Both the position numbers and the translations under genes were made by a program. A stretch of 64,000 bases of DNA, taken from NCBI GenBank assembly GCA_038078835.1, contig JBBTQI010000001.1, forward strand, positions 722 through 64,721. The letters are read 5' to 3'. Every line of letters begins with the position of its first letter. Position 1 is the first letter of the stretch. Origin of the DNA: Patescibacteria group bacterium (GTDB lineage: Bacteria; Patescibacteriota; UBA1384; XYA2-FULL-43-10; 1-14-0-10-43-13). This document shows positions 1 to 64,000 of this stretch, one piece after another. Below the pieces are notes generated by a model, which saw nothing but the letters and a program-made list of their open reading frames with translations, was not told the DNA's origin and ran no database searches.

Positions 1-707
1 AAGCCTCTGGCCTTTGGCCTCTGGCCTTTGGCCTTGGCGCTGTAAACACTATGATCCACCCCATTATAAATCACAGCAATTTTCTGCGGCGAAACCCGGT
101 ATGTCTCAATAATATCCTTCTTTGATGTTCCGGACACGGTAATAATCTTGGCCGAATCGTGTACCGCCGACTTCATCACCGCCCGGAAAGCGATACGTTT
201 GAGCGAGTTTTGCCGGTGGAGGTGGCCGAACATCGTCAGATCGTGGACGGTCACGACATATCTGCCGCGGTAGCGAAGAGGATGATTGAATTGGGTAAAG
301 TGGACAAGATCAAACTTTTTGGCGTTTAGATAGGAGAGTAGTCTCGTCTGCTCTGCCACGGAGTAGTGGGGAATATCGAGTATACAAACAGTCAAGTTAG
401 GATATCGTTTATCGGTCACGAGGTCTGTATCGTTAGGGGTCTGTCGGCCTTCGGCTCTGAGGCCGCTCAGGCTCGAATAGTTACGTAACCGCTCGATGCT
501 ACCGATACGAGCTTCGTTACCCTGACCGCTCGACGACCTGACGACCACATTTAACCACTCCTTCACCGCTTTCACTCCGGCCGGTCTGATCAGCAAAGTA
601 TATTGATTGGATTTATCTAATGCCAAAATGCCCCGCACGATCTCTAGGGTGTAGCGGCTGACCGACTCCCCCACGCCAATAAAACGACCATCAATCAAAA
701 TTTTCAT
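1..707 (-). CDS. Glycosyltransferase family 1 (GT4-like), N-terminal portion; C-terminus lies beyond window start
   Basis: Reverse translation from ATG at 705-707 reads MKILIDGRFIGVGESVSRYTLEIV...VVTVHDLTMF..., typical GT4 N-domain. The open frame runs to position 1. Codons at 1-45 are a GGCC-type tandem repeat encoding KAKGQRPKARG. Confidence 0.6.
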   Translation of the reverse strand, partial: MKILIDGRFIGVGESVSRYTLEIVRGILALDKSNQYTLLIRPAGVKAVKEWLNVVVRSSSGQGNEARIGSIERLRNYSSLSGLRAEGRQTPNDTDLVTDKRYPNLTVCILDIPHYSVAEQTRLLSYLNAKKFDLVHFTQFNHPLRYRGRYVVTVHDLTMFGHLHRQNSLKRIAFRAVMKSAVHDSAKIITVSGTSKKDIIETYRVSPQKIAVIYNGVDHSVYSAKAKGQRPKARG

Positions 708-715
708 AGAAAATT

Positions 716-848
716 CTGCAAATTCCAAATACCAAATGACAAACTACAGACAAACTTCAATTTTCAAGCACCAACGATCAAAGCGTTTGGAATTTGAGTA
801 TTCGGAGTTGTTATTTATTTGTGATTTGGAAATTATTATTTGGAATTT
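716..848. repeat. CAAAT/ATTTG-rich palindromic intergenic element (MITE-like family, copy 1)
   Basis: Left arm aattccaaataccaaatgacaaac and right arm tttgtgatttggaaattattatttggaatttcg are inverted relative to each other. The left arm is near-identical to the copy at 8688-8714. Confidence 0.6.
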
Positions 849-863
849 CGAGCCACTGGTGCT

Positions 864-2099
864 CTAATCAGCTATTTTACTGACTCGCCGATCTGCCAAA
901 CTGCTCCCCGCCAACACAAACAGGGTTATTGCCAGAGCCGGATTGTCCGCCCAAGTGTGGAGAAGGGCGGCGGCAATCGAAACAGCAACTATGCCCGCAA
1001 ACAAGCCGACCTCGCCCCGGCGGTACAACTGCCTCAAAACAAAATATATCAACAAAAGCCAAAGAAGCAAACCGATCAAACCCAACTCCAGCCAAAGCTG
1101 AAAGTACCAGCTCTCAGAGATCAAGCCACTGCCATACTTCACCGCCAGCGGTCCGGCCGTGCCCAATCCCGAACCAAGGAGAAATTGGGTTGGCTCATCT
1201 ACCCGCCGGACAATCTCGGCCCAGGAATTAATAATCGCGCTGTAATGCTCCGATTGCGAGGCGCCATGAGTCACGAGATCGCGCCAGAGACCAATGTTCT
1301 GATTCAAAAGCTCGACAGCGCCAACCGCCAAAATCAAAACCCCTCCCGCCGCCGCTCTTATCCAAACCTGCGTCGGCACTAAAAAGAGTGCCAGAAACGC
1401 ACCGCCGATTAATCCGATAAAAGTGGAGCGCGAAAAGGTAAAGATAACGGCAGTACCAATCAAGAGCAGACCAAAGAGATAGCGGCGGTTTTTATGCCGC
1501 CGATAAGCAAACCAGAGGAGGAAAAAGGCGGGCAGAAGATAGGCGCCAAGCTGGTTGGGAGTGCCGATGATGGAAGCGCTTTGGAGAATCGGATTGACGG
1601 CAAAGCCCCCCCAGCCAAAACCTTTACCTGCCGGAATCAGGCCCCACTCCGCCCAATAATTAGCCGGCAGGAATCTCTCGACAAGCGCCCAAAACGCTAC
1701 AAGAACCGCCACGATGAGATAGATTTTTTTAAAACGGTCTATCGTCCCGGCGGCATTGTCCCGCCACGCCAAAATCAGGATAATAACCGCCATTAAGTTC
1801 AAACGATAGCCTTCAAGCGCTCGCCCCGCGTCAGCCGAAAGGAAGAGAACGGAGATAATGCCCAGGATAATTAACGCGCAAGCGGCGACGATCAAGGGCA
1901 AAACCGGCCCTTTCCGGAAAAGATTCCGTTTAAAAATCACAAAAAATGCCCCAATCACAACCGGCTCATACCAGTGGGTTATCCAAAAAACTGCCGACTC
2001 GCTCCAAACCGTCTGCTTTTGCAGCAGATTGATTAAAAAACTCTGAAAGGGCAGATAAATTAAAAGAACCAAAAGAAAATTATCCGGCAGACGGTTCAT
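864..2099 (-). CDS. Polytopic membrane protein, O-antigen ligase/Wzy-like polymerase family (paralog 1 of 3)
   Basis: 411 aa ORF with about 10-12 predicted TM helices and a large loop, matching the Wzy_C / O-antigen ligase architecture. Family assignment is from pattern only. Confidence 0.45.
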   Translation of the reverse strand: MNRLPDNFLLVLLIYLPFQSFLINLLQKQTVWSESAVFWITHWYEPVVIGAFFVIFKRNLFRKGPVLPLIVAACALIILGIISVLFLSADAGRALEGYRLNLMAVIILILAWRDNAAGTIDRFKKIYLIVAVLVAFWALVERFLPANYWAEWGLIPAGKGFGWGGFAVNPILQSASIIGTPNQLGAYLLPAFFLLWFAYRRHKNRRYLFGLLLIGTAVIFTFSRSTFIGLIGGAFLALFLVPTQVWIRAAAGGVLILAVGAVELLNQNIGLWRDLVTHGASQSEHYSAIINSWAEIVRRVDEPTQFLLGSGLGTAGPLAVKYGSGLISESWYFQLWLELGLIGLLLWLLLIYFVLRQLYRRGEVGLFAGIVAVSIAAALLHTWADNPALAITLFVLAGSSLADRRVSKIAD

Positions 2100-3309
2100 T
2101 GTTTACCTCGATAAGGGCCAGGGCCAACCAGAACAGGGCGGCCAGATCATTTTTAAAATAAGTGGTGTCGAAAAAACCGTGAATTAAGATAGCAACAAGA
2201 GCCAGGACCGCCGCCCACTTCGCCGTTCCCCACTGCCGCCGCGCCCGCCGGAAAAATCGACCCAAAAGACCGAAAAAAGCCAAGAGGCCCCAAAAGCCCA
2301 GATTGAGCCAGAGGGCGAGATAGAGGTTGTGCGGATGGAGGGCGTAAGTTAAAAGATAACGCCGGAAACCGATATCGTTCTCTGTTGCGGCGGCAATCGC
2401 CCCCTCGTATCCGCCCAAGCCGAGACCGAAAAGCCAGTTCTCACGCAGAAGAGCCATTGAATAGTTATAAATATCCAGGCGTGAGCGATCAATGTCGGAG
2501 AGGGGCCGTCCCAGGGGAGTATTAAGCCCGACCCAAACCAGGGTTGCGGCCAGTCCCAAAGCAAGGGCAACTTTCGCCGCCGGCACCAGCCGCTGTCCCG
2601 GCAAATTTGCGACAAGCGCCTTTTGGCGCGAGAAGAAAACCAGGGCGCCCAAAGCCAGAGTCAGAGCCAGGGCCAGCAAACCGGCGCGGGAGAGCGCCAA
2701 AAAGATAGCGATAAGAACCGGAACCATAATGCAAGCCAGAGTCAGCCGCTCCCGGTTGTTCCTGGCCAACCCAAAAACCGGCAGCGAGAGAAAGAGCGCC
2801 GGCACCAGAAACATCGCCAAGTAGTTGGGCGATTCAAAGGGACCAAAAGCCCGGAAGTGCTCGGGGTTTAAATATTGAAAGAAGGATGAATCGCCGACCT
2901 GATAAGCCGCCAGCCGAACCGCCCCCAAACGCTGAAGAATCGCCCAGAAAGAGACCAGAAGAGTCGAGAGCAGAAGAGAGTATGACAGCTTGGAGAGATT
3001 GGCCCGGCCGATGCCATTGGCGACACTCCAGGCGTAGAGAGCCGGAATCAGAAACCAGCCCTTAAAGATGCCCAGCGCATTGTAGTGATCGCTCGCCACA
3101 GCAACCGAGACCAGAGCCGTCGTCAAAAAGAGAACAAACCGGAGTGAACTAAATCGAATCCCTGCCCTGTTCCGAATCACCCTTGTTAGAACTGCGGCGA
3201 AAGCCAGCAAAACGGCCGCTTCAAAGATATTGGTTTTGACTGCACCAAAGCTAAAACGGAAAAAATAGAAAGGAATCAAAAAGGTCGCAAGATAAATTAA
3301 CAGGTTCAT
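2080..3309 (-). CDS. O-antigen ligase/Wzy-like polymerase family membrane protein (paralog 2)
   Basis: Multi-TM ORF. Start chosen at internal MNLLIYLATF (ATG 3307-3309), which gives an ATGA overlap with the upstream gene. Similar topology to the neighbours. Confidence 0.45.
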   Translation of the reverse strand: MNLLIYLATFLIPFYFFRFSFGAVKTNIFEAAVLLAFAAVLTRVIRNRAGIRFSSLRFVLFLTTALVSVAVASDHYNALGIFKGWFLIPALYAWSVANGIGRANLSKLSYSLLLSTLLVSFWAILQRLGAVRLAAYQVGDSSFFQYLNPEHFRAFGPFESPNYLAMFLVPALFLSLPVFGLARNNRERLTLACIMVPVLIAIFLALSRAGLLALALTLALGALVFFSRQKALVANLPGQRLVPAAKVALALGLAATLVWVGLNTPLGRPLSDIDRSRLDIYNYSMALLRENWLFGLGLGGYEGAIAAATENDIGFRRYLLTYALHPHNLYLALWLNLGFWGLLAFFGLLGRFFRRARRQWGTAKWAAVLALVAILIHGFFDTTYFKNDLAALFWLALALIEVNNEPSAG

Positions 3310-4613
3310 CTCTGATTTGTCTCCGCCGCATTTTTGGCCGCCTCGGCCAGCGCCAGGAAAACCCAAATACTAAGAACGTAAAGCGTCGAGAAGGTCATAT
3401 ATTGAATAAAGATCGCCACCAGCGCCAGTGTCAGAAAAAGATTGTCAATCTGCCGCTCCGAATAATCATCGATTAGGGCAAAGAGGTTCTCGCCGATAAA
3501 TAATATCAGAAAGAGACCAAAGAGAATAAAGCCGAGCATTCCCTCCTCAACCAGAATCTCCAAATAAAGATTGTTGACAATCTGCCAGGCTGACTTTGCT
3601 CTGATCGGTTCAAACTCCGGCAGAGCACCAAAGGCGCCGGCGCCGACACCCCACGGCTGCTCTACGATCTTGTCGATCGCCACCCGCATTGTGTAGCCGC
3701 GGCTGGTAATGTAATCGTAATCTCTTGCCCCGGAAGCGGCCGTCTCGGTGTCGGGAATCGGCTCGGCCGTGCCCGACTGCTCAACGTAAGACCTGACACC
3801 CTTCTCCCCCGCCGCCAGATAGACGAGACCCATCGCCGCCCCAAAAGCAAAGGAGGCGATAGCAACAATAAGGAGAATCCGTTTGAGATGCGAACGGAAG
3901 CGCCCCAAAAGATACAGGCTAAGCAAAATAAAGCTGACGAGCAAAGACCAGAGCGCGCCGCGGGAGAGTGTCAGAAAAAAAACGGTCAAGAGGATCAGCA
4001 AAGCATAACCGTAGGGACGGCCGCGCCGGCGCATCATCTGCCGCATAGTAAGATAAACGGGGACAAGCAGAAAGTTAGCAAAGTAGAGCGGCTCCAAAAA
4101 GGTGGAGTGAACACGGGGAAACCCAAAGACCTCGCTTTGGTATGGGGAGCGGAGAAAGGAGAGGTGAGCCAGCGCGCCGCTGGCCTCGGCGACAAATTGC
4201 CAGAGAGCAAAGAGGGCGGCGGCCACGCCGACGCCGATAATAATATTATAATATCTCTCCAGCTTGGCCGGCTCGATTGACTGCTTTAGAACAAAGTAAA
4301 CTATAACGACAAAGAGGAAGAGACAGCTGGTAATCAGAGAGCGGAGCGGATTAATTGACCAGATGATTGTCAAAAAAGAGGAGGCGACAAAAGCCAGAAG
4401 AAAATAATCGGTCGCGGTGAGCTTGAGGTTGCGCCAGCTTCCCTGCAGAATATAGACGGCAACCAGCGCCAGAGCAACAAGATAAGAGAGCTTGACGGTG
4501 TAGCCAAAGAGGTCAAGGGTCGGCAGATACTCAAAGGGCAGAAGGAGAAGGAGCAGCAGAGTCAGACGATAAACAAGATTGCCCTCCCAAATTTTGCCAA
4601 GCACTTTTTTCAT
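3306..4613 (-). CDS. O-antigen ligase/Wzy-like polymerase family membrane protein (paralog 3)
   Basis: 435 aa multi-TM ORF starting MKKVLGKIWEG. It has a large soluble loop (SYVEQSGTAEPIPDTETAASGARDYDYITSRGYTMRVAIDKIVEQPWGVG). Confidence 0.45.
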   Translation of the reverse strand: MKKVLGKIWEGNLVYRLTLLLLLLLPFEYLPTLDLFGYTVKLSYLVALALVAVYILQGSWRNLKLTATDYFLLAFVASSFLTIIWSINPLRSLITSCLFLFVVIVYFVLKQSIEPAKLERYYNIIIGVGVAAALFALWQFVAEASGALAHLSFLRSPYQSEVFGFPRVHSTFLEPLYFANFLLVPVYLTMRQMMRRRGRPYGYALLILLTVFFLTLSRGALWSLLVSFILLSLYLLGRFRSHLKRILLIVAIASFAFGAAMGLVYLAAGEKGVRSYVEQSGTAEPIPDTETAASGARDYDYITSRGYTMRVAIDKIVEQPWGVGAGAFGALPEFEPIRAKSAWQIVNNLYLEILVEEGMLGFILFGLFLILFIGENLFALIDDYSERQIDNLFLTLALVAIFIQYMTFSTLYVLSIWVFLALAEAAKNAAETNQR

Positions 4614-4798
4614 CCTTCCCCCAATTATGAGACCATTAAGATTGAAAGCGAAATCTTAATTTTATGGTATCACCTCCTTCCTGAATTTTCCATTAATTTC
4701 CTTTGCGTCGCCAAGTGGTGGTATGGTAAACTAAAAGGGTAAGGATTGTTCCATTTTATAGCTCCTCTGACTCTGGAGGGGGAGTTATCGGTGTAGTT

Positions 4799-6028
4799 GT
4801 GATGATAAAATCTTTGGCCAAAATCTTGACTTTAACAGCACTAGCCAGCTTAATCATCGGTCTTAATCCCGGGCGGCTTTTAGCGTTGGATACCTCCAAG
4901 GATAATTTCTTGAGCGGCGATTATAAAAATAATCTTATTGATGATTACTCCTTTATTGACATTAACTCTGTGGATCAGGCGGCGATTCAGAAATTCCTTG
5001 ACGACAAAGAGTCGCCCCTGCGCGACTACTCCGAAGGCGGCCGCTCGGCCGCTCAAATTATTTACGACGCCGCTCACGGCGCCAATGAAGCCAGCGGCGA
5101 CTGGGGCGGTATCAGCGTCAACACAACAACCGGCACCGTCAGTCCCAAAATTATTCTAACCTATCTGGAGAAGGAACAAAGCCTCATCTCCCGCGACGAC
5201 CGGCCCGACAACGTCCTCATCAAAGCTATGGGCTACCAGTGCTACGTTGGCGTCTCCAATGACAACAACGAAAATACCTGCAACGACCGCTATGAAAATT
5301 TTACCCTCCAGATCGAAAACGCCGCCTGGCAGCTGCGCTACAACTATGAATACGCTAAACGGGGCACCAAACCGAGCGGCGTGGCCACCCACTATTTAAC
5401 CAATGATACAGAAACTTTTTATGGCGAATACAAATACAACAACCCCGACAGTGCTTACTACAACCCCAAATATTACGGCCCCTTTGAGATAACTTTCGCC
5501 AATGCCGCCACCGCTTCCATCTATAGCTACACGCCCTACATCTTTGACAGCTCTTACAACTTCTGGCAGATCTTTAACGACTACTTCACCGCCTCGCCGC
5601 CGCCGCCGCCCACCCCCACAACCAACGACACGGCCAGATTGGTCATAAAGACTTATACCAACCCCGTTACCGTGGGCGGAAGCAAGAGCGCCGAAGATGC
5701 CGTCTTCTTTAACAACACCCTTATCGAGGTCGCCGGCAAGACCGCCTGGCAGCTCACCTTTGAAACCGAGATCGGAACCAAAACCTACACCGTTGAGTAT
5801 AAGAACGGCAACAGCGAGGTTGTCGCAACCAAGGAGATTGAGGTTACCCGGCACAAGACCGCCGACATCAACGGCGATGGCAATGTTGATATCCAGGACC
5901 TCTCCCTTCTGGCCAACTATTGGGGGCAGGAGCACCCCGGCGACCCCTTTGCCAATCTGAACCCGGGCGAGGATGAGGTTGTCGACATTATCGATTTATC
6001 AATCTTGGCCAGCAATTGGAACGGCTAA
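4799..6028 (+). CDS. Secreted protein with C-terminal type I dockerin-like domain
   Basis: Signal peptide MMIKSLAKILTLTALASLIIG, a PPPPPTPTT linker, then DINGDGNVDIQDLSLLANYW ... DEVVDIIDLSILASNW, which matches the duplicated dockerin Ca-binding loop plus helix. GGAGGGGGAG RBS upstream. Confidence 0.6.
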   Translation: MMIKSLAKILTLTALASLIIGLNPGRLLALDTSKDNFLSGDYKNNLIDDYSFIDINSVDQAAIQKFLDDKESPLRDYSEGGRSAAQIIYDAAHGANEASGDWGGISVNTTTGTVSPKIILTYLEKEQSLISRDDRPDNVLIKAMGYQCYVGVSNDNNENTCNDRYENFTLQIENAAWQLRYNYEYAKRGTKPSGVATHYLTNDTETFYGEYKYNNPDSAYYNPKYYGPFEITFANAATASIYSYTPYIFDSSYNFWQIFNDYFTASPPPPPTPTTNDTARLVIKTYTNPVTVGGSKSAEDAVFFNNTLIEVAGKTAWQLTFETEIGTKTYTVEYKNGNSEVVATKEIEVTRHKTADINGDGNVDIQDLSLLANYWGQEHPGDPFANLNPGEDEVVDIIDLSILASNWNG

Positions 6029-6029
6029 T

Positions 6030-6150
6030 CTCCTACAAAATTACAAATTTATCGAAACTACAAATACTACAAAACTATGAATCAGCGATCCCTCTTTGTT
6101 TGTGATTTTGTAAGATTTGTACTTTTGTGTAATTTGTAATTTTGTAGGAG
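6030..6150. repeat. MITE-like element with perfect 19-bp terminal inverted repeats (CTCCTACAAAATTACAAAT)
   Basis: tcctacaaaattacaaatt at 6031-6049 is the exact reverse complement of aatttgtaattttgtagga at 6131-6149. Internal arms are CAAAT/ATTTG-rich. The right TIR supplies the AGGAG SD of the downstream gene. Confidence 0.7.
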
Positions 6151-6156
6151 TGGGTT

Positions 6157-7401
6157 ATGAAAAAAGTTTTGATCTTAAGCGTGGGATTGATATTAAACTT
6201 ACTCGCAATCTCAAGTGTCCGGGCGGAGGGCGGGATCTTTGCCTCCGGCGGCGGTGCCAAGACGGTCGGCCAGACCTTTACCGTTACCGTGGCGGCCAGC
6301 GGCACCAATTTTGATAGCCTTCAAGGTATAATCTCCGTTTCCGGACCGGTTGATGTCGTCTCCTTCGCCGCCGGCGGCGCCACCTGGCTGCCCGGGAAAA
6401 CCCCCTCAAACGGCGGTCAATTTGTCGGCATCACCTCGGAGAGCAGCTCCATTACCGTCGCCACAATCAAGTTGAAGGGTAAATCGGTCGGCAATGGCAA
6501 TGTCTCGGTCAGCGGCGCCAAACTGGCCAACAAGGGCAGTATTGTCGGCACCGGCGCCGGCGGCGCCACTTTTAGCATCGCGCCTGCACCTGATTACCCC
6601 GACAAGGTGGCTATAACCTCGCCGACTCACCCTGACCCCAATGTCGCTTACGAAGCGACCACGGTCACGCTTAATTGGGAAAAGGAGTCGGGCGTCACCG
6701 GCTTTGCCTACGTCCTTGACCAAACCGAGGACACCGCTCCCGCTTCCAAGGTGACCTCAGCCGAAACGACGGTCACCTATGCCGACCAGGCCATCGGCGT
6801 TTATTATTTCCATATCAAAGCCCAAAACAGGGATGGCTGGGGTCCGGTCAACCACTTTAAAATCACCATCAAGGAGCCGGAGGCCAAGATTGATCCGGCG
6901 CTCGCCCCGCCGGCAAATCTCGCCGTCAAAAAGACCGCTGAATTTACAAATGATATCGAAAGTGGTACAGTGACGGGTATCACTATCTCGGGTCAAACCG
7001 AACCCGGTTTTAGCGTCAACTTAACACTCGATCCCGCTCTCACCGTACCGGAGGGTAAAACCTTAACGGCGTTGGCCGGCGCGAACGGCTACTTTGAGCT
7101 TAATCTCGATTATCCCGTCCGAGCCGGTTTTTACAAGCTAACAGTTCAGGGTCAGAAGGACAAAATCCTCACTCCGGTGAGCAACGAACTGCGCTTCGAG
7201 ATTAATCAGGCAGCGGGCGGCACCGTGAATGTCTTGACTGATAATGACCGTTTCCCACCAGTAATCGAACCGCCCAAACCCAAGCAGTGGTACGAAAAGA
7301 TTACCAAATCAATGATTTTTTATGCCGGCGCCGGCGCTCTTGTCTTGATGATACTTTCCAACACCGGCACAGCGTTGTTTTTCAAACGGCGATATCGATA
7401 A
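6157..7401 (+). CDS. Membrane-anchored surface protein with N-terminal cohesin-like module and FN3-like domain
   Basis: Signal peptide followed by GQTFTVTVAASGTNFDSLQGIISVSGPVDVVSFAAG...ITVATIKLKGKSVGNGNVSVSG, a cohesin-like beta-sandwich pattern. C-terminal TM helix plus KRRYR stop-transfer. Confidence 0.5.
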   Translation: MKKVLILSVGLILNLLAISSVRAEGGIFASGGGAKTVGQTFTVTVAASGTNFDSLQGIISVSGPVDVVSFAAGGATWLPGKTPSNGGQFVGITSESSSITVATIKLKGKSVGNGNVSVSGAKLANKGSIVGTGAGGATFSIAPAPDYPDKVAITSPTHPDPNVAYEATTVTLNWEKESGVTGFAYVLDQTEDTAPASKVTSAETTVTYADQAIGVYYFHIKAQNRDGWGPVNHFKITIKEPEAKIDPALAPPANLAVKKTAEFTNDIESGTVTGITISGQTEPGFSVNLTLDPALTVPEGKTLTALAGANGYFELNLDYPVRAGFYKLTVQGQKDKILTPVSNELRFEINQAAGGTVNVLTDNDRFPPVIEPPKPKQWYEKITKSMIFYAGAGALVLMILSNTGTALFFKRRYR

Positions 7402-7408
7402 GCCGCAA

Positions 7409-8740
7409 ATGAAAAAAATTGTCTTAATCTCCTCCGACAAGGTGGGTAGAACGATGGCGGGACCGGGGATCCGCTATTTTGAGATGGCTCGCGCCCTGGC
7501 CCAAGATTTTAACGTCACCCTGGCCGTCCCCAACGAGTGCGATCTGGCCGGCGAGGGCTTCTCTCTTAAGACTTACAACTCGCGCTGGCCGAGCCACACC
7601 CTCAAAGCGACGGTTGCCCCAGCCGATGCGGTTGTTGCCCAAGCCCTCTGGCCCGATCTGCTTTTTTACCTCAAGCGCCATAAAATCAAATATATCGCCG
7701 ACCTCTACGATCCCGTTGTCATTGAGGTGCTTGAATATTTAAAAAACGAACCGCCGGCCCGTCAGCGTCGGACATTTGACTTCCATCGCCGCAATCTCCT
7801 GCTGCAAGTTAATACCGCCAACCACCTCCTTTGCGCCACTCCGACCCAACGCGATTTCTACCTCGGCATCCTCTCCGGCCAGGGCCTGATTACGCCGCGC
7901 GAGTACAGCCAATCGGACGATCTGACCCGCTCCATCTCTCTCTTACCCTTTGGCCTGCCCAAAGATCCGCCCAAGCCGCCCGGCCGCTTTAAATTTGAGG
8001 AACTGTATCCGGCGATTCGACTCTCTGATAAAGTTGTTTACTGGGGCGGGGGCATCTGGAACTGGTTTGATCCCTTGACCGCTATCAAGGCAATCGAGCA
8101 GATCAGCCGGAAGCGGAGTGATATTAAACTGGTTTTTCTGGGCGCCAAGCATCCCAACAAAAAGATTAAAGCCATGGCGGCGGTGACTGAGGCCGTTGAA
8201 TACTGCCGGAAGCACGATTTACTTGACCGCTTCGTCTTCTTCAATTTTGACTGGACTCCTTACGAGGAGCGCGCCGGTTATCTTGCCAGAGCCAATATAG
8301 GCATTTCGACCCACCGCCAAAATCTTGAGACTCACTTCTCCTTCCGGACACGGATTCTTGACTATCTTTGGGCCGAACTGCCGATGGTCCTCACCGAGGG
8401 CGACGCCTTAAGCGAGATGGTGCGAGAAAAAAATCTCGGAGCGGTAATCAAGGCGAGCGATGTTCCGGGTGCGGCCAGAGCCATCATCGAGCTGGCCGAC
8501 AACGGTCGGCGGCGGGACGAGATAAAGCGCAATATCAGAGCGGTCAAAGATCAATACTGCTGGGAGAGAGTCGTTGCCAACCTGGCTGATTTGATTAAGC
8601 GGGACACCCTGCCCGATCGGCCTCTTTCTTACCTCAAACTGTTGCGCCTCGCCAAAAATTTTTACTGGGCGGGAATGATTAAAAAATTAAATTCCAAATC
8701 ACAAATAACAAATGTTTGGAAATTGATAATTGGACTTTGA
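7409..8740 (+). CDS. Glycosyltransferase family 1 (GT4)
   Basis: 443 aa with a GT4-type C-terminal domain (VYWGGGIWNWFDPLTAIKAI...LGAVIKASDVPGAARAI). The last ~18 codons (KKLNSKSQITNVWKLIIGL) are encoded by the repeat element at 8688. Confidence 0.7.
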   Translation: MKKIVLISSDKVGRTMAGPGIRYFEMARALAQDFNVTLAVPNECDLAGEGFSLKTYNSRWPSHTLKATVAPADAVVAQALWPDLLFYLKRHKIKYIADLYDPVVIEVLEYLKNEPPARQRRTFDFHRRNLLLQVNTANHLLCATPTQRDFYLGILSGQGLITPREYSQSDDLTRSISLLPFGLPKDPPKPPGRFKFEELYPAIRLSDKVVYWGGGIWNWFDPLTAIKAIEQISRKRSDIKLVFLGAKHPNKKIKAMAAVTEAVEYCRKHDLLDRFVFFNFDWTPYEERAGYLARANIGISTHRQNLETHFSFRTRILDYLWAELPMVLTEGDALSEMVREKNLGAVIKASDVPGAARAIIELADNGRRRDEIKRNIRAVKDQYCWERVVANLADLIKRDTLPDRPLSYLKLLRLAKNFYWAGMIKKLNSKSQITNVWKLIIGL

Positions 8741-8778
8741 GATTTATTTGGTATTTGTTATTTGATGTTTGGAGTTTA
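8688..8778. repeat. CAAAT/ATTTG palindromic element (copy 3)
   Basis: aattccaaatcacaaataacaaatg paired with atttggtatttgttatttgatgtttgg. Overlaps the 3-prime end of the GT1 gene and precedes the flippase start. Confidence 0.6.
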
Positions 8779-8784
8779 AAGATA

Positions 8785-10224
8785 ATGGGTGAGGAAAGCA
8801 ACAAAATCGCCTCCAACACTGCGGCTCAAATTATTGGGCGGATTTTTGTGCTGGCCCTGACCCTCATCTCAATCAAGCTGATCACCAACTATCTCGGTCC
8901 GACCGGCACCGGCTATTACACCGCCATCATTACCTACCTTAGTTTCTTCATCGTCATCGCCGACTTCGGTCTCTTCTCCGTCGCCGTCCGCGAGATCTCC
9001 AAGCGGCAAAGTGAGCGGGAGAGTATTCTCCGGAACGTCTTTTTGGTTCGGCTCATTAGCGCCCTGGCCGCCACCCTTGTCGCCATCGGCGTGATCTTCC
9101 TCTCCAACTACTCCCCGGAGGTTAAATACGGCGTCTTGGCCGCCGCCCTCTTTCCGGTCTTTAATCTCATCGGCAGTGTTTACGATATGATCTTTCAGTC
9201 AAAGCTTATGATGCAGAAGGTTGCCATTGCCGAGGTTGCCTCCAAGGCTGTCGCGGTCACGGCCATCTATCTTGTCATTCTGACTCAGACGGGCTTTTAC
9301 GGTATCGTCGCCACCATCTCGCTTGCCGCTCTCACCAGCTTCCTGATCAAGGCCTGGCTCTCCCGCCGCGACCTTCCCTTTGGCTTAAAATATGACCATG
9401 AATCCAGCATCAACATCATCAAAATGGCCCTGCCGCTCGGCATTGTTTTTATCGTCAATAATATTTACTTTAAGATTGATACTCTGATGCTCTTTTACTT
9501 TAAGGGGGCGGCCGATGTCGGTATTTATTCGGTCGCTTACCGGGTTTTGGAGACAACCCTCTTTGCCGGCTCCTACCTCTCAAGCTCCCTGAAACCCCTC
9601 CTGGCCACCTCGGTCGAGAATGACAAACCCAAGGCGGAGAAGGCGGTGACGCAAGCCAACATCTTTCTCCTCTTTATGGCTCTGATCATTGCCATCATCT
9701 GCATCGTCTTTCCCCGAGAGATCATTCTCTTTTTGAGCAATAGCGACTTCCTGGCCGGCGCGCCCGCTCTCGTCATCCTCGGCTTTGCCGCCGTCTTTAT
9801 CTATGTCGGCGGTCTCTTTGGCGAGGTGATGATCGCCAAAGATATGCGCCGGACGATGATTAAGGTCTCCGGTTTTATCCTCCTCTTTAATATCGGTTTA
9901 AACCTCCTCCTCATTCCTCGCTACTCTTACCTCGGGGCGGCGATCGCCACTTTGGCCTCTGAAATTATTCTCTTGGTTATTGGCTACACGGTCGCCCGCC
10001 GCGCGCTTGACATTAACTTGGACACCGGCCGGATCTCCCGCCTCCTCGCTGTGAGCGTTGTCTCGATTTTGGTCGCCCAGTATTTGAAGCATCTTGGCCT
10101 CTACTTTATTGTTAACATTACTCTGACCGCGAGCTTCTATGTCGGATTGGCCTACATTTTTGACGCCATCCCCAAGAACCTTGTCCGCGGCTATCTCAAG
10201 TCTCTCTCACTCAAATGGCAATAG
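8785..10224 (+). CDS. Polysaccharide/oligosaccharide flippase (MOP superfamily, Wzx-like)
   Basis: About 480 aa with 12-14 TM helices and Polysacc_synt-like spacing. ATG at 8785 chosen because the longer ORF start at 8716 lies in the repeat element. Confidence 0.65.
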   Translation: MGEESNKIASNTAAQIIGRIFVLALTLISIKLITNYLGPTGTGYYTAIITYLSFFIVIADFGLFSVAVREISKRQSERESILRNVFLVRLISALAATLVAIGVIFLSNYSPEVKYGVLAAALFPVFNLIGSVYDMIFQSKLMMQKVAIAEVASKAVAVTAIYLVILTQTGFYGIVATISLAALTSFLIKAWLSRRDLPFGLKYDHESSINIIKMALPLGIVFIVNNIYFKIDTLMLFYFKGAADVGIYSVAYRVLETTLFAGSYLSSSLKPLLATSVENDKPKAEKAVTQANIFLLFMALIIAIICIVFPREIILFLSNSDFLAGAPALVILGFAAVFIYVGGLFGEVMIAKDMRRTMIKVSGFILLFNIGLNLLLIPRYSYLGAAIATLASEIILLVIGYTVARRALDINLDTGRISRLLAVSVVSILVAQYLKHLGLYFIVNITLTASFYVGLAYIFDAIPKNLVRGYLKSLSLKWQ

Positions 10225-11009
10225 AACTCTCCATCATCGTCGTCCACTACAACAGCGCCGCCGAGATCGGCGCCTGTTTAGAGTCGATTGCGGCGCATCC
10301 GCCGCACTGCCGCTATGAAATTATTATTGTTGACAATGCCTCGCCGGAGCCGCCGCCGGGCGATGTTATCGACCGAATACCGGAAGCCAGAGTGATAACC
10401 GTCACGGAAAACCGCGGCTTTGGCGCCGGCAACAACGCCGGTGTCCGGGAGGCCAAGGGGGAATATCTTTTCCTCCTCAATCCCGATACGCTCATTATTG
10501 ATGACTCAATCAACAAGATGCTGGAGTTCCTTAAAAAGCGTGACGAGATCGGCGCGCTAACCTGCTTCCAATACGATGAGGACCAAAAAACTCTCCAAAC
10601 CTTCTTCTTTGGCGATTTCCAAACACTAACACCCCTGATCTTTAAGCGCGGTTTTAAACCAAGAATTGATCTTTCTCGAGAGTATGTGCCGGCCGAAATG
10701 GTCACCGGCGCCGCCCTAATGATCAAGACTGATGTCTATCAAAAGATCGGCGGCTTTGACGAGAAATTTTTTATGTATTTTGAGGATGACGATCTCTGTC
10801 GCCGTCTGGTTGAGGCGGGCTACCAAAATGCCGTTTTAACGGCGGCGCGAATCGTCCACTTGGGCGGCAAAAGCGCTAAAAGCACCCGGCAGAAAAAACT
10901 GTACTATTATGCCAGCCAGAACCGCTACTGGCAGAAACACAACGGCGCGATCCCGACTTTAATTATGCGCCTCCTCCGCTGGCCCTACAAGCTCCGGCAA
11001 ACCCGATAA
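10215..11009 (+). CDS. Glycosyltransferase family 2
   Basis: MAIELSIIVVHYNSAAEIGACLESI...LLNPDT, GT2 DxD-type N-domain. ATGGCAATAG start/stop overlap with the flippase gene. Confidence 0.8.
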   Translation: MAIELSIIVVHYNSAAEIGACLESIAAHPPHCRYEIIIVDNASPEPPPGDVIDRIPEARVITVTENRGFGAGNNAGVREAKGEYLFLLNPDTLIIDDSINKMLEFLKKRDEIGALTCFQYDEDQKTLQTFFFGDFQTLTPLIFKRGFKPRIDLSREYVPAEMVTGAALMIKTDVYQKIGGFDEKFFMYFEDDDLCRRLVEAGYQNAVLTAARIVHLGGKSAKSTRQKKLYYYASQNRYWQKHNGAIPTLIMRLLRWPYKLRQTR

Positions 11010-11045
11010 TTTCTTCTCCTGCTTGCGATTCTTCATTACTCCGAT

Positions 11046-11083
11046 TTGACGCGATCGTTTAAAATCGGAGTAATAGGACTAAT
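11046..11083 (+). promoter_or_regulatory. Perfect 12-bp stem hairpin (TTACTCCGATTT / AAATCGGAGTAA) between GT2 and the next gene
   Basis: Inverted repeat with a 14-nt loop. Not followed by a clear U-tract, so it could be an attenuator or a processing site rather than a terminator. Confidence 0.35.
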
Positions 11084-11142
11084 CCGGTTCGACAGCGGGG
11101 AGCGGTTTTTGATATGATGCGAGTCGAATATCGAAGGATGAT

Positions 11143-12309
11143 ATGAAACAAAAGCGAACGGCGCCAATTTGGCTTAAAGTTCTAATCATCTTCCTTGCTT
11201 GGAAGGTTTTATTGCTGTTTGCCGTGATCATTTCGGTCACTGAGGTTCTGCAAATCAAAAATCCGGAGAAACAACCCAAGATCAACGCTCCGATCTTTAT
11301 CCAGGCTGCGGTCAAGTGGGACGCCGGCTACTATTTAAAGATTGCCGAGGAGGGCTATGGTAGTGAACTCAATTCCAAGCCGGCCTTCTTCCCTCTCTTT
11401 CCACTACTTTTAAAAACCGGCACCAGCTTAACTGGGATGCAGCCGGCGACCGTCGGGCTTATTATCAATACCTTCGCCGCTTACTTTGCTTGCCTCTTTC
11501 TCTATCTCCTGGCCATTGAATACTTTAGTCAAGATAAAGAGAGCGCCAACCGAACGCTTCTCCTCTTTCTCTTCTTCCCGATGTCCTTCTTTCTGACCGC
11601 CCTCTATACCGAGGCGCTAACCTGTGCCCTGACCTTTGGCGCTTTTTACTATGCCAAAAAACAACGCTGGGCTTTGGCTAACTTTCTGCTTTTACCCTTA
11701 ACCGCCCTCCGTCTGCCTGGTTTGATCGCGGCCGGGGCTATTTTTACCGAATATCTATCCTCTCAACACTTCAGTTTAAAAAAAATAGACCGCCGGATTG
11801 GCTGGTTTATTCTCGCCCCGCTTGGCCTTATCGGTTATATGACCTACCTTTATTTTCACTTTGGCGATGCTCTGGCTTTTCTCCACGCTTATAATTACGA
11901 GTGGGAGTACTATCAGCGGAACTTTAATATTCTGGCCACCGTCTGGCGGGAGACCGCTAAAATTGGCTCGCTCCTTTTGGCCGGACCGGCCGGACTCAAT
12001 GAGAACTTAACCAATGAGCTCATCTACTTTATTCCCTGGGTGGCAACATTCGTTCTGGGAATCATCGGCCTCAAAAAAATGCCGGCAAGCTATTCGGTTC
12101 TGACTTTTTTGACGCTTTTTCTTGTCTCCAGCTCCAGCCACTTTGTCGCCGTTGGCCGCTACGTTCTGCCTCTTTTCCCGAATTATCTGATCTTGACAGA
12201 TCTCCTACGTTTCCGCTCACCCGCCCTCTTTGGCGCTATTTTAGCCGCCTCGGCGATCCTGCTAGGAATCTTCCTCCTTCTCTTTAGCAACGGTTACTGG
12301 GTCTCTTAA
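11143..12309 (+). CDS. GT-C fold membrane glycosyltransferase, PIG-V/GT76-like (mannosyltransferase-like)
   Basis: 388 aa polytopic protein with WDAGYYLKIAEEGYG ... FFPLFPLLLK, reminiscent of the PIG-V / DUF2029-type GT-C families. Confidence 0.45.
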   Translation: MKQKRTAPIWLKVLIIFLAWKVLLLFAVIISVTEVLQIKNPEKQPKINAPIFIQAAVKWDAGYYLKIAEEGYGSELNSKPAFFPLFPLLLKTGTSLTGMQPATVGLIINTFAAYFACLFLYLLAIEYFSQDKESANRTLLLFLFFPMSFFLTALYTEALTCALTFGAFYYAKKQRWALANFLLLPLTALRLPGLIAAGAIFTEYLSSQHFSLKKIDRRIGWFILAPLGLIGYMTYLYFHFGDALAFLHAYNYEWEYYQRNFNILATVWRETAKIGSLLLAGPAGLNENLTNELIYFIPWVATFVLGIIGLKKMPASYSVLTFLTLFLVSSSSHFVAVGRYVLPLFPNYLILTDLLRFRSPALFGAILAASAILLGIFLLLFSNGYWVS

Positions 12310-13083
12310 TAGATCTCGAACCCGGCAAAACTGATCGGGGCCAAAAGTGTTGATGAGACGCTCGACATCGGCCAGAAGGGGCGGTCCGGTCTGGATATTG
12401 TAATAGAATGGAACATGGCGGCTCCGCATTGGGATAAACTCCCAGGAGTGGAAATAAAGAACGGGCGTAACCCCCTGCGCCAAGAGCCAGCGGCAAGCGC
12501 CGATGGTTCGCCGCACCCCCAAGACGCGGGTAAAGAGCCAGCTAATCGGCAGGCGATGACGGCTGACGGCAACCGGAATCTCGACGATCAAATGATGCGG
12601 GAGCGGCCGGAAGGGAGCCAGGGGTGAGCAGGCATGATTGTAAAATCCGGGCAGATAGGCCGGATGGAGCGAACTGTCGTAAGCAAAACCGAATTTGTCC
12701 AAGATCTCCAAAAGCTGAGTTGAATACTGCATCTGCGGCGAGCGGAAACCCAATATCTTTGTGCCGACAACCCTCTCCAGTGTCTGTTTGGCCAATTTAA
12801 TATCCGCCGCCAGATCCAGTTCTGCGTTGCCGCGATAATAGTGGCTGTGGCCATGGCAGGCGATCTCGTGTCCCGCCCCGGCGATCTTCCTCACCTGAGC
12901 CGGCTCCCCTAGAGCATAATCACCGGTGACAAAAAAAGTCGCCGGCACCTTCGTCGACCTCAATAAGCGCAAGAGTCGGATATTGCCCTCTCTGCTTTGC
13001 CGGGTTTCGCCATTCTCCGGCACATCGTGTCCCTCAAGCAGGGGACAATTCCATTGTTCGCAGTCAATCGTTAAAGCGATCAT
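12262..13083 (-). CDS. Polysaccharide deacetylase (CE4 family)
   Basis: MIALTIDCEQW, TFFVTG and HGHSHY resemble the CE4 motifs (TFDDG-like, HxxxH). Confidence 0.7.
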   Translation of the reverse strand: MIALTIDCEQWNCPLLEGHDVPENGETRQSREGNIRLLRLLRSTKVPATFFVTGDYALGEPAQVRKIAGAGHEIACHGHSHYYRGNAELDLAADIKLAKQTLERVVGTKILGFRSPQMQYSTQLLEILDKFGFAYDSSLHPAYLPGFYNHACSPLAPFRPLPHHLIVEIPVAVSRHRLPISWLFTRVLGVRRTIGACRWLLAQGVTPVLYFHSWEFIPMRSRHVPFYYNIQTGPPLLADVERLINTFGPDQFCRVRDLLRDPVTVAKEKEEDS

Positions 13084-13901
13084 CGAGCCAGAGCCTCCTC
13101 CAAACTCTCTTCCACCAATGGGATAGCCGGGTCGGCTGAAGTTTTAAGCAAGCGGTGCCGCCGCCAACGCAGGATTAAACAGTCTTTGAGCGTTCGGAGG
13201 GCTAATCTGAGCGAGGATTTGGATGCGCCCGCCAGCCGATCACAAACTTTAATCGGCATCGTTTTGATCGGGTAGCCCATCAAAGCAAAACCGATGAGCG
13301 TCTCCAGCTCAATCATGCCGTAATTGAGAGTAAAGTTAATGTTGCGCAAATCCGCCCGCGCCATCAGCTTTAAGGAGTTGGCATCGGCGGTCTTCAAACC
13401 AAAGAGGAGAGAAACATAAGCGTTGTAGGCCCGGGATTGCCAGCGGCGAAAGACCGAATAATACTTGTTTTGGGGCAAGCCGATAAGAAAGCGCAAATTC
13501 TCCCGCGTCGCCCGGTCATACATCCGCTTTAGGTCAGCCGGGCGATACTGGAGATCGGCGTCGAGGAAAGAGACGTAGTCCTTGGCGGCGGTGGCAAAGC
13601 CGGTCCGGATAGCGTGGGAGTAGCCGCGATTGGGCGAGTAGTAGAGATAGCGTACCGCCGGAAAGTGTGACAGAGTTTCGAGCATCAACCGATGGGTCCG
13701 GTCGGTACTGCCGTCATTGACGACGATAACCTCAAAATCACTGCCGGCAAATGTCCGACAGGTCTGCTTTAAGCACGGAAGGATACACTCCTCCTCATTA
13801 TAGACGGGAATGACGATTGATAGCCCCACCAGACCTCCGTTTCTTGGAACAATAACCAAGATACAAGAAACAACAATCACTAAGATGTAATAATCAAACA
13901 A
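13080..13901 (-). CDS. Glycosyltransferase family 2 (polyprenyl-phosphate sugar synthase, DPM1-like)
   Basis: LSIVIPVYNEEECI...VIVVNDGSTDRT...FLDADLQY. N-terminal start is uncertain. Confidence 0.75.
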   Translation of the reverse strand: MFDYYILVIVVSCILVIVPRNGGLVGLSIVIPVYNEEECILPCLKQTCRTFAGSDFEVIVVNDGSTDRTHRLMLETLSHFPAVRYLYYSPNRGYSHAIRTGFATAAKDYVSFLDADLQYRPADLKRMYDRATRENLRFLIGLPQNKYYSVFRRWQSRAYNAYVSLLFGLKTADANSLKLMARADLRNINFTLNYGMIELETLIGFALMGYPIKTMPIKVCDRLAGASKSSLRLALRTLKDCLILRWRRHRLLKTSADPAIPLVEESLEEALAR

Positions 13902-14070
13902 TAGTTTGTTGGCAAGTTAACAAGCCTGCTAATCTCGACGTGATTCTTCCGTCATTATAGATCAATTTTTCAGTTCAGCCAAAAGTGTCAAGCCAAGTAA
14001 TATTTCTCTCCCCCTGCTCAGCCAGTTTAATATCCTTAACTTTATAATCCATACTGCCTTCCTTCTTTGC

Positions 14071-16326
14071 TTACTTGCTGTCTTGCTTACTTGCCTGCTC
14101 CTCGGAGCCTTGGCGCAGTGGGGCTGTCTTGCTGACAAAAACGATGTCGGCAATCGCATTTTCCCCGGCGACATTGATGATTTTGATCTCGTCGTCCGCT
14201 TTAATATCGATATCGCCCAGCTTGCGCCAAACAAACTTTTCCACTCCAACATCCTTGTCAACTTGGAACTTGTCACCCTTCGGGTGATCGCCCGCAGGGC
14301 GAAAAACTGAAAACTGGAAACTTCCTGACGAGCCTCCGACAAGGTGGCGAATCCAGAGCTCATAGGAGCCGCTCTCAGTCGCTTTTCCTGACAGAACGCT
14401 CTCCGGCTTGTCGGTGTAGATAAAATCCTGCCGCAGTTGGGTAAAGAGGTGTTTGCGCCAGAAATCATACCGTCCCCGACTCCAACCATCTTCATAGTAG
14501 GCAAACCCCCTTGCCCACTCCGTTATCGGCAATTGTTTAATTGCCTTATTGCCCCACTGTCCCCTTGCCGAATTGCCAATTTTGGTTATTCGATCATTGG
14601 AATTTATTTGGGATTTGTTGTTTGGATTTTGGAATTTGAAAATATGGATATTTTCCCCGAACCTCTTTGTTTCCACCAATCCCTCCTTTGATCTCACCAA
14701 TGCCAGAAGATCGGTCTGATTCCACTTTTTGACGATAACCGGATCGGTCTCTCGCCAAAGATTGGAGGCTTGAGCAAAGCGGCTCTCCGTATCCAGACGA
14801 AGAATGACGCAATCAACGCCGCCCTCTGCCAGCAGAGAGGCAAATTCGCCCTGATCATGCTTTTCGTAAAATTGCGACACTAATTCATTGCGATAGAACC
14901 GCTCGGCCGTCGGCAAAAAAGAGAAGGTCGCGCCATCGTCAAGGCGCGGCACACCCAGCGCCAGAGCCAAGAGATCGGAGTTGGCCGCATCGCGAAATTC
15001 GGCCCGCTCATCTTTAAAGTAGACAAAGCCCAGTCCCGGCGGATAATAGGCCTTTTGACACACACCGCTATCAGCCAGATAATTTTTCAGTTCCCGATAC
15101 TCCGCCGGCACTTTGGTGAGCGGCAGGTAACCGGCATAGTCAAACGTTAAATAGGGCGCGATGATAAATAAGGCGCTGCCGGCAAGCAAGGTCTTAAGGC
15201 CGGAGGCTAAAGGCCGGAGGCTAAAGGCCGATAAGCAAGCGAAAAGATAATCCAAGCCAAAGGCAAAGAGAATAATGGCGGCGGCCGCGACAATGAATTG
15301 GAGATGATAGATCTCGCGGAAAATACCCAGCGCCGGTATCCGCTCAAACAGCGCGACAAAGATTGGCCCCAACGGTCCGCTCGGACCCTTGGGAAAGGGG
15401 GCAACCGATATTAACGTCAATATGCTGGTCAGCGCCAATTCGCGGCGGGGACGATTCCCGAGGCCGAAAAGAGCCGCCAACCAGAAGACAGCCAAACCAA
15501 AAAGATAGCGGGGATCATGCGAGAGGGCGTAAAAGAAATTATGGGTAATCTGGTGATCGGAGAAGTTCAGAAAATTCCCGGCGCTGTGGGGCATCATTCG
15601 CATATACTCCAGCGTTGTGACGGCCACTGCCCTAATCTGCTCCGCACCCTGATCATAGCTCAAAGACAAGACGAACCAGGGCAGAAGAAAGAGGACAAGA
15701 GCCGACCAAGAGAAGATCAAATTAAAGAAACGCTCTCGTCGTCGCCCGGCGGCAACGAGAAGGTTAATCATCAAAAAGAGGGTCAGAAGCAGGCCCGCCT
15801 GGACTTGGGCAAAAACAAGCGAATAAAGAAAACCCAAACCAAGATAGTGCCGCCAGTTTTTTTTCTTGATATTAAAATAAAGGTGGAGAAAAAAGGGCAA
15901 GGCGGCGAAGGCCAAAAGCGACCAGCGGAAACCAACAATTGTTCGGACAAAAAGATAAGGATTAAAGGCGTAAACCAGAGCCGAAATCGTGGCAGCGAGC
16001 CGGTTTACGCCTTGCGACTTAGCGAAAAGAAAAAACCCGGCGGCGGCCAGAGCGTGAAGAAGAATAAGAAAGAGAGCGAAACTGAACTCCGGTCGAAATA
16101 GACCCAGCGGGGCCAGAAGAATCAAGCCGTTTTTGCTGGCAAAGTCAAAGGGATTGCCGGCCCGAAAATCGCCAAACTCCCGCCAAAGATTTCTCATATC
16201 CAGAAGCGGCCAATCCCAATCATAACGAAGGGGCAGGCCGTCTGATCGCAAATGCGATAAAACCAAAACAGCAAGCATCAATAAAGATACCGCAATCACT
16301 TGTTTTGATTTGATTATGTTAAACAT
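14071..16326 (-). CDS. Large GT-C fold membrane protein (YfhO/ArnT-like) with C-terminal extracytoplasmic domain
   Basis: 751 aa with an about 12-TM N-terminal region and a soluble C-terminal domain. Carries in-frame repeat insertions at 14581-14645 and 15193-15236. Confidence 0.55.
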   Translation of the reverse strand: MFNIIKSKQVIAVSLLMLAVLVLSHLRSDGLPLRYDWDWPLLDMRNLWREFGDFRAGNPFDFASKNGLILLAPLGLFRPEFSFALFLILLHALAAAGFFLFAKSQGVNRLAATISALVYAFNPYLFVRTIVGFRWSLLAFAALPFFLHLYFNIKKKNWRHYLGLGFLYSLVFAQVQAGLLLTLFLMINLLVAAGRRRERFFNLIFSWSALVLFLLPWFVLSLSYDQGAEQIRAVAVTTLEYMRMMPHSAGNFLNFSDHQITHNFFYALSHDPRYLFGLAVFWLAALFGLGNRPRRELALTSILTLISVAPFPKGPSGPLGPIFVALFERIPALGIFREIYHLQFIVAAAAIILFAFGLDYLFACLSAFSLRPLASGLKTLLAGSALFIIAPYLTFDYAGYLPLTKVPAEYRELKNYLADSGVCQKAYYPPGLGFVYFKDERAEFRDAANSDLLALALGVPRLDDGATFSFLPTAERFYRNELVSQFYEKHDQGEFASLLAEGGVDCVILRLDTESRFAQASNLWRETDPVIVKKWNQTDLLALVRSKEGLVETKRFGENIHIFKFQNPNNKSQINSNDRITKIGNSARGQWGNKAIKQLPITEWARGFAYYEDGWSRGRYDFWRKHLFTQLRQDFIYTDKPESVLSGKATESGSYELWIRHLVGGSSGSFQFSVFRPAGDHPKGDKFQVDKDVGVEKFVWRKLGDIDIKADDEIKIINVAGENAIADIVFVSKTAPLRQGSEEQASKQDSK
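14581..14645. repeat. CAAAT-family element copy inside CDS (in-frame, encodes FKFQNPNNKSQINSNDRITKIG)
   Basis: ttggaatttatttgggatttgttgtttggattttggaatttg. Same orientation relative to the coding strand as the other intragenic copies. Confidence 0.55.
15193..15236. repeat. GGCC-type 13-mer tandem repeat (AAGGCCGGAGGCT x about 2.7) inside CDS
   Basis: cttaaggccggaggctaaaggccggaggctaaaggccg. In-frame, encodes ...SAFSLRPLASGLK.... Related copies at 1-45 and 57326-57390. Confidence 0.6.
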
Positions 16327-16694
16327 TAATCGCTCGGGGCGGCGCCGGACCTGCCGTCTTTTTCCCGTCGCAGCTCAACCAATGCCATTACTACAGCCAG
16401 GATCAAAAAATAATAGGTATAAATGGCAAACTTCTCGGCATAATCTTCTTTGCCCATTATCAACAAAACCGGCACCAAACAAAGGAAATACAGCGCGACT
16501 TTGGCGTATCGGGAGCTTGACCAAGGATTCAATATCGCCCAAATAATAAAAGCCAGGCCGGCGATATTATCTATCGACCAATTAAAATCAATACCAATTA
16601 AAATACCGATTGTGACAAACAAAAGATCAAGGTACGGCTTTGGCAGATACCGGCGATATAACTGAATTAACTTTTGCTTGATTTCCGGCAGCAT
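16326..16694 (-). CDS. Small (122 aa) 3-4 TM membrane protein, paralog of 20889..21272
   Basis: LNPWSSSRYAKVALYFLCL aligns with LNPIRSELLLKVALALMAL in the 127 aa paralog. Function unknown. Confidence 0.5.
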   Translation of the reverse strand: MLPEIKQKLIQLYRRYLPKPYLDLLFVTIGILIGIDFNWSIDNIAGLAFIIWAILNPWSSSRYAKVALYFLCLVPVLLIMGKEDYAEKFAIYTYYFLILAVVMALVELRREKDGRSGAAPSD

Positions 16695-16703
16695 CTCAAT
16701 TTT

Positions 16704-18293
16704 TTATCTCATGATCAAATCCCCTTCTAATCTCAAACTCGTCAGACCGCAAGAACCCGCCTTTGACTCCGGATAGCACTCGGCCTTTAAAAAGACAACC
16801 GACGCTTGACCATTAATCTTTATTTGTTCCTCGAACTTACCCGGAATCTCCTCTCCCTCATCGTCAAGCCTATGAGCCAGCACTCGCCAATCTTTATTGT
16901 CCAGAGAATAAAACAGTCTGACTTTCTCTTCTTTGCTTTGACTGCCATCTGCTTCAACTCTTAAGCGCTTAGCTGGATAGAGTGTGTTGACTCTAATCCG
17001 ATACGACTTGCCCTTTTTAACGCCCACTATGCCGTTTTGGCGGTTAAAGGTGTAAAACACATCGTTACTATCACGATCTTCCGGTATTATACTTAAAAAG
17101 TCGGCATAATTTCCCTGCGTTTGGTAAAAATATCTTCCTTCTCCTTGGCCAAAATCTTCAACTCTGGCTCCGTTTAATAATTCGGGGTCGCCCGATTGGC
17201 GGCGAAGGAGATGCAACTTAAAGTAAAAATCACCCAGCTCCTCCCCGCTTCCGTCAGCCAAGCGCTTTGCCCCCTGGCCGTCGGCATAATCTCCGCCCCT
17301 CCTTGAACCATGAATAGACAAATAGCTCCAAGGAGTCACCTTGGCATTAGCGGCATCAATACCGATAAAATAATACTTGTCCCGCTCCAGATTATAGCTC
17401 AAAGGTAAACGATACACCCCGCTCCCGTTCTCCTCTTCGTAGTACTTGAGGCTCTTTAAATTAAAGAAGTACTGGGTGAGAACCTTCGGCTTCATTATAA
17501 AACGGCCATCAACATACTCCGCCTCGTTTAATTGCAAAACATAATTGTCCTCGCTTTGGCCGCGATAGGATAGTTTCAGGCTAATGCCAGTCAGTATCCC
17601 ATCGCTCACCTTAAAGGTCTGGCCGGCGACCCGGCGGCTACGCCAGAAGCGGTAAAGGGAAGCAAGATTCTTGGGCTCGACCGGAGCGATTAACTCGTAA
17701 TTGTAAAGATTGTTTTCCAGATACGGCTTCAATTTTTCGGCTTCCTCCAGCGAGGATGTCTCCAGTTTGACGAGGTGAAAATTTCTTAAAAATACCCTGT
17801 TGTCATCATAATTTTCTGCTCGCCTAATCATGATATTTTGATAGTTATCATCGGTTTGGAAGTAGAGTTCATGCCGGCTGTAAAACGGCTGATTCTTGCC
17901 GACTATCTCGCCAATCTTTTGCTGGCCATTAAACTTTGAGTCGGTCAGTATCTCCAAAGGAGAATCATCCAGCTCCTCGGGTGAGAAAATCTCGGCATAA
18001 GACACTCTCTCAAAAAAATCTTCTGGGTACAACATTCCGTTTGGACGAACTTTTAAATCAAAGACTAATCGATATGTTTCCCCGGCGCCACTACCAATAA
18101 CGTTAATGAATTTATAATCATTTTTTGCGCTATCAAGAACAAGGTTTCCGTCCCCGAATAACTGTTTCGACGAGGCGATATTGACTTTGGGACGATCATA
18201 AAAAACAACCGTTGACAACAAGATAGCGATCACTAATAAATAGCGGCCGTTTCCTTTTATCGCTTTTACAACAAAATCATATCTGCTCTTCAT
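16704..18293 (-). CDS. Signal-anchored secreted protein (529 aa), paralog of 21279..22874, function unknown
   Basis: N-terminal TM/signal anchor then a Y/N/D/G-rich beta-type extracytoplasmic domain. Shares the motif RLVFDLKVRP versus RLLFDLEAVP with its paralog. Confidence 0.5.
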   Translation of the reverse strand: MKSRYDFVVKAIKGNGRYLLVIAILLSTVVFYDRPKVNIASSKQLFGDGNLVLDSAKNDYKFINVIGSGAGETYRLVFDLKVRPNGMLYPEDFFERVSYAEIFSPEELDDSPLEILTDSKFNGQQKIGEIVGKNQPFYSRHELYFQTDDNYQNIMIRRAENYDDNRVFLRNFHLVKLETSSLEEAEKLKPYLENNLYNYELIAPVEPKNLASLYRFWRSRRVAGQTFKVSDGILTGISLKLSYRGQSEDNYVLQLNEAEYVDGRFIMKPKVLTQYFFNLKSLKYYEEENGSGVYRLPLSYNLERDKYYFIGIDAANAKVTPWSYLSIHGSRRGGDYADGQGAKRLADGSGEELGDFYFKLHLLRRQSGDPELLNGARVEDFGQGEGRYFYQTQGNYADFLSIIPEDRDSNDVFYTFNRQNGIVGVKKGKSYRIRVNTLYPAKRLRVEADGSQSKEEKVRLFYSLDNKDWRVLAHRLDDEGEEIPGKFEEQIKINGQASVVFLKAECYPESKAGSCGLTSLRLEGDLIMR

Positions 18294-20892
18294 CTCTCTG
18301 TCCTCGCCTTACCAGTAGGTACCGCAAACTTGCCAACATGGCTAACGCTGATATAATCAATCCCAGATAGAATAATCTCTGTGGCCAGAACTCAATAATT
18401 AATTCGAGGCTCTTGGTGCCATCGGGATTGGTTTGACAATGGCCGCTCTCTTGGCAAAACCTTTCTGCATTGACAATCCATGCATTAGCGTAACCGTTTA
18501 CTTTAAGATGGGTTTGAGCATCGCCAAGAGGAGCCTTAAACCAGGTTTCGGCAACTCCACCATTACCTAGATTATCATTTTGAATGGTTCCTTGGAAGTT
18601 TTTGGACACAAAGTCAATCTTGTTCCGATCGCCTAAAGTTGACACCAAACCTCGATTAACATAATCAGCCAGCTCCTCCCGAGTTGCCCCATCCGCCTCA
18701 TTCCCCCCTGGAATTTGATAAGAATTCAGCAGGTCAGCAGGTAAGCTAGTAAGCGAGTCAGCTGTCTTGCTATCTTGCTGTCTTGCTATCTTGCTTATAT
18801 AAATCTTCCACCCCCTATGGTACGCCTCATTAAAAACCAGCAGGAAGTCTTCCCTGGCCTGATGTGCAACAACGCGATATTTGACCGGGGAGATTTTCTT
18901 GAATTCAATTGCCGGAGGATTAACCGTTTCTTCCGCCAAGCGCGCCATGGATTCGGCTTTATTCGGATTGTCGCCGCCAAAGACTACTGCCGATGCCGTC
19001 TCCTTCGGCCAAATATCCAGAATTTTGGCCGGCACTTCATTTGATTTGACGATTTTTCGAGGAACGTAAATATGCGGGAGGAAAGATTGGCCGTTCAGGC
19101 GGTAGAGAAAAAAGTCGCCCCAGATTTGTACTAAAGAGAAGCGTTCACTTCTGAGCATGCTTGCGATCATCTCTCTGTTAATCTTGTTTTTATAGACTTC
19201 CTCATTGACATTATCCCGACGGAAAATAACATAACGCGTATTCAAAATCGCCAAATAGCGATCGATCTCTTCGGAGAAATTCTGAAATTCATTCTCGTAC
19301 CGACGATAAAGATCGGCTAATAGTGGTGACGATTGCGGATTAAGACCGATGCTGTTACCGTACTGGTTCAAAATTAAATAGGGGGCGGGACCGAGTAAAT
19401 TCCAGAGCGGGTCAACACCGACGCTTGACCAGCGGTAAATCGTCCAGGAGCCGGAGGGAGAGCCGGCATTATCGGGCAAAATCAGGTTGCGTTGGTCAAG
19501 GCGAATCCGCTTAACTCGCTCTGCCCCTGCATAATAATCCACCGGAATAGAGTAGTAGCGTTTAAGAAATTTATTGGGGATCACCTCGTTCCGGGGAATG
19601 ATGCCATTAATAAAGAAGGGGTAGGCGTTAATGGCAATCGCTCCCAATGTTAGAGCCAGAGCCAGCCAGCCCAACTTCCTCCGATAAGCAAATACTGCTG
19701 ATAGAGCGAGCGCCAAGAAAATCGACAGGACAAGAATGAGAATCGGATAGAATTTTTCCATCGAGAAACGGAAGATCCGAAAGGGCGTGTTGTCAATCAG
19801 CCAGGCAAAGGGAGCAGCCAGAGGATCATGAATGCCCTTAATAAGAAAGATTAAAACTAGCGCTGTTACCGCCCACACAAAGTATCTCTTCAAGTACTTG
19901 CCCTTTTCCCAGAGAAAAAAAGTCCAGGGCAACAAAGCCAAAAAGTATCCGGCCAGGATTATAAGCGGTTTGGTAAAGTAATATTTCCCGAAGAGATAAT
20001 AATTGGGATCACGTGTCGCCCAGAATCCTTGAAGGCGCAAAACCTCAAAAAAGGAAGTGAAGCGAAACTCATAATTCCGCAAGTTTCCATTGTCAACCCC
20101 GGCGCTCTGGCCCATAAACTTGCTCGATTCAAAAAAAGAGAGTGGGCGCAGAATCCACCATAGGTTGGCTAGTAGGTAAATCAGGGTAAATTGGAGATAA
20201 GTCGTTTTATTCTGCCAAATATCCCGCCGGTAGATGATGCCTAAGGGAATTAAGATCATAAAGAAGGCCAAAAAGTAAGCCGGATTCTCAAAAGCCGGGA
20301 CAGCTAAGATGTTTACAAAAATAAAATATAGAAAATAACGTGACTTAACCCTTTTCTCCTTCGCTTCAAATATCCTGATCAGATAATAAATAAGCAAGGG
20401 GGCGATGCTGTATATGAACATGGCGATCAGGAAACCGTGTCCCCAGCGATAGTTATAGAGAAAGGGATTAAGGGAGTAAAACAGGGCACCAACTAAACTG
20501 ATCAAGTTCAGTGCCGGCTGTTTCGCTAAGTTCTTTCTGACAAAATGCCGCACCAGAACAAATGCCGAGAGGCCCGAAAAAAAGAACCAGATTAAAAAAA
20601 GCATCTTCTCGGTGAGAGAGATATTGCGGGTGAAAAAGTGAATCAAGACAAGCAATGAGGTATAAATAAGCGAAGCAGCGTTCCGGTCTTGGGAAACACC
20701 CAGACCGCGAGTGTGATCCCAGCGATACCAGAGTTTCTCCGTGTCAGTGATCGGCTCAAGCATAAAGGAGAAATCGGCCACGTTGATAATGTTATTACCG
20801 TGAAACCAGAAAAAGACCTGACTGGCCAGAACGGCCAAAAGCAGGACATAAAACCAATCTCGGCTGAGAATTTTCTTGAACTTATCGATCAT
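18277..20892 (-). CDS. Large GT-C fold membrane glycosyltransferase-like protein (871 aa) with C-terminal beta domain and terminal TM anchor
   Basis: About 13 TM helices then a soluble domain. The C-terminus ...NGYANAWIVNAERF...LELIIEFWPQRLFYLGLIISALAML mirrors the YfhO-type C-terminus. Paralog of the 832 aa protein. Confidence 0.55.
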   Translation of the reverse strand: MIDKFKKILSRDWFYVLLLAVLASQVFFWFHGNNIINVADFSFMLEPITDTEKLWYRWDHTRGLGVSQDRNAASLIYTSLLVLIHFFTRNISLTEKMLFLIWFFFSGLSAFVLVRHFVRKNLAKQPALNLISLVGALFYSLNPFLYNYRWGHGFLIAMFIYSIAPLLIYYLIRIFEAKEKRVKSRYFLYFIFVNILAVPAFENPAYFLAFFMILIPLGIIYRRDIWQNKTTYLQFTLIYLLANLWWILRPLSFFESSKFMGQSAGVDNGNLRNYEFRFTSFFEVLRLQGFWATRDPNYYLFGKYYFTKPLIILAGYFLALLPWTFFLWEKGKYLKRYFVWAVTALVLIFLIKGIHDPLAAPFAWLIDNTPFRIFRFSMEKFYPILILVLSIFLALALSAVFAYRRKLGWLALALTLGAIAINAYPFFINGIIPRNEVIPNKFLKRYYSIPVDYYAGAERVKRIRLDQRNLILPDNAGSPSGSWTIYRWSSVGVDPLWNLLGPAPYLILNQYGNSIGLNPQSSPLLADLYRRYENEFQNFSEEIDRYLAILNTRYVIFRRDNVNEEVYKNKINREMIASMLRSERFSLVQIWGDFFLYRLNGQSFLPHIYVPRKIVKSNEVPAKILDIWPKETASAVVFGGDNPNKAESMARLAEETVNPPAIEFKKISPVKYRVVAHQAREDFLLVFNEAYHRGWKIYISKIARQQDSKTADSLTSLPADLLNSYQIPGGNEADGATREELADYVNRGLVSTLGDRNKIDFVSKNFQGTIQNDNLGNGGVAETWFKAPLGDAQTHLKVNGYANAWIVNAERFCQESGHCQTNPDGTKSLELIIEFWPQRLFYLGLIISALAMLASLRYLLVRRGQRDEEQI
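18721..18806. repeat. About 80-nt segment near-identical to 23296..23372, containing 8-mer tandem repeat (RTCTTGCT x4)
   Basis: gaatttgataagaattcagcaggtcagcaggtaagctagtaagcgagtcagctgtcttgctatcttgctgtcttgctatcttgct. Encodes QQDSKTADSLTSLPADLLNSYQI in-frame. Confidence 0.6.
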
Positions 20893-21272
20893 CTGCCTGG
20901 CTTCCGAGACTTTTTTAACTTAGGTGTCTCGTTTCTCATTTCGACCATCGCCGCGAGGGCCGCCAGAGTCAAGAAAAGAAACGCCCAATTTACTACCTCC
21001 TCGGCGCGTCCGCTCCGATTACCGATAAGTAACATTGGAGAGAGCGCCATTAACGCCAGGGCGACTTTTAACAACAGCTCGCTCCGGATTGGATTTAAGA
21101 TTAACCAGGACACCAAGACAAAAGCAGCAATTGTAGTCAACTCCCAATTGAGATAAGCGCCAAGCAGGAAAACGAACCCCAGTAGAGCCAAATCGATATT
21201 GCGCTTGGAAAAAATCTTCTGCCGATCAGATTTGATTATAAAGTCGTCAATTTTTATCTTCAGGTGTGCCAT
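20889..21272 (-). CDS. Small (127 aa) membrane protein, paralog of 16326..16694
   Basis: 3-4 TM helices. Sits between the GT-C gene and the 531 aa secreted protein, as its paralog does. Confidence 0.5.
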   Translation of the reverse strand: MAHLKIKIDDFIIKSDRQKIFSKRNIDLALLGFVFLLGAYLNWELTTIAAFVLVSWLILNPIRSELLLKVALALMALSPMLLIGNRSGRAEEVVNWAFLFLTLAALAAMVEMRNETPKLKKSRKPGR

Positions 21273-21278
21273 AGGATA

Positions 21279-22874
21279 TTATTTGATAACCAACTCGGCT
21301 TCGGCGGTCAGCTCCTTCAAGCCAAAGAGCGGGATCTTCTGCTCCATTGTGTCGGCGGGATCATAAGTAACTTTAAGGTAGAGTGTTCTAGTCGCGCCAT
21401 CTCCGGTGATCATCTCAGAGAAAATCTGTTGAGAGGCGTCCGCGCTGTCCTTTTTGACTGTGATCGCCTGCCAGTTTTGGCCGTCGGCTGAATAAGAAAT
21501 AAGGCAGTTCGTGAACTGATTTGAAGTCGGTTTGGCCCTGATAGCAAAGCGTTTATAAGGGTAGAGGGTGTTAAATTTGTAGGTGAAGTCGGCTTTATCG
21601 ATGATCCGGCCGGAGATGCCGCGCTGAACGTTATCGTAAAAAACCAGATTATCGCTCGTTTGGCGGAAATCAGTCAAGTCGAGAAAATCACTAGAGCTGC
21701 CTGAGGTACGATAAGTGTAACGGCCCTCGCCGCCGCCCAGATCTTCGATAATGGCGCCGGTCAACACCGGCTCACCCTGAGTTTGGATAAAGTCAGCGCC
21801 GTAAGCTTTGAAATAAATATCGCCCGAGGCTTTCTTCGGCTTGTTGCGGACAAAGACCTTGGCCTCGCCCGGAGAGTAATTATCCGCCCTCGACCCCTTG
21901 AGGCTTAGGATGTTCAAGTAATTAAAATTGGCTGCTTCATTACTAATGCCGATATAATAAAGTTTGCCCGCCTCGAGCCGGGCGGCCAGCGGAAAGCGAT
22001 AAATGCCCCGATTCGGATCGATCAATAACCGGTTGGCCTGCTCTTTGTTGAAATAATAGTATGCTTTGCGGTCGCGGCTGAAATCAACCTCCCCGCGATC
22101 GTTCGCTTCGCGCAGTTCAAGAAAATAATTTCCGCCGCCGCCGCTACCAGAGAACTTTAGCGCCAGATCAACTTGAGAAATGATATCGGCTTCGGCCCGA
22201 AGGGTCTGGCCGATCCTCTGACCCTTGCGCCAAAATCGATACTCTTTATTAAGATCAACCGAACCCGCTCCGGCAATGACGCCGTTGAAATCGGATTGAC
22301 CAACGATCGTCGGCTTCAAGCCGGCAAGAGAACTGCCATCAAGGCGGAGAGGATAAGAGCGCAGATTAGAGATACGGAGCCGTCCGGGAAAATCAAGGTT
22401 GCCTTTACCGAGTTTTAGCTTCGTTGCTCCAAATCTTGAAACAAAAGTCGTCTCAGTAATCATTTTCCCCTGATTCAGTCCAACCTGCGTCCAACCAAGT
22501 ACCTGCTCCTCACCAAAATCAGAGAGTAGGGACGCTGTCATCTCAACGCGAGGCATCTCCGACGGCAGAGCTTTGCCGTCATACTCCGGAACCGCTTCAA
22601 GATCAAAGAGAAGACGATAAGCTTGGTCCGGTCTGACCGATATCTCCCGAGTGAGGGTTATCACCTCCACCGAAGAAGCAATGTCAAATGTTCCCCGCTC
22701 GGCGCTTTTGAGTTCCTCAATCTGGCGGACCATGATTTCCTCGCTCTGGCGGGGCGGATTAAAATCTTTGCCGAAAAGAAACGCCAGCCCCGATATTAAA
22801 AAGAAGAGCAAATAGCGTTTGTTCTCTCTAACTAAGCAATAAAGATTGCTAGACATTTGCAACTTTCTGACCAT
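21279..22874 (-). CDS. Signal-anchored secreted protein (531 aa), paralog of 16704..18293
   Basis: Same architecture and length as the 529 aa protein. Confidence 0.5.
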   Translation of the reverse strand: MVRKLQMSSNLYCLVRENKRYLLFFLISGLAFLFGKDFNPPRQSEEIMVRQIEELKSAERGTFDIASSVEVITLTREISVRPDQAYRLLFDLEAVPEYDGKALPSEMPRVEMTASLLSDFGEEQVLGWTQVGLNQGKMITETTFVSRFGATKLKLGKGNLDFPGRLRISNLRSYPLRLDGSSLAGLKPTIVGQSDFNGVIAGAGSVDLNKEYRFWRKGQRIGQTLRAEADIISQVDLALKFSGSGGGGNYFLELREANDRGEVDFSRDRKAYYYFNKEQANRLLIDPNRGIYRFPLAARLEAGKLYYIGISNEAANFNYLNILSLKGSRADNYSPGEAKVFVRNKPKKASGDIYFKAYGADFIQTQGEPVLTGAIIEDLGGGEGRYTYRTSGSSSDFLDLTDFRQTSDNLVFYDNVQRGISGRIIDKADFTYKFNTLYPYKRFAIRAKPTSNQFTNCLISYSADGQNWQAITVKKDSADASQQIFSEMITGDGATRTLYLKVTYDPADTMEQKIPLFGLKELTAEAELVIK

Positions 22875-25347
22875 CCGATCTCACTCTGTCTCGCCGATAA
22901 TACCAAATTAGAAATCCCAAACAAGACAAAAAAGTAATTCCGCTTATAGCCAAGCCCAAATAAAAAACTCTCTGAAGCCAATATTCGATCACGATCTCCA
23001 TTTCGTAACCGCCATCTGAATTTAGCGCACAACCGCCGTTTTGGCAAGCCGCCGCCGGGTCAATTACCCAGGCGTTGGCGAAACCGTTGGCCGTAAGATG
23101 CGGCGTCTCAAAGGAAGGCTTAAAATACGTCTCGTAAAATGGCCCCCCCCCTAGATTATCATTCTGTATTGTACCCCGATTCTCCCGGGAGATAAACTTA
23201 ATCGTGCCCTTCTCCCCCAACGTCGTCACCAAATCTTTGGCAATGTAATCTTTAAGCTCATCTCTACTCGCCTGTTCCCCCTCATTTCCCTTCAGAATTT
23301 GATAAGAATTCAGCAGATCAGCAGGTAAGCTAGTAAGCAAGTCATCTGTCTTGCTGTCTTGCTGTCTTGCTAATTTATAGATTTTCCACTTCTCGTCAAA
23401 GCTTTCATTGAGCACAAGGCTAAAAGGTTTGCGGACGCTACTGATCTTCAGTCGGTATTTAACCGGCGAGATTTTTTTGTATTCAATCCGCGGTGCTTGC
23501 TTCCCGTCAATTTGACTTACCAGTTGATCGATTCCCCTAGGGTTTTGGCTGCGTAAAAAGACGGCTGGCGAAGTATTTTTATTAATATCGCCGCCAAAGC
23601 CTTGCAAAGCAGCTATCTCCCCGTTGATAATCCGGGCGTCGCCGGTCGCATATAAATGCGGCCGGGTATTTTTCAGGCGATAGATGACCGTTTGCCCCTC
23701 GGCAAACACCTGCTCCAGCCGACCGCCTAAAACCTCCTTCTCGAGCGCTTGCCACATTTGCCGGCGGCCATCGTTATTAAGATCGTAATTTGAGATATTT
23801 TTTCGCAAAACGATATATCTAACCCCTGTCGGCCATAAGGCGTCCGCAATATTGCCCTCGACGGTTGACTTCTTTAACATATCCAGAAAGTCAGTCGGGC
23901 CAAGGTGGCGATCGGTGGCGGTTAATAAGCCGGGAATGGGAGAGTAGATGGCAAAGATATCGCGAATGCCGCGGGAATATTTCGGGTCATCGTCAACAAC
24001 CATACCACTATAGGAATAGGGCAAATAAAGCACCTTGATATCAGCCTCTTGCCGCGCCATAAACTCCTCGGCCCGATACGCCTCAGGCGGGAAGATCTTG
24101 GTTGTCAGGCGACTGTCGTTGCCGGCGCGATGCTCCCAGGCCGCGAGCTCCCCCGACCACCAAGGGACAAGATAGGTAATCCAAATAGTAAAAAGAAGGA
24201 TGATCGCTATTCTATATTTGCGGTACGAAAGCCAAAAATGATCTACCGCCAGGGCAATCAGAACAGAGAAAGCAAAAACCGATAGCACGCTAAAACGGGC
24301 CAAATCCCGTATCACATTTGAGAAGGGAATATTGAGGAGCACTTCCCGATGCAAGCTAAGATAATACATCTCCAGAGGCACCAGGGCTACAAGCCAGAGT
24401 GAGACAATCAGCCTTCTTCTCTCTTTAATAAAAAGGGTTGGCAGCACTAACAGGGGCACTAAAAATGACAGGAGTGAAAGACCATAGTTGTTAATGATTG
24501 TTTCGTACTGCATATTGTAGAGCGAGCCCCAAAGACGAATTATATTAAGAGGATAAAAATTAAGCGTTGTTCCCCGACTTGTAGTAGCAAAGACATATTC
24601 CGAGCCGGCCACTCCCTCATCCGAGAAAAAAATCTGTTGCAAAAGAGTCGGAGACAATAGGAGAAGGGCAATTATATTGACACTTAAAAGGACCTTTATT
24701 ATTCTGCCGGGACTACCGGCCGTCTTGTAACGGTAGTATGTAAACGCTAACAGAATAATATTGAGCCAAACAAGCGATTGGGGCTGCAGAAAAGAAATTG
24801 CTATCAAAAAAGAAGTGATGACAACCGCCCGGTTGTTTCCGTTAGCCACAGCCTCAATAAAGTACTTTGCCGCCAGCGGTGCAATACCCAAGAACAAGAT
24901 AGCGTAAAACCAGCCGATGATCGCGTAGTTAAACATCACCGGAGTTGTGACATAAAATACCGCCATCAGAGCAGCAACCGGATAGCCAAACTTCAAGTAC
25001 CTGAGAAAGTTAAAGAAAGAATATCCGGCTAGGGCAAACAGGGTGAGAATTAATAATTTTATATGAACCTCGCCGCCCAGCCCGATCAAAGACATGGCGT
25101 TGTTAACAAGTTGCCTCGATAGATCAAATCCAACGGTTTGATTGCGAAACGCGACAATACTGTTAAAGTCCCAAGCGTAAAATGCCATCTGCAGGGATTT
25201 GTATGTCTGAATTTTAGTTAAGGGAAAAGCAATATCTTCACCGATAATAAATCCGGGGAGAGCAACAACGCGGAAGAGAAGCGCAACTGATATCGCGGCA
25301 AAAAAGATGAGGGGTAACAATATTTTTACTTTAGGGAAAATCTTCAT
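22849..25347 (-). CDS. Large GT-C fold membrane glycosyltransferase-like protein (832 aa), paralog of 18277..20892
   Basis: C-terminal region ARQQDSKTDDLLTSLPADLLNSYQI...NGFANAWVIDPAAAC...EIVIEYWLQRVFYLGLAISGITFL is collinear with the 871 aa protein. Confidence 0.55.
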   Translation of the reverse strand: MKIFPKVKILLPLIFFAAISVALLFRVVALPGFIIGEDIAFPLTKIQTYKSLQMAFYAWDFNSIVAFRNQTVGFDLSRQLVNNAMSLIGLGGEVHIKLLILTLFALAGYSFFNFLRYLKFGYPVAALMAVFYVTTPVMFNYAIIGWFYAILFLGIAPLAAKYFIEAVANGNNRAVVITSFLIAISFLQPQSLVWLNIILLAFTYYRYKTAGSPGRIIKVLLSVNIIALLLLSPTLLQQIFFSDEGVAGSEYVFATTSRGTTLNFYPLNIIRLWGSLYNMQYETIINNYGLSLLSFLVPLLVLPTLFIKERRRLIVSLWLVALVPLEMYYLSLHREVLLNIPFSNVIRDLARFSVLSVFAFSVLIALAVDHFWLSYRKYRIAIILLFTIWITYLVPWWSGELAAWEHRAGNDSRLTTKIFPPEAYRAEEFMARQEADIKVLYLPYSYSGMVVDDDPKYSRGIRDIFAIYSPIPGLLTATDRHLGPTDFLDMLKKSTVEGNIADALWPTGVRYIVLRKNISNYDLNNDGRRQMWQALEKEVLGGRLEQVFAEGQTVIYRLKNTRPHLYATGDARIINGEIAALQGFGGDINKNTSPAVFLRSQNPRGIDQLVSQIDGKQAPRIEYKKISPVKYRLKISSVRKPFSLVLNESFDEKWKIYKLARQQDSKTDDLLTSLPADLLNSYQILKGNEGEQASRDELKDYIAKDLVTTLGEKGTIKFISRENRGTIQNDNLGGGPFYETYFKPSFETPHLTANGFANAWVIDPAAACQNGGCALNSDGGYEMEIVIEYWLQRVFYLGLAISGITFLSCLGFLIWYYRRDRVRSDGQKVANV
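23296..23372. repeat. Second copy of the about 80-nt conserved segment / 8-mer repeat (GTCTTGCT x3)
   Basis: gaatttgataagaattcagcagatcagcaggtaagctagtaagcaagtcatctgtcttgctgtcttgctgtcttgct. Confidence 0.6.
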
Positions 25348-25361
25348 AAACTAAATCAAAT

Positions 25362-27662
25362 TTAATCGCCTCTCCCTTTGAATCTCCGAGAAAGGATGGC
25401 GGAGGCAAATGCCAATATAATCAAAGATAAAATTACTTGAAGATAAATATAAAACTGCGGCAGGAAAAATAAGACCACCTCCAAATCAAGCGAACCATCG
25501 GGATTTTCTTTATAATAATCGGTTGAAAATTTACCCCTTATATCGTCAGCAGTCAATATCCAGCCGTTCGCATACTCATCACTGAGAAAATGATCTGTCA
25601 GCCGATTCCTGTTCACGGCGTATTCCGCATCTCCCCACTCAAAAAAGGAGTCTTTTTTAACAACGCACTCCTTCGTTTTGGAGAGCGAATAATTAATTTC
25701 GCCGCCGCAAGAAAAATGATTTGATCCCGTTTTTTTAACAAAAGCCGACCATTGCGAATTAAACGATTGATTAAGCACAATCGCACCGTTGCCGCTCAAC
25801 CCGGTCAGTCTGATTTTGTATTTAACCGGGTTGACCCGCGCAAATTCAACATTTTGGACATTACCCTGAAAAGAAATTACCGGTCTTATATATTCAGGGG
25901 AAACTCGGTAGAGGTCAAAAAGGCCGTTCTCGTTTATTTTATCGACTACTTTCTGGTCTTCCAGCTTTTTCAAGGTTGAAGATACCACTTTTGAGCGCTC
26001 ACTAAACCTTTTATCAATGTCTCTGTGGAAGATCACGTATTCTCCGCTAAATTTTTGAATCAGATAAATAAGCCTGTCCGTGTCAACCCTTTTTTGTCGG
26101 TCAAAATTTTCAAAGGAGGATTCGCTGCCGGCATTCGGATGATCGAAAGTGTTAGCAGAAATATAGTTTTTATCAAAGAGGAGGTGCAAGATGTCTTGGC
26201 CGACAAAACCCCATTTGGGGTAATTCGCCCAATTGATGGAATTAACAACCGAGAAGGGCAACGAAATAACAGATGTGCTCTTACTGCCATTGTTTACTGT
26301 GCCCCTAATAGACTCGTATTCCGCCGGGATTTTTTGAACATAACTGTAATCGCTCCCCTTATTTGACAACATACCGACTATTTTGCCCGTATAGAAAGGG
26401 TGGGGAATGAGCAAGAGCAAGAGAAAAATTATCCGAATAGGCCACTTTCTTATTCTAAGCTCGAGAATTAGGCCCAATAAAACCATTAAATAGACGAAGG
26501 GGATAAAACTAAATAATTTCTCCGGGGATCTGAAAAAACTAAAGAGGGGCAGAAGGTAAAAAGATAAATTCATCTCCTTTACCGGACCGTATGCCCGAAC
26601 CGAAAGAGTGATTAATAGGAGAAAGATTAATATGAAAACAATGGTTAGGTTATGGTTGCTTGTTCCGGTCAACCTTTCTTTGCGGTTACGATAATTCGCG
26701 GCGGCATATTTAACCATCAACCCGACCAGAATGATCATATACGAAGCGGACAAGATCACAGATGAGCCAAGAGTGGCCATCGGGAAGCGATATTTATCAA
26801 CGGCGAAGAAAAAAGAATTGACAAAATCACTGCTTGTTGCCGTAATCCACCCCTCCAGGTCAGAAATAACGGCTGAGGTGGCAATCCCGCCCAGAGAAAC
26901 GGTGGACGCGATCGAAGAAAAATAGAAACCCGCAGCCGCCGGCAAGAGTACTACAAAATAAATGGCGGCTATTTTGCTGATCTTCCGGCACAGCTCAATG
27001 TTAATTCTAACCTTTTCCTTACAAAAAATCAGTAACAATGACAACATTAAAAAATAGATCGGCAACAGTGCCCCCAGGAAAGCCAGATTATTAAAAGCGA
27101 GAAGCGACAACAGCAAAACCAACGAAAAAAGAGCATAATTAGAACCTCTCTCTGGAGCAAGAATAATCTTTAAAGGCAGGGCAACCAATGGGGGGATAAA
27201 TATATAGAAAAGAAAGTGATGAGTAAATCCCCAAGGGTAGGTAAATATCGTGAGAGTGAAATTATTAAGAGCGTAAACTAAACCACCCCAGATTGTAATT
27301 TCTTTAGAGATTTTAGATAAAATAAGATTGACAGAAAAATAAAAACTTAAAAAGGAGCCGTACAGAAGAAAGAAAAGATAAAAACTGCCTATGACACCCG
27401 AACTCGCACCAAAGTAATCCAGAACGGCCAATAAAGAATAAAATGGTGCGTCCACCCACATATTGTTGTATGCCCCCTGACCGATTTGATTTATCCAGGC
27501 GTAAAAATAGCGGCCAAAGTGTTCGGCTGGATCAATCAGCTGGTAGAAGTCTCCCCCGGCGATGAAACGGTCCGGCGGAACAGCATTAATCCAAAATGCA
27601 ATAATAATAAAAAAAAGGAAGAACCCTATGTGTAAGACAATGCTCTTATTTCGCTTGTGCAT
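25362..27662 (-). CDS. Large GT-C-like polytopic membrane protein (766 aa) with C-terminal extracytoplasmic domain and terminal TM
   Basis: About 14 TM helices, a soluble C-terminal domain (NQSFNSQWSAFV...ANGWILTAD) and a final TM (LQVILSLIILAFASAIL). Same overall plan as the other GT-C proteins. Confidence 0.5.
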   Translation of the reverse strand: MHKRNKSIVLHIGFFLFFIIIAFWINAVPPDRFIAGGDFYQLIDPAEHFGRYFYAWINQIGQGAYNNMWVDAPFYSLLAVLDYFGASSGVIGSFYLFFLLYGSFLSFYFSVNLILSKISKEITIWGGLVYALNNFTLTIFTYPWGFTHHFLFYIFIPPLVALPLKIILAPERGSNYALFSLVLLLSLLAFNNLAFLGALLPIYFLMLSLLLIFCKEKVRINIELCRKISKIAAIYFVVLLPAAAGFYFSSIASTVSLGGIATSAVISDLEGWITATSSDFVNSFFFAVDKYRFPMATLGSSVILSASYMIILVGLMVKYAAANYRNRKERLTGTSNHNLTIVFILIFLLLITLSVRAYGPVKEMNLSFYLLPLFSFFRSPEKLFSFIPFVYLMVLLGLILELRIRKWPIRIIFLLLLLIPHPFYTGKIVGMLSNKGSDYSYVQKIPAEYESIRGTVNNGSKSTSVISLPFSVVNSINWANYPKWGFVGQDILHLLFDKNYISANTFDHPNAGSESSFENFDRQKRVDTDRLIYLIQKFSGEYVIFHRDIDKRFSERSKVVSSTLKKLEDQKVVDKINENGLFDLYRVSPEYIRPVISFQGNVQNVEFARVNPVKYKIRLTGLSGNGAIVLNQSFNSQWSAFVKKTGSNHFSCGGEINYSLSKTKECVVKKDSFFEWGDAEYAVNRNRLTDHFLSDEYANGWILTADDIRGKFSTDYYKENPDGSLDLEVVLFFLPQFYIYLQVILSLIILAFASAILSRRFKGRGD

Positions 27663-27663
27663 C

Positions 27664-28254
27664 TCACCTTGCCTTTTTCATAACCAGAGAGATCTCGGCC
27701 GCGCCACCAACCCAATAACACCAAACTCTCTCAAAGAAGATCGGTGACAATTTTATTAAGAAATTCACCATTCTGACAAAGGGGCGGGTAAACTGGGGGC
27801 ACTGGTTGGGATGAATATGTTTGGCATATATACCGGAGTTCGGGTAAAGACCAAGGTATTTTATTTCTTTTAAGAGAACCACAAAATCGACCTTGGTATA
27901 AAAGTGGTGATAATGACCCTGCTCCAAACAATCAAACGACAAATAACCAAATGGCCTGATGTGAGTTAAATCCGTAAAGGCTGCCATAGATGAGAAATGC
28001 GGCACGCGCACATACAATAGTCCTCCCGGCTTTAGAATTCGGTACAACTCTTCCAATTTCGCGATGGGGTCATGGAAATGTTCTAGGACATGATACAGGT
28101 GAATCTCATCAACCGAACCTCCCCTAAAAGGGTATGGCAAAACATTAAGGTTATGGACAACATCAACAAACCCCTCAATCTTAACCCTATCAACCCCGAT
28201 GGCGCCAGGGATTTTGGTTTTACCGCATCCCAGATTTAAAATCACTTTTTTCAT
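27664..28254 (-). CDS. Class I SAM-dependent methyltransferase
   Basis: MKKVILNLGCGKTKIPGAIGVD...ILKPGGLLYV (Methyltransf_11/23 motifs I and post-I). ATG at 28252-28254 abuts the stop of the upstream YfhO gene. Confidence 0.75.
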   Translation of the reverse strand: MKKVILNLGCGKTKIPGAIGVDRVKIEGFVDVVHNLNVLPYPFRGGSVDEIHLYHVLEHFHDPIAKLEELYRILKPGGLLYVRVPHFSSMAAFTDLTHIRPFGYLSFDCLEQGHYHHFYTKVDFVVLLKEIKYLGLYPNSGIYAKHIHPNQCPQFTRPFVRMVNFLIKLSPIFFERVWCYWVGGAAEISLVMKKAR

Positions 28255-28255
28255 A

Positions 28256-30580
28256 TTATTTATTTCGAGCAAATAGATATACCCCGATAAGAATCGAGGC
28301 GAGAGATAAGACGCCCCCAACTAGCAAATAGGGCTGCTTATATTGCAGTGTGATCTCGTGCTCTCCCCGATTAAGACAAAATCCCATAAGACCGCCGTCT
28401 ATTTTGTAAACATCGGCTTTTTCTCCATCAATCTCAACCTTCCACCCCTTGTCATAAGGAAGGGATAAGAACATCATACCAGGAATATCGGCGCTCAGTC
28501 TCCCCCTGAGTCGTGTCGGGCTCTGCTCGTAAAGTTCCACCCCGTTGGAACGTGCTTTTTTAAGCTCCCGATTAAAGTCAAAATTAGTTAAAAACTTATT
28601 GAGCTCCCCTTGGCCACTTTTTTTCAGACCGCAAACCGTCTCCCCTGCGTCCGAGACAAAATGGCCGAGGAGAGCGATGTCTTTTTGCGAATCGCTCAGA
28701 TTCTTAAAGGTTGGCGAATTGATAAAGCGATCGTAAACAAAGCCGGTTGGCAAAATATTATTATTGCGATAGAGATAAAGATCACCAAAAGATCCTATCA
28801 GTTCATGGCCATCATATGTTGCGGTTGGCAGTTTGCTTAAAAAGTATTTAACGCCCAACAGGTTTCTGACAAGATTCCTGTTGCCAAAACCGGCGAACGC
28901 CCGGTAAGCAAAACTGCCGTCAATCATATTCAAGCTCCTCAAAAAATCAACATAGGATCTCTGGACGAGAGATTGATAAAAATCCGTGCCTTTGTATGCC
29001 TGAATAAGAGAATCGTTGCAGCAAAAAACCGATTTGTAATCCTTGTCAACCCGGTAAAAGCTCGGATCGGCATTTTTAATGTAGTCGATCGCCTCGTTGG
29101 AATAGTCGTTGTACCCCGCCTTTTCCTTGAGCGTGAGCGGAGTAAGCGTCTCGCGGAAATTCACCACGCCAAAAGAAAAGAATATCAATTCGGTCACAAA
29201 AGCAAACAGGAGCAAACCCCTAACCATCCGCTTTTTCTCGCCGTGAAGCAAGAGAAGCAAAATCAGATAAATCAGTAAAAAGATATCAGCGGCAGCCAGC
29301 ATTCTGACGTTAATGATTGATCTCTCGGGTGCAAGAAGGTAGAGAAGGATCGGGATAAGCGAGAGAAAGAGAAAGGTCATCGTCAAAACTCTTTTATTCA
29401 GTACATCAGTCTTAAGAATCCTATCCAGGACAATGACGGCGGCAAAGATCAAAATAAAATCTACGAAGAAGGAGTTTAATTTGTAGTAATCGGCCGAAAA
29501 ACCGATTGTTGCCGACCGGAAAAGAGGAACAAAAAGATAGAGAAGAACGAAAACGAAGAGGGGGAGAAACGGCAAGATTTTTTTCCTGTTGGCCGCGGTC
29601 AATAATTGCGACAGCAGCAACAGCGGCAACACTCCGATGTAGAGACCGGGACCCTCAAAATAATTTGACCAGCCTCTATAATTATTGATCCCGCCCAAAG
29701 CGTCATTTGAGAAAAAACGAAGAAATTGCGTGTAAAACTCTTGGAAGCCAATAAAAAATCTGAAATCCAGCAGGATGGAGGATTCAGCAAATCGCAAACT
29801 GCTCAAAAGAGTTACGAGGTTGGGTAAAAAAATGATAAATCCCCCCCCCACACCCAAAGTGCAGTAAAAAAGTAATCTGAGGTGAAAAGCGCAAAACTCT
29901 CTCAGAATCAAATGTTGCGTCGCCCCAAAACGATAAATGGAATAAACTATCAGGAGAAGAAAGTAAGCAAATACCAGAAACGGACTATAACCAGCCAACC
30001 AAAGAAAAGCCAGGGAAAGATACAACCGTTTTTTTCTCTGCAGGAAAACCTCATAAGCCATAAGGAGCAAGGGGAAGAAGGCCATCTCGGTACCATAATA
30101 ATACCAGCCAGAGCGGATGATCATCGGACCGGAGAAGACATAGGCCAGTGCTCCAACTAGGGCTGCAAATCCGGAAATTCTAATATAATTCTTCAGGTAA
30201 AGATAAAAGAAAATTCCGGCCAGAAATATTTTTAGGACTATGACATAAGATAACAGGTAAACTAAAGAGTCGGGGCGAAAAAGGAAGAGAAGCAGGTTAA
30301 AGGGATCGAACGGGCTGCCTCCGTACAGTGCACCGGAAAAAATGTTTGAACCCAATCCGACACTGTGTGACCAGAGAGGAAAGTGACCAGCTCTGACCAA
30401 ACCGGAAAAGTATTCCAAATTCGGCCAAAGCTGGAGCCAAACATCCTTTCCGGCGTCGGTATAGATAAACACCCTCTTTAATGTCAAGAAGTCCCAAAAA
30501 AGAATGACGAGAGCGGCCAAGATAATCACCGCCGCTAAAACAAACGGCCGACCTCTCAATTTTTTCCAAAATATGATCAT
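28256..30580 (-). CDS. YfhO-family GT-C membrane glycosyltransferase
   Basis: 774 aa polytopic protein. C-terminus YDKGWKVEIDGEKADVYKIDGGLMGFCLNRGEHEITLQYKQPYLLVGGVLSLASIL matches the characteristic YfhO C-terminal pattern. Confidence 0.65.
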   Translation of the reverse strand: MIIFWKKLRGRPFVLAAVIILAALVILFWDFLTLKRVFIYTDAGKDVWLQLWPNLEYFSGLVRAGHFPLWSHSVGLGSNIFSGALYGGSPFDPFNLLLFLFRPDSLVYLLSYVIVLKIFLAGIFFYLYLKNYIRISGFAALVGALAYVFSGPMIIRSGWYYYGTEMAFFPLLLMAYEVFLQRKKRLYLSLAFLWLAGYSPFLVFAYFLLLIVYSIYRFGATQHLILREFCAFHLRLLFYCTLGVGGGFIIFLPNLVTLLSSLRFAESSILLDFRFFIGFQEFYTQFLRFFSNDALGGINNYRGWSNYFEGPGLYIGVLPLLLLSQLLTAANRKKILPFLPLFVFVLLYLFVPLFRSATIGFSADYYKLNSFFVDFILIFAAVIVLDRILKTDVLNKRVLTMTFLFLSLIPILLYLLAPERSIINVRMLAAADIFLLIYLILLLLLHGEKKRMVRGLLLFAFVTELIFFSFGVVNFRETLTPLTLKEKAGYNDYSNEAIDYIKNADPSFYRVDKDYKSVFCCNDSLIQAYKGTDFYQSLVQRSYVDFLRSLNMIDGSFAYRAFAGFGNRNLVRNLLGVKYFLSKLPTATYDGHELIGSFGDLYLYRNNNILPTGFVYDRFINSPTFKNLSDSQKDIALLGHFVSDAGETVCGLKKSGQGELNKFLTNFDFNRELKKARSNGVELYEQSPTRLRGRLSADIPGMMFLSLPYDKGWKVEIDGEKADVYKIDGGLMGFCLNRGEHEITLQYKQPYLLVGGVLSLASILIGVYLFARNK

Positions 30581-30654
30581 TTTTTGTGTTGGCGGATGGA
30601 AAACTATCTTATCGATTGTACAGTCACCACCAGAGGTGGTGGATAGATATCATT

Positions 30655-31629
30655 CTATTCAGCCAATTTAATTGATTTTAACCATCTCCTGTTTTCTTTA
30701 TACCACTCTAGGGTCATCTTAAGCCCTTCATCGAAGGTTACTTTTGGGCTCCAACCGAGAAGTTTCTTCGCTTTGGTAATGTCGGCCTGGGTATTGGGTA
30801 TATCGGCTTTATCGATCGGCTTTCGGATAATCTTAGCTCTCTTGCCAAGATACTCCTCAGTTTTGGCAATCAGATAATTAATCGCCACCGGATTGTTGCT
30901 TCCACCAAGATTAATAATTTCGTACCCAATTTTTTTTAATGCCAGAATGGTTCCCAGCGCCACGTCGTCGACATAGGTAAAATCCCGCCCTTGGGAACCG
31001 TCGCCATAGAGCACAATCGGAAACCCCTCATCTATTGATTTGATAAAGCGAAAATAACTCATATCCGGCCGGCCGGCCGGCCCGTAGACAGTAAAATAGC
31101 GCAAGATTGAGACATCTATTTGGTGCAAGTAATGATACGTGTATGACATTACCTCCGCCGCTTTTTTAGAAGCGGCATAAGGTGAAATTGGCAGACTTGT
31201 GTCGTTTACTTCACTAAATGGCAATTCCTGGCCGGCGTACAGAGAAGACGTTGAGGCCGTTACCAGCTTCTTAACCCCCGAGACTCTCATTCCCTCCAAG
31301 ATATTAAGTGTGCCGAGAACGTTTGCCTGCACATAAATATGTGGATCCTTGACGCTCTGTCTCACCCCGGCCATGCCGCCTAGGTGGATGACGGCGGCAA
31401 AATCATTCTCCTCGAAGAGTTTGTCAATCGAAATTCTGTTTAGAAAATCGATCTTTTTAAATCTGAAGTCGTTCCACCTTTTAAGCCTTTTCAGGCGATA
31501 ATTTTTTAATCTGACGTCGTAGTAATCATTTAAATTATCTATGCCAAAAACAGCACTCCCTTTTTCGAGAAGCATTTCGGTCGTTCGGTGTCCGATAAAG
31601 CCACAGCAACCCGTGACTAAGATTCTCAT
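30655..31629 (-). CDS. NAD-dependent nucleotide-sugar epimerase, UDP-glucuronate 4-epimerase-like (WbnF/Cap1J type)
   Basis: MRILVTGCCGFIGHRTTEMLL...NDYYDVRLKNYRL...YAASKKAAE (GxxGxxG, YxxxK). The DYYDVxLK motif is typical of UDP-GlcA 4-epimerases. Confidence 0.7.
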   Translation of the reverse strand: MRILVTGCCGFIGHRTTEMLLEKGSAVFGIDNLNDYYDVRLKNYRLKRLKRWNDFRFKKIDFLNRISIDKLFEENDFAAVIHLGGMAGVRQSVKDPHIYVQANVLGTLNILEGMRVSGVKKLVTASTSSLYAGQELPFSEVNDTSLPISPYAASKKAAEVMSYTYHYLHQIDVSILRYFTVYGPAGRPDMSYFRFIKSIDEGFPIVLYGDGSQGRDFTYVDDVALGTILALKKIGYEIINLGGSNNPVAINYLIAKTEEYLGKRAKIIRKPIDKADIPNTQADITKAKKLLGWSPKVTFDEGLKMTLEWYKENRRWLKSIKLAE

Positions 31630-31704
31630 TGTCGATTAATCCCCCAAATCAATAAATCTCTGCTACTTAATTCGCATAGTGGGATTATAACAAAATTCTG
31701 GTTG

Positions 31705-32820
31705 TTATAAAATATGATTTAAAATATCAAGGATTCTTTGGGCTGAATTTCCGTCACCATACGGATTAACAATGCGAGACATTGCCAAGTATCCCTCCTT
31801 TTCCCGAAAGAGCTCTGAAACCACATCAACTATCTTCTTGCTGTGCAGCCCGACAAGGAGGGCGCTACCGGCTTTGATACCCTCGCTTCTCTCGGTGTTC
31901 ACTCTGGTGATCAGCACGGGCTTGCCCAAAGACGGCGCTTCCTCTTGGATACCGCCGGAGTCGGTTATTATCAAATAAGACTGCTTCATCAGCCAAATAA
32001 AACTGGGGTAATCGAGAGGCCCTAAAAGATGCACGCGCTTAACACCCTCCAATATCTCCTTTGTGGCGGCACGAACGTTGGGATTGGGATGAACCGGGTA
32101 GATTATCTCGGCGGAGAATTTTCGGCTGATCTCCTTAATTGCCATGCAAACCTCCCGCAAAGGCTGCCCGAAACTCTCACGGCGATGGCCGGTCACAAGG
32201 ATTATCCTCTTACCAAAATCAATCATTCGAAACGAGTCTTTAATCGCCTCTTCCTTCTTGCCTTTTATAATATTCAGCCCTAAAAATAAAGCGTCGATAA
32301 CCGTGTTTCCGGTGAGCCAGACATTTTTGGTTATCCCCTCTCGGCTTAGATTTTTCACCGACTGCTCCGTCGGAGCAAAGTGCAGGTCGGCCAATCTGGA
32401 AATTAAACAACGGTTCATCTCCTCCGGAAAGGGCGAGTATTTAGCGTGACTTCTTAGGCCCGCTTCAATATGGCCAACTCTAACTTTTTCATAATAGGCA
32501 GCTAGGGCGGCGGCAAAGGCGGTGGCAGTATCGCCCTGAACCAAAACCAGATCCGGTTTTGTTCTCCTGATAACCCCCTTGACCTGAAGCAGACAGGCGG
32601 AGGTGATGTCAAATAAGTCCTGATTCTGCCGCATTAAATTCAACTCAAAATCCGGCTTGATGCCGAAAAAATCCAGAACTTGCTTTAGCATCTCCTGATG
32701 CTGGCCTGTCGAACAGATTACCGCCCTCAAACTATGACTCGGTTTCAATTTTTTGATTAGAGGCGCTACTTTAATCGCTTCCGGCCTCGTTCCGAAGATG
32801 AATAATATTCTTTTCATCAA
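31705..32820 (-). CDS. wecB: UDP-N-acetylglucosamine 2-epimerase (non-hydrolysing)
   Basis: MMKRILFIFGTRPEAIKVAPL...VGHIEAGLRS...DSGGIQEEAPSLGKPVL, hallmark WecB/MnaA motifs. Confidence 0.85.
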   Translation of the reverse strand: MMKRILFIFGTRPEAIKVAPLIKKLKPSHSLRAVICSTGQHQEMLKQVLDFFGIKPDFELNLMRQNQDLFDITSACLLQVKGVIRRTKPDLVLVQGDTATAFAAALAAYYEKVRVGHIEAGLRSHAKYSPFPEEMNRCLISRLADLHFAPTEQSVKNLSREGITKNVWLTGNTVIDALFLGLNIIKGKKEEAIKDSFRMIDFGKRIILVTGHRRESFGQPLREVCMAIKEISRKFSAEIIYPVHPNPNVRAATKEILEGVKRVHLLGPLDYPSFIWLMKQSYLIITDSGGIQEEAPSLGKPVLITRVNTERSEGIKAGSALLVGLHSKKIVDVVSELFREKEGYLAMSRIVNPYGDGNSAQRILDILNHIL

Positions 32821-33686
32821 TCCTCGTCTTTTCTGGCGACAATATTAGCAGGGTAATGCATCTCCAGTAAACTCAGGAGGCTGGCAAGCAAACGATTCAG
32901 TTTTAGGCGGATAAAAATGCTGGCAACTCTCTTGAGAGTTGCGGTTTGTCCCCAGCCGGGTACCTTGCCTGGCCGGAATCGGTATTTAAACAACCCTTTT
33001 CCGGTATCAATAACTTCATAAGAGGCTTTTTTTAGTAATTTTTTTACCTTTCCGATCGTGACAAAATTAACTTCATCTAGAAACTTGATATTTTTGCCAT
33101 GGATTGTAAGCCATAATTTAAAACAGGACTTGCCTAAAAAGAGAGGAAAAAAAATGGCGTAATGAGGCTCCCAAAAGGAGTTGTAATTGGGAAAAACAAG
33201 GTACAAATACGAACCTTTTTTTGACACCCTTTTACACTCCTCAATAACTTTATCTACGTCCTGAACGTGTTCTAGTGCTTGAAAAGAAATAACGAGATCA
33301 AAGATATCTTTGCCAAAAGGCAAATCCTCGCCGGGTGCCTGCCAAACCGGCACCTTCTTGATACCCTCCAGTTTAAATCGCCTTTGAATTATTTCAAAAC
33401 ATTCGCGATCAGGTTCTATCCCCGAGTATAAATAACCTTTTTTGGTTAAAAAGAGACCCATGTTTCCAAACCCGGCGCCAACTTCTAATATTTTCCATTT
33501 TTTGCTTATAGGAATATATTTCTCAAGTATTGAAAGCCGTTCCTCTTCCTTCTTGTCGTTCAGGGTTTCGTTAACCAATATTTTCCAGTCAGCAGCAATA
33601 CCCTGATAATTCATCTTATAGAAACGCATGATTAGGTTTCTTGTCTCCTTGATTTTCTCCTTACTTGCCGAATCGATCTTGCTCAT
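32817..33686 (-). CDS. Class I SAM-dependent methyltransferase
   Basis: ILEVGAGFGNMGLFL...FDLVISFQALEHVQD (motifs I and II). Confidence 0.75.
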   Translation of the reverse strand: MSKIDSASKEKIKETRNLIMRFYKMNYQGIAADWKILVNETLNDKKEEERLSILEKYIPISKKWKILEVGAGFGNMGLFLTKKGYLYSGIEPDRECFEIIQRRFKLEGIKKVPVWQAPGEDLPFGKDIFDLVISFQALEHVQDVDKVIEECKRVSKKGSYLYLVFPNYNSFWEPHYAIFFPLFLGKSCFKLWLTIHGKNIKFLDEVNFVTIGKVKKLLKKASYEVIDTGKGLFKYRFRPGKVPGWGQTATLKRVASIFIRLKLNRLLASLLSLLEMHYPANIVARKDED

Positions 33687-35248
33687 CTTTTTCCTACTCT
33701 GCTTAAATCAGTAAAGTTTAGCGCCTGACTGTTTTTATTTATAGTTCGGCAGATTTCTTTCAGATTTTCTATAACCATCGGCTGGGCGAGACCACTCAAG
33801 GGATTAACGGGATAAACATGGCAGTGGGCCGGGTTACCGCCAATAACTTTTGTGTGACTTACGATTGTTAAAACAGTCCCGTGGTATTGAAATATTTTAT
33901 TAAGATAATTTAACAATTGGTTTAATTTTTTTCTGTTTTTTGTCCTGAGATACTCATCAATGAAAAGGCAGGGGTATTCCTGTAAATTTGCCAAAGAGAG
34001 CTTGCCGGCTTTCTCACTGAACAAATAGTAAGGAATAGGAGGCGAGGGGTTCTCTATTTTAAGAAGATCGGAAGAATCAGCATATCCCATTTCGGCCAAG
34101 TAACCGACCACTTGACTGGAGCGTCGAAAACCAGGGTGACGATGAAATCTTGTAAATTTAATCCCCTCCTTACCGAAAAAATTTGCCAAACCTTTTATTT
34201 GTCGATTTAATTCCCCCCTACTAAACTCACCCCTAATTCCCAACTTCGCTTTTGGAACATGATTTTTAACACTCCAAATCAGGAGACGAAATAATTGTGG
34301 CAGATCCCCCCCCGAATTAAAAAAATATTTCATCTTTGGCAAAAACCCCATCGGTTGGCAGTGAGAGTTGCCATAAAGAAGCCATCTTTGATGATCCAGG
34401 GAGTGGGTTCCAACCGAAACTTGCTCGCTTGACGAGAGTGATCTCAAAAAGGAAACATTATCTTCCGGTTTGGCAAGCGCGTTTCCAAAGGCGTCTTTGG
34501 ACTCCTGACGCAGATCGCTCCCTGTTACCATGAACGTCGGGCGGATTCCCAGGTTGGTCAACCTCTTGATACTTTCCCTAACCAAAACATTCGATCGCAT
34601 GTCGTCGCATTCGTTTTTGTCTCCTTTTAACTCGGTGCAAACCGCATTTTTATTATCATAATAGATGTGCTGATCTTCGGCGTCAACGGTAAAAAGTGTA
34701 ATCGGTTCCTGATTTGACAGAGATAGATTCCAAAATTTTTCCAGAAGTGATCGATGGAAATGAAGAATAGCACAAACCCTGCTGGGATTAATCTTGCCTG
34801 ACGCATATGCGAGAATTTCCTCAAAATAATCAGCTAAAAACTGGGGGCGTACCCAAGCATTATCATCCCTTTTAATAACTAAACTGTCTCCAGAGAAAAA
34901 AAATTCTCCGGGAACTTCCTCTGTCAATCTGGTTTCGCCCAGATTATAATCAAATGACCTGCTTTTGGTTAAATTGCACATCTTCCCCTTAAGAGATATT
35001 GGAAAAAAAATTGCCTTATTTACTTTTTCAAGATAAGGACGGAGATCACTCTCAAATCCGATAAAAAAACTGCTTCTTTTCTTGTTTTTTATTAATTTAA
35101 GTGAGCAAAATTCTGGAACCTCGGCAATACTCCTTAAAATCGAGGCCAGAGCTAAAGCAGATTTTTTAACTGTCAGGTCATCACTTGTTAGGAAACAACA
35201 AAATTGTCTTGAGTTGCCTTTCGGTAATATTATCTCTATTTTGTTCAT
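33683..35248 (-). CDS. Unknown 520 aa protein with divergent CE4 (NodB-like) deacetylase motifs
   Basis: FTVDAEDQ and GTHSLDHQ resemble the TFDDG and HSxxH motifs of CE4. ATG at 35246-35248 forms an ATGA overlap with the upstream methyltransferase stop. Confidence 0.4.
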   Translation of the reverse strand: MNKIEIILPKGNSRQFCCFLTSDDLTVKKSALALASILRSIAEVPEFCSLKLIKNKKRSSFFIGFESDLRPYLEKVNKAIFFPISLKGKMCNLTKSRSFDYNLGETRLTEEVPGEFFFSGDSLVIKRDDNAWVRPQFLADYFEEILAYASGKINPSRVCAILHFHRSLLEKFWNLSLSNQEPITLFTVDAEDQHIYYDNKNAVCTELKGDKNECDDMRSNVLVRESIKRLTNLGIRPTFMVTGSDLRQESKDAFGNALAKPEDNVSFLRSLSSSEQVSVGTHSLDHQRWLLYGNSHCQPMGFLPKMKYFFNSGGDLPQLFRLLIWSVKNHVPKAKLGIRGEFSRGELNRQIKGLANFFGKEGIKFTRFHRHPGFRRSSQVVGYLAEMGYADSSDLLKIENPSPPIPYYLFSEKAGKLSLANLQEYPCLFIDEYLRTKNRKKLNQLLNYLNKIFQYHGTVLTIVSHTKVIGGNPAHCHVYPVNPLSGLAQPMVIENLKEICRTINKNSQALNFTDLSRVGKR

Positions 35249-36039
35249 TGGCACCTTTGTTTTCTAAATTTTATTATTACCTCTGTCCCGAAAGTAGAGA
35301 AAAATAACTGGCAAAACGAAGCTAGAAATAAAAAACTCGGATAGAGTACAGCTATAGCTGTTTCATATTTGAACCCCAATCTGGAGAGCAGATAAGCGCC
35401 TTTTGACATGTGATAGAAAAGATTAAATGGTAGATACTTTTTCAACAATTCAGTCCGGAATCCCTCTTTGGCCACGATACCCTTAATCTTCTCCAAATCA
35501 AATCCCCAGTGAAGAGTTTTTGCTCCGGACAACTTTTTGTATGGTAAATAAGTTTTACGAAAATTAAGAGGAATTCCCAAATAATAAGTACCGCCGGGAT
35601 TCACGAGTCTGGCTGTCTTTTTTAGAAAATCTTTCGGTTCCACAAGGTAGTCAAGCACACCCAAACACAGTACGGTGTCAAACCGCTGAGTCAAACCTAG
35701 ATCTTGATCGAGGTTTTTTTGAATCGTTTTTATGGGCAACGAATGAAGTTTGGCGTAACCAGAGAGTAAGCTGAGAGTCTTTTTAGAAATATCAATTGCC
35801 ATTACTCTCTTACGGCTTAAGCCGTAAAGCAGACTAAACTCCCCCAGACCGCAACCGACATCCAGAACATTTTTAATTTGAGACATGTCCCCTTGCATTT
35901 TCGGCCACAACATCTTTAACCGGAAGTGTTTTCCCAAAAACGGTAAACCCCAAAGGGATAGATATAGATTTATTAATAATGATGATTTCTTCTCTCCGGC
36001 CAAGACGTAACGATAATATTTTTTAAGCCCTGCTTTCAC
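35245..36039 (-). CDS. Class I SAM-dependent methyltransferase
   Basis: VLDVGCGLGEFSLLYG...FDTVLCLGVLDYLVEP...VNPGGTYYL. Confidence 0.75.
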   Translation of the reverse strand: MKAGLKKYYRYVLAGEKKSSLLINLYLSLWGLPFLGKHFRLKMLWPKMQGDMSQIKNVLDVGCGLGEFSLLYGLSRKRVMAIDISKKTLSLLSGYAKLHSLPIKTIQKNLDQDLGLTQRFDTVLCLGVLDYLVEPKDFLKKTARLVNPGGTYYLGIPLNFRKTYLPYKKLSGAKTLHWGFDLEKIKGIVAKEGFRTELLKKYLPFNLFYHMSKGAYLLSRLGFKYETAIAVLYPSFLFLASFCQLFFSTFGTEVIIKFRKQRCQ

Positions 36040-37267
36040 TCTCTCTTCTTTCGTTCTCTTTTATTATTTGCCAATAAAGATCAATCAATCTCTTACTGTT
36101 CTCCTCCCAAGAAAAACTTTTCGCCCTCAATCTTGCTTTGTTCTGATAGCTTTTCCAATTATTCTTCTCTCTTATAGCCTTAACTATTCCCTCTGCCAGC
36201 GCCTGAGAGCTATTTGGCCGAACTAATATGCCGACATTATCACTGAGCATTTTGTCGCAGTCGGAAATTGATGTTGCCACAATAACTTTGCCCATAGCCA
36301 TATACTCGGGAAGTTGTGAAACGAAACCGCCGCGGGTAATTTCATTATCTTTACGGGGAGAAACGAGAATATCGGCAATCGTTAAATACTCTTTAACCTC
36401 ATTATGAGGCACCATCCCTAAGAAAGTGCAATGTTTTACAATACCCAGCCTCTCTGTCATCTGCTGATAATATTCCTTGCCCAAGCCCCCATCACCCAAA
36501 ATTGCCAAACGAAAGCGCACCCTCTGTCTTTTTAGTTTCGTCAATGCTTTGAGTAAAATATCCAAACCCTGATAATCTTTGAGGGTGCCAGCATACATAA
36601 TCAGCGGGGCATTATCCGGCTTAAGTTGCCCAATTTCCGACGGTACCCCCGAAGACAAAGCAAAACGCCTTAAAAGAACATAATCAGAAAACACCTCTGC
36701 TTTAGATTTATTCTTAATCCGAGTAGACACATATGTGCGAAGTCCCTCCGATGTTACCAGTAACCGACTGCAAAATGCATACATTACCTTCTCGGCAACA
36801 ACAAACATCCAGATGATCGGGCGAAAGTTGGGGATCATTTTATAATGCATCAACTCGGGTAGCAACGGCCCGTGTAAGTCAGCAATGATAGGTAAGCGGC
36901 GCCAAGCACGCATGGAGGCCAATATGGCAATCAGGACACCTTCGGGGGTATGCCCATGGAGAAGACTTAATCTTCCTTGACGAATATCACTAGCCACCAA
37001 TCCGGCCAACTCCCAATCAAGCATCAGTTTGCCCAACCAAGAGTAGTATCGATAATAATCATCCGTTTTAAGTTGTCGTCTGGCGAACACGATTGTCGCC
37101 CCGGAAATGCGAATTGATTTTGTCCTTGTCGCCGCTTGGGCACAATAGAGTCTCATTGCAACTCTTCTACCAAGTACTTCAACTTCATTTTGGACTCTGA
37201 TGCCGGCCGCTTTGTGCGGCGGAAAAGGCATCGCGGCGATCATGCCTACAGTGATTTTTTGCTTCAT
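36023..37267 (-). CDS. Glycosyltransferase family 1 (GT4)
   Basis: C-terminal GT4 domain (LIMYAGTLKDYQGLDIL...VSPRKDNEITRGGFVSQLPEYMAMGKVIV). N-terminal start uncertain. The annotated ORF overlaps the upstream gene by about 80 nt. Confidence 0.7.
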   Translation of the reverse strand: MKQKITVGMIAAMPFPPHKAAGIRVQNEVEVLGRRVAMRLYCAQAATRTKSIRISGATIVFARRQLKTDDYYRYYSWLGKLMLDWELAGLVASDIRQGRLSLLHGHTPEGVLIAILASMRAWRRLPIIADLHGPLLPELMHYKMIPNFRPIIWMFVVAEKVMYAFCSRLLVTSEGLRTYVSTRIKNKSKAEVFSDYVLLRRFALSSGVPSEIGQLKPDNAPLIMYAGTLKDYQGLDILLKALTKLKRQRVRFRLAILGDGGLGKEYYQQMTERLGIVKHCTFLGMVPHNEVKEYLTIADILVSPRKDNEITRGGFVSQLPEYMAMGKVIVATSISDCDKMLSDNVGILVRPNSSQALAEGIVKAIREKNNWKSYQNKARLRAKSFSWEENSKRLIDLYWQIIKENERRESESRA

Positions 37268-38222
37268 TTAATCTCCATTGATAAATCGCTCGAACCACAT
37301 AAGGCTGTTTGCCCTGAGATTCGTAATAAGTCCTCATCAATAACTCTGCTAAAATACCGGTTAAAACGAGCTGGGCACCAACAATTAAAAACATCGCTCC
37401 AACCACCGGCAGTGGAGTCGCGATAAATGAGCGGCCATCAACCACCTTCAGTATCACCGCCCAAAACTCAAAACCTGATCCTACAGCAAAAGCACAAAAA
37501 CCATATTTACCAAAAAAGTGAACCGGCCGACTCATATAAGAGTGAAGAAAACGTATAACCAACAAATCAAGTATTACCTTAAAGACCCGGGAAAAACCAT
37601 AATTACTCTTGCCAAAACGACGAGGCCGATGATTGACAATAATCTCGGTTACTCGTCCTCCCGACCAAGCAGCGAAAACCGAGATAAACCGATGCATCTC
37701 ACCGTAAAGAGGGACACCCTCAATTATCTCTCGCTTGTAGGCTTTGAGCGAGCAACCATTGTCGTGTAGCCTTACTCTGGTTGCCCGAGTAATAATCCAG
37801 TTAGCTATCTGTGATGGCAAAACACGCAAAAAAGAATCTTTTCGTTTTTTCCGCCAACCTGAAACAACAGAGTAACCCTTACTGATTTCTTTTAATAGCC
37901 TTGGGATATCTTTGGGGTCATTCTGAAGATCCCCATCTATTGGTATTATAATATCGCCGCTTGAAAGAGCGATGCCGGCTGAAAGTGCAGCAGTCTGGCC
38001 GAAATTCCTAGCGAAATCAATGATTTTAATTTTATCATTCTTCTTGGCCGCTTTAATTAACTCACTCAAACTATCGTCCGTTGAAGCATCGTTAATGCAT
38101 ACTATTTCATAAGAACTTTTAAGATTATCAAGAACACTTCGCAATTCTCGAAGAAGAATGGGGAGATTTTTCTCCTCATTAAAGACGGGTATTATTACAG
38201 AAATATCCTGATTGCTTTTCAT
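37185..38222 (-). CDS. GT2 polyprenyl-phosphate glycosyltransferase (GtrB/CsbB/ArnC-like) with C-terminal TM helices
   Basis: ISVIIPVFNEEKNLPIL...VCINDASTDDS...IPIDGDLQNDP plus two C-terminal TM helices, as in bactoprenol glucosyltransferases. Confidence 0.75.
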   Translation of the reverse strand: MKSNQDISVIIPVFNEEKNLPILLRELRSVLDNLKSSYEIVCINDASTDDSLSELIKAAKKNDKIKIIDFARNFGQTAALSAGIALSSGDIIIPIDGDLQNDPKDIPRLLKEISKGYSVVSGWRKKRKDSFLRVLPSQIANWIITRATRVRLHDNGCSLKAYKREIIEGVPLYGEMHRFISVFAAWSGGRVTEIIVNHRPRRFGKSNYGFSRVFKVILDLLVIRFLHSYMSRPVHFFGKYGFCAFAVGSGFEFWAVILKVVDGRSFIATPLPVVGAMFLIVGAQLVLTGILAELLMRTYYESQGKQPYVVRAIYQWRLNEAKNHCRHDRRDAFSAAQSGRHQSPK

Positions 38223-39265
38223 ATGATATTAACAATTTCTATCAATCGAGCTACCCTGTTATGATAAGTATGATGTTGTAATACTTTCCGTCGGGCTTTT
38301 TGAATAAAAGTATGGCGTTTCTCGGGATTTTTAAGATAATAGTTAATTTTTTGCAACCAATCATTACCATCTTTAGCCACAATCATTTCATCACTAGTGA
38401 AGTATTGCCTGATACATCTGACATTGTCGGTTATCTCGAATCCGCCGGCGAGGGGGATTTTAAATGTTCTTTCATTGCAATCACCCCCATATTTTTTCTG
38501 GTAATCTTCGTGAATGTTAATTGAAATCAGCGAAGAGTTATAAATCGTAGCCTCATCCTCCAATTGCAATTTTGGTTTTTGGATTGCAGCCAGGGAATGA
38601 ATATTGAAATATTGACCGAAGCGCTGAACCCAACCCTTGCTCCGATCCAGTAAAGTCCAGTCCTGACCATATAGTCTAAGATTATATTTTTTAGCAAGAG
38701 GAAAGACATATTTCTTAAAATATGCCCTCTTTTCAGGAAGGTTGGTGCCAATAAAAGAAATATCAGCCTTAAATTTATTATCAAAATGCCCCTTAATAAT
38801 CATTTTATCAGCCGCCAGCGGGACAGTGTGGTATTTGCAACCTGTTCCCTTTTCAAACCCGGCCATTCTCTCATCAAATTGTTCACAGGGGCTGATGTAG
38901 GCGTCGGCAAAAAGACCATTTTTAATCAGATTTACATACTCGCTATTATTTTCAAGGCCCGAAGTCTCATTGATCCTTAGTTTAGAAAGGGGGGACCGCC
39001 AAAAGGGAGTGTTGGCTAAGACATTGAGGCCTTTCTTTCGATATTTTTTTAAGAGATTGATGTCCAAATAGCGCAGAGACCAGCGGGTAAGACCGGTAAT
39101 CAAAATATCCGGATGGTAGTCCTCCATAATCTCTTTAAAATTGTCATCGGCAGTATAAGGCTTAAATTTGTGTCCTAGGTCCAAAAAAGCATTTTTATAG
39201 CCATTGTAGATAGTCCGGCCGGCATATATCGTCGTCAAACTGGGAATTTGATAAAGAATCTTCAT
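38219..39265 (-). CDS. Glycosyltransferase, CgeB-like (DUF3880 / Glyco_trans_1_2-type)
   Basis: 348 aa soluble protein. The C-terminal half (TFKIPLAGGFEITDN...VAKDGNDWLQKINYYLKNPEKRHTFIQKARRKV) resembles the CgeB-family GT1-like fold. Confidence 0.45.
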   Translation of the reverse strand: MKILYQIPSLTTIYAGRTIYNGYKNAFLDLGHKFKPYTADDNFKEIMEDYHPDILITGLTRWSLRYLDINLLKKYRKKGLNVLANTPFWRSPLSKLRINETSGLENNSEYVNLIKNGLFADAYISPCEQFDERMAGFEKGTGCKYHTVPLAADKMIIKGHFDNKFKADISFIGTNLPEKRAYFKKYVFPLAKKYNLRLYGQDWTLLDRSKGWVQRFGQYFNIHSLAAIQKPKLQLEDEATIYNSSLISINIHEDYQKKYGGDCNERTFKIPLAGGFEITDNVRCIRQYFTSDEMIVAKDGNDWLQKINYYLKNPEKRHTFIQKARRKVLQHHTYHNRVARLIEIVNII

Positions 39266-39311
39266 CCAATCTTTCCTTCCCTTTACAAAAATTTCACTCG
39301 CCGATAAAAAC

Positions 39312-40424
39312 TCAGGGCATTAACAGATCACTGAGCAATCTCGAATGGATGCCCTGATATTTTGCGGCCAACCCATACGATTTTTTTGAGTACTCATTGT
39401 AGTCATTTAATATGGCAACGATTGCTCGTTTATAGTCGTCTTTCTTCATTCGGCAAACCACGCCGGCGCCGGACAGCTTAATCTCATCAACTGTTGAGTG
39501 GGTATCTGTTGTAATCACAGGCAAACCATAACAAAAAAATTCTCGGCACTTCATGCTGTCGCCATAGTAATTAAAATTCCACTTGCCATTATAGAGAGCG
39601 AGGCCGATCCCGCTTCTGGAGATCTCGTCTAGTGCCCGGTGGTGGTTAAGATAACCCAAAAACTGAATGGTGTCATCCAATTTTTTTGCTTTAACGTAAT
39701 CTTGGCAGTAGCGTTCTTTCGGTCCGCTTCCAATAATCTTTAGGGACAATTTGGGATATTTTATTTTTAAGTCGAAAAACGCATTAATAATTCCCTTAAA
39801 ATCCAATTGATCGCCAATTACCCCAAGGGTGATAAGCTGATACTTATCCCTCTTGTTATTAAGATACTTTTTGTAATCATCGGAGGGGACATTTGGTACA
39901 AACAAGTTCCGGTCATCGGACAAAAATTTTCGGCGTTGTAGTATTCGGGAAGAAACATTCCAGACACTATCAGCATAGTTGGCGCAAATTCTATCTATAA
40001 GGCGATAGAAATAATTTAGGATTTTGTTCCCAAATCTCTTGTCAGCATAATCAGCTGAATAAAAAATAATTCTTTTGGTTCTTCCTATCTTTTTTAATAA
40101 GATACCGCAAAGAGCATTTAACGGATCAACCCCGATAAAAACCAGGTCGCTTCGTCTGGCGTGAACGGCAAGATGAAGACAAGTTGAGATCAATTCGGTT
40201 GCATACCTGAAAATTGAAATTTTTGATAAAACCCAAAGTTTTTTTTCACTAAAGACTTTTCCGCCACTGCAAATATAGCAAAATGAAGACATCTTCCCAT
40301 CTATTGAGTGTCTAATAAGAATAAAATCTTCCTTTTTTCTTTCAAGCACTTCTATTAGTGTACTGGTTGGAACTTCATGAATCTTTCCACACACCAAATA
40401 AGCGTGAGTTGCAATTACTATCAT
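39312..40424 (-). CDS. Glycosyltransferase family 1 (GT4)
   Basis: KIIGSGPKERYCQDYVKAKKLDDTIQFLGYL...GLALYNGKWNFNYYGDSMKCREFFCYGLPVITTD. Start taken at the internal Met. The ORF as listed overlaps the upstream epimerase tail. Confidence 0.65.
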   Translation of the reverse strand: MIVIATHAYLVCGKIHEVPTSTLIEVLERKKEDFILIRHSIDGKMSSFCYICSGGKVFSEKKLWVLSKISIFRYATELISTCLHLAVHARRSDLVFIGVDPLNALCGILLKKIGRTKRIIFYSADYADKRFGNKILNYFYRLIDRICANYADSVWNVSSRILQRRKFLSDDRNLFVPNVPSDDYKKYLNNKRDKYQLITLGVIGDQLDFKGIINAFFDLKIKYPKLSLKIIGSGPKERYCQDYVKAKKLDDTIQFLGYLNHHRALDEISRSGIGLALYNGKWNFNYYGDSMKCREFFCYGLPVITTDTHSTVDEIKLSGAGVVCRMKKDDYKRAIVAILNDYNEYSKKSYGLAAKYQGIHSRLLSDLLMP

Positions 40425-41475
40425 AGATTTTGCGCCAACTAATTTGCGGCGTCTCATTATTGCAATATTTTTGCCCAGCTTGGCGGCATCTTTTCCACAA
40501 TTTCAATCGCACCAAACTTTCTGGGTTCTCGGGGACCAACTTTAACCGCCCAATCCACCATTCTATTAACACCTTCATCCAACCCAACTGTCTTATTGAT
40601 GCCAAATACCCCCTTGCCTTTTCGTGACTGGAATACGCGTGTGCGACCTCATTACGGGCAGGCAAAAACTCAATTTGGGGCTCTCTCTGCATTGCCTTCG
40701 CGATTGTTCGAGCCAGATGCAAAATAGTGTAGGGCTTGTCGGCACCAATATTAAAAGTTTCATTCCTGGCACCATTAATATCAACGCTTTTGGCAATGTA
40801 GGGAGCGACATCATCAATGTGAGTGAATGCCCTGGTCTGTCGGCCATCTCCAAACACCGTCATCGGCTTTCCGCTCATAATATTATTTACAAAAATACCT
40901 AGAACGTTTCGATAGGGATCGCCGTGGTTCTGCCGCTCACCATAAACATTATGCGACCTGAAAATAGTGTGATTCAAACCGAACATCTCTGCGACCGTTC
41001 GCAAATCTAATTCGATAGCATATTTAGCAATACCATATGGATCTTCGGGTTTAGGCGCCAATGTTTCCAGCATGGGAAGTTGGTTGCGTCCATACACAGC
41101 AATACTGGAGGTAAAGACGAAATGCTTGACCTTAAACTTAATTGCCCTATTGATAAGATTAATCGAACCAATAAGATTATTCTCGTAGTTAAACCTTCTT
41201 ATGAAGTGGCTGAGACCCTCGGCGGCATAAGCTGCAAGATGATAAATATAAGAAACCTTATGTTGTTGAAATATCTTATCCAAAATATTCTCATCCACAA
41301 CTGACCCTTTAACAAAAATGGACTTAAAATTAACATTTTCTCGAAAACCGCCGCTTAAATCGTCGAGTACTATGACCTTATGCTTCATTTTTATAAGATG
41401 ATCAACAACATGTGAACCAATAAAACCCGCCCCGCCGGTAACAAGTGAGATTTTTGTTTGCATATTCGCTCCCAT
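40375..41475 (-). CDS. NAD-dependent epimerase/dehydratase (GalE-like SDR) with atypical about 50 aa C-terminal extension
   Basis: ISLVTGGAGFIGSHVVDHL...YGIAKYAIE (GxxGxxG, YxxxK). The tail WWIGRLKLVPENPES... is unlike SDR C-termini and may come from a frameshift or gene overlap. Confidence 0.65.
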   Translation of the reverse strand: MGANMQTKISLVTGGAGFIGSHVVDHLIKMKHKVIVLDDLSGGFRENVNFKSIFVKGSVVDENILDKIFQQHKVSYIYHLAAYAAEGLSHFIRRFNYENNLIGSINLINRAIKFKVKHFVFTSSIAVYGRNQLPMLETLAPKPEDPYGIAKYAIELDLRTVAEMFGLNHTIFRSHNVYGERQNHGDPYRNVLGIFVNNIMSGKPMTVFGDGRQTRAFTHIDDVAPYIAKSVDINGARNETFNIGADKPYTILHLARTIAKAMQREPQIEFLPARNEVAHAYSSHEKARGYLASIRQLGWMKVLIEWWIGRLKLVPENPESLVRLKLWKRCRQAGQKYCNNETPQISWRKIYDSNCNSRLFGVWKDS

Positions 41476-42426
41476 CTAAAGACGATTATGTATTGTTATT
41501 TTATTCATGCCCCTAATAACCTGAAGGTGTCTCTTTAGGGAATATGTCCTTTTTTTAAATTTTGACAGAAGGAAAAGGCCAAGAGAGAGCCCTTTAAATC
41601 TGGCGACTAAGTTCCTGGGGTGTCGAACATCTGAAACCAGCAGAACCATTCTTAACAAAAGTAGTAGCGGTAAATATAAGAAAAAAAGTAGATTGGGTAG
41701 ATTCTGCCAATAATTCAAAATCCGGTTCTTCTCACACAAGAAAACCTGAAAGCTGGAGGGGAGCCTAGACCCTCCCTGTAAGTGTTTGACGAAAGTGGCA
41801 TCAGTTGAAACCACAGCCATTCCATAATTATTTACTCTCCAAGAAATGTCAACATCTTCATAATACATAAAATAGTCGTGAAAATAACCGAGTTGTTTAA
41901 AGAGCGATGATCTTATCGCTAGCGCACAACCACTTGCCCAGAAACATTTGTGTAATGAATTTCCTCTAACAAAATCAACTCTTCTCTTTTCGCCCAGTGT
42001 TGTCCCGGTCCAAAACAAAAATCTGCCCCCCTTAATATCAATCTTCATATTGCCATCAACGACGGTTGGCATAATAATTCCAACCTCTTTGTTTTTGTCT
42101 AAGACACCGGTGATCTTCTCAATGAGGTATCTGTCACTTTCGGTGTCATTATTGAGCAATAAGTAATACGAATAACGACCTTTTTTTTTGTCCAGATATC
42201 TGCAGACAAAATTGTAGGCACCAGTAAAACCAAGGTTGTCCCCAGTGTTAATTATCTTAACACAGTCATAATTTTTTATTGTAAATTCCCTTGATCCGTC
42301 TGTAGAATTATTATCTACGAGAAAAATATCAAGGTCTTTTGATGTTTGGCACAGAAGAGAGTTAAAACACTTTTTCAAGTATTTTTTCCCGTTGTAATTT
42401 AAAACCAAGACCGCTATTTTTTTCAT
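41476..42426 (-). CDS. Glycosyltransferase family 2
   Basis: MKKIAVLVLNYNGKKYLKKCFNSLLCQTSKDLDIFLVDNNSTDGS. Confidence 0.8.
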   Translation of the reverse strand: MKKIAVLVLNYNGKKYLKKCFNSLLCQTSKDLDIFLVDNNSTDGSREFTIKNYDCVKIINTGDNLGFTGAYNFVCRYLDKKKGRYSYYLLLNNDTESDRYLIEKITGVLDKNKEVGIIMPTVVDGNMKIDIKGGRFLFWTGTTLGEKRRVDFVRGNSLHKCFWASGCALAIRSSLFKQLGYFHDYFMYYEDVDISWRVNNYGMAVVSTDATFVKHLQGGSRLPSSFQVFLCEKNRILNYWQNLPNLLFFLYLPLLLLLRMVLLVSDVRHPRNLVARFKGLSLGLFLLSKFKKRTYSLKRHLQVIRGMNKITIHNRL

Positions 42427-42513
42427 TACTTTCCTTTTCTTAAAACCACATGGAAGCGCGTGGCAAATCTGCGATCCGGACAAAGGTCAATCAGATAGCC
42501 CAGTATGTTAGCG

Positions 42514-43218
42514 CTAAAAAAAAGGGGGGGGAGCAATTAAGAACAAAAAAATACGCATCCAGGGATTACCATTTTTAATTCGACAGACCAACCATTGATT
42601 TGTCATTGCCGCCAAAGTTGTGCCATATCCCGTGTTTGACACTATTTTTACAACCTTTAGGTGGTTTTTTTCTGCAATATAGTAAAAAAAACCTTGGGCA
42701 TACCTAAAATAATCCAGCCGATGATCGGGATCCCCTCCGTGCATTCGGTAGAGAAAGGGGGAGGAAAAAATAATTTTACCGCCCGGCTTAACCACCCTGG
42801 TCGCTTCTAAAAAATATTTAAGCGGGTTATTTATGTGTTCAAGCACCTCAAAACTCAAATGGGCATCAAATGAGTTATCGTTGTGCGGCAAGCTTGTGGC
42901 GCTGCATATATTATCCAGTTTAATTCTCTGGCTGTAGCCAAAAAAAATTTCCGCGAGTTTCCCCCATTTTTTATTCAGTTGATTAAAATGTTCAAACTCC
43001 CTATCCCAATCCGCACAATCGGTTGCCAGGTATCTCCTGATATTTTTTTGAGTTGCTAAAAAATAGGCTTTTCTGGATCCGTCGCCCGCCCCAACTTCCA
43101 AAATATCACCCCTTAAATTTTGCGTGACCGCCCTATCGCCTTCAATCTTCTTCCTCACCTCCAACCAATGAGGATAAAGGGGGGAGTGCACCAACAGCGA
43201 AAGTAAGTGCAAAATCAT
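42514..43218 (-). CDS. Class I SAM-dependent methyltransferase
   Basis: ILEVGAGDGSRKAYF...FDAHLSFEVLEHINNP...VKPGGKIIF. Confidence 0.75.
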   Translation of the reverse strand: MILHLLSLLVHSPLYPHWLEVRKKIEGDRAVTQNLRGDILEVGAGDGSRKAYFLATQKNIRRYLATDCADWDREFEHFNQLNKKWGKLAEIFFGYSQRIKLDNICSATSLPHNDNSFDAHLSFEVLEHINNPLKYFLEATRVVKPGGKIIFSSPFLYRMHGGDPDHRLDYFRYAQGFFYYIAEKNHLKVVKIVSNTGYGTTLAAMTNQWLVCRIKNGNPWMRIFLFLIAPPPFF

Positions 43219-44030
43219 AGCGATAACTCCTTTTGCTCGGCCTCAAAGCCAAGCATTTGTTTGGCTTTGCTGACATCAAGAAGCAAATCTCTTAAATTAT
43301 TATTCGTTGGGGCACATTTAACAGTAAAACGATACTTCTTTTTTAAAATACCGATCAGATCGTTAATGGAGACCTTGACTGGATTAGATATATTAAAGAT
43401 TCCCGAGCCGTCGTAGTGCAAAGACTTTTCGATGGCCAAACAAGCATCTGAAACATGAAGGAAGTTCCTTGATTGGGTCCCGTCGCCGTTTATTGTGACC
43501 TCCCCTCTCTCTTTGATGTCGCTGATAAAATTATGAATTACCCCCTTGTCGTTCTCCGGACCGTAAACGTTGGGAAAACGCAAAATGACATATTCAATCC
43601 CCGAATTATGATGATGGTAAAGTAAGTACTCCTCGGCATATTTTTTCGAAAGCCCATAGTAAGTATTCGGCCTCAACTGGTCATCCTCTTTCGACTCTCC
43701 GGCCAACGGTTCGCCATAAACGGCGCCAGTTGAGGTAAGGATGATTTTTTTAATGTTGTTTTGCGGCGCGGCCCACAAGAGATTGGCTAGGGTTACGACA
43801 TTTACCCTGACTAAATCCTCAAAGCTCCCAGCAAAGAGGCCGACGAGATGAATAATTTGGTTGATATCTTTATTTTTAACAAAAAACTTAACGGCATCAT
43901 CCTTCTTCAGGAGGTCACCGGCAAAGGGGATAACCTCGATCTTCGGATTAGAATCTAATCTTTGCACAAGATTCCGTCCGATAAAACCATTGCTCCCTGT
44001 GATGCAGACTCTTAGTCTCTCCATAGCCAA
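43215..44030 (-). CDS. NAD(P)-dependent nucleotide-sugar epimerase/reductase (SDR)
   Basis: RVCITGSNGFIGRNLVQRL...YGLSKKYAE. Adjacent to a PseB/CapD-like dehydratase, as in 6-deoxy-hexosamine pathways. Confidence 0.65.
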   Translation of the reverse strand: MAMERLRVCITGSNGFIGRNLVQRLDSNPKIEVIPFAGDLLKKDDAVKFFVKNKDINQIIHLVGLFAGSFEDLVRVNVVTLANLLWAAPQNNIKKIILTSTGAVYGEPLAGESKEDDQLRPNTYYGLSKKYAEEYLLYHHHNSGIEYVILRFPNVYGPENDKGVIHNFISDIKERGEVTINGDGTQSRNFLHVSDACLAIEKSLHYDGSGIFNISNPVKVSINDLIGILKKKYRFTVKCAPTNNNLRDLLLDVSKAKQMLGFEAEQKELSL

Positions 44031-45028
44031 TCCTCTTTTTTTAAGATGGCGGTAAACTCCTCATCGCTCAGCCGTCTGGCATTATTGGAGTTAAACTCTT
44101 CAAACTCAATCGGTTTCAGAGAGCTGTATTTTTTCTCCAGCCCGGGCCTGTTATATTGCGGCAAAATGACATAATACTTATCACTAAAAACCCTGGTTTG
44201 GGGAGATTCGTTTTTTGAGACCAGCACTTCGTGAAACTTTTCGCCCGGTCTCACCCCGATGATTCGCCGTTTGGTCTTTTTGTTGCCAAATATAGAAGTC
44301 ATCACATTGGCAATGTTCTCCACCTTGGTTGCCGGCATTCTCATCACAAAAATCTCGCCGCCGACGGCATTTTGAACGGCTTCAAAAACCAAGCCGATCG
44401 CCTCCTTGGTGCTCATTAAATATCGAGTCATCTCGGGATCGGTAACAGTGATCTCGTTGCCGCTTATAATTTGATTCTTAAACAGGGGCAAAACACTCCC
44501 GTTCGTTCCCATAACGTTTCCGCCCCGAATGCAGACGAACTTAGTGTTGCTAATGTAATTTTGGTTCGCGTTGATCATAAGTTTCTCGCCGCACGCCTTA
44601 GTCACACCATATAAATTAAAGGGGTCAACTGCTTTATCGGTTGAAATATCGATAACTATTTTAATATCATTTTCAATCGCACACTCGATAATATTTTGCG
44701 TTCCGTAAATATTAGTCAGAACGGCTTCCCAGCAATTCTCCTCGCAGACAGGCACATGCTTCAATGCCGCCAAATGAAAAACATAATCAACGCTCTTCAT
44801 TGCCAAACCAAGAATATTTTTATCTCTGACGTCTCCGATAATAAATTTAAGTTTCGGATTGTGGCCAAATTGGCGCTTCATCTCAACCTGTTTGTGCTCT
44901 CCCCGCGAATAAATTATCACTCTCTTGGAATAATATCTATCCAGGAGTTGTCGAACCAGTTCGCATCCCCACGAGCCGGTCCCGCCGGAAACAAAGATTG
45001 TTTTGCCGTTAAAAATTGTTTCGTTCAT
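44012..45028 (-). CDS. UDP-N-acetylglucosamine 4,6-dehydratase (CapD/PseB/FnlA-like)
   Basis: MNETIFNGKTIFVSGGTGSWGCELVRQLL...KRVIIYSRGEHKQ...GDVRD, the Polysacc_synt_2 signature. Confidence 0.75.
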   Translation of the reverse strand: MNETIFNGKTIFVSGGTGSWGCELVRQLLDRYYSKRVIIYSRGEHKQVEMKRQFGHNPKLKFIIGDVRDKNILGLAMKSVDYVFHLAALKHVPVCEENCWEAVLTNIYGTQNIIECAIENDIKIVIDISTDKAVDPFNLYGVTKACGEKLMINANQNYISNTKFVCIRGGNVMGTNGSVLPLFKNQIISGNEITVTDPEMTRYLMSTKEAIGLVFEAVQNAVGGEIFVMRMPATKVENIANVMTSIFGNKKTKRRIIGVRPGEKFHEVLVSKNESPQTRVFSDKYYVILPQYNRPGLEKKYSSLKPIEFEEFNSNNARRLSDEEFTAILKKEDWLWRD

Positions 45029-45699
45029 TTGCTCCTCTCAGGTTGCGTCCTCTGTAAAAGAAAAACGAATTGAAGTGTAAAGAGGGTTGGCCAAATATAT
45101 TTTAGAATATGAAAAAAGAAAAACCTCGACGCTACTTCGTTGTGTCTGGTCGTTTTAATTATCTTCAGATCGACTTCCTTGAAAAGTTCTCGCATTGTTT
45201 TGAGGGTATAAAATTTGACATGCGTCTTGTCCATCACTCCGATCTCCTTATAGTCAAAGAAACCCAAGAGGAGCTTCAATCTGTATAAAATAAAGCCTAT
45301 GTTTGGCAAAGAGACGACAATGAAACCGTTCTTCTTGAGGTGTTTTAAATAATAAAATAAAACTTCTTTCGGAAAGAGCAGGTGTTCCAACACATCGGCA
45401 AATACGATCACATCATATTGATTCTCGCCGATACCAGGATCTTTAATTTGATTTAAGTCAACCCTAAAAACCCTTCGGTATCCTCTTTTCTGAGCTAGTT
45501 GGAGAGCTCTGTCACAGTTGTCAATTCCGTCCACCTCGCACTTTTTTTCTCTTATCAATTTGACACCAAGCGAGCCGCTCCAACAGCCCACGTCCAAGAC
45601 AGAAAAATTGTCCGGGACGAGGCCATAAACAGATGAATTAACGTGCTCGTACTTTGAAAGACGTGTCGTTTGGGTTTTTTTATTCTTCACCATAATCAC
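45025..45699 (-). CDS. Class I SAM-dependent methyltransferase
   Basis: VLDVGCWSGSLGVKL...YDVIVFADVLEHL. Confidence 0.75.
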   Translation of the reverse strand: MIMVKNKKTQTTRLSKYEHVNSSVYGLVPDNFSVLDVGCWSGSLGVKLIREKKCEVDGIDNCDRALQLAQKRGYRRVFRVDLNQIKDPGIGENQYDVIVFADVLEHLLFPKEVLFYYLKHLKKNGFIVVSLPNIGFILYRLKLLLGFFDYKEIGVMDKTHVKFYTLKTMRELFKEVDLKIIKTTRHNEVASRFFFFHILKYIWPTLFTLQFVFLLQRTQPERSK

Positions 45700-46514
45700 T
45701 CTTTTGAGTTTCTTATCGAATTAAACAACCAGATTTTAATTCTAGGCGGAATCAAAAAGATCGAAACATACTGCAAATAACAGTACACCCTATCCCTTAA
45801 GCTCATTTTATAACCATATTTCTTTGCATATTTTTTTCTAATGCGTATGGTATTAATTTCTATTCTTTTTAACTTGCTATAAGTCGCCGAATCAGGGTGC
45901 ACTCTATATTCAAGAAGCACTTCCGGGATATTGGCAAATTTATACTTGGTGCCAATGCGAAATGCCATATCAAGATCTTCAGCGGGAGGGCAACTTAAAT
46001 CATACTGTCCCAGCTCTTTGAAACACTTCGTTCTGATCATTGCCGTCGGCTGAGCCACCGGTGAATATAAAAATATTTTCGACCTGACAGTTGAATCGTT
46101 AACAGCATATTTTCTCACTCCGATGACCCCTTTCTCATTAAAGAAACGAATATACCCTCCGCACATTCCGACAGACGAATGTTTCTCCAAAAACCTATAT
46201 TGCTTTTTAACGCGATCCGGTAAAGAAATATCATCCGCGTCCTGCCAGGCAATATATTTTCCCTTGGCTAAAGAAATGCCCCTATTTCGGTTGCCGGCGA
46301 TTCCAAGGTTTTCTTTATTTCTAACAAAAACTATTCTATTATCAATCCGGGAATATTTTTTGATAATATTCCAAGTATTATCGGTGGAACGGTCATCAAT
46401 AATAATATATTCAAAATCTTTAAACGACTGACCGAGGATACTTTGAATTGTTTCGTTCAGATAGCGCCCGGCATTGTAAGCAGGCGTTATCACGGATACT
46501 TTTGGTGGTTCCAT
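45696..46514 (-). CDS. Glycosyltransferase family 2
   Basis: VSVITPAYNAGRYLNETIQSILGQSFKDFEYIIIDDRSTDNT. Confidence 0.8.
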   Translation of the reverse strand: MEPPKVSVITPAYNAGRYLNETIQSILGQSFKDFEYIIIDDRSTDNTWNIIKKYSRIDNRIVFVRNKENLGIAGNRNRGISLAKGKYIAWQDADDISLPDRVKKQYRFLEKHSSVGMCGGYIRFFNEKGVIGVRKYAVNDSTVRSKIFLYSPVAQPTAMIRTKCFKELGQYDLSCPPAEDLDMAFRIGTKYKFANIPEVLLEYRVHPDSATYSKLKRIEINTIRIRKKYAKKYGYKMSLRDRVYCYLQYVSIFLIPPRIKIWLFNSIRNSKE

Positions 46515-46528
46515 TGTTTTGGGTTATC

Positions 46529-47258
46529 TTAAGTTGTTCCCCGATATCTTCCTAATTCAAGATCGGCAATACCCTTCGCCTCTGCGGTTACGCGACCCTG
46601 ATAAGCCTCCGTTTGCGCCAACTGTTCATCCAGATTGGCATATAAACGATGTCTTACCGCCAAAATATCTTCAGCTGCAACGAAAATAACTTCGACCGAT
46701 CCGCTTGAAATATATTGGAGAGATTGCTTTAAGTCTTCGTCGCTAGGTAGCGCTAATTCGGACAACATTTTAAACATCTTGTTGACCCGGGGAATATGGT
46801 ATCGATTTGTCACTACCCCAACCTGCCGCCAACCCTTCTCACGACACAATTTACACAGCTCGAAAAGTTCAGTCAAAGTTGAATATGATTTCTCCTCCAA
46901 CACGATACGCTCTCTTGCAATGTGATATATTTCGGTGAGTTCATTTCCCGATAACCGTTGCATGGGTCGGTTCCGATTGCGTTTTGGAATGAATTGACCG
47001 GCTCGTCGTCACAATGTTTACCTCGGGAAAAGCCGCGGCAATTTCCGCCGCGGCAATCACCCTCGCCCTCCCCCCGGTTACACCGAAATCATCCTGGTCG
47101 CTGTATGAAGTTGATCGATATTTTAATTCGCTTTGCTTCACCTCTTTTATACCCCCACTCAAAACGAAAATAACCTCCGGAACAACACCGAAAACATCTT
47201 TGATCTCATTACGCCTCTCGTCCTGTTCGCCCTGCATTGTCGGCAACGATTCCGCCAT
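46529..47258 (-). pseudogene. DUF218 (YdcF/ElyC-like) gene split by a +1 frameshift near 46941-46963
   Basis: The upstream piece (VIFVLSGGIKE...) and downstream piece (STLTELFELCKLCREKGWRQVGVVTNRYHIPRV) together make one about 249 aa DUF218 protein. The two ORFs overlap by 23 nt in different frames. Confidence 0.5.
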
Positions 47259-47320
47259 TTATTCTCCACCTTTCACTTCGCCGGCTAACCTACGGCCGAT
47301 CCTCATATCTATTATTTAAG

Positions 47321-48469
47321 TTAACGCTGGCATTTGATTAGGCGACTAATCATCCTCTTCTCCGCTACGGCCAAGTTATCACACGAATACCGTCTGGTAA
47401 AATTATGGCCGTTATCACCAAAACCTTTGGCTTGCTGGTTGTCAGTCAACAGATTTATCACTGCTTGAGCAAAAGAGTCTATATCATTCTCTTTAACTGC
47501 AGTTATGCGACTGCCAAAAATTGAATGATAAACCGGCAGGTTCCAAGCAACGACCGGCACGCCGCAAGCCATTGCTTCGGCAATAGCGATGCCCCACCCC
47601 TCCTCGTGGCTGGGAAAAACAAAAACCTGGCTAGATTTGAGAAGAGCGTAAGCCTTTTCGTCCGGCAGATAGCCGCAAATTTCAATGTTTTTCCCAAGCC
47701 CTCGCGCCAAAATCCTGTTCTGCAAACTACGCTTAATCTCCTCTCCGCCGCCACCGATGATCTTCAGCTGGACCTTGGGTAAACTCTCCGCAACCTTGGC
47801 CCAAATTTCCACCAGATCATAGATCCCCTTAGTCAGATTAAGCCGGGCCAGAAAGCAAGCCTGAAGAGGCACCTTTTTCACTTTTATCCGATCAAAGTAT
47901 TTGGTGTCAACCCCGTTGGGATTAACCTTAATCTTGCCGGGGTCGAAGCCGGCAGTTATTAATTCCATCTTAACTGAATTATTAACGGTAATGATTAAAT
48001 CGGCGTGTTTTTTAATTAAGCGGAAGGAGTATTGCTGCAATATCTGAGCTAGGAGATTTTTTAACTTGTTGCCGGGACGCCGGCGCCAGTCCGTGTAGAT
48101 ATGGTGGATAACTTGTACCCATCTAGTCTTTCGGTGACACTGGCGATACCTTGTCGCCGGCCAAACGTCGGGGAAAAAATCGGAGGTAGCGTAAATCAAA
48201 TCGTAATTACATTTCAACATCTCATCGCCGGCCCATCGGCTTCTCCGACAATAAGCTCTTAAAACATTGCCCCTATTGAATTGATCGGGAGAAACAACAT
48301 AGTCTACTCCCTTTGTCCCCTTTGCAAGATAACTCTTGGCCAGCCGGGAAACATAACAATCAATTTCAAAATCATTGCTTATTCTTTTTAAAATTTGCTT
48401 TGCGCGCTGATCGCCGCCACTCACCGTCCAGAAGGCATTCATCAAAACAGCGATTCTCTTTTTTGACAT
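47321..48469 (-). CDS. Glycosyltransferase family 1 (GT4)
   Basis: C-terminal GT4 motifs (ACFLARLNLTKGIYDL...FVFPSHEEGWGIAIAEAMACGVPVV). Start at MSKKRIAVLMN (ATG 48467-48469). Confidence 0.75.
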   Translation of the reverse strand: MSKKRIAVLMNAFWTVSGGDQRAKQILKRISNDFEIDCYVSRLAKSYLAKGTKGVDYVVSPDQFNRGNVLRAYCRRSRWAGDEMLKCNYDLIYATSDFFPDVWPATRYRQCHRKTRWVQVIHHIYTDWRRRPGNKLKNLLAQILQQYSFRLIKKHADLIITVNNSVKMELITAGFDPGKIKVNPNGVDTKYFDRIKVKKVPLQACFLARLNLTKGIYDLVEIWAKVAESLPKVQLKIIGGGGEEIKRSLQNRILARGLGKNIEICGYLPDEKAYALLKSSQVFVFPSHEEGWGIAIAEAMACGVPVVAWNLPVYHSIFGSRITAVKENDIDSFAQAVINLLTDNQQAKGFGDNGHNFTRRYSCDNLAVAEKRMISRLIKCQR

Positions 48470-48473
48470 TTTA

Positions 48474-49490
48474 TTATTGTTTCCAGCCATCCCTGTTAAA
48501 CTCTTTTGGTTGGAAAAAAAACTGGCTCATAAAACCTAGGCTGTAAATCCAAACCGATAGCCAGCAAGCAAGCGGATGAAAAAACCAGGCTCGGTCGGGC
48601 CTCTTAATATATCCGCGACAAGACTGGAGAAAAGCAGGAATTACTAAAGTCGAGAATAGAATGAATTTGACGAAACCGATCTTGTTAAATTTAGTCCAGG
48701 GATACTTTCGGATATTTAATCTCTTGTGGTACGCGTAGTCTGTGATCCGCCGTTTCTGCTTACGAATGAAGGTGTGAACATCGCCCGAAAATACATGGAT
48801 AATTCCGACTTTGACTTTGGCGAATTTATTTTTACCCCGCGACACGAGTTCCGGAATAGCATCAATATCAAAAAGATAGTCCCTCACTTCATGAATAATA
48901 ACCTCCCTTCGGAACAAAGTCCCGTTTGCGCCGATAGTCGGAATTTTATATTTTTCGAGGGTTAGCTTAAGATAATTTCCCTTATTTTCATTAATAACGG
49001 GCAAATCTGTCCAACGACCGGTCAGGTAATTTTTGCGGTCATAATTACCCAAAAAGAGACAGATCGGGTCGTTCATCCCCATCAAGGCGCAATAGCGGGT
49101 AATATAGCCGTCCTCTTTCCGATAGGTATATTCGATCGGCTCCGAACCGATGATCTCCGGATCAGCAAAGGGCTCGACCATCCGCTTTAGCCAGTCCTTG
49201 GAGGACAGGTAGTTGTCAGAATCAATCAGAGCAATAATCTCATTTTTAGCCGCCCTAACACCGGCGGCCTTGCCAGCCTCGCCGGTTTTAAGCTTATTCT
49301 CAACAATCTTGGCACCAAATTTTTTGGCGATCTTTCTTGTTGTGTCAGTTGAGCCGCCATCAGCAACAATAATCTCCACCTTGCCTTTAGGATAGTCTTG
49401 ATCGACAATGCGCCTCAAGCACTCCGGTAGTGGTCCGGCGGCATTGAGAGTGGGAATAATGATCGAAATTGTGGGCAGATTGTCTTTCAT
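48474..49490 (-). CDS. Glycosyltransferase family 2
   Basis: ISIIIPTLNAAGPLPECLRRIVDQDYPKGKVEIIVADGGSTDTT...LIDSDN. Confidence 0.8.
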   Translation of the reverse strand: MKDNLPTISIIIPTLNAAGPLPECLRRIVDQDYPKGKVEIIVADGGSTDTTRKIAKKFGAKIVENKLKTGEAGKAAGVRAAKNEIIALIDSDNYLSSKDWLKRMVEPFADPEIIGSEPIEYTYRKEDGYITRYCALMGMNDPICLFLGNYDRKNYLTGRWTDLPVINENKGNYLKLTLEKYKIPTIGANGTLFRREVIIHEVRDYLFDIDAIPELVSRGKNKFAKVKVGIIHVFSGDVHTFIRKQKRRITDYAYHKRLNIRKYPWTKFNKIGFVKFILFSTLVIPAFLQSCRGYIKRPDRAWFFHPLACWLSVWIYSLGFMSQFFFQPKEFNRDGWKQ

Positions 49491-49523
49491 TGTTATTGAA
49501 CTACGATTAGAACTGCTGGCAGC

Positions 49524-51152
49524 CTATCTCGTCTTGGCGGTTTTTTCCCTCGGCGAGAAATCCATTAAGTGGCCCAAGACTTTGCCGGCCGCTCTAAAGA
49601 GAAATTTGACATCGCTAAGATTTCTGACGCCCAGAATTTTTCTCAAGATAAACTTCGGCGTGATAAATGATTTATAAAGACCTTGCGTCAACTCTTTGAT
49701 GTCCTCCTCTGTCAAAGGTGATTTCATCACTGCCATGCGCTGGTCGTAATCCTCCCAGTCCTCCGTTAAGAGCCAGCCATTCTTTTTGCACTCGGCAAAG
49801 AGCGGCGTGCCCGGGTAAGGGATAACGATGGTTGCCTGAAGAGTGTCGACATAACCTTTATCAAAAAGCTTCTTTGACAATTCGATTGTTCTTTCGGCGT
49901 CTCTCTTGCTCTCCCAGGGATACCCCATCATCGTCGTTATATGGGGCTCAAGTCCGCCCTTCTTGGCCATCCGGACACCTTTTTCGATTTCCGCTACCTT
50001 GAGGTTTTTATTGATCCGGTCGAGCGTCTTTTGGTTCGCCGATTCCAAGCCGTAGAGAATAAAGCGAAAACCGGCCTTCCCCATCAGATTATACTCCTCC
50101 TGATTTAGAGCTTTAAGGCGCATATTGCAGTCGATTTTGATCTTCTTGTTGTAACCGCGCTCAATCATCCCCTCACAGAACTCTTTGAGCCATGATCCGA
50201 TGGGAAAGGAGCCGGAGTCGTCCATAATCTCCTTAATGTGATATTTTTCAATCAATGTGCCGATTTCGTCCAGCACTCGCTTGACCGAGTGCTTGCGGTA
50301 ATCCTTACCGGGATAAAGGGTGGTCCAGCTGCAGAACCCACATTTTCCCCACCAGCAATCGCGAGCGGCATAAGTGTAGGTCCCAGGTGTTCGCTTGTAG
50401 TTACCGTTCTTGTAGGCGTAAAGATGCCACTTGGTGAGATCCCGGTCGATCAACGGGAGCTCATCAAGATCGTGATTAAGCTCAAAATGCCCCGTGTTTT
50501 GGTAGTTGGTAGCCAGTGATTGGTATTTGGTATTTAGGGATTGAGTTTTGGAACTTATTTGGGATTTGGGATTTGGGATTTGGGATTTTCCAGAGCGGTA
50601 CCAAATTCCCGGCTCGAGTGATTCGCCGTGATTAAGATGATTAGCGATATTCAATAGAAGAAAATCATAATCGCCGCCGGTGGCAATATAATCTACCTTT
50701 GAATTTTCCATTGATTCCCGCGGCAAAGCAGTCACATGATCACCGACCAGGACAATTTTCAAATTCCAGTCTTCAGTTTTCAATGATTCTTCTTTGAGAA
50801 CATCGATTACCTTCCAGTGGCGCTTGACTACCGGCGCTTTGGTTTCCAGCATTATAAGATCCGGCTTAAACCGCTTAATCCGCTCCAGCCACTCCTCCTG
50901 TGTCAACTCCTCGGCAATACCGTCATCCCACATCACTTCATAACCCTGATCCTGAAGCAGTGAGGCCGCGTATGAGGGGACCATCGGATAAATATAGGTC
51001 GGATTATTAAACCATTGAAACTGGCGGTTCTGGCCCAAACAGGGGGTGCCCTTCTCGTCCGGCATCGGCGGATAGGAAATCGCTACCTTGAATTTCGCGT
51101 TCTTCCTCCGCTGATCTTCTGTTGGTTTGGCAATATGTTTAATTGGTCTCAT
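49524..51152 (-). CDS. B12-binding domain radical SAM enzyme (class B rSAM, probable sugar methyltransferase/modifier)
   Basis: N-terminal cobalamin-binding-like domain (KPDLIMLETKAPV...KIVLVGDHVT), then CWWGKCGFC (Cx4Cx2C) and an rSAM core. Contains an in-frame CAAAT-family element at 50497-50590 in the interdomain linker. Confidence 0.6.
   Translation of the reverse strand: MRPIKHIAKPTEDQRRKNAKFKVAISYPPMPDEKGTPCLGQNRQFQWFNNPTYIYPMVPSYAASLLQDQGYEVMWDDGIAEELTQEEWLERIKRFKPDLIMLETKAPVVKRHWKVIDVLKEESLKTEDWNLKIVLVGDHVTALPRESMENSKVDYIATGGDYDFLLLNIANHLNHGESLEPGIWYRSGKSQIPNPKSQISSKTQSLNTKYQSLATNYQNTGHFELNHDLDELPLIDRDLTKWHLYAYKNGNYKRTPGTYTYAARDCWWGKCGFCSWTTLYPGKDYRKHSVKRVLDEIGTLIEKYHIKEIMDDSGSFPIGSWLKEFCEGMIERGYNKKIKIDCNMRLKALNQEEYNLMGKAGFRFILYGLESANQKTLDRINKNLKVAEIEKGVRMAKKGGLEPHITTMMGYPWESKRDAERTIELSKKLFDKGYVDTLQATIVIPYPGTPLFAECKKNGWLLTEDWEDYDQRMAVMKSPLTEEDIKELTQGLYKSFITPKFILRKILGVRNLSDVKFLFRAAGKVLGHLMDFSPREKTAKTR
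50497..50590. repeat. CAAAT-family element inside CDS with TTGGGA x4 hexamer run (encodes KSQIPNPKSQISSKTQSLNTKYQSLATNYQ)
   Basis: tttggaacttatttgggatttgggatttgggatttgggatttt. In-frame within the rSAM gene. Confidence 0.6.
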
Positions 51153-51159
51153 TGGCTCC

Positions 51160-52185
51160 TCAATCGTTAAATTGCTGGCTGGCTAATTTTCTGGTCAAAA
51201 ACCCTTGTCCGAATCTGATCCCATACCACACGTGGGTTAATAATATCATAAGCGGCGTCAAGATTCCAAGCAGAGGGTTGCGCCAGCGCCAAACGGCCAC
51301 CGAACCATCAACTAAAACACCAACCAGATAGAGAAGCAGGGGAATTAAGACCAAACCAAGAGGAAACCCTGAACTTGAAAATTGAACTATGAGTCCTAAA
51401 AGATATAAATCAAAAAGTAGGGGCACAAAGTAAAAAAGGCGGCGGGAGGTCTCCGGATATATTCGGGCGAAGTGGCCGCGATGCAGGGCATAGTTGCCAA
51501 TCTGGTAAAAATGTTTGCGCAAATTGCTCCGGCGATGGTGATAAACTATCGCCTTGGGCTCATAGACAATCTCGTAACCGGCATTAATCAGATCAAGACA
51601 AAGCTTGGTGTCCTCGCCGGGCCAGTAGCTGCTGTCAAATCCGCCCAACTGCGCAAAAGCATCAAACCTAACCAGAAAGTTAACGGTCGGCCAGTCATCA
51701 ATCCGCCGTGGTTTGCCAATGGGCAGATAGCGGCTGCGGGCGCCGCCCGCGCCGAGGAATGATTCAAAAACAGCGCCGGAGGTTTTCTGCAAAACATCAT
51801 CATCGGCCGGCGTCATTGCTGGCCCGCCCACCGCCGCGACTTTTTTCCGGCGAAAGTGTTTGACCGCCCTCCGAAGCCAATCGGGTTCCGGATAGGCGTC
51901 ATCATCCAAAAAAGCCAAGATCTCGCCGCGAGCATACTTGAGGGTCATATCGCGCTTCTCGGCCGGGCCAACCTTTCCCGAAGCAATAATCTTTGTTTTG
52001 GGCCAGCGGTGCTTTCTGTCCGGCTTATCCGGAATCACAATAATTTCATAGTCCGGCCAGTCCAACTCTAAAATCTTCGGGATCGATTCCTGAATATAAT
52101 CGTTGACGGCAACAACCGGAATGACAATTGAGACGGAGGGTAATTTACTCTTCACGCGATCACCTTTTAAAGGAGTCGAAGCCAA
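51160..52185 (-). CDS. Glycosyltransferase family 2 with C-terminal TM helices (polyprenyl-phosphate sugar synthase-like)
   Basis: VSIVIPVVAVNDYIQESIPKILELDWPDYEIIVIPD...FLDDDAYPEPDW. C-terminal TM segments (LFYFVPLLFDLYLLGLIVQF, LGLVLIPLLLYLVGVLV). Confidence 0.75.
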   Translation of the reverse strand: MASTPLKGDRVKSKLPSVSIVIPVVAVNDYIQESIPKILELDWPDYEIIVIPDKPDRKHRWPKTKIIASGKVGPAEKRDMTLKYARGEILAFLDDDAYPEPDWLRRAVKHFRRKKVAAVGGPAMTPADDDVLQKTSGAVFESFLGAGGARSRYLPIGKPRRIDDWPTVNFLVRFDAFAQLGGFDSSYWPGEDTKLCLDLINAGYEIVYEPKAIVYHHRRSNLRKHFYQIGNYALHRGHFARIYPETSRRLFYFVPLLFDLYLLGLIVQFSSSGFPLGLVLIPLLLYLVGVLVDGSVAVWRWRNPLLGILTPLMILLTHVWYGIRFGQGFLTRKLASQQFND

Positions 52186-52318
52186 TATAAAACACCCCTA
52201 GCTTGCGCCGCGGGGTATTTTTTAACGCACTGAATACACCTGCGGCGTTTACTATCTTATTTACCCCGCCCTTACGGGCATGGGTCTCTCTTGTTATAGC
52301 GTAAATGGGCCGGAACGT

Positions 52319-53230
52319 CTACCCCGCCTGATTCAAGATTGATTCGAGGTGAGATCTGATGGCCTGACCGGTTTCGGGATTTTTGAGAGCGAAATCAATA
52401 TTGGTTTTAATGTAATCAATCTTATTACCAATATCATAGCGCTGGCCGTTAATCTCGTAAGCGTAGAGTCCCTCTTTCTTGGCCAGCATCCTCATCGAAT
52501 CGGTAATCTGAATCTCACCGCCCTTGCCGGGCTTTGTCCGCTCGATATAGCCGAAGATCGCCGGCGCGAAAAGATAGCGCGAGGCCACCGCCAGCCGTGA
52601 AGGCGCCCGCGCCGCCGCCGGCTTTTCAACAAGATCATGGACATCAAGATATTTCACTCCGGCGGAAGTTTTTTGCGATTTGTTTTCGCCCGGATCAATG
52701 ATGCCGTAGCGGCTGACATCAGCGGGATTTTGAACATATTCCGTTGCCACGACCGATTTATCGGTTTCGTTAAAGATCTCGATCATCTCACTTAGACAGG
52801 GATCGCAGCCGTTCGAGTCGATAATCGTGTCGCCAAGAAGGACAACAAAGGAATCAGCGCCGACAAAACTTTTACCCTGATAAATGGCATCGGCCAAACC
52901 GAGCTGACGGCGTTGGCGAGTGAATTGGATCTTGGCCAGGTTGGCGATCTGCCGCACCTCTTGTAAAAGTTCGGTCTTTCCCTTGGCTTCAAGTAAATTC
53001 TCCAATTCAAAGGGGGGATCAAAGTGATCCTCGACCGCTCGCTTGCTTCGGCCGGTGATAATAAGAATCTCGGTGATGCCGGCGGCAACCGCCTCCTCAA
53101 CCACATATTGAATAACCGGCTTGTCTACCACCACCAACATCTCCTTGGGTTGAGCAATCGTTGCCGGCAAAAAACGGGTCCCCAGGCCCGCCGCCGGAAT
53201 AATGGCTTTTTTAATTCGGCATCGTTTCAT
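52319..53230 (-). CDS. galU: UTP--glucose-1-phosphate uridylyltransferase
   Basis: KAIIPAAGLGTRFLPATIAQPKEMLVVVDKPVIQYVVEEAVAAGITEILIITGRSKRAVEDHFD, a near-canonical GalU N-terminus. Confidence 0.85.
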   Translation of the reverse strand: MKRCRIKKAIIPAAGLGTRFLPATIAQPKEMLVVVDKPVIQYVVEEAVAAGITEILIITGRSKRAVEDHFDPPFELENLLEAKGKTELLQEVRQIANLAKIQFTRQRRQLGLADAIYQGKSFVGADSFVVLLGDTIIDSNGCDPCLSEMIEIFNETDKSVVATEYVQNPADVSRYGIIDPGENKSQKTSAGVKYLDVHDLVEKPAAARAPSRLAVASRYLFAPAIFGYIERTKPGKGGEIQITDSMRMLAKKEGLYAYEINGQRYDIGNKIDYIKTNIDFALKNPETGQAIRSHLESILNQAG

Positions 53231-54574
53231 TTAATTAGTTGCGACAACCTTTTCCTTGCTTCGTCCCGCCTGTTTGGATGTCCCGAACCGGCCGACGGAA
53301 TAATACTCAAAGCCCAGCTCTTTCATTCGGGCCGGGGCGTAAATGTTCCGACCATCGAGAATTACCGGCCGGCTCATTATCCCTCTAACCTCGGAAAGAT
53401 TAATTTGTTTGAATTCATCCCACTCGGTAATGACCAGGAGGGCGTCAGCGCCACGGCAGGCTTCTATTGATTTTTTTGCCAAAGAAGCTTGCGGAAAAAT
53501 TTTTGCGATGTTCTCCGCCGCAACCGGATCGTAAACCGTGATCTTGGCGCCAAGAGAGAGCAAACTTTCAATAATACTGACGGCCGGCGCATCGCGAATA
53601 TCATCGGTTTTCGGTTTAAAGGCGATTCCCCAGACCGCAATCCGTTTCCCCTTAAGATCACCTAGCGTTTCTTTCACCTTTAGCACAAACCGCTGGCGCT
53701 GCTCTTTGTTGACCGCCTCCACCTCCTCCAGTATCCGAAAGTCAACTTTGTTTTCCCTGGCAATCTGGATCAGGGCGGAGACATCCTTGGGGAAGCAGGA
53801 GCCGCCGTAACCAAGACCAGCGGAAAGAAACGCCCGTTGACCGATTCGTTTATCGAGCTTCATCCCGCGAGCGACATCAGCGACATCGGCCCCAACCTGT
53901 TCACAGACATTGGCAACCGAATTGATGAAGGAAATTTGCGTTGCTAAATATGAGTTTGAAGCGTATTTAATCATCTCGGCCGTCTCTAAGTTGGTAATCA
54001 GAATCGGAGCGCCCAGCACCATATAGAGTTCGGCAACTTTATAGGCTGCTGTTTTGCCATTGTTGCAACCAATGACCACGCGGTCCGGGTGCATAAAGTC
54101 ATCAATGGCCGATCCCTCCCGCAAAAATTCGGGGTTTGAAACAACATCAAAATCGCCGCGATAATATTTTTTAATTGTGTTCCGAACGAGTTCCCCCGTG
54201 CCAATGGGAACGGTGCTTTTGTTAACGATAACAGCATAATGGTCGAGACACTTGCCAATCTCCGCCGCCGCCGCCAGGACATATTTTAGGTCGGCCCGCC
54301 CCGATTCGTCCGGCGGGGTACCAACAGCGATAAAAATAATTTTTGTCCCCTTGATCTGCTGAGCCAGCGAAGTGTTAAAGCCGATTCGTCCTGCTCCGAG
54401 ATTCTTTCGGATCAACTCCTCAATTCCAGGTTCATAGATCGGCGAGACACCTCGCCGCAGTTTGGCGATTTTCTCCTCGTCAATATCAACACAAACAACC
54501 TCATTGCCAAGTTCTGCCAAACAAACACCCTGGACTAAACCGACATAACCCGTGCCGACAACAGCAATCTTCAT
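53231..54574 (-). CDS. ugd: UDP-glucose 6-dehydrogenase
   Basis: MKIAVVGTGYVGLVQGVCLAELGNEVVCVDIDEEKI...GGSCFPKDV (active-site Cys motif). Start at the internal Met rather than the TTG ORF start. Confidence 0.85.
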   Translation of the reverse strand: MKIAVVGTGYVGLVQGVCLAELGNEVVCVDIDEEKIAKLRRGVSPIYEPGIEELIRKNLGAGRIGFNTSLAQQIKGTKIIFIAVGTPPDESGRADLKYVLAAAAEIGKCLDHYAVIVNKSTVPIGTGELVRNTIKKYYRGDFDVVSNPEFLREGSAIDDFMHPDRVVIGCNNGKTAAYKVAELYMVLGAPILITNLETAEMIKYASNSYLATQISFINSVANVCEQVGADVADVARGMKLDKRIGQRAFLSAGLGYGGSCFPKDVSALIQIARENKVDFRILEEVEAVNKEQRQRFVLKVKETLGDLKGKRIAVWGIAFKPKTDDIRDAPAVSIIESLLSLGAKITVYDPVAAENIAKIFPQASLAKKSIEACRGADALLVITEWDEFKQINLSEVRGIMSRPVILDGRNIYAPARMKELGFEYYSVGRFGTSKQAGRSKEKVVATN

Positions 54575-54698
54575 TGCACCTCCAAATGAAAAAATCCCGA
54601 ATATGATGACAGTCAAGATAGTTGAATATCTCGCTTATATCTTAGTTCGATTCACCTGTTCACAATATTATCAAAACTGAAAATTTTAAGGAAGGACC

Positions 54699-54735
54699 CC
54701 CGCCACTCGTGAGTGGCAGGGGTCCATAGGTTGTC
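54699..54735 (-). terminator. GC-rich hairpin (GGACCCCCGCCACTC / GAGTGGCAGGGGTCC) followed on minus strand by T-rich tract
   Basis: 14/15 bp stem immediately downstream (minus strand) of the 54741..55121 ORF. The minus-strand continuation is ttccttaaaattttcagtttt. Confidence 0.55.
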
Positions 54736-54740
54736 CCTGT

Positions 54741-55121
54741 CTAGAGACGAAGGAGCTCAAAGCTGTTGGCGGAGTCTCTGATCTCGTTCTCCAGCCGCCC
54801 GAACTCGTCCCTGAGCACTCTGGCAAAAGCCAGGCTTGTGCCGCGAAAGAGCCGCTCGGCATCGTCAACGCCCTCGCAGCGGGTAGCGTTGACGAAATCG
54901 CTAAAGCTCCAGTGTGTCGGCTCCGGTCCCCTGATGTAGAACCGATCGCTCGGCAAGAAGCTCACCGTCGCCTGCAAGCCCCAGAGCGGCATCGCCAGCA
55001 CGGCGCCGATGCCGGCCTCCATCGCCAAATCCGAGGGATTGCCGGCCAGCGCCGCCCGCGCCGGCACCGAATATAAGAGTGATCGGATCGGCCAATCGTT
55101 CCCTGTGATCTCCATCTCCAT
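54741..55121 (-). CDS. Hypothetical protein (126 aa) in a GC-rich islet
   Basis: ORF in a locally GC-rich segment (54.7-55.1 kb) bounded by its own terminator hairpin. No recognisable family. Alternative overlapping frames exist, so coding status is uncertain. Confidence 0.3.
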   Translation of the reverse strand: MEMEITGNDWPIRSLLYSVPARAALAGNPSDLAMEAGIGAVLAMPLWGLQATVSFLPSDRFYIRGPEPTHWSFSDFVNATRCEGVDDAERLFRGTSLAFARVLRDEFGRLENEIRDSANSFELLRL

Positions 55122-55257
55122 CTCCTCTCATCAGAGACCATCGAGAGTGAAGATAACCGATTGTGCAAAAATAAGCAAGTAAAGCTCGTAGAGCAATAAG
55201 ACTATATAAAATAAATGCCTTACCAGCTTTACTGCGGATCTATTGATTCATCCTTTA

Positions 55258-56196
55258 TCATTTTGATTTTTGACGCTTAAACCACTCTATTGTCTTCTTC
55301 AGTCCCTCCTTCAATTTCACCTTTGGCTCCCAATCGAGTTCTTTTTTGGCCAATGATATATCGGGGCGGCGCTGGCCGGGGTCATCTTCGGGCAGGGGTT
55401 TGTGAATGATCTTCGATTTCGAGCCGGTCAGAGCCAGCACCTTTTCGGCCAGCTCCAGCATGGTAAACTCCTCCGGATTGCCAATGTTGATCGGACCCTC
55501 GATATCAGAGCGAATCATTCTTAAGTTGGCTTCGATTTGGTCGTCGACATAACAAAAGGAGCGTGTTTGCCTACCCTCGCCAAAAACAGTTAAATCCTTG
55601 CCGGCCAACGCTTGCCGGATAAAAGTTGAGACAACGCGGCCGTCAAAAGGCTTCATCTTGGGGCCGTAGGTGTTAAAGATGCGAATAAGACCGGTGTTGA
55701 CGCCAAAATCCTTACGGTAAATGTAGATTAGAGCCTCGGCATAGCGCTTAGCCTCGTCGTAGCAGGACCGTTCGCCATAGGAATTAACACGCCCCCAATA
55801 TTTCTCGGTCTGGGGATGTTCCAGGGGGTCGCCGTACACTTCCGAGGTAGAGGTGTGAAAAAAACGGGCTTGATGTTTCTTGGCTAATTCGAGCAAGTTT
55901 TTTACGCCGACCGAACTCACTTCCAGCGTCTCGACCGGATAGCGACGGTAATCGAGCGGCGAGGCCGGGCAGGCATAATTTAGGACGTAATCAATTTTGT
56001 CGTTGATTGGTAACGGCCTTCTGACATCATGTTCTAAAAAACGGAAGTTGGGATTGCTTTTAAATTCCTCAATATTGGAGAGCAGGCCGGTGATGAGATT
56101 GTCGACGATGGTAACCCGCTCTCCCTCATTCAATAGCCGATCAACTAAATTGGCGCCCAAAAAACCGGCGCCGCCGCAAACGAGGTAATGCTTCAT
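55258..56196 (-). CDS. UDP-glucuronate decarboxylase (UDP-xylose synthase, UXS/ArnA-C-like SDR)
   Basis: MKHYLVCGGAGFLGANLVDRL...FFHTSTSEVYGDPLEHPQTE...SCYDEAKRYAE...INIGNPEEFTMLELAEKV, hallmark UXS motifs. Confidence 0.75.
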   Translation of the reverse strand: MKHYLVCGGAGFLGANLVDRLLNEGERVTIVDNLITGLLSNIEEFKSNPNFRFLEHDVRRPLPINDKIDYVLNYACPASPLDYRRYPVETLEVSSVGVKNLLELAKKHQARFFHTSTSEVYGDPLEHPQTEKYWGRVNSYGERSCYDEAKRYAEALIYIYRKDFGVNTGLIRIFNTYGPKMKPFDGRVVSTFIRQALAGKDLTVFGEGRQTRSFCYVDDQIEANLRMIRSDIEGPINIGNPEEFTMLELAEKVLALTGSKSKIIHKPLPEDDPGQRRPDISLAKKELDWEPKVKLKEGLKKTIEWFKRQKSK

Positions 56197-56975
56197 TGTT
56201 CCGCCTCCACAATTTTGATCGCTCGAAAAGTCTTTGTCTGATCCGGCTGGCGGCGATAATAGTTGAGGACCCGGGCCCGGTAAAAGATCGCCAAGGTGTC
56301 AACCAGCATCCTTTTGATCGTGCCAAAGGTGGCCGCGCCAACTTTGCCGGCGTTAAACTTCATCTCCACCGGCGCCTCAAAGATACGGTGGAAGCCCAGC
56401 TGGCGGGCAATCACCAGCATCTCCAGATCAAAGGCATAGCGCTTGACCAGAACTCGCAGCATAACATCCTTGGCCGCCTTCTTGCGCAGAAACTTCAGAC
56501 CGGTTTGGGTGTCGGTCACATTCAAGCCAAAGAGAATTCGCACCATCTTGTGATAAGCATAGGAGTAGAGGCGGCGAGCCGGAGGATAATTAATCTTTGA
56601 GGCAGGATGGCGCTTGGAGCCGATCACAAAATCGGCATCAAAGATCTCCATCAGCTTGACGCACTTATCGAACTGGCCCGGATCAAAGTCGCCGCCGGCA
56701 TCGGTAAAGGTGATAATCTCCCCCTTGGCAATTCTTGTTCCGACCTTTAAGGCATAACCCTTGCCATGATTTTTGTCGTACTCAAAAACTCTGACCTTTT
56801 TGGAGCGATGGCGCCGTGCCTCTTTGGCGGTGTTGTCAGGCGAGCCGTCAACAATCACAATCACCTCGTAGTCATAGTCCAGAATATCGTGCGCCTTCAA
56901 AATATGATCTACCGTCTGATAGATGTTCTTCTCCTCCTTATACGCCGGAATGATGATTGAGAGTTTCGGATTCAT
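56193..56975 (-). CDS. Glycosyltransferase family 2
   Basis: LSIIIPAYKEEKNIYQTVDHI...VIVIVDGSPDNT...TFTDAGGDFDP. Confidence 0.8.
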   Translation of the reverse strand: MNPKLSIIIPAYKEEKNIYQTVDHILKAHDILDYDYEVIVIVDGSPDNTAKEARRHRSKKVRVFEYDKNHGKGYALKVGTRIAKGEIITFTDAGGDFDPGQFDKCVKLMEIFDADFVIGSKRHPASKINYPPARRLYSYAYHKMVRILFGLNVTDTQTGLKFLRKKAAKDVMLRVLVKRYAFDLEMLVIARQLGFHRIFEAPVEMKFNAGKVGAATFGTIKRMLVDTLAIFYRARVLNYYRRQPDQTKTFRAIKIVEAEQ

Positions 56976-57003
56976 CGTAAACCAATCAAGAATGGATAAC
57001 TAA

Positions 57004-57080
57004 TTTTCCAAATGACTAATGACGAATATGACGATCCCCTTATTGGTTATTCGTTATTTGGATAATTTGTCATCCATTTG
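57004..57080. repeat. CAAAT/ATTTG palindromic element (intergenic, between GT2 and rmlD)
   Basis: ttccaaatgactaatgacgaatatgacg paired with ttattcgttatttggataatttgtcatccatttg. Confidence 0.5.
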
Positions 57081-58056
57081 TGGCGCGATTGCGTAAGTAA
57101 TCGCCCAGCATTTCTTGCCACGGCCTAACCTCGATCCCTAATGCTGATTTAATCTTCTCTTTGGAGAGATAGGAGTAAGCCGGACGCCTGGCCACCTGAG
57201 GATATTCTGCACTAGAGATAGGCTTTAAGTCAAGAGTTGTCCCGGTTTGAGCGAAAATTTCTTTGGCAAAATCATACCAGGAGCACGCCCCCTCGCCGGA
57301 GAAGTGGTAGATACCACATGGCAAGCTTAAGGCCGGAGGCTTAAGGCCGGAGGCTACATCAATACTGCCTTCGGCCTTTGGCCTTAGGCCTTCGACGATC
57401 TGGTTAATGAAACTGACCAGATCCCCCGTATAAGTCGGCGAGCCGACTTGATCATTGACGACCGACAACGAATCGCGCTCTTTGGCCAAGTGCAGCATTG
57501 TCTCAACGAAATTTGTGTCGGGATGTCCCTCCGGCAATTCGCCGAATATCCAGGCTGTCCGGATAATGTAATAGCCGCCCTTCGGGGACTGTCCCCCTGA
57601 GAGCCTGCCCCGTACTCGATACGGGGGGACTGTCCCCTTGTATGCTCTCTCAACCGCCAGCTCCCCTTCATACTTTGTCATACCGTACACCGAGAGCGGA
57701 TGGGGCTCGTCGGTTTCGACGTACGGGACGCCATTTTCGCCGTCAAAGACATAATCGGTGGAGATGTAAATCAGGTTTACTCCGGCCGCAGCCGCGGCTT
57801 TGGCGACATTCTCGGTGCCGGCAACATTGATCCGGCGGCACAGCGCCTCGTTCTCCTTGGCCTTGTCAACTTGAGTGTAAGCCGCCCCGTGGATAATCCA
57901 ATCCGGTTTCTCCCTTGATATGACCGCGCTGACTTTATCCGGATCGGTGATATCCATATCATCGGAATCAGTCAAAATCAGCCGGTACTTAGTACCCAGT
58001 AATTCGGAAATCTTATGGCCAAGCTGGCCTTTTGCGCCGGTAACCAGAACCTTCAT
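57070..58056 (-). CDS. rmlD: dTDP-4-dehydrorhamnose reductase with two in-frame repeat-element insertions
   Basis: MKVLVTGAKGQLG...IHGAAYTQVDKAE...NVAGTENVAKAAAAAGVNLIYISTDYVFDG, the RmlD signature. 328 aa versus about 290 typical. Extra segments coincide with the repeats at 57326-57390 and 57581-57640. Confidence 0.8.
   Translation of the reverse strand: MKVLVTGAKGQLGHKISELLGTKYRLILTDSDDMDITDPDKVSAVISREKPDWIIHGAAYTQVDKAKENEALCRRINVAGTENVAKAAAAAGVNLIYISTDYVFDGENGVPYVETDEPHPLSVYGMTKYEGELAVERAYKGTVPPYRVRGRLSGGQSPKGGYYIIRTAWIFGELPEGHPDTNFVETMLHLAKERDSLSVVNDQVGSPTYTGDLVSFINQIVEGLRPKAEGSIDVASGLKPPALSLPCGIYHFSGEGACSWYDFAKEIFAQTGTTLDLKPISSAEYPQVARRPAYSYLSKEKIKSALGIEVRPWQEMLGDYLRNRATNG
57326..57390. 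repeat. GGCC-type element: TTAAGGCCGGAGGC x2 plus inverted copy (GCCTTCGGCCTTTGGCCTTAGGCC)
   Basis: In-frame within rmlD, encoding GLRPKAEGSIDVASGLKPPALSLP. Same 13-mer as at 15193-15236, and a one-mismatch variant at 1-45. Confidence 0.6.
57581..57640. repeat. Palindromic element: GGGGACTGTCCCC x2 flanking a CCCGTACTCGATACGGGG hairpin
   Basis: ggggactgtcccc at 57584-57596 and 57625-57637. In-frame in rmlD, encoding TVPPYRVRGRLSGGQSPKGG, which is absent from canonical RmlD. Confidence 0.55.
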
Positions 58057-58057
58057 C

Positions 58058-59050
58058 TCACTTGCCCCAATTCTTATATAATGCCTCGCTCTTTTTTTTC
58101 AACGGTTTCCACCAATTCGAGTTATTGGCATACCATGAAACAGTCTTCTTTAGTGCCTCATTAAACCCGTATTCCGGTTTCCAACCAAGTTCGCCTCTTA
58201 ATTTGTTCGAATTCACAGCATAGCGGACATCATGACCGGGCCGGTCTTTGACGTATTCAATTTCGTCTTCGTTTTTGTGAAAGAGTTTGATGATTTTTTT
58301 GGTGATCTCTAAATTGGTTTTGCGATATCCCGTACCAATATTATAAATCTCCCCGATTTGCCCCCTGTGCAAAATTGCATCGATGGCGCTGCAATGATCT
58401 TCGGTAAAAATCCACTCTCGGATCTGATTACCGGGAGTATAAACCGGCACTTTTTTCCCTTCTAAAAGATTAGTGATAAAACGAGGAATTAATTTTTCCG
58501 GAAACTGATAGGGGCCAAAGAAATTGCAAGAGTGAGTAATGATAACCGGGGCATTGTATGTCGTAAAGTAAGCATAAGCCAAGTGGTCGGCTCCGGCCTT
58601 AGAGGCAGAGTAAGGACTTCTTGGTTTGAAGGGTGCCTCTTCGTTAGTTGTTCCCTTTAAAACGGCGCCGAAAACCTCATCGGTTGAGATCTGAATAAAT
58701 CTTTTAATCCCGAATTTTCTTATCGCCTCAAGCAAAACACAGGTTCCCAGAACATTAGTTTTGACAAATTGATCGGGATGCAACAAGGATTGATCAACAT
58801 GTGTTTCTGCGGCGTAATTGATTATCGCATCCACACCCTCAATGGCTTTTTTAACATCATTTTCATTTGCAATATCGCCGCAAACAAACTGATAATTCGG
58901 ATTATCGTCAATATCTTTTAGGTTCTCCGGGTTGCCGGAGTAAGTTAATTTATCCAGGTTGACTATTTTGTAGTCAGGATATTTTTGAAGAATGTAGCGG
59001 ATAAAATTGGAAGCCATAAACCCGGCCCCGCCGGTGACTAATATTTTCAT
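58058..59050 (-). CDS. rmlB: dTDP-glucose 4,6-dehydratase
   Basis: MKILVTGGAGFMASNFIRYIL...VNLDKLTYSGN...YAAETHVDQS...YSASKAGADHL. Confidence 0.9.
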   Translation of the reverse strand: MKILVTGGAGFMASNFIRYILQKYPDYKIVNLDKLTYSGNPENLKDIDDNPNYQFVCGDIANENDVKKAIEGVDAIINYAAETHVDQSLLHPDQFVKTNVLGTCVLLEAIRKFGIKRFIQISTDEVFGAVLKGTTNEEAPFKPRSPYSASKAGADHLAYAYFTTYNAPVIITHSCNFFGPYQFPEKLIPRFITNLLEGKKVPVYTPGNQIREWIFTEDHCSAIDAILHRGQIGEIYNIGTGYRKTNLEITKKIIKLFHKNEDEIEYVKDRPGHDVRYAVNSNKLRGELGWKPEYGFNEALKKTVSWYANNSNWWKPLKKKSEALYKNWGK

Positions 59051-59051
59051 A

Positions 59052-59537
59052 TTACTCCTCTGTTGTCAAAGAGTCCCAATTAAAGTTAATGCTTTTATCA
59101 TAGGGGTCGATACGCTCCTCGTCAGGATTATCGCGATTGTAAGCTTTGGTCGTATGATAAAAAAGCAGGCAGGGCTCGTCAGATAAGACTTTATAACCGT
59201 GAACAACACCAACCGGAATCAAAACCAACTTGTAATCATTGCTCCCGCCATAGATAATCTCCGTTTGACCATAAGTAGGTGAATTTTTGCGTTGATCGTG
59301 CAAAACGATCGCTGCTCGACCGGAGGCCAAGAACCAAAGATCGTCCTGGTGTTTGTGCCAGTGAAAAGCCTTGATCGTACCCTTGCCGGCAATGGTAAAG
59401 TTACTCTGGCCAAACTTCGACAACAATTTGTCATCATCGCGCAGGATCTCCATAAAAATGCCCGGCTCGATATCCTGATCGAGATCGGGTTTATCGCGAT
59501 GCACCACTAACTCCTTAATTTTAACACCTTGTATCAC
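59052..59537 (-). CDS. rmlC: dTDP-4-dehydrorhamnose 3,5-epimerase (cupin)
   Basis: ...FHWHKHQDDLWFLASGRAAIVLHD...GVVHGY. True start probably GTG/TTG near 59534. The longer ATG ORF extends into the repeat element. Confidence 0.75.
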   Translation of the reverse strand: MIQGVKIKELVVHRDKPDLDQDIEPGIFMEILRDDDKLLSKFGQSNFTIAGKGTIKAFHWHKHQDDLWFLASGRAAIVLHDQRKNSPTYGQTEIIYGGSNDYKLVLIPVGVVHGYKVLSDEPCLLFYHTTKAYNRDNPDEERIDPYDKSINFNWDSLTTEE

Positions 59538-59540
59538 AAT

Positions 59541-59625
59541 GACTCCCAAATCCGATGCTAATTTACGAATGCATGCTAATGATACGAATATTCGCAATAT
59601 TCGTGTACCGATTTGTTATTCGCAT
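59541..59625. repeat. AT-rich palindromic element between rmlC and rmlA (ACGAATATTCGCAATATTCGT core)
   Basis: cccaaatccgatgctaatttacgaatgcatgctaatgatacgaatattcgcaatattcgtgtaccgatttgttattcg. Confidence 0.45.
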
Positions 59626-60335
59626 CGCCTGTTTTTCTCCGCCATGATCATATTGGCCCGCAACAGGCTGTCGAATGTTCCGGCATCCTCCCAGACACCG
59701 TCGATAATGTTGACGGAGAGTTCCCTGTTTTTAAGATAAATATTGTTTAGGTCGGTAATTTCAATCTCGCCTCGCCCTGATGGTTTCAAATTCTTAGCAT
59801 AGTTAACAACCCGATTGTCATAGACATAAAGCCCGACTACCGCATAATCGCTCTTGGGTTTCTTGGGCTTCTCCTCGATGGAGAGGGCCCGCATCTTCTC
59901 GTCAAATTCCACCACCCCAAACCGCTCCGGATCATGAACCTTTTTGGCAAAGACGCAGGCGCCGGACTTAAACGACTTGATCTGTCGAGAAAAATCGCGA
60001 TCAAAGATATTGTCCCCCAGAATCATCGTCACGCTGTCTTTGCCGATAAAAGTATCGCCGACAATAAAGGCATCGGCCAAGCCGCGCGGTTCCTCCTGGA
60101 TCTCATAACTGAACTTGGCGCCAAACTCCCGGCCGCTGCCCAGAAGGTGCAGGAACTGGCCGGCGTTATCCGGAGAGATGATAATCAAAATATTCTTGAT
60201 GCCGGCCTTAATCAGCGTCTGGATCGGATAATAGATCATCGGTTTGTCAAAAACCGGCAGAAGCTGTTTTGAGGTTACTTTAGTCAAAGGCCGAAGACGC
60301 GTCGCCCGCCCGCCCGCTAAAACGATGCCCTTCAT
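59616..60335 (-). CDS. rmlA: Glucose-1-phosphate thymidylyltransferase (short form)
   Basis: [41 protein letters not shown]... Confidence 0.8.
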
Positions 60336-60458
60336 AATATCTCCTTTGTTAATCCTGCACCTCAGAGTCCAAACTTTAGTTTGTGGGAAACGGCCCTTCG
60401 CCCAACAATCCCATTCTGCACACTAAAGTGTGTTCTCTGGCGAGTAAAAAGTGAATTA

Positions 60459-61760
60459 TTAACTTGCCTCGTCAAAATCATAGTCGCCTCTTATGACCGC
60501 TGAGAGCTGCTCCTTTTTTGTATAGAGATAATAGCCGATCATCTGGATAAAAAGCAAGCACAGACTGACAATCAAAATCCTGACCACTGCCAAAATTGAG
60601 GGGTGCCAAAGAGTTATGGCGACAATCTCCACCGCCATAACCAAACCGAATACCCAAAGAAAGAAAAAGTTCCGCACCGCCAAGTAATAACTGACAATCA
60701 GGCTGATCAGCGAATACAGGAGGACAACCATGCCTATCTCCGGCAAAATATAATGGAGACCAGTGTAAGATTGACCGTAAAGAAGGCCAATCACCTTTGC
60801 CGGCATCACGATATAAATTCCCAGTATGACCAGCGAACCCAGCAGGGTAAAGAGCAGGGAAAAAAGGAAGAGCCGATAGTGCTTCTGCCCAATCGTCCGC
60901 TGCTCGGCAATCATCGGAAACATTACGGCCACGATCGGAGTGGTAGCGTAAGTAATAATTTTGGCGATTGTTGAGACAGCGGCATAAGTGCCGGCCTCGT
61001 CGGCGGGGAAATAATGTTTGACCAGAATAACATCGACATTTAGGGCGAGGACAAGCAGGAAGGAGGCCAGCAAAGCCGGCAGAGAATAGTTGATTATCTC
61101 TTTCTTGTCAAACCGGAAGGCCTCTTTCTTGCCAGTTTTATCTCGGCTGGCCAGAATTTTTCTTAAGCTCACCAGGGAATAACCGTAAGCGATCGCCGTG
61201 GCCAAAACCCCCGCGCCGATGGCGCCACTGACGGAGAAGCCCAGCCACACCAGAGCGATACCCAGAGTCAGCCGCAAGATCATCTCTAAAATTCCCAGAA
61301 ACGAGAGAGGAACAAAGCGCTGTGTTCCCTGAAGGATGCCGCGGCTGACGACAATCAAAAAACTGAAAAAGAGGCCGGCGAAAGCCAAAATTAGCGGCGA
61401 GATCTGATCGATCGTCAAAAAGCGGCCGATTACTTTGGAGAACACTAAGCCGACCAAGAAAAGGCCGGCCGCCAAAATGAAAATATAGCGCGAGAAGATA
61501 CGAAAAAGTTTCCTTAGCGCCCGATACTCGCCCAGAGCATAGAGCTCGCCCGAGTAGCGCATTGTAACAGTTAAAATACCGCCGCCAATAACCGAGATGA
61601 TCGTCAGGAAGGAAAAGATCGCCGTCATCTCGCCGTATTGCGCCGGACCGAGCATCCGGCCCATAATCATATTAAAGAGATAAGAAAAGAAACTGGCAAT
61701 CAGGGTGCCGCCAAAGACAATCGAACTGCTGGAGAGCAGCTTTTTAGCACTGGAACTCAT
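60459..61760 (-). CDS. Polysaccharide flippase (MOP/Wzx-like)
   Basis: About 430 aa with 12-14 TM helices. Start taken at MSSSAKKLL (ATG 61758-61760) to avoid a divergent overlap with the gtrA-like gene. Start uncertain. Confidence 0.6.
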   Translation of the reverse strand: MSSSAKKLLSSSSIVFGGTLIASFFSYLFNMIMGRMLGPAQYGEMTAIFSFLTIISVIGGGILTVTMRYSGELYALGEYRALRKLFRIFSRYIFILAAGLFLVGLVFSKVIGRFLTIDQISPLILAFAGLFFSFLIVVSRGILQGTQRFVPLSFLGILEMILRLTLGIALVWLGFSVSGAIGAGVLATAIAYGYSLVSLRKILASRDKTGKKEAFRFDKKEIINYSLPALLASFLLVLALNVDVILVKHYFPADEAGTYAAVSTIAKIITYATTPIVAVMFPMIAEQRTIGQKHYRLFLFSLLFTLLGSLVILGIYIVMPAKVIGLLYGQSYTGLHYILPEIGMVVLLYSLISLIVSYYLAVRNFFFLWVFGLVMAVEIVAITLWHPSILAVVRILIVSLCLLFIQMIGYYLYTKKEQLSAVIRGDYDFDEAS

Positions 61761-61863
61761 CGCGCCTTTTACTTTAGCAGAAAGCGCCGCCAAATCCAAC
61801 GCTTGATTTCGGAGTTTTGCTTTGGTTATAATGGACTGGAATATCATAACTCAAGGAGGCAAA

Positions 61864-62325
61864 GTGGCGGAGAAAACGCAATCATTACTGGGACAGATGT
61901 TTAAGTATGCCCTGGTCGGCGGAGTCAGTACCACCATTGATATTGTTATTCTTCGCCTTCTGCACAACAATCTCGGCCTGGTTCTCTGGCTCTCTGTTGC
62001 TCTCGCCTTCCTCGCCGGCACGATTAACGGCTACTATATGAACTCGCGCTGGACATTCGGTTATAATACAAAGGGCAAGGAGGCGATCAAGTTCAGCCAG
62101 TTCGCCACCGTTTCGCTCATCGGCCTCGGCCTTACCGAGCTGATAGTCAATTTTTACGTCGCCAACATCAGTCAGAGTCTCAGTGTTGCCGGCAGATTGA
62201 TATCAGCCTATATGGTCGGGAAACTCATTGCCGTCGCTATTGTCTTTTTCTGGAACTTTGGCGCCAACAAACTCTGGACCTTCCGCGAAAAACCTACCGG
62301 TATTGCCATCGATAAGCTAAACTAG
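61864..62325 (+). CDS. gtrA: GtrA-family membrane protein (lipid-linked sugar translocation helper)
   Basis: MFKYALVGGVSTTIDIVILRLL...NKLWTFREKP with 4 TM helices. AAGGAGG RBS then GTG at 61864. Confidence 0.75.
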   Translation: MAEKTQSLLGQMFKYALVGGVSTTIDIVILRLLHNNLGLVLWLSVALAFLAGTINGYYMNSRWTFGYNTKGKEAIKFSQFATVSLIGLGLTELIVNFYVANISQSLSVAGRLISAYMVGKLIAVAIVFFWNFGANKLWTFREKPTGIAIDKLN

Positions 62326-62374
62326 ATTACAAGGTAAAACTTAGCACAATGACTTAAGGCAATAGTGATAGATG

Positions 62375-62464
62375 CTCCTGCAAAATTACAAATTCAACAA
62401 AATTACGAATCTTACAAATATTTGTAATATTTGTAGTTTCGGGAGATTTGCAATTTTGTAGGAG
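62375..62464. repeat. MITE-like element, same TIR family as 6030..6150 (CTCCTGCAAAATTACAAAT ... ATTTGCAATTTTGTAGGAG)
   Basis: TIRs match with 2 mismatches. The internal acaaattcaacaaaattacgaat is near-identical to the copy at 63694-63716. Confidence 0.65.
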
Positions 62465-62477
62465 ATTGGAGGTAGTG

Positions 62478-63101
62478 ATGCTCGAGGTCAATGTTGAAAA
62501 AATTATGCCGGTGACGGAGGCAAGAGACACGCTTAATAAGATCGTCGACGAGGTTGCGGCGGGCGATGAGCTCTACGTCTTAACGGTGAACGGCAAACCC
62601 AGCGCCGTCCTGGTCGGTGTCCATCATTTAGAGAAACTGACCGGTACCAAAGAAGAGGATCTGGTAGTGACGGCGGCAACATTGCCGGCACCAACCGTCG
62701 AAACGGACACATCAATCCCGCTTAACTCTATAACCGAGTCAGCCCCGACACCCCCTGTTGCGCCGGCGGCATCAACTGTGCCCGAACAGCCGGTCGGGCC
62801 AGCCCCGGCATCAATATCCTCGCCGCTTAATAATACCGATCTTTTTGGCGAGGACGCACTATCAACCCCCGCATTCGACACCGTTTCGCCGGCCGCGCCG
62901 ACAGCTTCGCCAACCCCTCCCGCTCCGCCCGCACTGGAACCGGCGCCGCCGCCCGAAATTAATCCCGCTGACGTTTTTCCCTCAACCGACAATATGGCAA
63001 CACCGCCGCCGGCCGCGCCGGCAACCGGCCAAATGGGAATTCCAGCCGTGACGAACAATCAAAATCCGCTGCCGGCAATTAACAATCCCCTAAATCAATA
63101 A
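62478..63101 (+). CDS. Phd/YefM-type antitoxin-like N-terminal domain fused to about 140 aa Pro/Ala/Thr-rich low-complexity tail
   Basis: MLEVNVEKIMPVTEARDTLNKIVDEVAAGDELYVLTVNGKPSAVLVGVHHLEKL then a P/A-rich tail. GGAGATTGGAGG RBS upstream. Confidence 0.5.
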   Translation: MLEVNVEKIMPVTEARDTLNKIVDEVAAGDELYVLTVNGKPSAVLVGVHHLEKLTGTKEEDLVVTAATLPAPTVETDTSIPLNSITESAPTPPVAPAASTVPEQPVGPAPASISSPLNNTDLFGEDALSTPAFDTVSPAAPTASPTPPAPPALEPAPPPEINPADVFPSTDNMATPPPAAPATGQMGIPAVTNNQNPLPAINNPLNQ

Positions 63102-63113
63102 GACGGAAGAACG

Positions 63114-63347
63114 ATGACACCAGCAAACACTCGGGGAAACAAGAAGAAGACCACTGTTAAAATTGATCAGGATCTCTGCGCCCGCTGTCTAAACTGCACC
63201 CAAATTGTCGAGGAGGTTTTCTTCTACGACGAGAAGGAAGATGAGGTTAAGGTCGACAACTCTGCCATCACCGACGAGAACATCGATCTGGTGAGAGAGG
63301 CCGCGGAGTGCTGCCCCTCCCAGGCAATTATTATCAATGAGGATTAA
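63114..63347 (+). CDS. Small ferredoxin (CxxCxxC...CP single-cluster type)
   Basis: DQDLCARCLNCTQIVEEVFFYDE...AAECCPSQAI. Confidence 0.6.
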   Translation: MTPANTRGNKKKTTVKIDQDLCARCLNCTQIVEEVFFYDEKEDEVKVDNSAITDENIDLVREAAECCPSQAIIINED

Positions 63348-63667
63348 TTGGGACCAAGTCCCAGCTCGCGCCTGATCTCCTCCGGAATCATCTCCGGCGA
63401 CCAGGGCGGATCAAAGACCACGTCGGTCACAACTTCTTCTATCTCTTCTATCTCCGCTGCTTTATCTTTGACATCATCCACGATCATCGCCGCCATCGGG
63501 CAGTGCGGCGTTGTCAGCGTCATTGTCACAATGGCCTTGTTTTTGTTAATTTCAACGCCATAAATCAGACCCATATCATAGACCGAGATCCCGATCTCCG
63601 GATCGGTCACCTCTTTGATCTTTGCTAAAACCGCGAGAGCCAATTTATCATTTTTGTCAATCTTCAT
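63344..63667 (-). CDS. DUF59/SufT-like Fe-S cluster assembly protein (MIP18 family)
   Basis: VTDPEIGISVYDMGLIYGVEI...TMTLTTPHCPMAAMIVDDV. Confidence 0.75.
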   Translation of the reverse strand: MKIDKNDKLALAVLAKIKEVTDPEIGISVYDMGLIYGVEINKNKAIVTMTLTTPHCPMAAMIVDDVKDKAAEIEEIEEVVTDVVFDPPWSPEMIPEEIRRELGLGPN

Positions 63668-63680
63668 TGTACCTCCAGTC

Positions 63681-63769
63681 CTCCGACAAAACTACAAATT
63701 CAACAAAATTACGAATTTTACAAATACATGTGGCGAGCAGAGTCGAATCCATTTGTAAATTTACAAGAG
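63681..63769. repeat. MITE-like CAAAT element copy (ACAAATTCAACAAAATTACGAAT core) between DUF59 gene and SOD gene
   Basis: ctccgacaaaactacaaattcaacaaaattacgaattttacaaatac paired with atttgtaaatttacaagag. Confidence 0.55.
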
Positions 63770-63775
63770 AAGTAA

Positions 63776-64000
63776 TTATTTAGCAAACCGCTCTGAAACT
63801 TTTTCCCAATTGATGATATTCCAGATACTATTAACATAATCAGCCCGCATGTTCTTGTACTTCAGATAATAAGCATGCTCCCAGACATCAATCAAGAGAA
63901 GCGGAGTGTGGCCCAGCGACAGAGGCGAATCCTGGTTGGGTAAACCATAAATTTTCAACTTGCCATTGCTTCCTTTAACCAACCAGCCGTAACCGCTGCC
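63776..64000 (-). CDS. Fe/Mn superoxide dismutase, C-terminal part (gene runs past window end)
   Basis: [37 protein letters not shown], the SOD C-terminal domain signature. The open frame continues to position 64000. Confidence 0.8.

What the first reader, a model, noticed from the sequence alone, without database searches (positions are those of the whole stretch)
14071..25347. Tandemly duplicated three-gene module: large GT-C membrane protein, 125 aa small membrane protein, 530 aa signal-anchored secreted protein
Reading the minus strand from high to low coordinates, the order is: 832 aa GT-C (22849..25347), 531 aa secreted protein, 127 aa membrane protein, 871 aa GT-C, 529 aa secreted protein, 122 aa membrane protein, 751 aa GT-C. 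The 832 and 871 aa proteins are collinear paralogs; their C-termini share QQDSKT.DSLTSLPADLLNSYQI ... NG.ANAW...E.VIE.W.QR.FYLG. The 529 and 531 aa proteins are paralogs. The 122 and 127 aa proteins are paralogs (LNPxxSxxxxKVAL). This fixed triad is not a described operon type. It resembles the GtrA/GtrB/GtrC and CsbB/GtcA/YfhO three-component glycosylation logic, with an added dedicated secreted partner per GT-C. The partner could be the glycosylation substrate or an acceptor-binding subunit. A GtrB-like GT2 (37185..38222), a true GtrA (61864..62325) and a YfhO (28256..30580) also lie in the same locus.
Basis: partly seen in the sequence, partly recalled or inferred. Interest (0 to 1): 0.8.

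Follow-up and report, generated by a model that had tools for sequence, protein, structure and literature searches.

The report
AftD-like glycosyltransferase cassettes with partners
A candidate-phyla (Patescibacteria) bacterium carries two old copies of a conserved three-gene cassette, made of a membrane sugar-transferase related to mycobacterial AftD, a membrane-anchored protein built from three sugar-binding-like domains, and a tiny four-helix membrane protein; the last two belong to families with no database model, and together they look like a cell-surface glycan-decorating enzyme whose accessory parts are separate proteins.

The parts
25362..27662 (-). G766: fourth AftD-like GT-C paralog, with an N-terminal multi-TM domain, a soluble domain and a C-terminal TM. 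Not in the original finding.
   Evidence: ORF. No Pfam or NCBIfam hit. Family profile built from A5 (G766 not included) gives E 9.6e-84 over the full length. TM pattern. Relatives of 700-750 aa sit between P and S in L012, L016, L026 and L027, and before P in L063.
22849..25347 (-). G832: AftD-like GT-C glycosyltransferase, head of cassette A.
   Evidence: ORF. It aligns over its whole length with the G871 family and shares the invariant Asp in the first outer loop. Profile E 4e-205. Orthologs are L007 G843 (40%) and L008.
21279..22874 (-). P531: signal-anchored protein of three beta-sandwich domains, cassette A.
   Evidence: 28% identical to P529, E 1.9e-38. P-family profile E 4e-166. Orthologs are L007 P526 and L008 P524.
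20889..21272 (-). S127: small four-TM membrane protein, cassette A.
   Evidence: 36% identical to S122, E 5.8e-13. S-family profile E 2.8e-34. Its stop overlaps the G871 start by 4 nt.
18277..20892 (-). G871: AftD-like GT-C glycosyltransferase, head of cassette B. Layout: about 11 TM helices (1-430), a soluble GT-C domain, a conserved beta-sandwich (about 660-835) and a C-terminal TM helix (836-870).
16704..18293 (-). P529: signal-anchored protein of three beta-sandwich (CBM/discoidin-like) domains, cassette B.
16326..16694 (-). S122: small four-TM membrane protein, cassette B.
   Evidence: S-family profile E 1.3e-40. No Pfam or PDB relative. Not GtrA.
14071..16326 (-). G751: divergent AftD-like GT-C following cassette B. 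It lacks the family's C-terminal domain and terminal TM.
   Evidence: Profile E 5.8e-32 over residues 5-567 only. Orthologs of 732 and 753 aa occupy the same position after S in L008 and L017, at 49% and 47% identity.
18763..18794 (-). Octanucleotide tandem repeat (GCAAGAYA) x4 inside G871, encoding ...ARQQDSKT...
23347..23370 (-). Octanucleotide tandem repeat (GCAAGACA) x3 inside G832, at the homologous position.
14071..14094 (-). Related octanucleotide repeat (GCAAGTAA GCAAGACA GCAAGTAA) at the 3' end of G751. The stop codon lies within it.

Best explanation
The region is a run of four divergent AftD-type GT-C glycosyltransferase genes (G766, G832, G871, G751). It lies inside a very large Wzx/Wzy-type surface-polysaccharide locus of a Patescibacteria bacterium. 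Two of these genes (G832, G871) each head a conserved, probably co-translated G-P-S cassette.

Proposed mechanism:
- G is the catalytic subunit. Like other GT-C enzymes, it would take a sugar from a polyprenyl-phosphate-linked donor on the outer face of the membrane. It would add that sugar to a growing or finished cell-surface glycan.
- P is held at the membrane by an N-terminal anchor helix and projects three beta-sandwich, CBM/discoidin-like domains outside the cell. It would bind the polymeric acceptor and present it to G. In this reading P supplies in trans what AftD, EmbC and GT136 enzymes carry in cis as carbohydrate-binding modules.
- S is a four-helix integral membrane protein and the most constant companion of this GT-C clade. 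It most likely acts as a membrane subunit or adaptor of the enzyme, or as the anchor point for the extracellular glycan-binding part. A role as flippase for the lipid-linked donor is the main alternative.
- The two cassettes are ancient paralogs with very different catalytic domains (about 20% identity), so they probably add different sugars or linkages to the same polymer.

Shown here: the gene structure, the homologies, the predicted folds, the synteny and the fusions. Inferred only: complex formation, glycan binding, the donor and the product.
For: G is an AftD-like GT-C:
- The family profile hits PDB AftD 6W98/6WBX at E 6.5e-18 over profile positions 15-568.
- Pfam PF11847 GT-C_AftD matches 11 of 35 family members, best 5.3e-24.
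- Asp40 is invariant across the 7- and 10-sequence alignments of the G871/G832 subfamily. It lies in the first outer loop, within two residues of AftD's essential K39/D41 (bioRxiv 10.1101/2019.12.22.885152).

P is a glycan-binding-like ectoprotein:
- The model is confident (pLDDT 87.6) and shows an anchor helix plus three beta-sandwiches.
- There are weak F5/8-type-C and CBM32 sequence signals in the C-terminal domain.

The genes are linked:
- 21 of 22 P genes have a G gene directly upstream (gap -58 to +112 nt). In 16 of 22, S is directly downstream; in 5 a G766-like gene comes first and then S; 1 is cut by a contig end.
- The same arrangement appears when starting from distant P members.
- In the window the genes overlap or lie at most 10 nt apart.
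- G and P duplicated as a block: cassette A and cassette B each have their own G and P orthologs in L007 and L008.

S looks like a membrane partner:
- It is found next to this GT-C clade in 36 of 52 species-representative loci, 23 of them without P.
- In L038 it is fused in frame to the N-terminus of a GT-C membrane domain. In other lineages it is fused to extracellular-type domains: CBM_4_9, TIG, LytR_C and DUF4214.

Distribution is complementary: all five G proteins with a true length above 1100 aa lie in loci without P. Three of them (L006, L045, L046) carry large internal insertions, with CBM_4_9 annotated in P0006.

Precedents:
- AftD's three CBMs bind long arabinan acceptors.
- The GT136 CBM binds its polysaccharide acceptor (PMC11127046).

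Context: the locus holds three Wzy_C genes, two Wzx-type flippases, many GT2/GT4 genes, sugar-nucleotide genes, and four GT2s with C-terminal TM segments that could make lipid-linked donors.
Against: - There is no direct evidence of a G-P-S complex. No multimer prediction or co-evolution analysis could be run.
- CBM-likeness is a generic property of beta-sandwiches. The top structural hits are phage baseplate proteins, TM-scores are at most 0.25, and no sugar-binding residues were identified.
- The window's own G proteins do not reach any Pfam threshold individually.
- Many G genes of ordinary length (about 800-900 aa) occur without P, and 15 of 52 loci show neither P nor S within 10 kb. P is therefore not generally required by this clade.
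- The donor is unknown. No decaprenyl-phosphoarabinose pathway genes (UbiA or DprE type) are in the window.
- In a tandem array the cassette boundaries are ambiguous. S could serve the GT-C encoded after it rather than the one before it.
Confidence: 0.55

Rival explanations
1. This is a Gtr-like three-component logic. S is a dedicated flippase for the polyprenyl-phosphate-sugar donor of its neighbouring GT-C, a functional analog of GtrA, ArnE/ArnF or Rv3789. P is an accessory glycan-binding protein, and no stable G-S complex is needed.
For: S is about 100-140 aa with four hydrophobic segments, the size and topology class of the known small flippases (established knowledge of the GtrA and ArnE/F families). 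There is one S per cassette, and the two are diverged (36% identity), as expected for donor-specific flippases. S accompanies this GT-C clade even without P. The locus has four GT2s with C-terminal TM segments that could make several lipid-linked donors.
Against: S shows no homology to GtrA (hhalign probability 0.1) or to any Pfam or PDB family. The window already encodes a bona fide GtrA and two Wzx/MATE-like flippases. S is fused to extracellular-type binding domains and to a GT-C membrane domain in other lineages. That pattern fits an anchor or subunit role better than a transporter role.
Confidence: 0.22
2. P is the substrate. Each GT-C glycosylates its own dedicated surface protein P, as in protein O- or N-glycosylation by PMT, PglB or AglB-type GT-Cs.
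Against: G's closest relative, AftD, acts on polysaccharide. P is a compact three-domain beta-sandwich with only two short low-confidence segments (34-48 and 91-102) and no Ser/Thr/Pro-rich or repeat tract. The conserved P residues are core aromatic, Gly and Asp positions, not sequons. The GT-C variants with large insertions of their own lack P, which suggests functional substitution rather than a substrate relationship.
Confidence: 0.1
3. There is no functional unit. The genes are independent members of a crowded glycan locus, and their adjacency in this window is incidental.
For: The locus is densely packed with glycan genes of many kinds. G occurs alone in 15 of 52 loci.
Against: The G-P-S order recurs in 19 non-redundant loci from several Patescibacteria lineages at only 20-35% protein identity. 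It also appears when seeded from distant P members. S-GT-C and CBM-S fusions exist.
Confidence: 0.03

Closest known systems
Mycobacterial arabinofuranosyltransferase AftD (PDB 6W98/6WBX; Pfam PF11847 GT-C_AftD)
   Different: G is 750-870 aa against about 1400 aa for AftD. It lacks the three cis CBMs and the TM13-16 four-helix bundle that binds acyl carrier protein. CBM-like domains and a four-TM protein are instead encoded by separate adjacent genes (P and S), and these show no detectable homology to the AftD parts. No arabinose-donor pathway genes are in the window. The host is Patescibacteria, not Actinobacteria.
GtrA/GtrB/GtrC and CsbB/GtcA/YfhO three-component extracytoplasmic glycosylation systems; pentofuranose three-component systems (GT136; PMC11127046)
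   Same: The general logic matches: a GT-C acts outside the membrane on a surface glycan, using a lipid-linked donor made by a GT2 and flipped by a small or MATE-type transporter. The GT136 enzyme carries a CBM that binds the acceptor. GtrA, GtrB-like GT2s and YfhO all exist elsewhere in this window.
   Different: The cassette contains no GT2 synthase. S is not a GtrA-family protein. G is not YfhO or GtrC. A separate multi-domain CBM-like protein is not part of any of these described systems.
Lipoprotein partners LpqZ and FecB of the CBM-less arabinosyltransferases AftA and AftB (PMC12802301)
   Same: [quoted passage not shown]
   Different: LpqZ and FecB have the solute-binding-protein fold and are lipoproteins. 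P is a type-II anchored triple beta-sandwich. The two are not homologous. P is encoded directly after, and often overlapping, its GT-C gene.
Carbohydrate-binding modules with the beta-sandwich fold (CBM4, CBM22, CBM29, CBM6/35/36, CBM32 / F5/8 type C)
   Different: No P-family member reaches a Pfam gathering threshold convincingly (best E 3.9e-4). The three-domain arrangement has no close match in the PDB (Foldseek TM at most 0.25). Sugar binding is untested.

Membership tests
GT-C glycosyltransferase superfamily, AftD-like clade (Pfam PF11847) | N-terminal multi-pass membrane domain followed by an extracytoplasmic soluble domain, with the GT-C fold | tested here: met
GT-C glycosyltransferase superfamily, AftD-like clade (Pfam PF11847) | Significant sequence match to AftD or to the GT-C_AftD model | tested here: met
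   Met at family level: the profile of 35 members hits AftD in the PDB at E 6.5e-18, and 11 of 35 members hit PF11847, best 5.3e-24. The window proteins alone give no Pfam hit. They match the family profile at E 9e-282 to 6e-32.
GT-C glycosyltransferase superfamily, AftD-like clade (Pfam PF11847) | Conserved acidic catalytic residue in the first extracytoplasmic loop | tested here: inconclusive
   Asp40 (G871 numbering) is invariant in alignments A4 and A6. In the HMM alignment it lies 2 residues from AftD's essential K39/D41. The exact residue equivalence is not resolved.
AftD proper (arabinofuranosyltransferase D) | Three cis carbohydrate-binding modules and the C-terminal TM13-16 bundle that binds acyl carrier protein | tested here: not met
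   G871 has one beta-sandwich and a single C-terminal TM helix. AftD architecture is taken from bioRxiv 10.1101/2019.12.22.885152.
AftD proper (arabinofuranosyltransferase D) | Uses decaprenyl-phosphoarabinose to extend arabinan | not testable with these tools
   No UbiA- or DprE-type genes were found among the window's genes. The rest of the genome was not examined.
GtrA family flippase (PF04138), considered for S | Sequence match to the GtrA/DPMS transmembrane domain | tested here: not met
   No Pfam hit for S122 or S127, nor a credible one for 25 family members. hhalign of the S profile against the window's true GtrA gives probability 0.1.
YfhO family (PF09586), considered for G | Match to the YfhO model | tested here: not met
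   No Pfam hit for any G. hhalign of the G profile against the window's YfhO aligns only 72 columns.
Carbohydrate-binding module / F5/8 type C (discoidin) domain, considered for P | Beta-sandwich jelly-roll fold | tested here: met
Carbohydrate-binding module / F5/8 type C (discoidin) domain, considered for P | Significant sequence membership in a defined CBM or Pfam family | tested here: inconclusive
   PF00754 matches 14 of 56 members, but the best E is only 3.9e-4. The best PDB profile hit is CBM32 at E 0.014.
Carbohydrate-binding module / F5/8 type C (discoidin) domain, considered for P | Demonstrated carbohydrate binding | not testable with these tools
   Requires a binding assay or glycan array with the P ectodomain.

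The most novel reading that the evidence does not exclude
G, P and S form an obligate heteromeric GT-C holoenzyme. The catalytic membrane protein would need a dedicated, separately encoded triple-CBM subunit and a four-helix membrane subunit. This would be a bacterial counterpart of multi-subunit eukaryotic GT-C machines such as OST, and an 'unfused' functional equivalent of the 1400 aa AftD. Pairs of such enzymes, sharing a homogenised C-terminal docking domain, would build the surface glycan of ultra-small Patescibacteria.
Probability: 0.3. Interest if true: 0.7.

Novelty: new variant of a known kind. Interest (0 to 1): 0.55.

Why it matters
Patescibacteria (CPR) are uncultured, ultra-small, mostly episymbiotic bacteria. 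Their cell surfaces mediate attachment to hosts, yet their envelope biochemistry is almost unknown.

This analysis defines:
- a CPR-centred clade of AftD-like GT-C enzymes that current Pfam and NCBIfam models largely miss;
- two protein families with no Pfam or NCBIfam model: P, with about 230 clusters at 50% identity, and S.

Conserved gene order and gene fusions tie P and S to these enzymes. If P supplies acceptor binding in trans and S is a membrane subunit, the system would be a natural 'split' version of the architecture seen in mycobacterial AftD and Emb enzymes, which are drug targets. It would also support the recent proposal that CBM-less GT-Cs recruit separate periplasmic partners. 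In practical terms, it provides annotation rules and a testable three-protein complex.

Tried and rejected
- **Direct Pfam and NCBIfam scans** of all the cassette proteins gave no hits except a sub-threshold MmpA match for G751.
- **Word-indexed homolog searches for P**, with a single sequence and with a 56-sequence profile, returned only the query itself. The exhaustive HMMER search was what revealed the family.
- **The search for related loci with P alignments** failed because no sufficiently conserved 7-10 residue stretch exists. The G alignment was used instead.
- **S as GtrA** was rejected.
- **G as YfhO** was rejected.
- **Phase variation through the octanucleotide repeats** was considered. 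Copy number is identical in five other assemblies of the same organism, so there is no support so far.
A 10-sequence alignment was used, giving a moderate-confidence model.
- **The afdb50 fold library** was unavailable.
Full report
**Observation.** The ORF list reproduces all seven minus-strand reading frames at exactly the stated coordinates. The junctions are overlaps of 26, 4, 17 and 1 nt or gaps of 6 and 9 nt, so the genes form one tightly packed, probably translationally coupled transcription unit. Gene calls on five independent assemblies of the same organism give the same set. NCBI labels it a 'Patescibacteria group bacterium' MAG. Within-window blastp confirms the three paralog pairs:
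- 832 vs 871 aa: 42% identity over the C-terminal 318 aa, E 5.6e-67.
- 529 vs 531 aa: 28% over 473 aa, E 1.9e-38.
- 122 vs 127 aa: 36% over 98 aa, E 5.8e-13.

The quoted peptide motifs are present. It matches the family profile over its full length at E 9.6e-84. The 751 aa protein matches only over residues 5-567 (E 5.8e-32) and lacks the family's C-terminal domain and terminal TM helix. None of these proteins reaches a Pfam or NCBIfam threshold.

**The large proteins (G).** A word-indexed search found 42-52% identical relatives of G871. A scan of one genome per species found 52 loci, mostly Patescibacteria (Moranii-, Falkow-, Doudna-, Berkel-, Roizmanbacteria and Saccharibacteria), plus a few Nitrospinaceae, Elusimicrobia and Omnitrophus. 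Evidence on what G is:
- A 35-member profile hits only one PDB family: the mycobacterial arabinofuranosyltransferase AftD (6W98/6WBX), at E 6.5e-18 over profile positions 15-568.
- 11 of the 35 members individually match Pfam GT-C_AftD, best 5.3e-24.
- Comparison with the window's genuine YfhO aligns only 72 columns.
- Asp40 is invariant across the 7- and 10-sequence alignments of the G871/G832 subfamily and lies in the first outer loop. It sits within two residues of AftD's essential K39/D41.

G is therefore a divergent AftD-type GT-C. It has about 11 TM helices, a soluble GT-C domain, a conserved C-terminal beta-sandwich and one terminal TM helix. It lacks AftD's three cis CBMs and its TM13-16 bundle.

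**The ~530 aa proteins (P).** An exhaustive HMMER search with the P529/P531 profile found 230 cluster representatives (115 below 1e-30). Nearly all are 490-560 aa, so this is a well-defined family with no Pfam or NCBIfam model. A 56-member alignment gave a confident AF2 model (pLDDT 87.6, pTM 0.82). It shows an N-terminal helix (3-31, preceded by Lys/Arg, hence N-in) and three beta-sandwich domains at about 50-178, 195-365 and 377-529. Structural and sequence matches:
- Foldseek returns the same classes, together with neuropilin b1b2 and reelin (discoidin-type domains), at low global TM.
- 14 of 56 members give weak F5_F8_type_C hits, and the profile weakly hits CBM32 modules in the C-terminal domain.

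P has no Ser/Thr-rich or repetitive tract. This fits a membrane-tethered glycan-binding protein better than a glycosylation substrate.

**The ~125 aa proteins (S).** S has four short hydrophobic segments and conserved 'P..SR' and 'AE..AIYAYYFL' motifs. A 25-member profile finds nothing credible in Pfam or the PDB. It is unrelated to the window's true GtrA, PF04138 at 1.9e-21.

**Linkage.** HMMs for G, P and S were run over all ORFs of the fetched loci. Of 22 P genes in 19 non-redundant loci:
- 21 have a G gene directly upstream, with a gap of -58 to +112 nt;
- 16 have S directly downstream;
- 5 have a G766-like gene and then S;
- 1 is cut by the contig end.

Starting instead from distant P members gives the same arrangement: G750-P511-S100 in L063 and G750-P546-S119-G809 in L064. 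The 'would refute' condition of the finding is therefore not met, because the triad does co-occur elsewhere.

The unit is looser than a fixed triad, however. Among the 52 G-seeded loci, 13 have G+P+S, 23 have G+S without P, 15 have G alone and 1 has G+P at a contig end. A second, shorter GT-C is usually present: G751-like after S, G766-like between P and S or before P, or a ~555 aa type in P-less loci. All five G proteins with a true length above 1100 aa lie in loci without P. Three of them (L006, L045, L046) carry large internal insertions, and P0006 has CBM_4_9-like modules. Gene fusions point to physical association:
- In L038, S is fused in frame to the N-terminus of a GT-C membrane domain.
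- In L025, a CBM_4_9-containing protein ends in an S module.
- Elsewhere S is fused to TIG, LytR_C or DUF4214 domains.

**History of the duplication.** G832 and P531 have their own orthologs in L007 and L008, and so do G871 and P529. S122's best relatives include the cassette-B S proteins of L007 and L008, but S127's orthology is unresolved. The catalytic and middle parts of G show clean A/B orthology: 58-61% and 42-51% identity within types, about 20% between types. The C-terminal beta-sandwich domain is 34-55% identical among all six proteins. Paralogs in the same genome (47% in the window, 55% in L007) are at least as similar as orthologs. The duplication therefore predates these lineages. 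The two enzymes are catalytically very different, and the C-terminal domain is either under common constraint or homogenised by gene conversion. This domain holds most of the family's invariant residues (E663, K666, W695, S763, Q771, N772, N774, N803, W805, N822). That makes it a candidate site for docking or acceptor binding (inference).

**Mechanism proposed.** The surrounding 64 kb is a giant surface-glycan locus. It contains three Wzy_C genes, two Wzx-type flippases, GT2 and GT4 genes, methyltransferases, rhamnose and UDP-sugar genes, a PIG-V-like GT-C, YfhO, GtrA, and four GT2s with C-terminal TM segments. I propose the following roles:
- G transfers a sugar from a lipid-linked donor to this glycan outside the membrane.
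- P binds the polymeric acceptor in trans, as AftD's, EmbC's and GT136's CBMs do in cis. This also parallels what is proposed for the lipoproteins LpqZ and FecB with AftA and AftB.
- S is a membrane subunit or adaptor, or alternatively the donor flippase.

Homology between P or S and the corresponding AftD parts was tested and not found. The 'AftD in pieces' idea is therefore analogy only. Complex formation, glycan binding, and the donor and product are all inferred.

**Novelty and verdict.** Four full-text searches of the held paper library found no description of AftD-like GT-Cs or of this cassette in Patescibacteria. The catalytic component belongs to a known superfamily, and the idea of CBM assistance is known. 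What is new is the conserved trans-encoded triple-beta-sandwich partner, the small four-TM partner, and their ancient tandem duplication. I rate it a new variant of a known kind, of moderate interest (0.55). Confidence in the proposed mechanism is 0.55.

Noticed in passing
window 18763-18794, 23347-23370, 14071-14094 (minus strand): An octanucleotide tandem repeat, GCAAGAYA, occurs x4 in G871, x3 (perfect) in G832, and in a related x3 form at the stop codon of G751. All 7 copies of GCAAGACA in the 64 kb window lie in these three genes. A period of 8 would cause a frameshift on slippage. Copy number is identical in five other assemblies, and orthologs in L007 and L008 lack the encoded 'QQDSKT' segment.
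   Followed up: partly
window 18277-18925 vs 22849-23500 (C-terminal domains of G871 and G832); 185 nt at 18604-18788 vs 23188-23372: The paralogs are mosaic. Their catalytic parts are about 20% identical, but their C-terminal beta-sandwich domains are 47% identical, as close as or closer than orthologs. A 185-nt stretch of 76% DNA identity starts at the octamer repeat. L007 shows the same pattern (55%). This suggests gene conversion or a shared ligand.
   Followed up: partly
L038:16464-18152; L025:15770-17467; L046:13585-14505; L021:12892-13923; L013:11758-12858; L039:11556-13154; L023:12664-13962: The S module occurs fused to other domains: the N-terminus of a GT-C membrane domain (L038), after a CBM_4_9 domain (L025), and with LytR_C (L046, L021), TIG/IPT (L013, L039) and DUF4214 (L023).
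   Followed up: partly
L006:660-4862 (P0006, 1400 aa); L045:9548-13510; L046:9620-13585: G relatives of 1320-1400 aa carry a large insertion of about 450-530 aa in the soluble part. In P0006 (L006) the insertion is two repeated CBM_4_9-like modules, shown by a faint Pfam hit. The insertions in L045 and L046 were not characterised. These genes are followed by S but have no P gene.
   Followed up: partly
window 864-4613 (minus strand): Three consecutive Wzy_C (O-antigen ligase/polymerase-like) paralogs of 411, 428 and 435 aa. The same multiplicity appears next to the cassette in L063 and L064.
   Followed up: no
window 4799-6028 (+); L006:7878-9110: A 409 aa signal-anchored protein in the window has a Dockerin_1 hit (1.4e-5, above the Pfam cut-off). 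A neighbour of the cassette in L006 has a weak Cohesin hit. This may indicate cohesin-dockerin-type surface assembly in these bacteria.
   Followed up: no
window 49524-51152 (minus strand): A B12-binding radical SAM protein (542 aa) is embedded among the glycosyltransferase and methyltransferase genes. It may be a C-methyltransferase or another unusual sugar-modifying enzyme.
   Followed up: no
window 33683-35254, 6157-7401, 54741-55121: Three further ORFs in the locus (523, 414 and 126 aa) have no Pfam match.
   Followed up: no
window 62448-63101 (+): A 217 aa ORF with an N-terminal Phd/YefM antitoxin domain lies at the edge of the glycan locus, just after GtrA.
   Followed up: no
window 24000-48000 vs flanks: G+C content drops from about 0.50-0.53 at both ends of the window to 0.39-0.45 in the central 24 kb of the glycan locus. 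This suggests a mosaic or exchanged segment.
   Followed up: no

What the first reader, a model, noticed from the sequence alone, without database searches (positions are those of the whole stretch)
14581..14645. CAAAT-family element inserted in-frame in the 751 aa GT-C gene
The ATTTG-rich arm (ttggaatttatttgggatttgttgtttggattttggaatttg) lies inside the long minus-strand ORF without breaking the frame. It encodes FKFQNPNNKSQINSNDRITKIG, placed between the TM region and the C-terminal soluble domain. The same element family encodes NPKSQISS in the rSAM gene and NSKSQITN at the GT1 C-terminus. The repeat is therefore always read in one frame and orientation, as Rickettsia palindromic elements are.
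Basis: seen in the sequence. Interest (0 to 1): 0.65.

Follow-up and report, generated by a model that had tools for sequence, protein, structure and literature searches.

The report
In-frame hairpin-repeat arm in glycosyltransferase
A stretch of about 46-65 bases inside a membrane glycosyltransferase gene of an uncultivated Patescibacteria bacterium is one arm of a widespread AT-rich, 7-base-periodic hairpin repeat; it is read through in frame as a floppy surface loop, and the same repeat family also sits between genes, in other conserved enzymes and in 23S rRNA of several bacterial phyla.

Summary
Window 14578-14642 (minus strand; 20-nt core at 14597-16) lies in frame in the intact 751-aa GT-C-fold gene. 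It encodes FKFQNPNNKSQINSN(DRITKI). In an AlphaFold model this is a low-confidence coil after strand 560-565, between two soluble domains.

It is a single A/C-rich arm of a repeat family. A profile built only from metagenome copies finds it at E=1.5e-12, and its flanks alone are significant. The same profile finds the radical SAM insert and both arms of two intergenic hairpins in the window.

Radical SAM orthologs prove insertion: many have an empty tight turn. GT-C orthologs instead all carry an unrelated, often 7-nt-repeat-built spacer of similar length. There the arm replaced variable sequence rather than adding to it.

The family is cross-phylum (CPR, Omnitrophica, Deltaproteobacteria; host GC 0.29-0.67, element about 0.36). 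It is mostly intergenic. It also occurs in frame in SHMT, MurB and ArgRS, and at a 23S rRNA helix tip.

In several loci the hairpin loop holds a PF05635 (23S rRNA intervening-sequence protein) gene. Heptad copy number varies in nature (4 vs 2 copies; the 2-copy allele breaks the gene).

Best reading: a tolerated passenger, analogous to Rickettsia palindromic elements and related to IVS elements. Frame use is not unique: two frames are used.

The parts
14578..14642 (-). Single A/C-rich (CAAAT-sense) arm of the heptad hairpin family, read in frame as FKFQNPNNKSQINSN(DRITKI). The confident part is 14597-14642; 14578-14596 may be ancestral spacer.
   Evidence: nhmmer E=1.5e-12 with a profile from metagenome copies; flank-only PSSM 28 bits, 0/20000 shuffles; TRF period 7; no partner arm and no fold (z -1.2)
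14597..14616 (-). 20-nt non-periodic core AAATCCCAAATAAATTCCAA, read AAA TCC CAA ATA AAT TCC (K S Q I N S)
   Evidence: Exact match to the core shared with the radical SAM insert and L016. The same 20-mer pattern is found in at least 120 metagenome stretches.
14071..16326 (-). Host gene: 751-aa GT-C-fold membrane glycosyltransferase (AftD/STT3-like) with a C-terminal CBM6-like beta-sandwich; intact single ORF
   Evidence: ORF; orthologs at 40-47% identity and 94-98% coverage, some with PF11847; AlphaFold pLDDT 75.6, pTM 0.70; Foldseek AftD 6w98 E=1.7e-9, STT3, PglB, DPY19
50502..50585 (-). 84-nt (28-aa) in-frame insert of the same family in the B12-binding radical SAM gene (49524..51152): AAATCCC x4 followed by the core and degenerate heptads. 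A true insertion into a GIWYRxGK-xIKNTGHF turn.
   Evidence: nhmmer 50521-50596 E=3e-14; TRF 4.6 perfect ATTTGGG at 50557-50588; many orthologs at 64-83% identity have no insert
8680..8784 (+). Complete intergenic hairpin of the family (arms 8687-8713 / 8753-8779). The GT1 gene (7409..8740) reads about 14 codons into its left arm and loop (NSKSQITNVWKLIIGL*).
   Evidence: Fold -27.2 kcal/mol, z -4.4; nhmmer 8698-8781(-) E=4e-7 and 8687-8713(+) E=0.075; GT1 orthologs end at ...AGFRKKFxK*
712..858 (-). Complete intergenic hairpin of the family, directly downstream of the stop of gene 864..2099(-)
   Evidence: Fold z -4.7 (+ strand) and -2.3 (- strand); nhmmer 775-857(-) E=1.6e-5 and 714-742(+) E=0.036

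Best explanation
The segment is one arm of a dispersed, AT-rich, heptad-periodic hairpin repeat that has come to lie in frame in a permissive, hypervariable surface spacer of the GT-C glycosyltransferase. It is kept as a tolerated hydrophilic loop: a passenger, not a functional module.

The family normally exists as inverted arm pairs (hairpins of 100-200 nt) that fill intergenic spacers. In some genomes the hairpin loop carries a PF05635/TIGR02436 four-helix-bundle ('23S rRNA intervening-sequence protein') gene. The ORF-less hairpins therefore look like miniature derivatives of IVS-like selfish elements.

Copies survive inside genes only where three conditions hold:
1. The site is a loop.
2. 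The A/C-rich strand is the sense strand. This gives N/K/S/Q/P/I peptides rather than W/L/F/G.
3. The frame avoids the TAA in the core.

Once in place, arms change by slipped-strand gain and loss of 7-nt units. The GT-C copy has degenerate heptads and is now a stable fossil.

Shown: family membership, in-frame read-through, loop location, empty sites in the radical SAM gene, cross-phylum spread, heptad copy-number variation, and the PF05635-in-loop architecture.

Inferred: how copies are made and moved, that PF05635 has any part in it, and that the peptide is functionally neutral.
For: Family membership: the profile from 110 independent copies hits 14578-14642 at E=1.5e-12. It also hits both arms of two intergenic hairpins that did not contribute to the search pattern (E=4e-7 and 1.6e-5). 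The flank-only test is significant.

Loop location: the segment is a coil after strand 560-565, with pLDDT<50 at 569-573. The site is hypervariable in all orthologs.

Insertion proven at a sister site: the radical SAM turn is empty in P0031, P0035-37, P0058 and many non-CPR orthologs, and filled with 8-50 aa in others.

The same core is in frame in other conserved proteins. SHMT has a 21-aa insert that is a gap against 8ssy. MurB has a 9-aa insert against 3tx1. ArgRS also carries it. A full 126-nt hairpin replaces a 6-nt loop in 23S rRNA.

Mostly intergenic: 169 of 176 arms are not embedded. All 5 confident embedded arms, the 2 embedded window copies (GT-C and radical SAM) and L016 are sense.

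No orientation bias relative to neighbouring genes (73/18/10% against a baseline of 71/15/14%), which argues against a dedicated terminator role.

Cross-phylum spread with constant composition: hosts include Falkowbacteria, ACD58, a Deltaproteobacteria MAG and an Omnitrophica MAG. Host GC is 0.29-0.67 while the element stays at about 0.36, and left and right flank GC agree with r=0.84.

Slippage: L016 has AAATCTC x4 and is intact; L017 has x2 and is frameshifted.

PF05635 genes sit between the arms in L036, L136, L058 and L131. PF05635 genes in L002, L008 and L013 are bracketed by other periodic arms.

IVS elements are described as selfish, AT-rich stem-loops, some with an S23p ORF (PMC4990558).
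Against: No empty-site ortholog exists for the GT-C position, and the spacer length there is similar in orthologs. A discrete insertion event cannot be shown for this copy.

The family consensus is largely a simple AAATNCC heptad array, so part of the similarity could arise convergently by slippage. The array abuts the conserved TTCAAA (F-K) codons, which could have seeded it.

There are no defined termini, no target-site duplications and no transposase.

The arms of a hairpin are not compensated, and RNAalifold finds no consensus structure.

The window has no PF05635 gene.

The PF05635 association rests on a handful of loci.

Only 64 kb of this genome was seen.
Confidence: 0.7

Rival explanations
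1. Locally born microsatellite. The spacer grew in place by replication slippage from the A-rich TTCAAA(T) codons of the conserved I-F-K strand. Its resemblance to other CAAAT arrays is convergence, not common descent or transfer.
For: Ortholog spacers at the same place are built of other non-triplet tandem repeats that start right after TTCAAA: TTTCCAA x4, CCAGATT x4, GGGACTC x4, AGTCCAAA x3.5, ACTTACA x3. Heptad copy number changes in nature. Heptameric SSRs are over-represented in many bacteria, possibly because of polymerase slippage (PMC4692102). Between window copies, the variable heptad positions match only about 9 of 15 (my reading).
Against: The copy carries the exact non-periodic 20-nt core, including the AAATAAATTCC irregularity, plus matching flanks of a family found in at least 120 unrelated contexts and several phyla. 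Pure slippage would not recreate that. In hosts of 60-67% GC the same AT-rich sequence cannot be a product of local composition.
Confidence: 0.15
2. Selected linker. The N/K/S/Q-rich peptide is an ancestral, functionally required flexible tether between the catalytic/periplasmic domain and the CBM-like domain, and the DNA repeat character is incidental.
For: Every ortholog keeps a spacer of comparable length here, followed by a semi-conserved (K)TGxxAIQQF motif, so spacer length may be under selection.
Against: The sequence of the spacer is not conserved at all between orthologs. The DNA belongs to a family that is mostly non-coding. The local GC is lower than the gene's (0.40 vs 0.50).
Confidence: 0.06
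3. Phase-variation switch. The non-triplet repeat tract slips, shifting the frame and switching off the C-terminal carbohydrate-binding domain of a surface-glycan enzyme, as in contingency loci.
For: A sister tract does this in nature: the radical SAM ortholog with 4 heptads is intact and with 2 heptads is split into 202+326 aa. A Falkowbacteria SHMT carrying the element is deposited as two partial ORFs. The host genes are glycan-biosynthesis genes.
Against: The GT-C tract has no two identical adjacent heptads (TRF 73% matches, score 31), so it is not slippage-prone. All 6 contigs carrying this protein encode the identical 751-aa product. The tract is in the last quarter of the gene rather than near the 5' end.
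Confidence: 0.04
4. Artefact or broken gene: a mis-assembly at a low-complexity repeat, or two genes or a pseudogene joined here.
For: Low-complexity repeats can mislead assemblers. Related genes are sometimes split at such tracts.
Against: The same protein is on 6 contigs from several sources. Both halves are collinear with orthologs, and invariant residues are kept on both sides (W535, K547 and W604, R617-Y620). The model packs as one protein (pTM 0.70).
Confidence: 0.02

Closest known systems
Rickettsia palindromic elements (RPE; Ogata et al. 2000, from memory)
   Same: A dispersed short repeat family found both between genes and inside protein-coding genes. It is read through in frame, lands in surface loops of conserved enzymes, and also occurs in RNA genes. 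Coding copies show constrained orientation and frame.
   Different: No sequence relationship. The hosts are CPR, Omnitrophica and Deltaproteobacteria, not Rickettsia. The arms are arrays of 7-nt units of variable number. Coding copies are mostly a single arm, not the whole palindrome. Two reading frames are used. Tracts still slip and can break genes.
23S rRNA intervening sequences with S23p / PF05635 ORF (Leptospira, Coxiella; PMC4990558)
   Same: AT-rich (about 36% GC) stem-loop elements formed by terminal complementary sequences. Some carry a four-helix-bundle S23p-family ORF in the loop. They replace the small loop at an rRNA helix tip, are sporadically distributed and are thought to be horizontally transferred. 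Here, one family copy sits at a 23S helix tip (L088), and several carry PF05635 between the arms.
   Different: Classical IVSs are known from rRNA helices 9, 25 and 45 only. Here the great majority of copies are outside rRNA, most lack the ORF, the arms are heptad-periodic, and some are translated inside protein genes. RNase III processing is untested.
Heptameric simple sequence repeats / cyanobacterial STRR and Xanthomonas-Nostoc GGGNATC repeats (PMC4692102; Mazel 1990 and Elhai 2008 from memory)
   Same: A 7-nt tandem unit, mostly intergenic. The repeats often occur as tandemly inverted pairs, commonly with about four units. Length varies between close relatives. Small GC-rich elements are nested within the arrays.
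   Different: Those repeats are reported as under-represented in coding regions and were not described as in-frame protein or rRNA insertions. Here there is a conserved non-periodic core and long stereotyped arms shared across phyla.
REPINs / MITEs
   Same: Non-autonomous-looking inverted doublets that form hairpins, at high copy number and mostly extragenic, possibly derived from a gene-carrying parent.
   Different: No RAYT or other transposase was found, there are no defined termini or target-site duplications, and the arms are much longer than REPs and internally periodic.

Membership tests
Rickettsia palindromic elements (as a kind: in-frame palindromic repeats) | Dispersed multi-copy repeat family in the genome | tested here: met
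   4 loci (6 arms) in 64 kb by an independent profile; motif enrichment with 0/100 shuffles reaching the count
Rickettsia palindromic elements (as a kind: in-frame palindromic repeats) | Copy lies inside an ORF without breaking the frame, in a protein with orthologs | tested here: met
   751-aa ORF intact and collinear with orthologs. The same holds for radical SAM, SHMT, MurB and ArgRS.
Rickettsia palindromic elements (as a kind: in-frame palindromic repeats) | The inserted copy is itself palindromic (both arms present) | tested here: not met
   Coding copies do not fold better than shuffles (z -1.2 and -0.06), and there is no opposite-strand arm nearby. Only L081 has both arms in frame.
Rickettsia palindromic elements (as a kind: in-frame palindromic repeats) | Insert maps to a surface loop | tested here: met
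   Coil with pLDDT<50 at 569-573; clean gaps against solved SHMT and MurB structures; radical SAM insert at a tight turn
Rickettsia palindromic elements (as a kind: in-frame palindromic repeats) | All coding copies in one orientation and one frame | tested here: inconclusive
   Orientation: all confident embedded copies are sense. Frame: two frames are used (KSQINS and IPNKFQ), and the third has TAA.
Rickettsia palindromic elements (as a kind: in-frame palindromic repeats) | Sequence homology to RPE-1..8 / Rickettsia host | not tested
   No RPE consensus was available in the tools. The host is Patescibacteria.
23S rRNA IVS / S23p elements | Terminal complementary sequences form a long stem-loop | tested here: met
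   Met for the full elements: window hairpins z -4.4 to -4.7, and 58 of 105 metagenome copies pair with a downstream arm. Not met for the GT-C copy itself, which is a single arm.
23S rRNA IVS / S23p elements | Loop can carry an S23p-family (PF05635/TIGR02436) ORF | tested here: met
   L036, L136, L058 and L131 have the ORF between family arms. Pfam E=1e-13 to 1e-15 and TIGR02436 E=1e-17 to 1e-22. None in the window.
23S rRNA IVS / S23p elements | Inserted at a 23S rRNA helix tip (classically helices 9, 25, 45) | tested here: inconclusive
   One family copy (126 nt) replaces a 6-nt loop at Rfam LSU model positions about 282-289 in L088. I did not map this to the E. coli helix numbering, and it does not appear to be one of the classical sites.
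23S rRNA IVS / S23p elements | Excised from the transcript by RNase III | not testable with these tools
   Needs RNA-end mapping.
Heptameric SSR / STRR | Tandem 7-nt unit | tested here: met
   TRF period 7 at 14606-14638 (4.7 copies, 73% matches), 50557-50588 (4.6 copies, 100%), 719-737, 8695-8713 and 8745-8772
Heptameric SSR / STRR | Unit number varies between close relatives by slippage | tested here: met
   Met for the family: L016 x4 against L017 x2 with identical flanks. Not observed for the GT-C copy, where 6 contigs are identical.
REPIN / REP-RAYT | Associated RAYT (IS200/IS605-type Y1 transposase) and GTAG/CGTC-tagged 20-40-nt REP | not tested
   Window ORFs were not scanned exhaustively. 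No recurrent transposase appeared among 486 neighbouring ORFs. The CAAAT arms show no GTAG head.
MITE | Defined terminal inverted repeats plus target-site duplication | tested here: inconclusive
   Arm ends are ragged, with variable numbers of heptads, and no TSD is evident in 53 aligned hairpins. This was a qualitative inspection only.
Phase-variable contingency locus | Tract of identical non-triplet units within the ORF, with on/off length variants | tested here: not met
   The GT-C tract is degenerate and invariant in 6 contigs. The feature is met by the radical SAM ortholog tract.
GT-C glycosyltransferase (host protein) | Multi-pass TM GT-C fold with a soluble C-terminal part | tested here: met
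   Foldseek: AftD 6w98 E=1.7e-9, yeast/human STT3, PglB, DPY19. PF11847 is on some orthologs. The protein itself has no Pfam hit.

The most novel reading that the evidence does not exclude
The CAAAT hairpins are the miniature, ORF-less form of a cross-phylum family of IVS-like selfish elements whose full form carries the S23p/PF05635 four-helix-bundle gene between heptad-periodic arms. They spread within and between genomes of uncultivated bacteria (CPR, Omnitrophica, Deltaproteobacteria). They create expansion segments in 23S rRNA and, when the A/C-rich arm is sense and in frame, new surface loops in proteins. Their heptad tracts also act as frameshift-prone sites. That would give the long-enigmatic 23S rRNA IVSs and the S23p family a life outside rRNA and a candidate role (arm binding or mobility). 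It would also be the first RPE-like protein-colonising repeat outside Rickettsia.
Probability: 0.35. Interest if true: 0.85.

Novelty: new variant of a known kind. Interest (0 to 1): 0.68.

Why it matters
In-frame colonisation of conserved proteins by a selfish repeat is known essentially from Rickettsia. Finding the same behaviour in streamlined CPR genomes, with copies also in SHMT, MurB, ArgRS, a radical SAM enzyme and 23S rRNA, shows a general route by which tiny genomes acquire new protein loops and rRNA expansion segments.

The link to PF05635-carrying hairpins makes an old question directly testable: what 23S rRNA intervening sequences are, whether they move, and what S23p does.

There are also practical consequences. 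These tracts cause split or 'partial' gene calls in MAGs, inflate 'hypothetical protein' counts through translated arms, and can mislead alignments and phylogenies of marker genes.

Tried and rejected
- Rfam, gathering threshold on the window and E-value threshold on 13 element-bearing loci: no family matches the element. There was only a spurious miRNA-hairpin hit and the L088 23S rRNA.
- RNAalifold on 27 hairpins: no consensus structure and no covariation, so I make no claim of a conserved RNA fold.
- Terminator hypothesis: the gene-orientation context equals the baseline, so it was dropped as the primary role.
- Testing whether each genome re-uses its own linker unit elsewhere: the fetched loci (10-22 kb) are too short to tell.
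- Scanning the GT-C and radical SAM ortholog loci with the family profile: only L016/L017, and weakly L004, carry this core family. So 'recurrent insertion of the same family at the GT-C site' is not supported. Other repeat units occupy that site.
- Viral contigs: only 2 hits, giving no sign of phage carriage.
- Literature: no paper holds the element strings, and none describes such repeats in CPR. Elhai 2008 could not be read.
- The 79% identity over 48 nt between 14597-14644 and 8737-8784 is inflated by the shared NNNTTTG register, so I did not use it as evidence of homology.
- A G-quadruplex reading fits only the radical SAM tract (GGGATTT x4 on the + strand), not the GT-C copy.
- The -1 frameshift-site reading (C CCA AAT) leads straight into TAA and was discarded.
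Full report
**1. The observation**

It lies inside the minus-strand ORF 14071..16326. That ORF is uninterrupted, 751 aa long, and contains ...GENIHIFKFQNPNNKSQINSNDRITKIGNSARGQWGNKAIKQLPITEW....

The identical 751-aa protein is deposited as one gene of a Patescibacteria MAG (MEK9155683.1) and is found on 6 contigs. Twenty orthologs at 40-47% identity are collinear over 94-98% of it, with invariant residues on both sides of the segment. So this is one gene.

An AlphaFold model built from the ortholog alignment (pLDDT 75.6, pTM 0.70) has a multi-helix membrane domain up to about residue 393. That is followed by a soluble alpha/beta domain, then strand 560-565, then a coil with the lowest confidence at 569-573 (NNKSQ), and finally a beta-sandwich at about 600-735. 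Foldseek places the model with AftD (6w98, E=1.7e-9), STT3, PglB and DPY19. The C-terminal domain groups with CBM6 modules.

The GT-C label is therefore right. The segment, however, lies between two soluble domains and not at the TM/soluble boundary.

**2. Is it a repeat family, and beyond chance?**

- CAAATCCCAAAT-like words are enriched in the window: 33 against 13.9 expected, with 0 of 100 shuffles reaching that count.
- Repeat finding groups 14597-14644 with 808-855, 8737-8784 and 50548-50595.
- TRF reports period-7 arrays at all of these places.
- Two of them are complete intergenic hairpins: 712-858 (z -4.7) and 8680-8784 (z -4.4). The two copies inside genes do not fold better than shuffled sequence (z -1.2 and -0.06). 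They are single A/C-rich arms.

The three coding copies share the word AAATC(C/A)CAAATAA, read K-S-Q-I.

The 79% identity between window copies is inflated by their common heptad register. I therefore sought independent evidence. The 20-nt core AAATCYCAAATAARTTCCAA was scanned in the metagenome collection.

These copies share long stereotyped flanks: A/C-rich heptads such as AAATNCC and AAGCACC, then the core, then ...AATGACCGAAAC, then a loop, then GGTCATTGGA...GCTTATTTGG...GGTGCTT. In 58 of 105 the core pairs with a downstream arm.

A profile built from 110 of these copies, with no window sequence in it, gives these window hits:

| Window position | Strand | E-value |
|---|---|---|
| 50521-50596 | - | 3e-14 |
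| 14578-14642 | - | 1.5e-12 |
| 8698-8781 | - | 4e-7 |
| 775-857 | - | 1.6e-5 |
| 714-742 and 8687-8713 (the two left arms) | + | 0.036 and 0.075 |

With the core columns removed, the flanks of the GT-C copy still score 28 bits. That is in the top 7e-5 of all window positions, and 0 of 20000 shuffles of its own flanks reach it. Membership is therefore established independently of how the copies were fetched.

**3. Inserted, or ancestral?**

The radical SAM gene gives the clean case. Its orthologs are 60-83% identical. Many of them, inside and outside CPR, have a tight GIWYRxGK-xIKNTGHF turn, while many CPR orthologs carry 8-50 extra residues of differing sequence at exactly that point. The window protein has 28 extra residues, or 84 nt.

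Within clusters of at least 90% identical proteins the insert is replaced wholesale by unrelated sequence of nearly the same length: P0086 against P0145, and P0032 against P0177.

At the DNA level, L016 has AAATCTC x4 followed by the core. L017 comes from another metagenome and has identical flanks, but it has only two units, and there the gene is frameshifted into 202- and 326-aa ORFs. L018 has AAACTCG x4 instead. This shows slipped-strand copy-number change in nature.

The GT1 gene behaves differently. Its orthologs end at a conserved ...AG(F/L)(R/K)KK(F/L)xK*. The window gene instead reads 14 codons further, into the left arm and loop of hairpin 8680-8784.

For the GT-C gene itself no empty site exists. 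Every ortholog has a hypervariable spacer after the conserved ...NIYIFK strand, commonly 16-17 aa, followed by a semi-conserved (K)TGxxAIQQF motif.

At the DNA level these spacers are themselves built of non-triplet tandem repeats of other units: TTTCCAA x4, CCAGATT x4, GGGACTC x4, AGTCCAAA x3.5, ACTTACA x3 and CTCGGAA x3. Three genomes have a near-identical GC-rich mini-palindrome, CTGCCTCGCCGGCAGGCGGG, nested in frame. Only L004 weakly carries the CAAAT core family there.

The site is thus a hotspot that repeatedly takes up short repeats. In the window genome about 13-15 codons of it (14597-14642) are a CAAAT-family arm. This arm replaced variable spacer rather than lengthening the protein.

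**4. What the family is**

- Of 176 arms detected in 687 kb of element-bearing loci, 169 are not embedded in long ORFs.
- Intergenic copies fill the whole spacer (median gap about 190 nt). They show no preference for convergent, tandem or divergent neighbours (73/18/10% against a baseline of 71/15/14%). This argues against a dedicated terminator role.
- Embedded copies occur in conserved enzymes. SHMT has a 21-aa insert that is a clean gap against Thermus SHMT 8ssy. MurB has a 9-aa insert at a beta-turn against 3tx1. An arginyl-tRNA synthetase and a FemAB-like protein also carry it, the latter with both arms in frame.
- All confident embedded copies are in the CAAAT-sense orientation. Two frames are used (KSQINS and IPNKFQ). 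The third frame has TAA, and five long ORFs end there.
- In L088 a complete 126-nt hairpin replaces a 6-nt loop at the tip of a 23S rRNA helix.
- The hosts are not only CPR. Neighbouring proteins identify a Falkowbacteria MAG, the ACD58 aquifer bin, a Deltaproteobacteria MAG (RBG_16_50_11) and an Omnitrophica MAG (SM23_72).
- Host flank GC ranges from 0.29 to 0.67, and the two sides agree (r=0.84, so the contigs are not chimeras). The element stays near 0.36.
- Rfam has no such family. No paper in the library contains the element strings or describes such repeats in CPR.

**5. A link to rRNA intervening sequences**

I clustered 486 ORFs lying next to the elements. One recurrent small protein emerged. 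Pfam and NCBIfam assign it to PF05635 / TIGR02436, the '23S rRNA intervening-sequence protein' or four-helix-bundle family.

In L036, L136, L058 and L131 this gene lies between the two inverted arms, with its N-terminus (M.KIQNSK...) encoded by an arm. PF05635 genes next to GT-C orthologs (L002, L008, L013) are also bracketed by periodic inverted arms, of other sequence.

Classical IVSs are described as selfish, AT-rich (Coxiella: 36% GC) stem-loop elements at 23S helix tips. Some carry an S23p ORF, they are sporadically distributed and probably horizontally transferred, and there is an old suggestion that the ORF served mobility (PMC4990558).

The ORF-less CAAAT hairpins therefore look like miniature derivatives of such elements living mostly outside rRNA. 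This is an inference from architecture. The window itself has no PF05635 gene, and no mobility mechanism has been shown.

**6. Mechanism and verdict**

Best supported (0.7): the segment is a single arm of this family, fixed in frame in a permissive loop and tolerated as a hydrophilic spacer. Orientation and frame are what selection against stop codons and against W/L/F/G-rich peptide would leave. Arrays are remodelled by 7-nt slippage. The GT-C copy is degenerate (TRF 73% matches) and invariant in 6 contigs, so it is a stable fossil rather than a switch.

Rivals:
- Purely local microsatellite birth from the TTCAAA seed (0.15).
- A selected linker peptide (0.06).
- Phase variation (0.04).
- An artefact or broken gene (0.02).

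Novelty: a new variant of a known kind. It is RPE-like behaviour by an IVS-related, heptad-periodic element in other phyla.

Noticed in passing
window 15193-15237 (also 57318-57398 and 3-42): A second repeat family lies in frame in the same GT-C gene. The 14-nt unit AAGGCCGGAGGCTA x2.5 (100% matches) encodes LSAFSLRPLASGLK in another ortholog-variable loop (residues about 363-378). It is 97% identical over 31 nt to 57326-57356, which is one arm of a GC-rich intergenic hairpin (z -4.2). A related array lies at the window start.
   Followed up: partly
window 14067-14094 (and 18759-18802, 23343-23378): The GT-C protein has an 18-aa C-terminal tail (TAPLRQGSEEQASKQDSK) that no ortholog has. Its end is encoded by an 8-nt tandem repeat (TTGCTTAC-like). 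Similar 8/16-nt repeats lie inside two paralogous large genes.
   Followed up: partly
window 6026-6153, 62372-62468, 63681-63780: A separate hairpin subfamily (CTCCTACAAAATTACAAAT...ATTTGTAATTTTGTAGGAG; z -9.6 and -9.2) is not detected by the CAAAT profile. The copies end immediately upstream of start codons, with the GGAG of the stem placed where a Shine-Dalgarno sequence would be. This suggests possible sequestration of the ribosome-binding site.
   Followed up: no
L016:599-669 vs L017:3565-3615: Two metagenomes carry the same radical SAM allele with 4 versus 2 copies of AAATCTC. The 2-copy allele is out of frame and is called as two ORFs (202 + 326 aa). A Falkowbacteria SHMT with the element is likewise deposited as two partial proteins (PIR92430.1 and PIR92431.1).
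   Followed up: partly
L088:1450-1615: A complete family hairpin (126 nt) is inserted at the tip of a bacterial 23S rRNA helix (Rfam LSU model positions about 282-289), with short GC-rich stem-loops at both ends. A second 87-nt insertion lies at model positions about 164-170.
   Followed up: partly
L036:7103-7629, L136:4394-4904, L058:9940-10399, L131:2-912; also L002:1437-2083, L008:10598-11042, L013:15160-15641: PF05635/TIGR02436 four-helix-bundle ('23S rRNA IVS protein') genes sit between periodic inverted arms. In the first four loci the arms are of the CAAAT family. In the last three (next to GT-C orthologs) the arms are made of other 7-9-nt units.
   Followed up: partly
L003, L010, L014 (GT-C linker); L002, L008: Near-identical GC-rich mini-palindromes are nested in frame within heptad arrays of the GT-C linker in different genomes: CTGCCTCGCCGGCAGGCGGG encoding PASPAGG, and CAACCCyTCGACTkCGCTCAGGGCAGGC encoding NPSTxLRAG. 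This is reminiscent of the small dispersed repeats within heptamer arrays reported for Nostoc (from memory).
   Followed up: no
window 50557-50588; L001, L006, L011, L016, L018 linkers and inserts: Young arrays repeatedly have about four perfect heptads, whatever the unit. On the + strand the window radical SAM tract is GGGATTT x4, a formal G-quadruplex motif on the template strand.
   Followed up: no
A2 alignment: P0123, P0136 (Kuenenia-type radical SAM): Anammox-type orthologs carry a different low-complexity insert (LQPSASNLYHPTSSLQP / LQTSAFNLKPQTSNLQH) at another loop of the same enzyme. This suggests that repeat-derived loop insertions are not confined to CPR.
   Followed up: no

What the first reader, a model, noticed from the sequence alone, without database searches (positions are those of the whole stretch)
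15193..15236. Second repeat family: GGCC-rich 13-mer (TTAAGGCCGGAGGC) tandem repeats inserted in-frame in three unrelated genes
Tandem copies of AAGGCCGGAGGCT occur at 15193-15236 inside the 751 aa GT-C gene, encoding SAFSLRPLASGLK. They occur at 57326-57390 inside rmlD, with an inverted partner, encoding GLRPKAEGSIDVASGLKPPALSLP. A one-mismatch variant (GCCTCTGGCCTTTGGCC x2) occurs at 1-45 inside the GT1 gene, encoding KAKGQRPKARG. In all three the reading frame is preserved. This is the same behaviour as RPE-type elements that create new peptide segments in host proteins.
Basis: seen in the sequence. Interest (0 to 1): 0.7.

Follow-up and report, generated by a model that had tools for sequence, protein, structure and literature searches.

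The report
Seven-base repeats written into enzyme loops
A groundwater Patescibacteria genome carries tandem 7-base repeats (core AGGCC) inside unrelated enzyme genes, where they are translated as floppy surface loops; related genomes do the same with their own 7-base units, so this looks like an overlooked way of remodelling protein loops.

Summary
The repeat period is 14 nt, made of two heptamers of the form AGGC(C/T)NN, not 13 nt. Arrays lie in frame in the GT-C-like gene (15191-15232), in rmlD (57321-57358, with an inverted array at 57367-57394) and in the GT4 gene (3-38). I found two more just outside the window: a second GT4 site and the Fe/Mn superoxide dismutase (SOD) gene. All five loci in about 75 kb are coding, and the sequence is identical in four independent assemblies.

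"Inserted like RPEs" is only partly right. Only the rmlD array is a clear insertion: 22-25 aa, forming a hairpin, and modelled as a disordered loop. In GT4 the array codons align residue for residue with the homologues' loop. In SOD they replace it with 1-2 extra residues. In the GT-C-like protein they sit in a loop that varies in every homologue.

There is no fixed element length and no terminal repeats or target duplications. The arrays are best described as dispersed heptanucleotide tandem arrays of the STRR / long-SSR kind. A 7-nt unit encodes the same cyclic heptapeptide in all three frames, so in-frame patches are tolerated in loops.

Among 120 Patescibacteria RmlD homologues, 49 carry inserts at the same three hot spots. 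In four of the five relatives whose DNA I fetched, the inserts are built from that genome's own heptamers.

Verdict: a new variant of a known kind; the mechanism is unproven.

The parts
15191..15232 (-). Array of 2.5 units of the 14-nt superunit (AAGGCCGGAGGCTA on the + strand), made of alternating heptamers. It is read on the - strand as SAFSLRPLASGLK in the 751-aa GT-C-like membrane protein.
   Evidence: It lies in a loop that is hypervariable in all 20 homologues. It does not form a hairpin (z +0.9). It fills the longest stop-free run the unit allows.
57321..57358 (-). Array of 2.2 units of the 14-nt superunit (TTAAGGCCGGAGGC). It is the 3' arm of the rmlD insert in the coding sense and is read as ASGLKPPALSL.
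   Evidence: It is 97% identical over 31 nt to the GT-C copy (D9).
57359..57366 (-). Most of the 12-nt unpaired loop (57355-57366) between the two inverted arrays of the rmlD insert. It encodes SIDV. The loop's first four bases overlap the end of the previous part.
57367..57394 (-). Inverted heptamer array (GCCTTNG, 3.7 copies on the + strand). It is the 5' arm of the rmlD insert and is read as EGLRPKAEG. It pairs with 57321-57358.
   Evidence: RNA hairpin -42 kcal/mol, z -4.9, with 0 of 200 shuffles as stable. The DNA hairpin has z -4.0.
3..38 (-). Heptamer array (GCCTCTG/GCCTTTG, 4.7 copies) in the GT4 glycosyltransferase gene, read as AKAKGQRPKARG. The gene continues left of the window.
   Evidence: It aligns residue for residue with the homologues' loop, so there is no net insertion.
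57070..58056 (-). Host gene rmlD (dTDP-4-dehydrorhamnose reductase), 328 aa against about 284 aa for insert-free relatives.
   Evidence: The AlphaFold2 model has mean pLDDT 89.5, with low confidence only in the two insert regions (blocks 141-160 and 221-250), which are coil at residues 139-161 and 224-247.
14071..16326 (-). Host gene: a 751-aa membrane protein. It has no Pfam hit itself; three homologues carry PF11847.
1..707 (-). Host gene: the 5' part (residues 1-235) of a 431-aa GT4 glycosyltransferase.

Best explanation
The repeats are a lineage-specific family of dispersed heptanucleotide tandem arrays. The unit is AGGC(C/T)NN, often alternating AAGGCCG/GAGGCTW to give a 14-nt superunit. 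This is the same kind of sequence as cyanobacterial STRRs and the heptanucleotide long simple-sequence repeats known in other bacteria. Here they sit inside coding DNA of an uncultivated groundwater Patescibacteria genome.

Shown:
1. The same DNA unit occurs at five loci in about 75 kb, on either strand relative to the gene.
2. It is read in all three frames (ASGLK, PPALS, SLRPL), so the repeat exists at the DNA level and is not a selected peptide motif.
3. Because 7 and 3 share no factor, a heptamer array gives one cyclic heptapeptide in every frame: K-A-x-G-x-R-P on one strand and x-G-L-x-A-x-x on the other.
4. The 14-mer carries TAA or TAG once per 14 codons on both strands. This caps coding arrays below three units, as observed.
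5. The rmlD copy lies in a disordered surface loop of the model. The other copies fall in segments that vary among homologues.
6. The arrays can add residues (rmlD) or occupy a loop with little or no length change (GT4 twice, SOD).

Inferred:
1. Arrays arise and change by replication slippage within arrays, plus short-patch copying between arrays or templated break repair.
2. Selection then keeps only patches that preserve the frame, lack stops and fall in tolerant loops.
3. The peptides themselves are probably neutral passengers.
For: - Period-7 arrays are enriched in the window: 9 observed against 0.25 expected.
- The family motif is enriched and confined to the array loci.
- The GT-C and rmlD copies are 97% identical over 31 nt.
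- Frame and stop properties were computed directly.
- The rmlD insert is absent from solved RmlD structures and from 85 of 120 Patescibacteria homologues.
- In the model the core is confident and the two insert regions are coil with low pLDDT.
- GT4 loop lengths are unchanged.
- The SOD loop is overwritten with 1-2 extra residues, while a syntenic relative keeps the canonical GGGEPGGK loop.
- The GT-C site is a hypervariable loop that in homologues carries peptides such as KLQTANCKLQTAN, which have the look of repeat-derived sequence.
- Other Patescibacteria loci show their own heptamer families, both between genes and in frame in an aminoacyl-tRNA synthetase, TsaD, FemAB and RmlD.
- Heptamer SSRs are a known class (PMC4679880, which summarises Mrazek 2007; PMC4692102).
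Against: - All five copies of this family are coding, whereas described heptamer SSR families are mainly intergenic (PMC4692102, PMC4679880).
- No copy-number variation was seen among four assemblies, so ongoing slippage is not demonstrated.
- No close relative is available to catch a gain or loss event; the best RmlD homologue is 60% identical.
- The spreading mechanism is therefore unobserved.
- Only about 75 kb of the genome could be examined.
Confidence: 0.6

Rival explanations
1. It is an RPE-like miniature mobile element (MITE), moved in trans by a transposase, that inserts in frame into genes.
For: - It is in frame in unrelated genes.
- The rmlD copy is a strong palindrome and a true insertion of 22-25 aa in a surface loop.
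- This resembles RPE behaviour as described in PMC10969869.
Against: - There is no common element length or ends: the sites are 19-74 nt and each is arranged differently.
- No terminal inverted repeats or target duplications appear in the flanks.
- The sites tested outside rmlD are not palindromic (for the GT-C site; the two GT4 arrays are in direct orientation).
- Three sites show no or almost no length gain.
- No transposase gene was seen among the gene calls for about 35 kb of the contig. The only mobile-element-type gene is a PF07508 recombinase outside the window.
Confidence: 0.1
2. The arrays are functional nucleic-acid signals placed inside genes. They could be binding sites for a protein that recognises heptamer repeats, or an mRNA or DNA hairpin that modulates translation, transcription or replication.
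For: - The rmlD hairpin is far more stable than shuffles (z -4.9 as RNA, -4.0 as DNA).
- Some inserts in homologues also fold better than shuffles (z -2.1 and -2.3).
- Regulatory roles have been proposed for heptamer arrays elsewhere (PMC4679880, PMC4692102).
Against: - The GT-C array has no structure signal, and the other arrays have no inverted partner.
- Several inserts in homologues also lack a structure signal.
- Orientation relative to the gene differs between sites.
- No Rfam family matches anywhere in the window.
Confidence: 0.12
3. The arrays arose independently at each locus by local slippage of chance proto-repeats, with no exchange between loci.
For: - GT4 site 2 overlaps residues that look ancestral: homologue P0144 has KMAEGI where this gene has PKAEGV.
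- The canonical SOD loop codes Gly-rich sequence not far from the unit.
Against: - The same heptamer core occurs at five loci.
- A 31-nt stretch is 97% identical between two unrelated genes. By my own estimate two such matches would not be expected by chance in 64 kb; no tool calculated this.
- The 1.5-unit motif occurs nowhere outside the arrays.
Confidence: 0.1
4. The repeated peptide is a selected functional motif, for example a short linear motif containing RPKAEG.
For: K-A-x-G-x-R-P-type peptides recur in RmlD, GT4 (twice) and SOD.
Against: - That recurrence follows automatically from any reading of the heptamer array.
- The same DNA unit is also read on the opposite strand and in other phases, giving unrelated peptides (SLRPLASGLK, PPALSL).
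- Synonymous positions are identical between loci.
Confidence: 0.03

Closest known systems
Cyanobacterial STRR sequences and bacterial heptanucleotide long simple-sequence repeats (Mazel 1990 and Mrazek 2007, as cited in PMC4692102 and PMC4679880; GGGAATC and GGGGAYT repeats of Xanthomonas and Nostoc; TAACTGA repeats of Beggiatoaceae and cyanobacteria)
   Same: - Head-to-tail 7-nt units.
- The same unit dispersed over many loci of one genome.
- Two to a few copies per array.
- Arrays of different heptamers often adjacent.
- Mechanism of spread unknown.
   Different: - Those families are over-represented between genes and under-represented in ORFs.
- Here all five copies are in frame inside enzyme genes.
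- They sometimes form inverted pairs.
- The host is a Patescibacteria genome with its own unit. The specific 14-mer patterns were absent from 241 million JGI metagenome records.
Rickettsia palindromic elements (RPEs)
   Same: - Selfish-looking repeats found in frame in unrelated genes.
- They add peptide segments compatible with the protein fold (PMC10969869).
- The rmlD copy is palindromic and sits in a surface loop.
   Different: - RPEs are elements of about 150 bp in defined families, each encoding a conserved peptide.
- Here there is no unit element, only heptamer arrays of 19-74 nt with variable copy number.
- Most copies are not palindromic, and several replace loop sequence rather than add to it.
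Borg tandem repeats that create amino-acid tandem repeats (PMC9879509)
   Same: Tandem DNA repeats inside ORFs that keep the frame and create disordered, hydrophilic protein segments.
   Different: - Borg repeats in ORFs have unit lengths divisible by three, and each sequence is virtually unique to its locus.
- Here the unit is 7 nt and the same unit is shared between loci.
REP / REPIN and small dispersed repeats of cyanobacteria (PMC3116915, PMC3733652)
   Same: Very short dispersed repeats, sometimes hairpin-forming.
   Different: - REPs are extragenic, have a fixed palindromic consensus and are associated with RAYT transposases.
- None of this was seen here.

Membership tests
RPE / MITE | A unit element of defined length (about 100-150 bp) with a family consensus. 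| tested here: not met
   Sites are 19-74 nt long and hold from about 3 to about 9 heptamer units in different arrangements.
RPE / MITE | Palindromic or terminal inverted repeats, with target-site duplication. | tested here: not met
   Only rmlD has inverted arms. GT-C has z +0.9. The two GT4 arrays are direct, not inverted. No duplicated flanks are visible.
RPE / MITE | In-frame presence in unrelated protein genes, compatible with the fold. | tested here: met
   Four genes, all frames intact. In the rmlD model, low confidence is confined to the insert regions.
RPE / MITE | A net insertion relative to orthologues. | tested here: inconclusive
   rmlD gains 22-25 aa. GT4 gains 0 aa at both sites. 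SOD gains 1-2 aa. The GT-C loop is variable in all homologues.
Heptanucleotide SSR / STRR-like arrays | Head-to-tail tandem repeats with a 7-nt unit. | tested here: met
   TRF gives periods 7 and 14 with 88-100% matches. Period 7 is enriched, 9 against 0.25 expected.
Heptanucleotide SSR / STRR-like arrays | The same unit dispersed at many loci of one genome. | tested here: met
   Five loci in about 75 kb. The whole genome could not be reached.
Heptanucleotide SSR / STRR-like arrays | Predominantly intergenic location. | tested here: not met
   Five of five copies are coding. Other heptamer families in the same window do occur between genes.
Heptanucleotide SSR / STRR-like arrays | Copy-number variation by slippage. 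| tested here: inconclusive
   No variation among four assemblies, but they come from a single aquifer population. Read-level data were not available.
Borg-type amino-acid tandem repeats | Unit length divisible by three, with the repeat unique to its locus. | tested here: not met
   The unit is 7 or 14 nt and is shared among loci.
Translational bypass elements (byps, T4 gene 60 type) | An untranslated hairpin insert in an ORF, usually breaking the frame or carrying a stop, with matching take-off and landing codons. | tested here: not met
   All arrays keep the frame and are free of stops. Whether they are actually translated could not be tested.

The most novel reading that the evidence does not exclude
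Patescibacteria may have an active, lineage-wide process that writes genome-specific heptamer arrays into, and over, loop-coding DNA. This could work by short-patch templated repair or copying between arrays. It would act as a mutational engine that keeps remodelling the same permissive loops of housekeeping enzymes. Examples are three hot spots in RmlD, plus TsaD, aminoacyl-tRNA synthetases and SOD. The 7-nt unit would make every patch translation-safe in any frame.
Probability: 0.2. Interest if true: 0.8.

Novelty: new variant of a known kind. Interest (0 to 1): 0.6.

Why it matters
- Heptanucleotide tandem arrays are described as mainly intergenic and of unknown origin. Here, and in five fetched loci from other Patescibacteria, repeat-built segments are common inside conserved enzymes and recur at the same loop positions; four of those five use their own heptamers.
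- If this is general, it explains many odd low-complexity inserts and length differences in proteins of candidate-phyla-radiation bacteria.
- It also cautions against reading such inserts as functional domains.
- It gives a tractable system for asking how dispersed short repeats spread. Loop-length-neutral "overwriting" events (GT4, SOD) point to templated patch copying rather than transposition.
- The frame-independence of 7-nt units is a simple rule that predicts which repeats can survive in genes.

Tried and rejected
The loci I read were AGGCC-type heptamer arrays from other phyla, and none of the titles shown was Patescibacteria. This gave no census of this genome.
2. Exact 14-mer patterns in JGI metagenomes found nothing, twice.
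5. A HIP1-like explanation is rejected: GGCC is not over-represented as a single word (observed/expected 0.74).
6. Assembly artefact is rejected.
7. A known RNA family is rejected.
8. A general hairpin function is rejected as universal.
9. A translational bypass element was considered and set aside, because every array is in frame and free of stops.
10. The literature searches found no description of this phenomenon in Patescibacteria.

Full report
**Source.** The window is the reverse complement of positions about 1639-65638 of ENA contig ERZ1292638 NODE_18 (179 kb). The contig comes from 0.1-µm-filtered Hainich groundwater. NCBI names the proteins as from a "Patescibacteria group bacterium" MAG.

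**Observation.** The three sites are as described.
- Tandem Repeats Finder reports 15196-15230 (period 14, 2.5 copies, 100%), 57325-57355 (period 14, 2.2 copies, 100%), 57367-57392 (period 7, 3.7 copies) and 3-38 (period 14, 2.6 copies, or period 7, 4.7 copies).
- All are arrays of one heptamer type, GCCTNNN, which is AGGC(C/T)NN on the other strand. The 14-mer is two alternating heptamers.
- GCCTNNNGCCTNNNGCC with up to one mismatch matches 13 times against 1.0 expected.
- The 1.5-unit motif occurs 14 times against 0.95 simulated, and only inside these loci.
- The GT-C and rmlD copies are 97% identical over 31 nt (D9).
- rmlD and GT4 DNA are identical in four assemblies from different samples, so this is not an assembly artefact. 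It also means no copy-number variation was seen.

**More copies.** Extending beyond the window gave the full GT4 gene (L005:11393-12688). It has a second small array, AAAGGCCAAAGGCCGAAGG, read as QRPKAEG. A further array lies in the Fe/Mn superoxide dismutase gene (L001:1252-1863). Its sequence is CCGAAGGCCGAAGGCTTAAGGCCGAAGGCGG, read as PKAEGLRPKAE. That makes five loci in about 75 kb, all coding.

**Insertion or not.**
- rmlD: solved RmlD structures align in blocks that skip residues about 138-160 and 223-247. Among 120 Patescibacteria homologues, whose basal length is 284 aa, 85 have fewer than 6 extra residues at the second site. This copy is a true insert of 22-25 aa.
- rmlD model: the AlphaFold2 model is confident (mean pLDDT 89.5, pTM 0.88). 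Confidence drops only in the 10-residue blocks 141-160 (means 51 and 57) and 221-250 (means 65, 51 and 77). Residues 139-161 and 224-247 are coil between regular secondary-structure elements.
- GT4: in an alignment with 22 homologues, both array-encoded segments align residue for residue with existing loops. One homologue, P0144, has KMAEGI where this gene has PKAEGV. Two solved GT4 structures agree for site 1.
- SOD: the array replaces the canonical P-N-G-G-G-E-P-T-G-E loop with 1-2 extra residues. A syntenic relative keeps GGGEPGGK.
- GT-C-like protein: the array lies in a loop that differs in sequence and length in all 20 homologues. Several carry repeat-like peptides such as KLQTANCKLQTAN.

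So the arrays both insert into loops and overwrite them.

**A DNA-level repeat, not a peptide motif.** The same unit is read as ASGLK, PPALS and SLRPL in different phases. It lies on either strand relative to the gene.
- Because 7 and 3 share no factor, an array gives one cyclic heptapeptide whatever the frame: KAxGxRP on one strand.
- This explains the recurring RPKAEG-like peptides without any selection for them.
- The 14-mer carries one stop per 14 codons on both strands. The open run is therefore at most 13 codons, and the GT-C array fills it.

**Structure.** The rmlD element is a strong hairpin in heptamer register: RNA -42 kcal/mol, z -4.9; DNA z -4.0. The GT-C array has no such signal (z +0.9), and the two GT4 arrays are direct repeats. 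Homologues' inserts range from z -2.3 to +0.6. A hairpin is therefore not a defining feature. No Rfam family matches the window.

**Context: a wider habit.**
- Period-7 arrays are enriched in the window, 9 against 0.25 expected. They include an ATTTGGN family found between genes and in frame in the linker of a B12/radical-SAM protein and of the GT-C-like protein.
- Of 120 RmlD homologues, 49 carry 6 or more extra residues at one of three hot spots: 35 at the site used here, 12 at a middle site and 30 at the N-terminus.
- Carriers are scattered on a neighbour-joining tree of the 284 core columns. The minimum is 22 changes for the main site. This tree comes from a single gene and is weakly resolved.
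- Insert peptides fall into recurring types (QDLGLRTQ…PKTQDL; QQSAVGS…QTANRK), and one type recurs at several sites of the same protein.
- In four of the five relatives whose DNA was fetched, the inserts are heptamer arrays, sometimes inverted pairs. In the three loci scanned in detail, the same heptamers recur nearby between genes and in frame in an aminoacyl-tRNA synthetase, TsaD and FemAB.
- The fifth relative (L133) has a different, non-heptamer repeat at the same site.

**Comparison with known systems.**
- Heptanucleotide SSRs are a recognised class. They are the most abundant long-SSR unit in many genomes and are known as STRRs in cyanobacteria. They are described as mostly intergenic, and repeats inside genes are expected to have units that are multiples of three (PMC4679880, PMC4692102).
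- RPEs are elements of about 150 bp in defined families, often inserted in frame (PMC10969869). The present arrays share that behaviour but fail the structural criteria.
- Borg repeats in ORFs have units divisible by three and are unique to each locus (PMC9879509).
- My literature searches found no description of in-frame heptamer arrays in Patescibacteria. The library is incomplete, so this is not proof that none exists.

**Mechanism (inferred).** Slippage within arrays, plus short-patch copying between arrays or templated repair, would generate variants. Selection would keep those that preserve the frame, avoid the stop phase and lie in tolerant loops. Overwriting without length change argues against cut-and-paste insertion. 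None of these steps was observed directly, because no close relative or read-level data could be reached.

**Limits.** Only about 75 kb of the genome was examined. The genome-collection scan was saturated by similar arrays from other phyla, and the generic pattern also matched 38 viral contigs. AGGCC-type heptamer arrays are therefore widespread. The specific 14-mer patterns were absent from JGI metagenomes.

**Verdict.** The RPE interpretation is partly supported: the behaviour matches, the family does not. This is a new variant of a known kind. Interest 0.6.

Noticed in passing
window 57577-57645 (- strand; rmlD residues about 138-160): rmlD has a second, unrelated in-frame insert (GTVPPYRVRGRLSGGQSPKG). 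It is absent from solved RmlDs and has low pLDDT. It is built from two copies of the near-palindrome GGGGACAGTCCCC flanking a CCCCGTA…TACGGGG hairpin. The motif occurs nowhere else in the window.
   Followed up: partly
window 719-761 / 808-848, 8687-8779, 14597-14648, 50499-50590: A second heptamer family, ATTTGGN. It forms inverted pairs in intergenic spacers. It also lies in frame in the interdomain linker of a B12-binding/radical-SAM protein (GKSQIPNPKSQIS) and in the linker of the GT-C-like protein (FKFQNPNNKSQ).
   Followed up: partly
window 6027-6150, 62375-62467, 63681-63731: Intergenic palindromes of about 120 nt built from octamers (TTTGTAAN / NTTACAAA) and bounded by CTCC…GGAG. There are three copies, 76-89% alike (D5, D15, I1-I4).
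   Followed up: no
window 14051-14094, 18759-18802, 23343-23378 (also 18723-18754): Octamer arrays (CTTGCTNT) at or near the 3' ends of three paralogous large membrane-protein genes, read as …QASKQDSK / ISKIARQQDSKTA. The C-terminal tail of the 751-aa protein is absent from all 20 homologues.
   Followed up: partly
window about 408-548 (- strand; GT4 residues 54-100): An in-frame insert of about 45 aa in the N-terminal domain of the GT4 enzyme, absent from 21 of 22 homologues. Its DNA carries TCGAGCGGT and GGTAACG/CGTTAC repeats and a CGTATC…ATCGAG motif. These also appear in the rmlD insert of a syntenic relative (L133) and in this genome's first rmlD insert. It may be a third, non-heptamer repeat family.
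   Followed up: partly
window position 1: The NCBI locus tag of the GT-C-like protein (AAB360_00065) implies it is the 13th gene of its contig. That fits an NCBI contig starting at window position 1, inside the heptamer array. The longer ENA contig reads through it. The repeat may have broken that assembly.
   Followed up: partly
L012-L131 (genome collection) and L134-L171 (viral contigs): Tandem arrays of (NRAGGCC)n occur in many phyla, including Myxococcota, Gemmatimonadota, Acidobacteriota, Actinomycetota and Bacteroidota. There are several loci per genome, they are often next to arrays of a different heptamer, and they are sometimes inverted pairs (for example L129). The generic pattern also matched 38 viral contigs, whose sequences I did not inspect.
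   Followed up: partly
L009 15867-17624 and L010 16670-17947: TsaD homologues in other Patescibacteria are inflated to 585 aa (L009) and 425 aa (L010). They carry several in-frame heptamer arrays, and one array sequence (TTAGAAATTTTAAATTTTAAATTGTT) is shared by the two genomes.
   Followed up: no
A1 alignment columns about 230-270 (homologues P0126, P0137): Two homologues of the GT-C-like protein carry inserts with peptides such as LLRRSHTPRNDG. One RmlD homologue (P0042) starts with SFPRRRESS…LDSRLRGND. From memory, these are typical translations of GC-rich palindromic repeats seen in many metagenomic ORFs.
   Followed up: no
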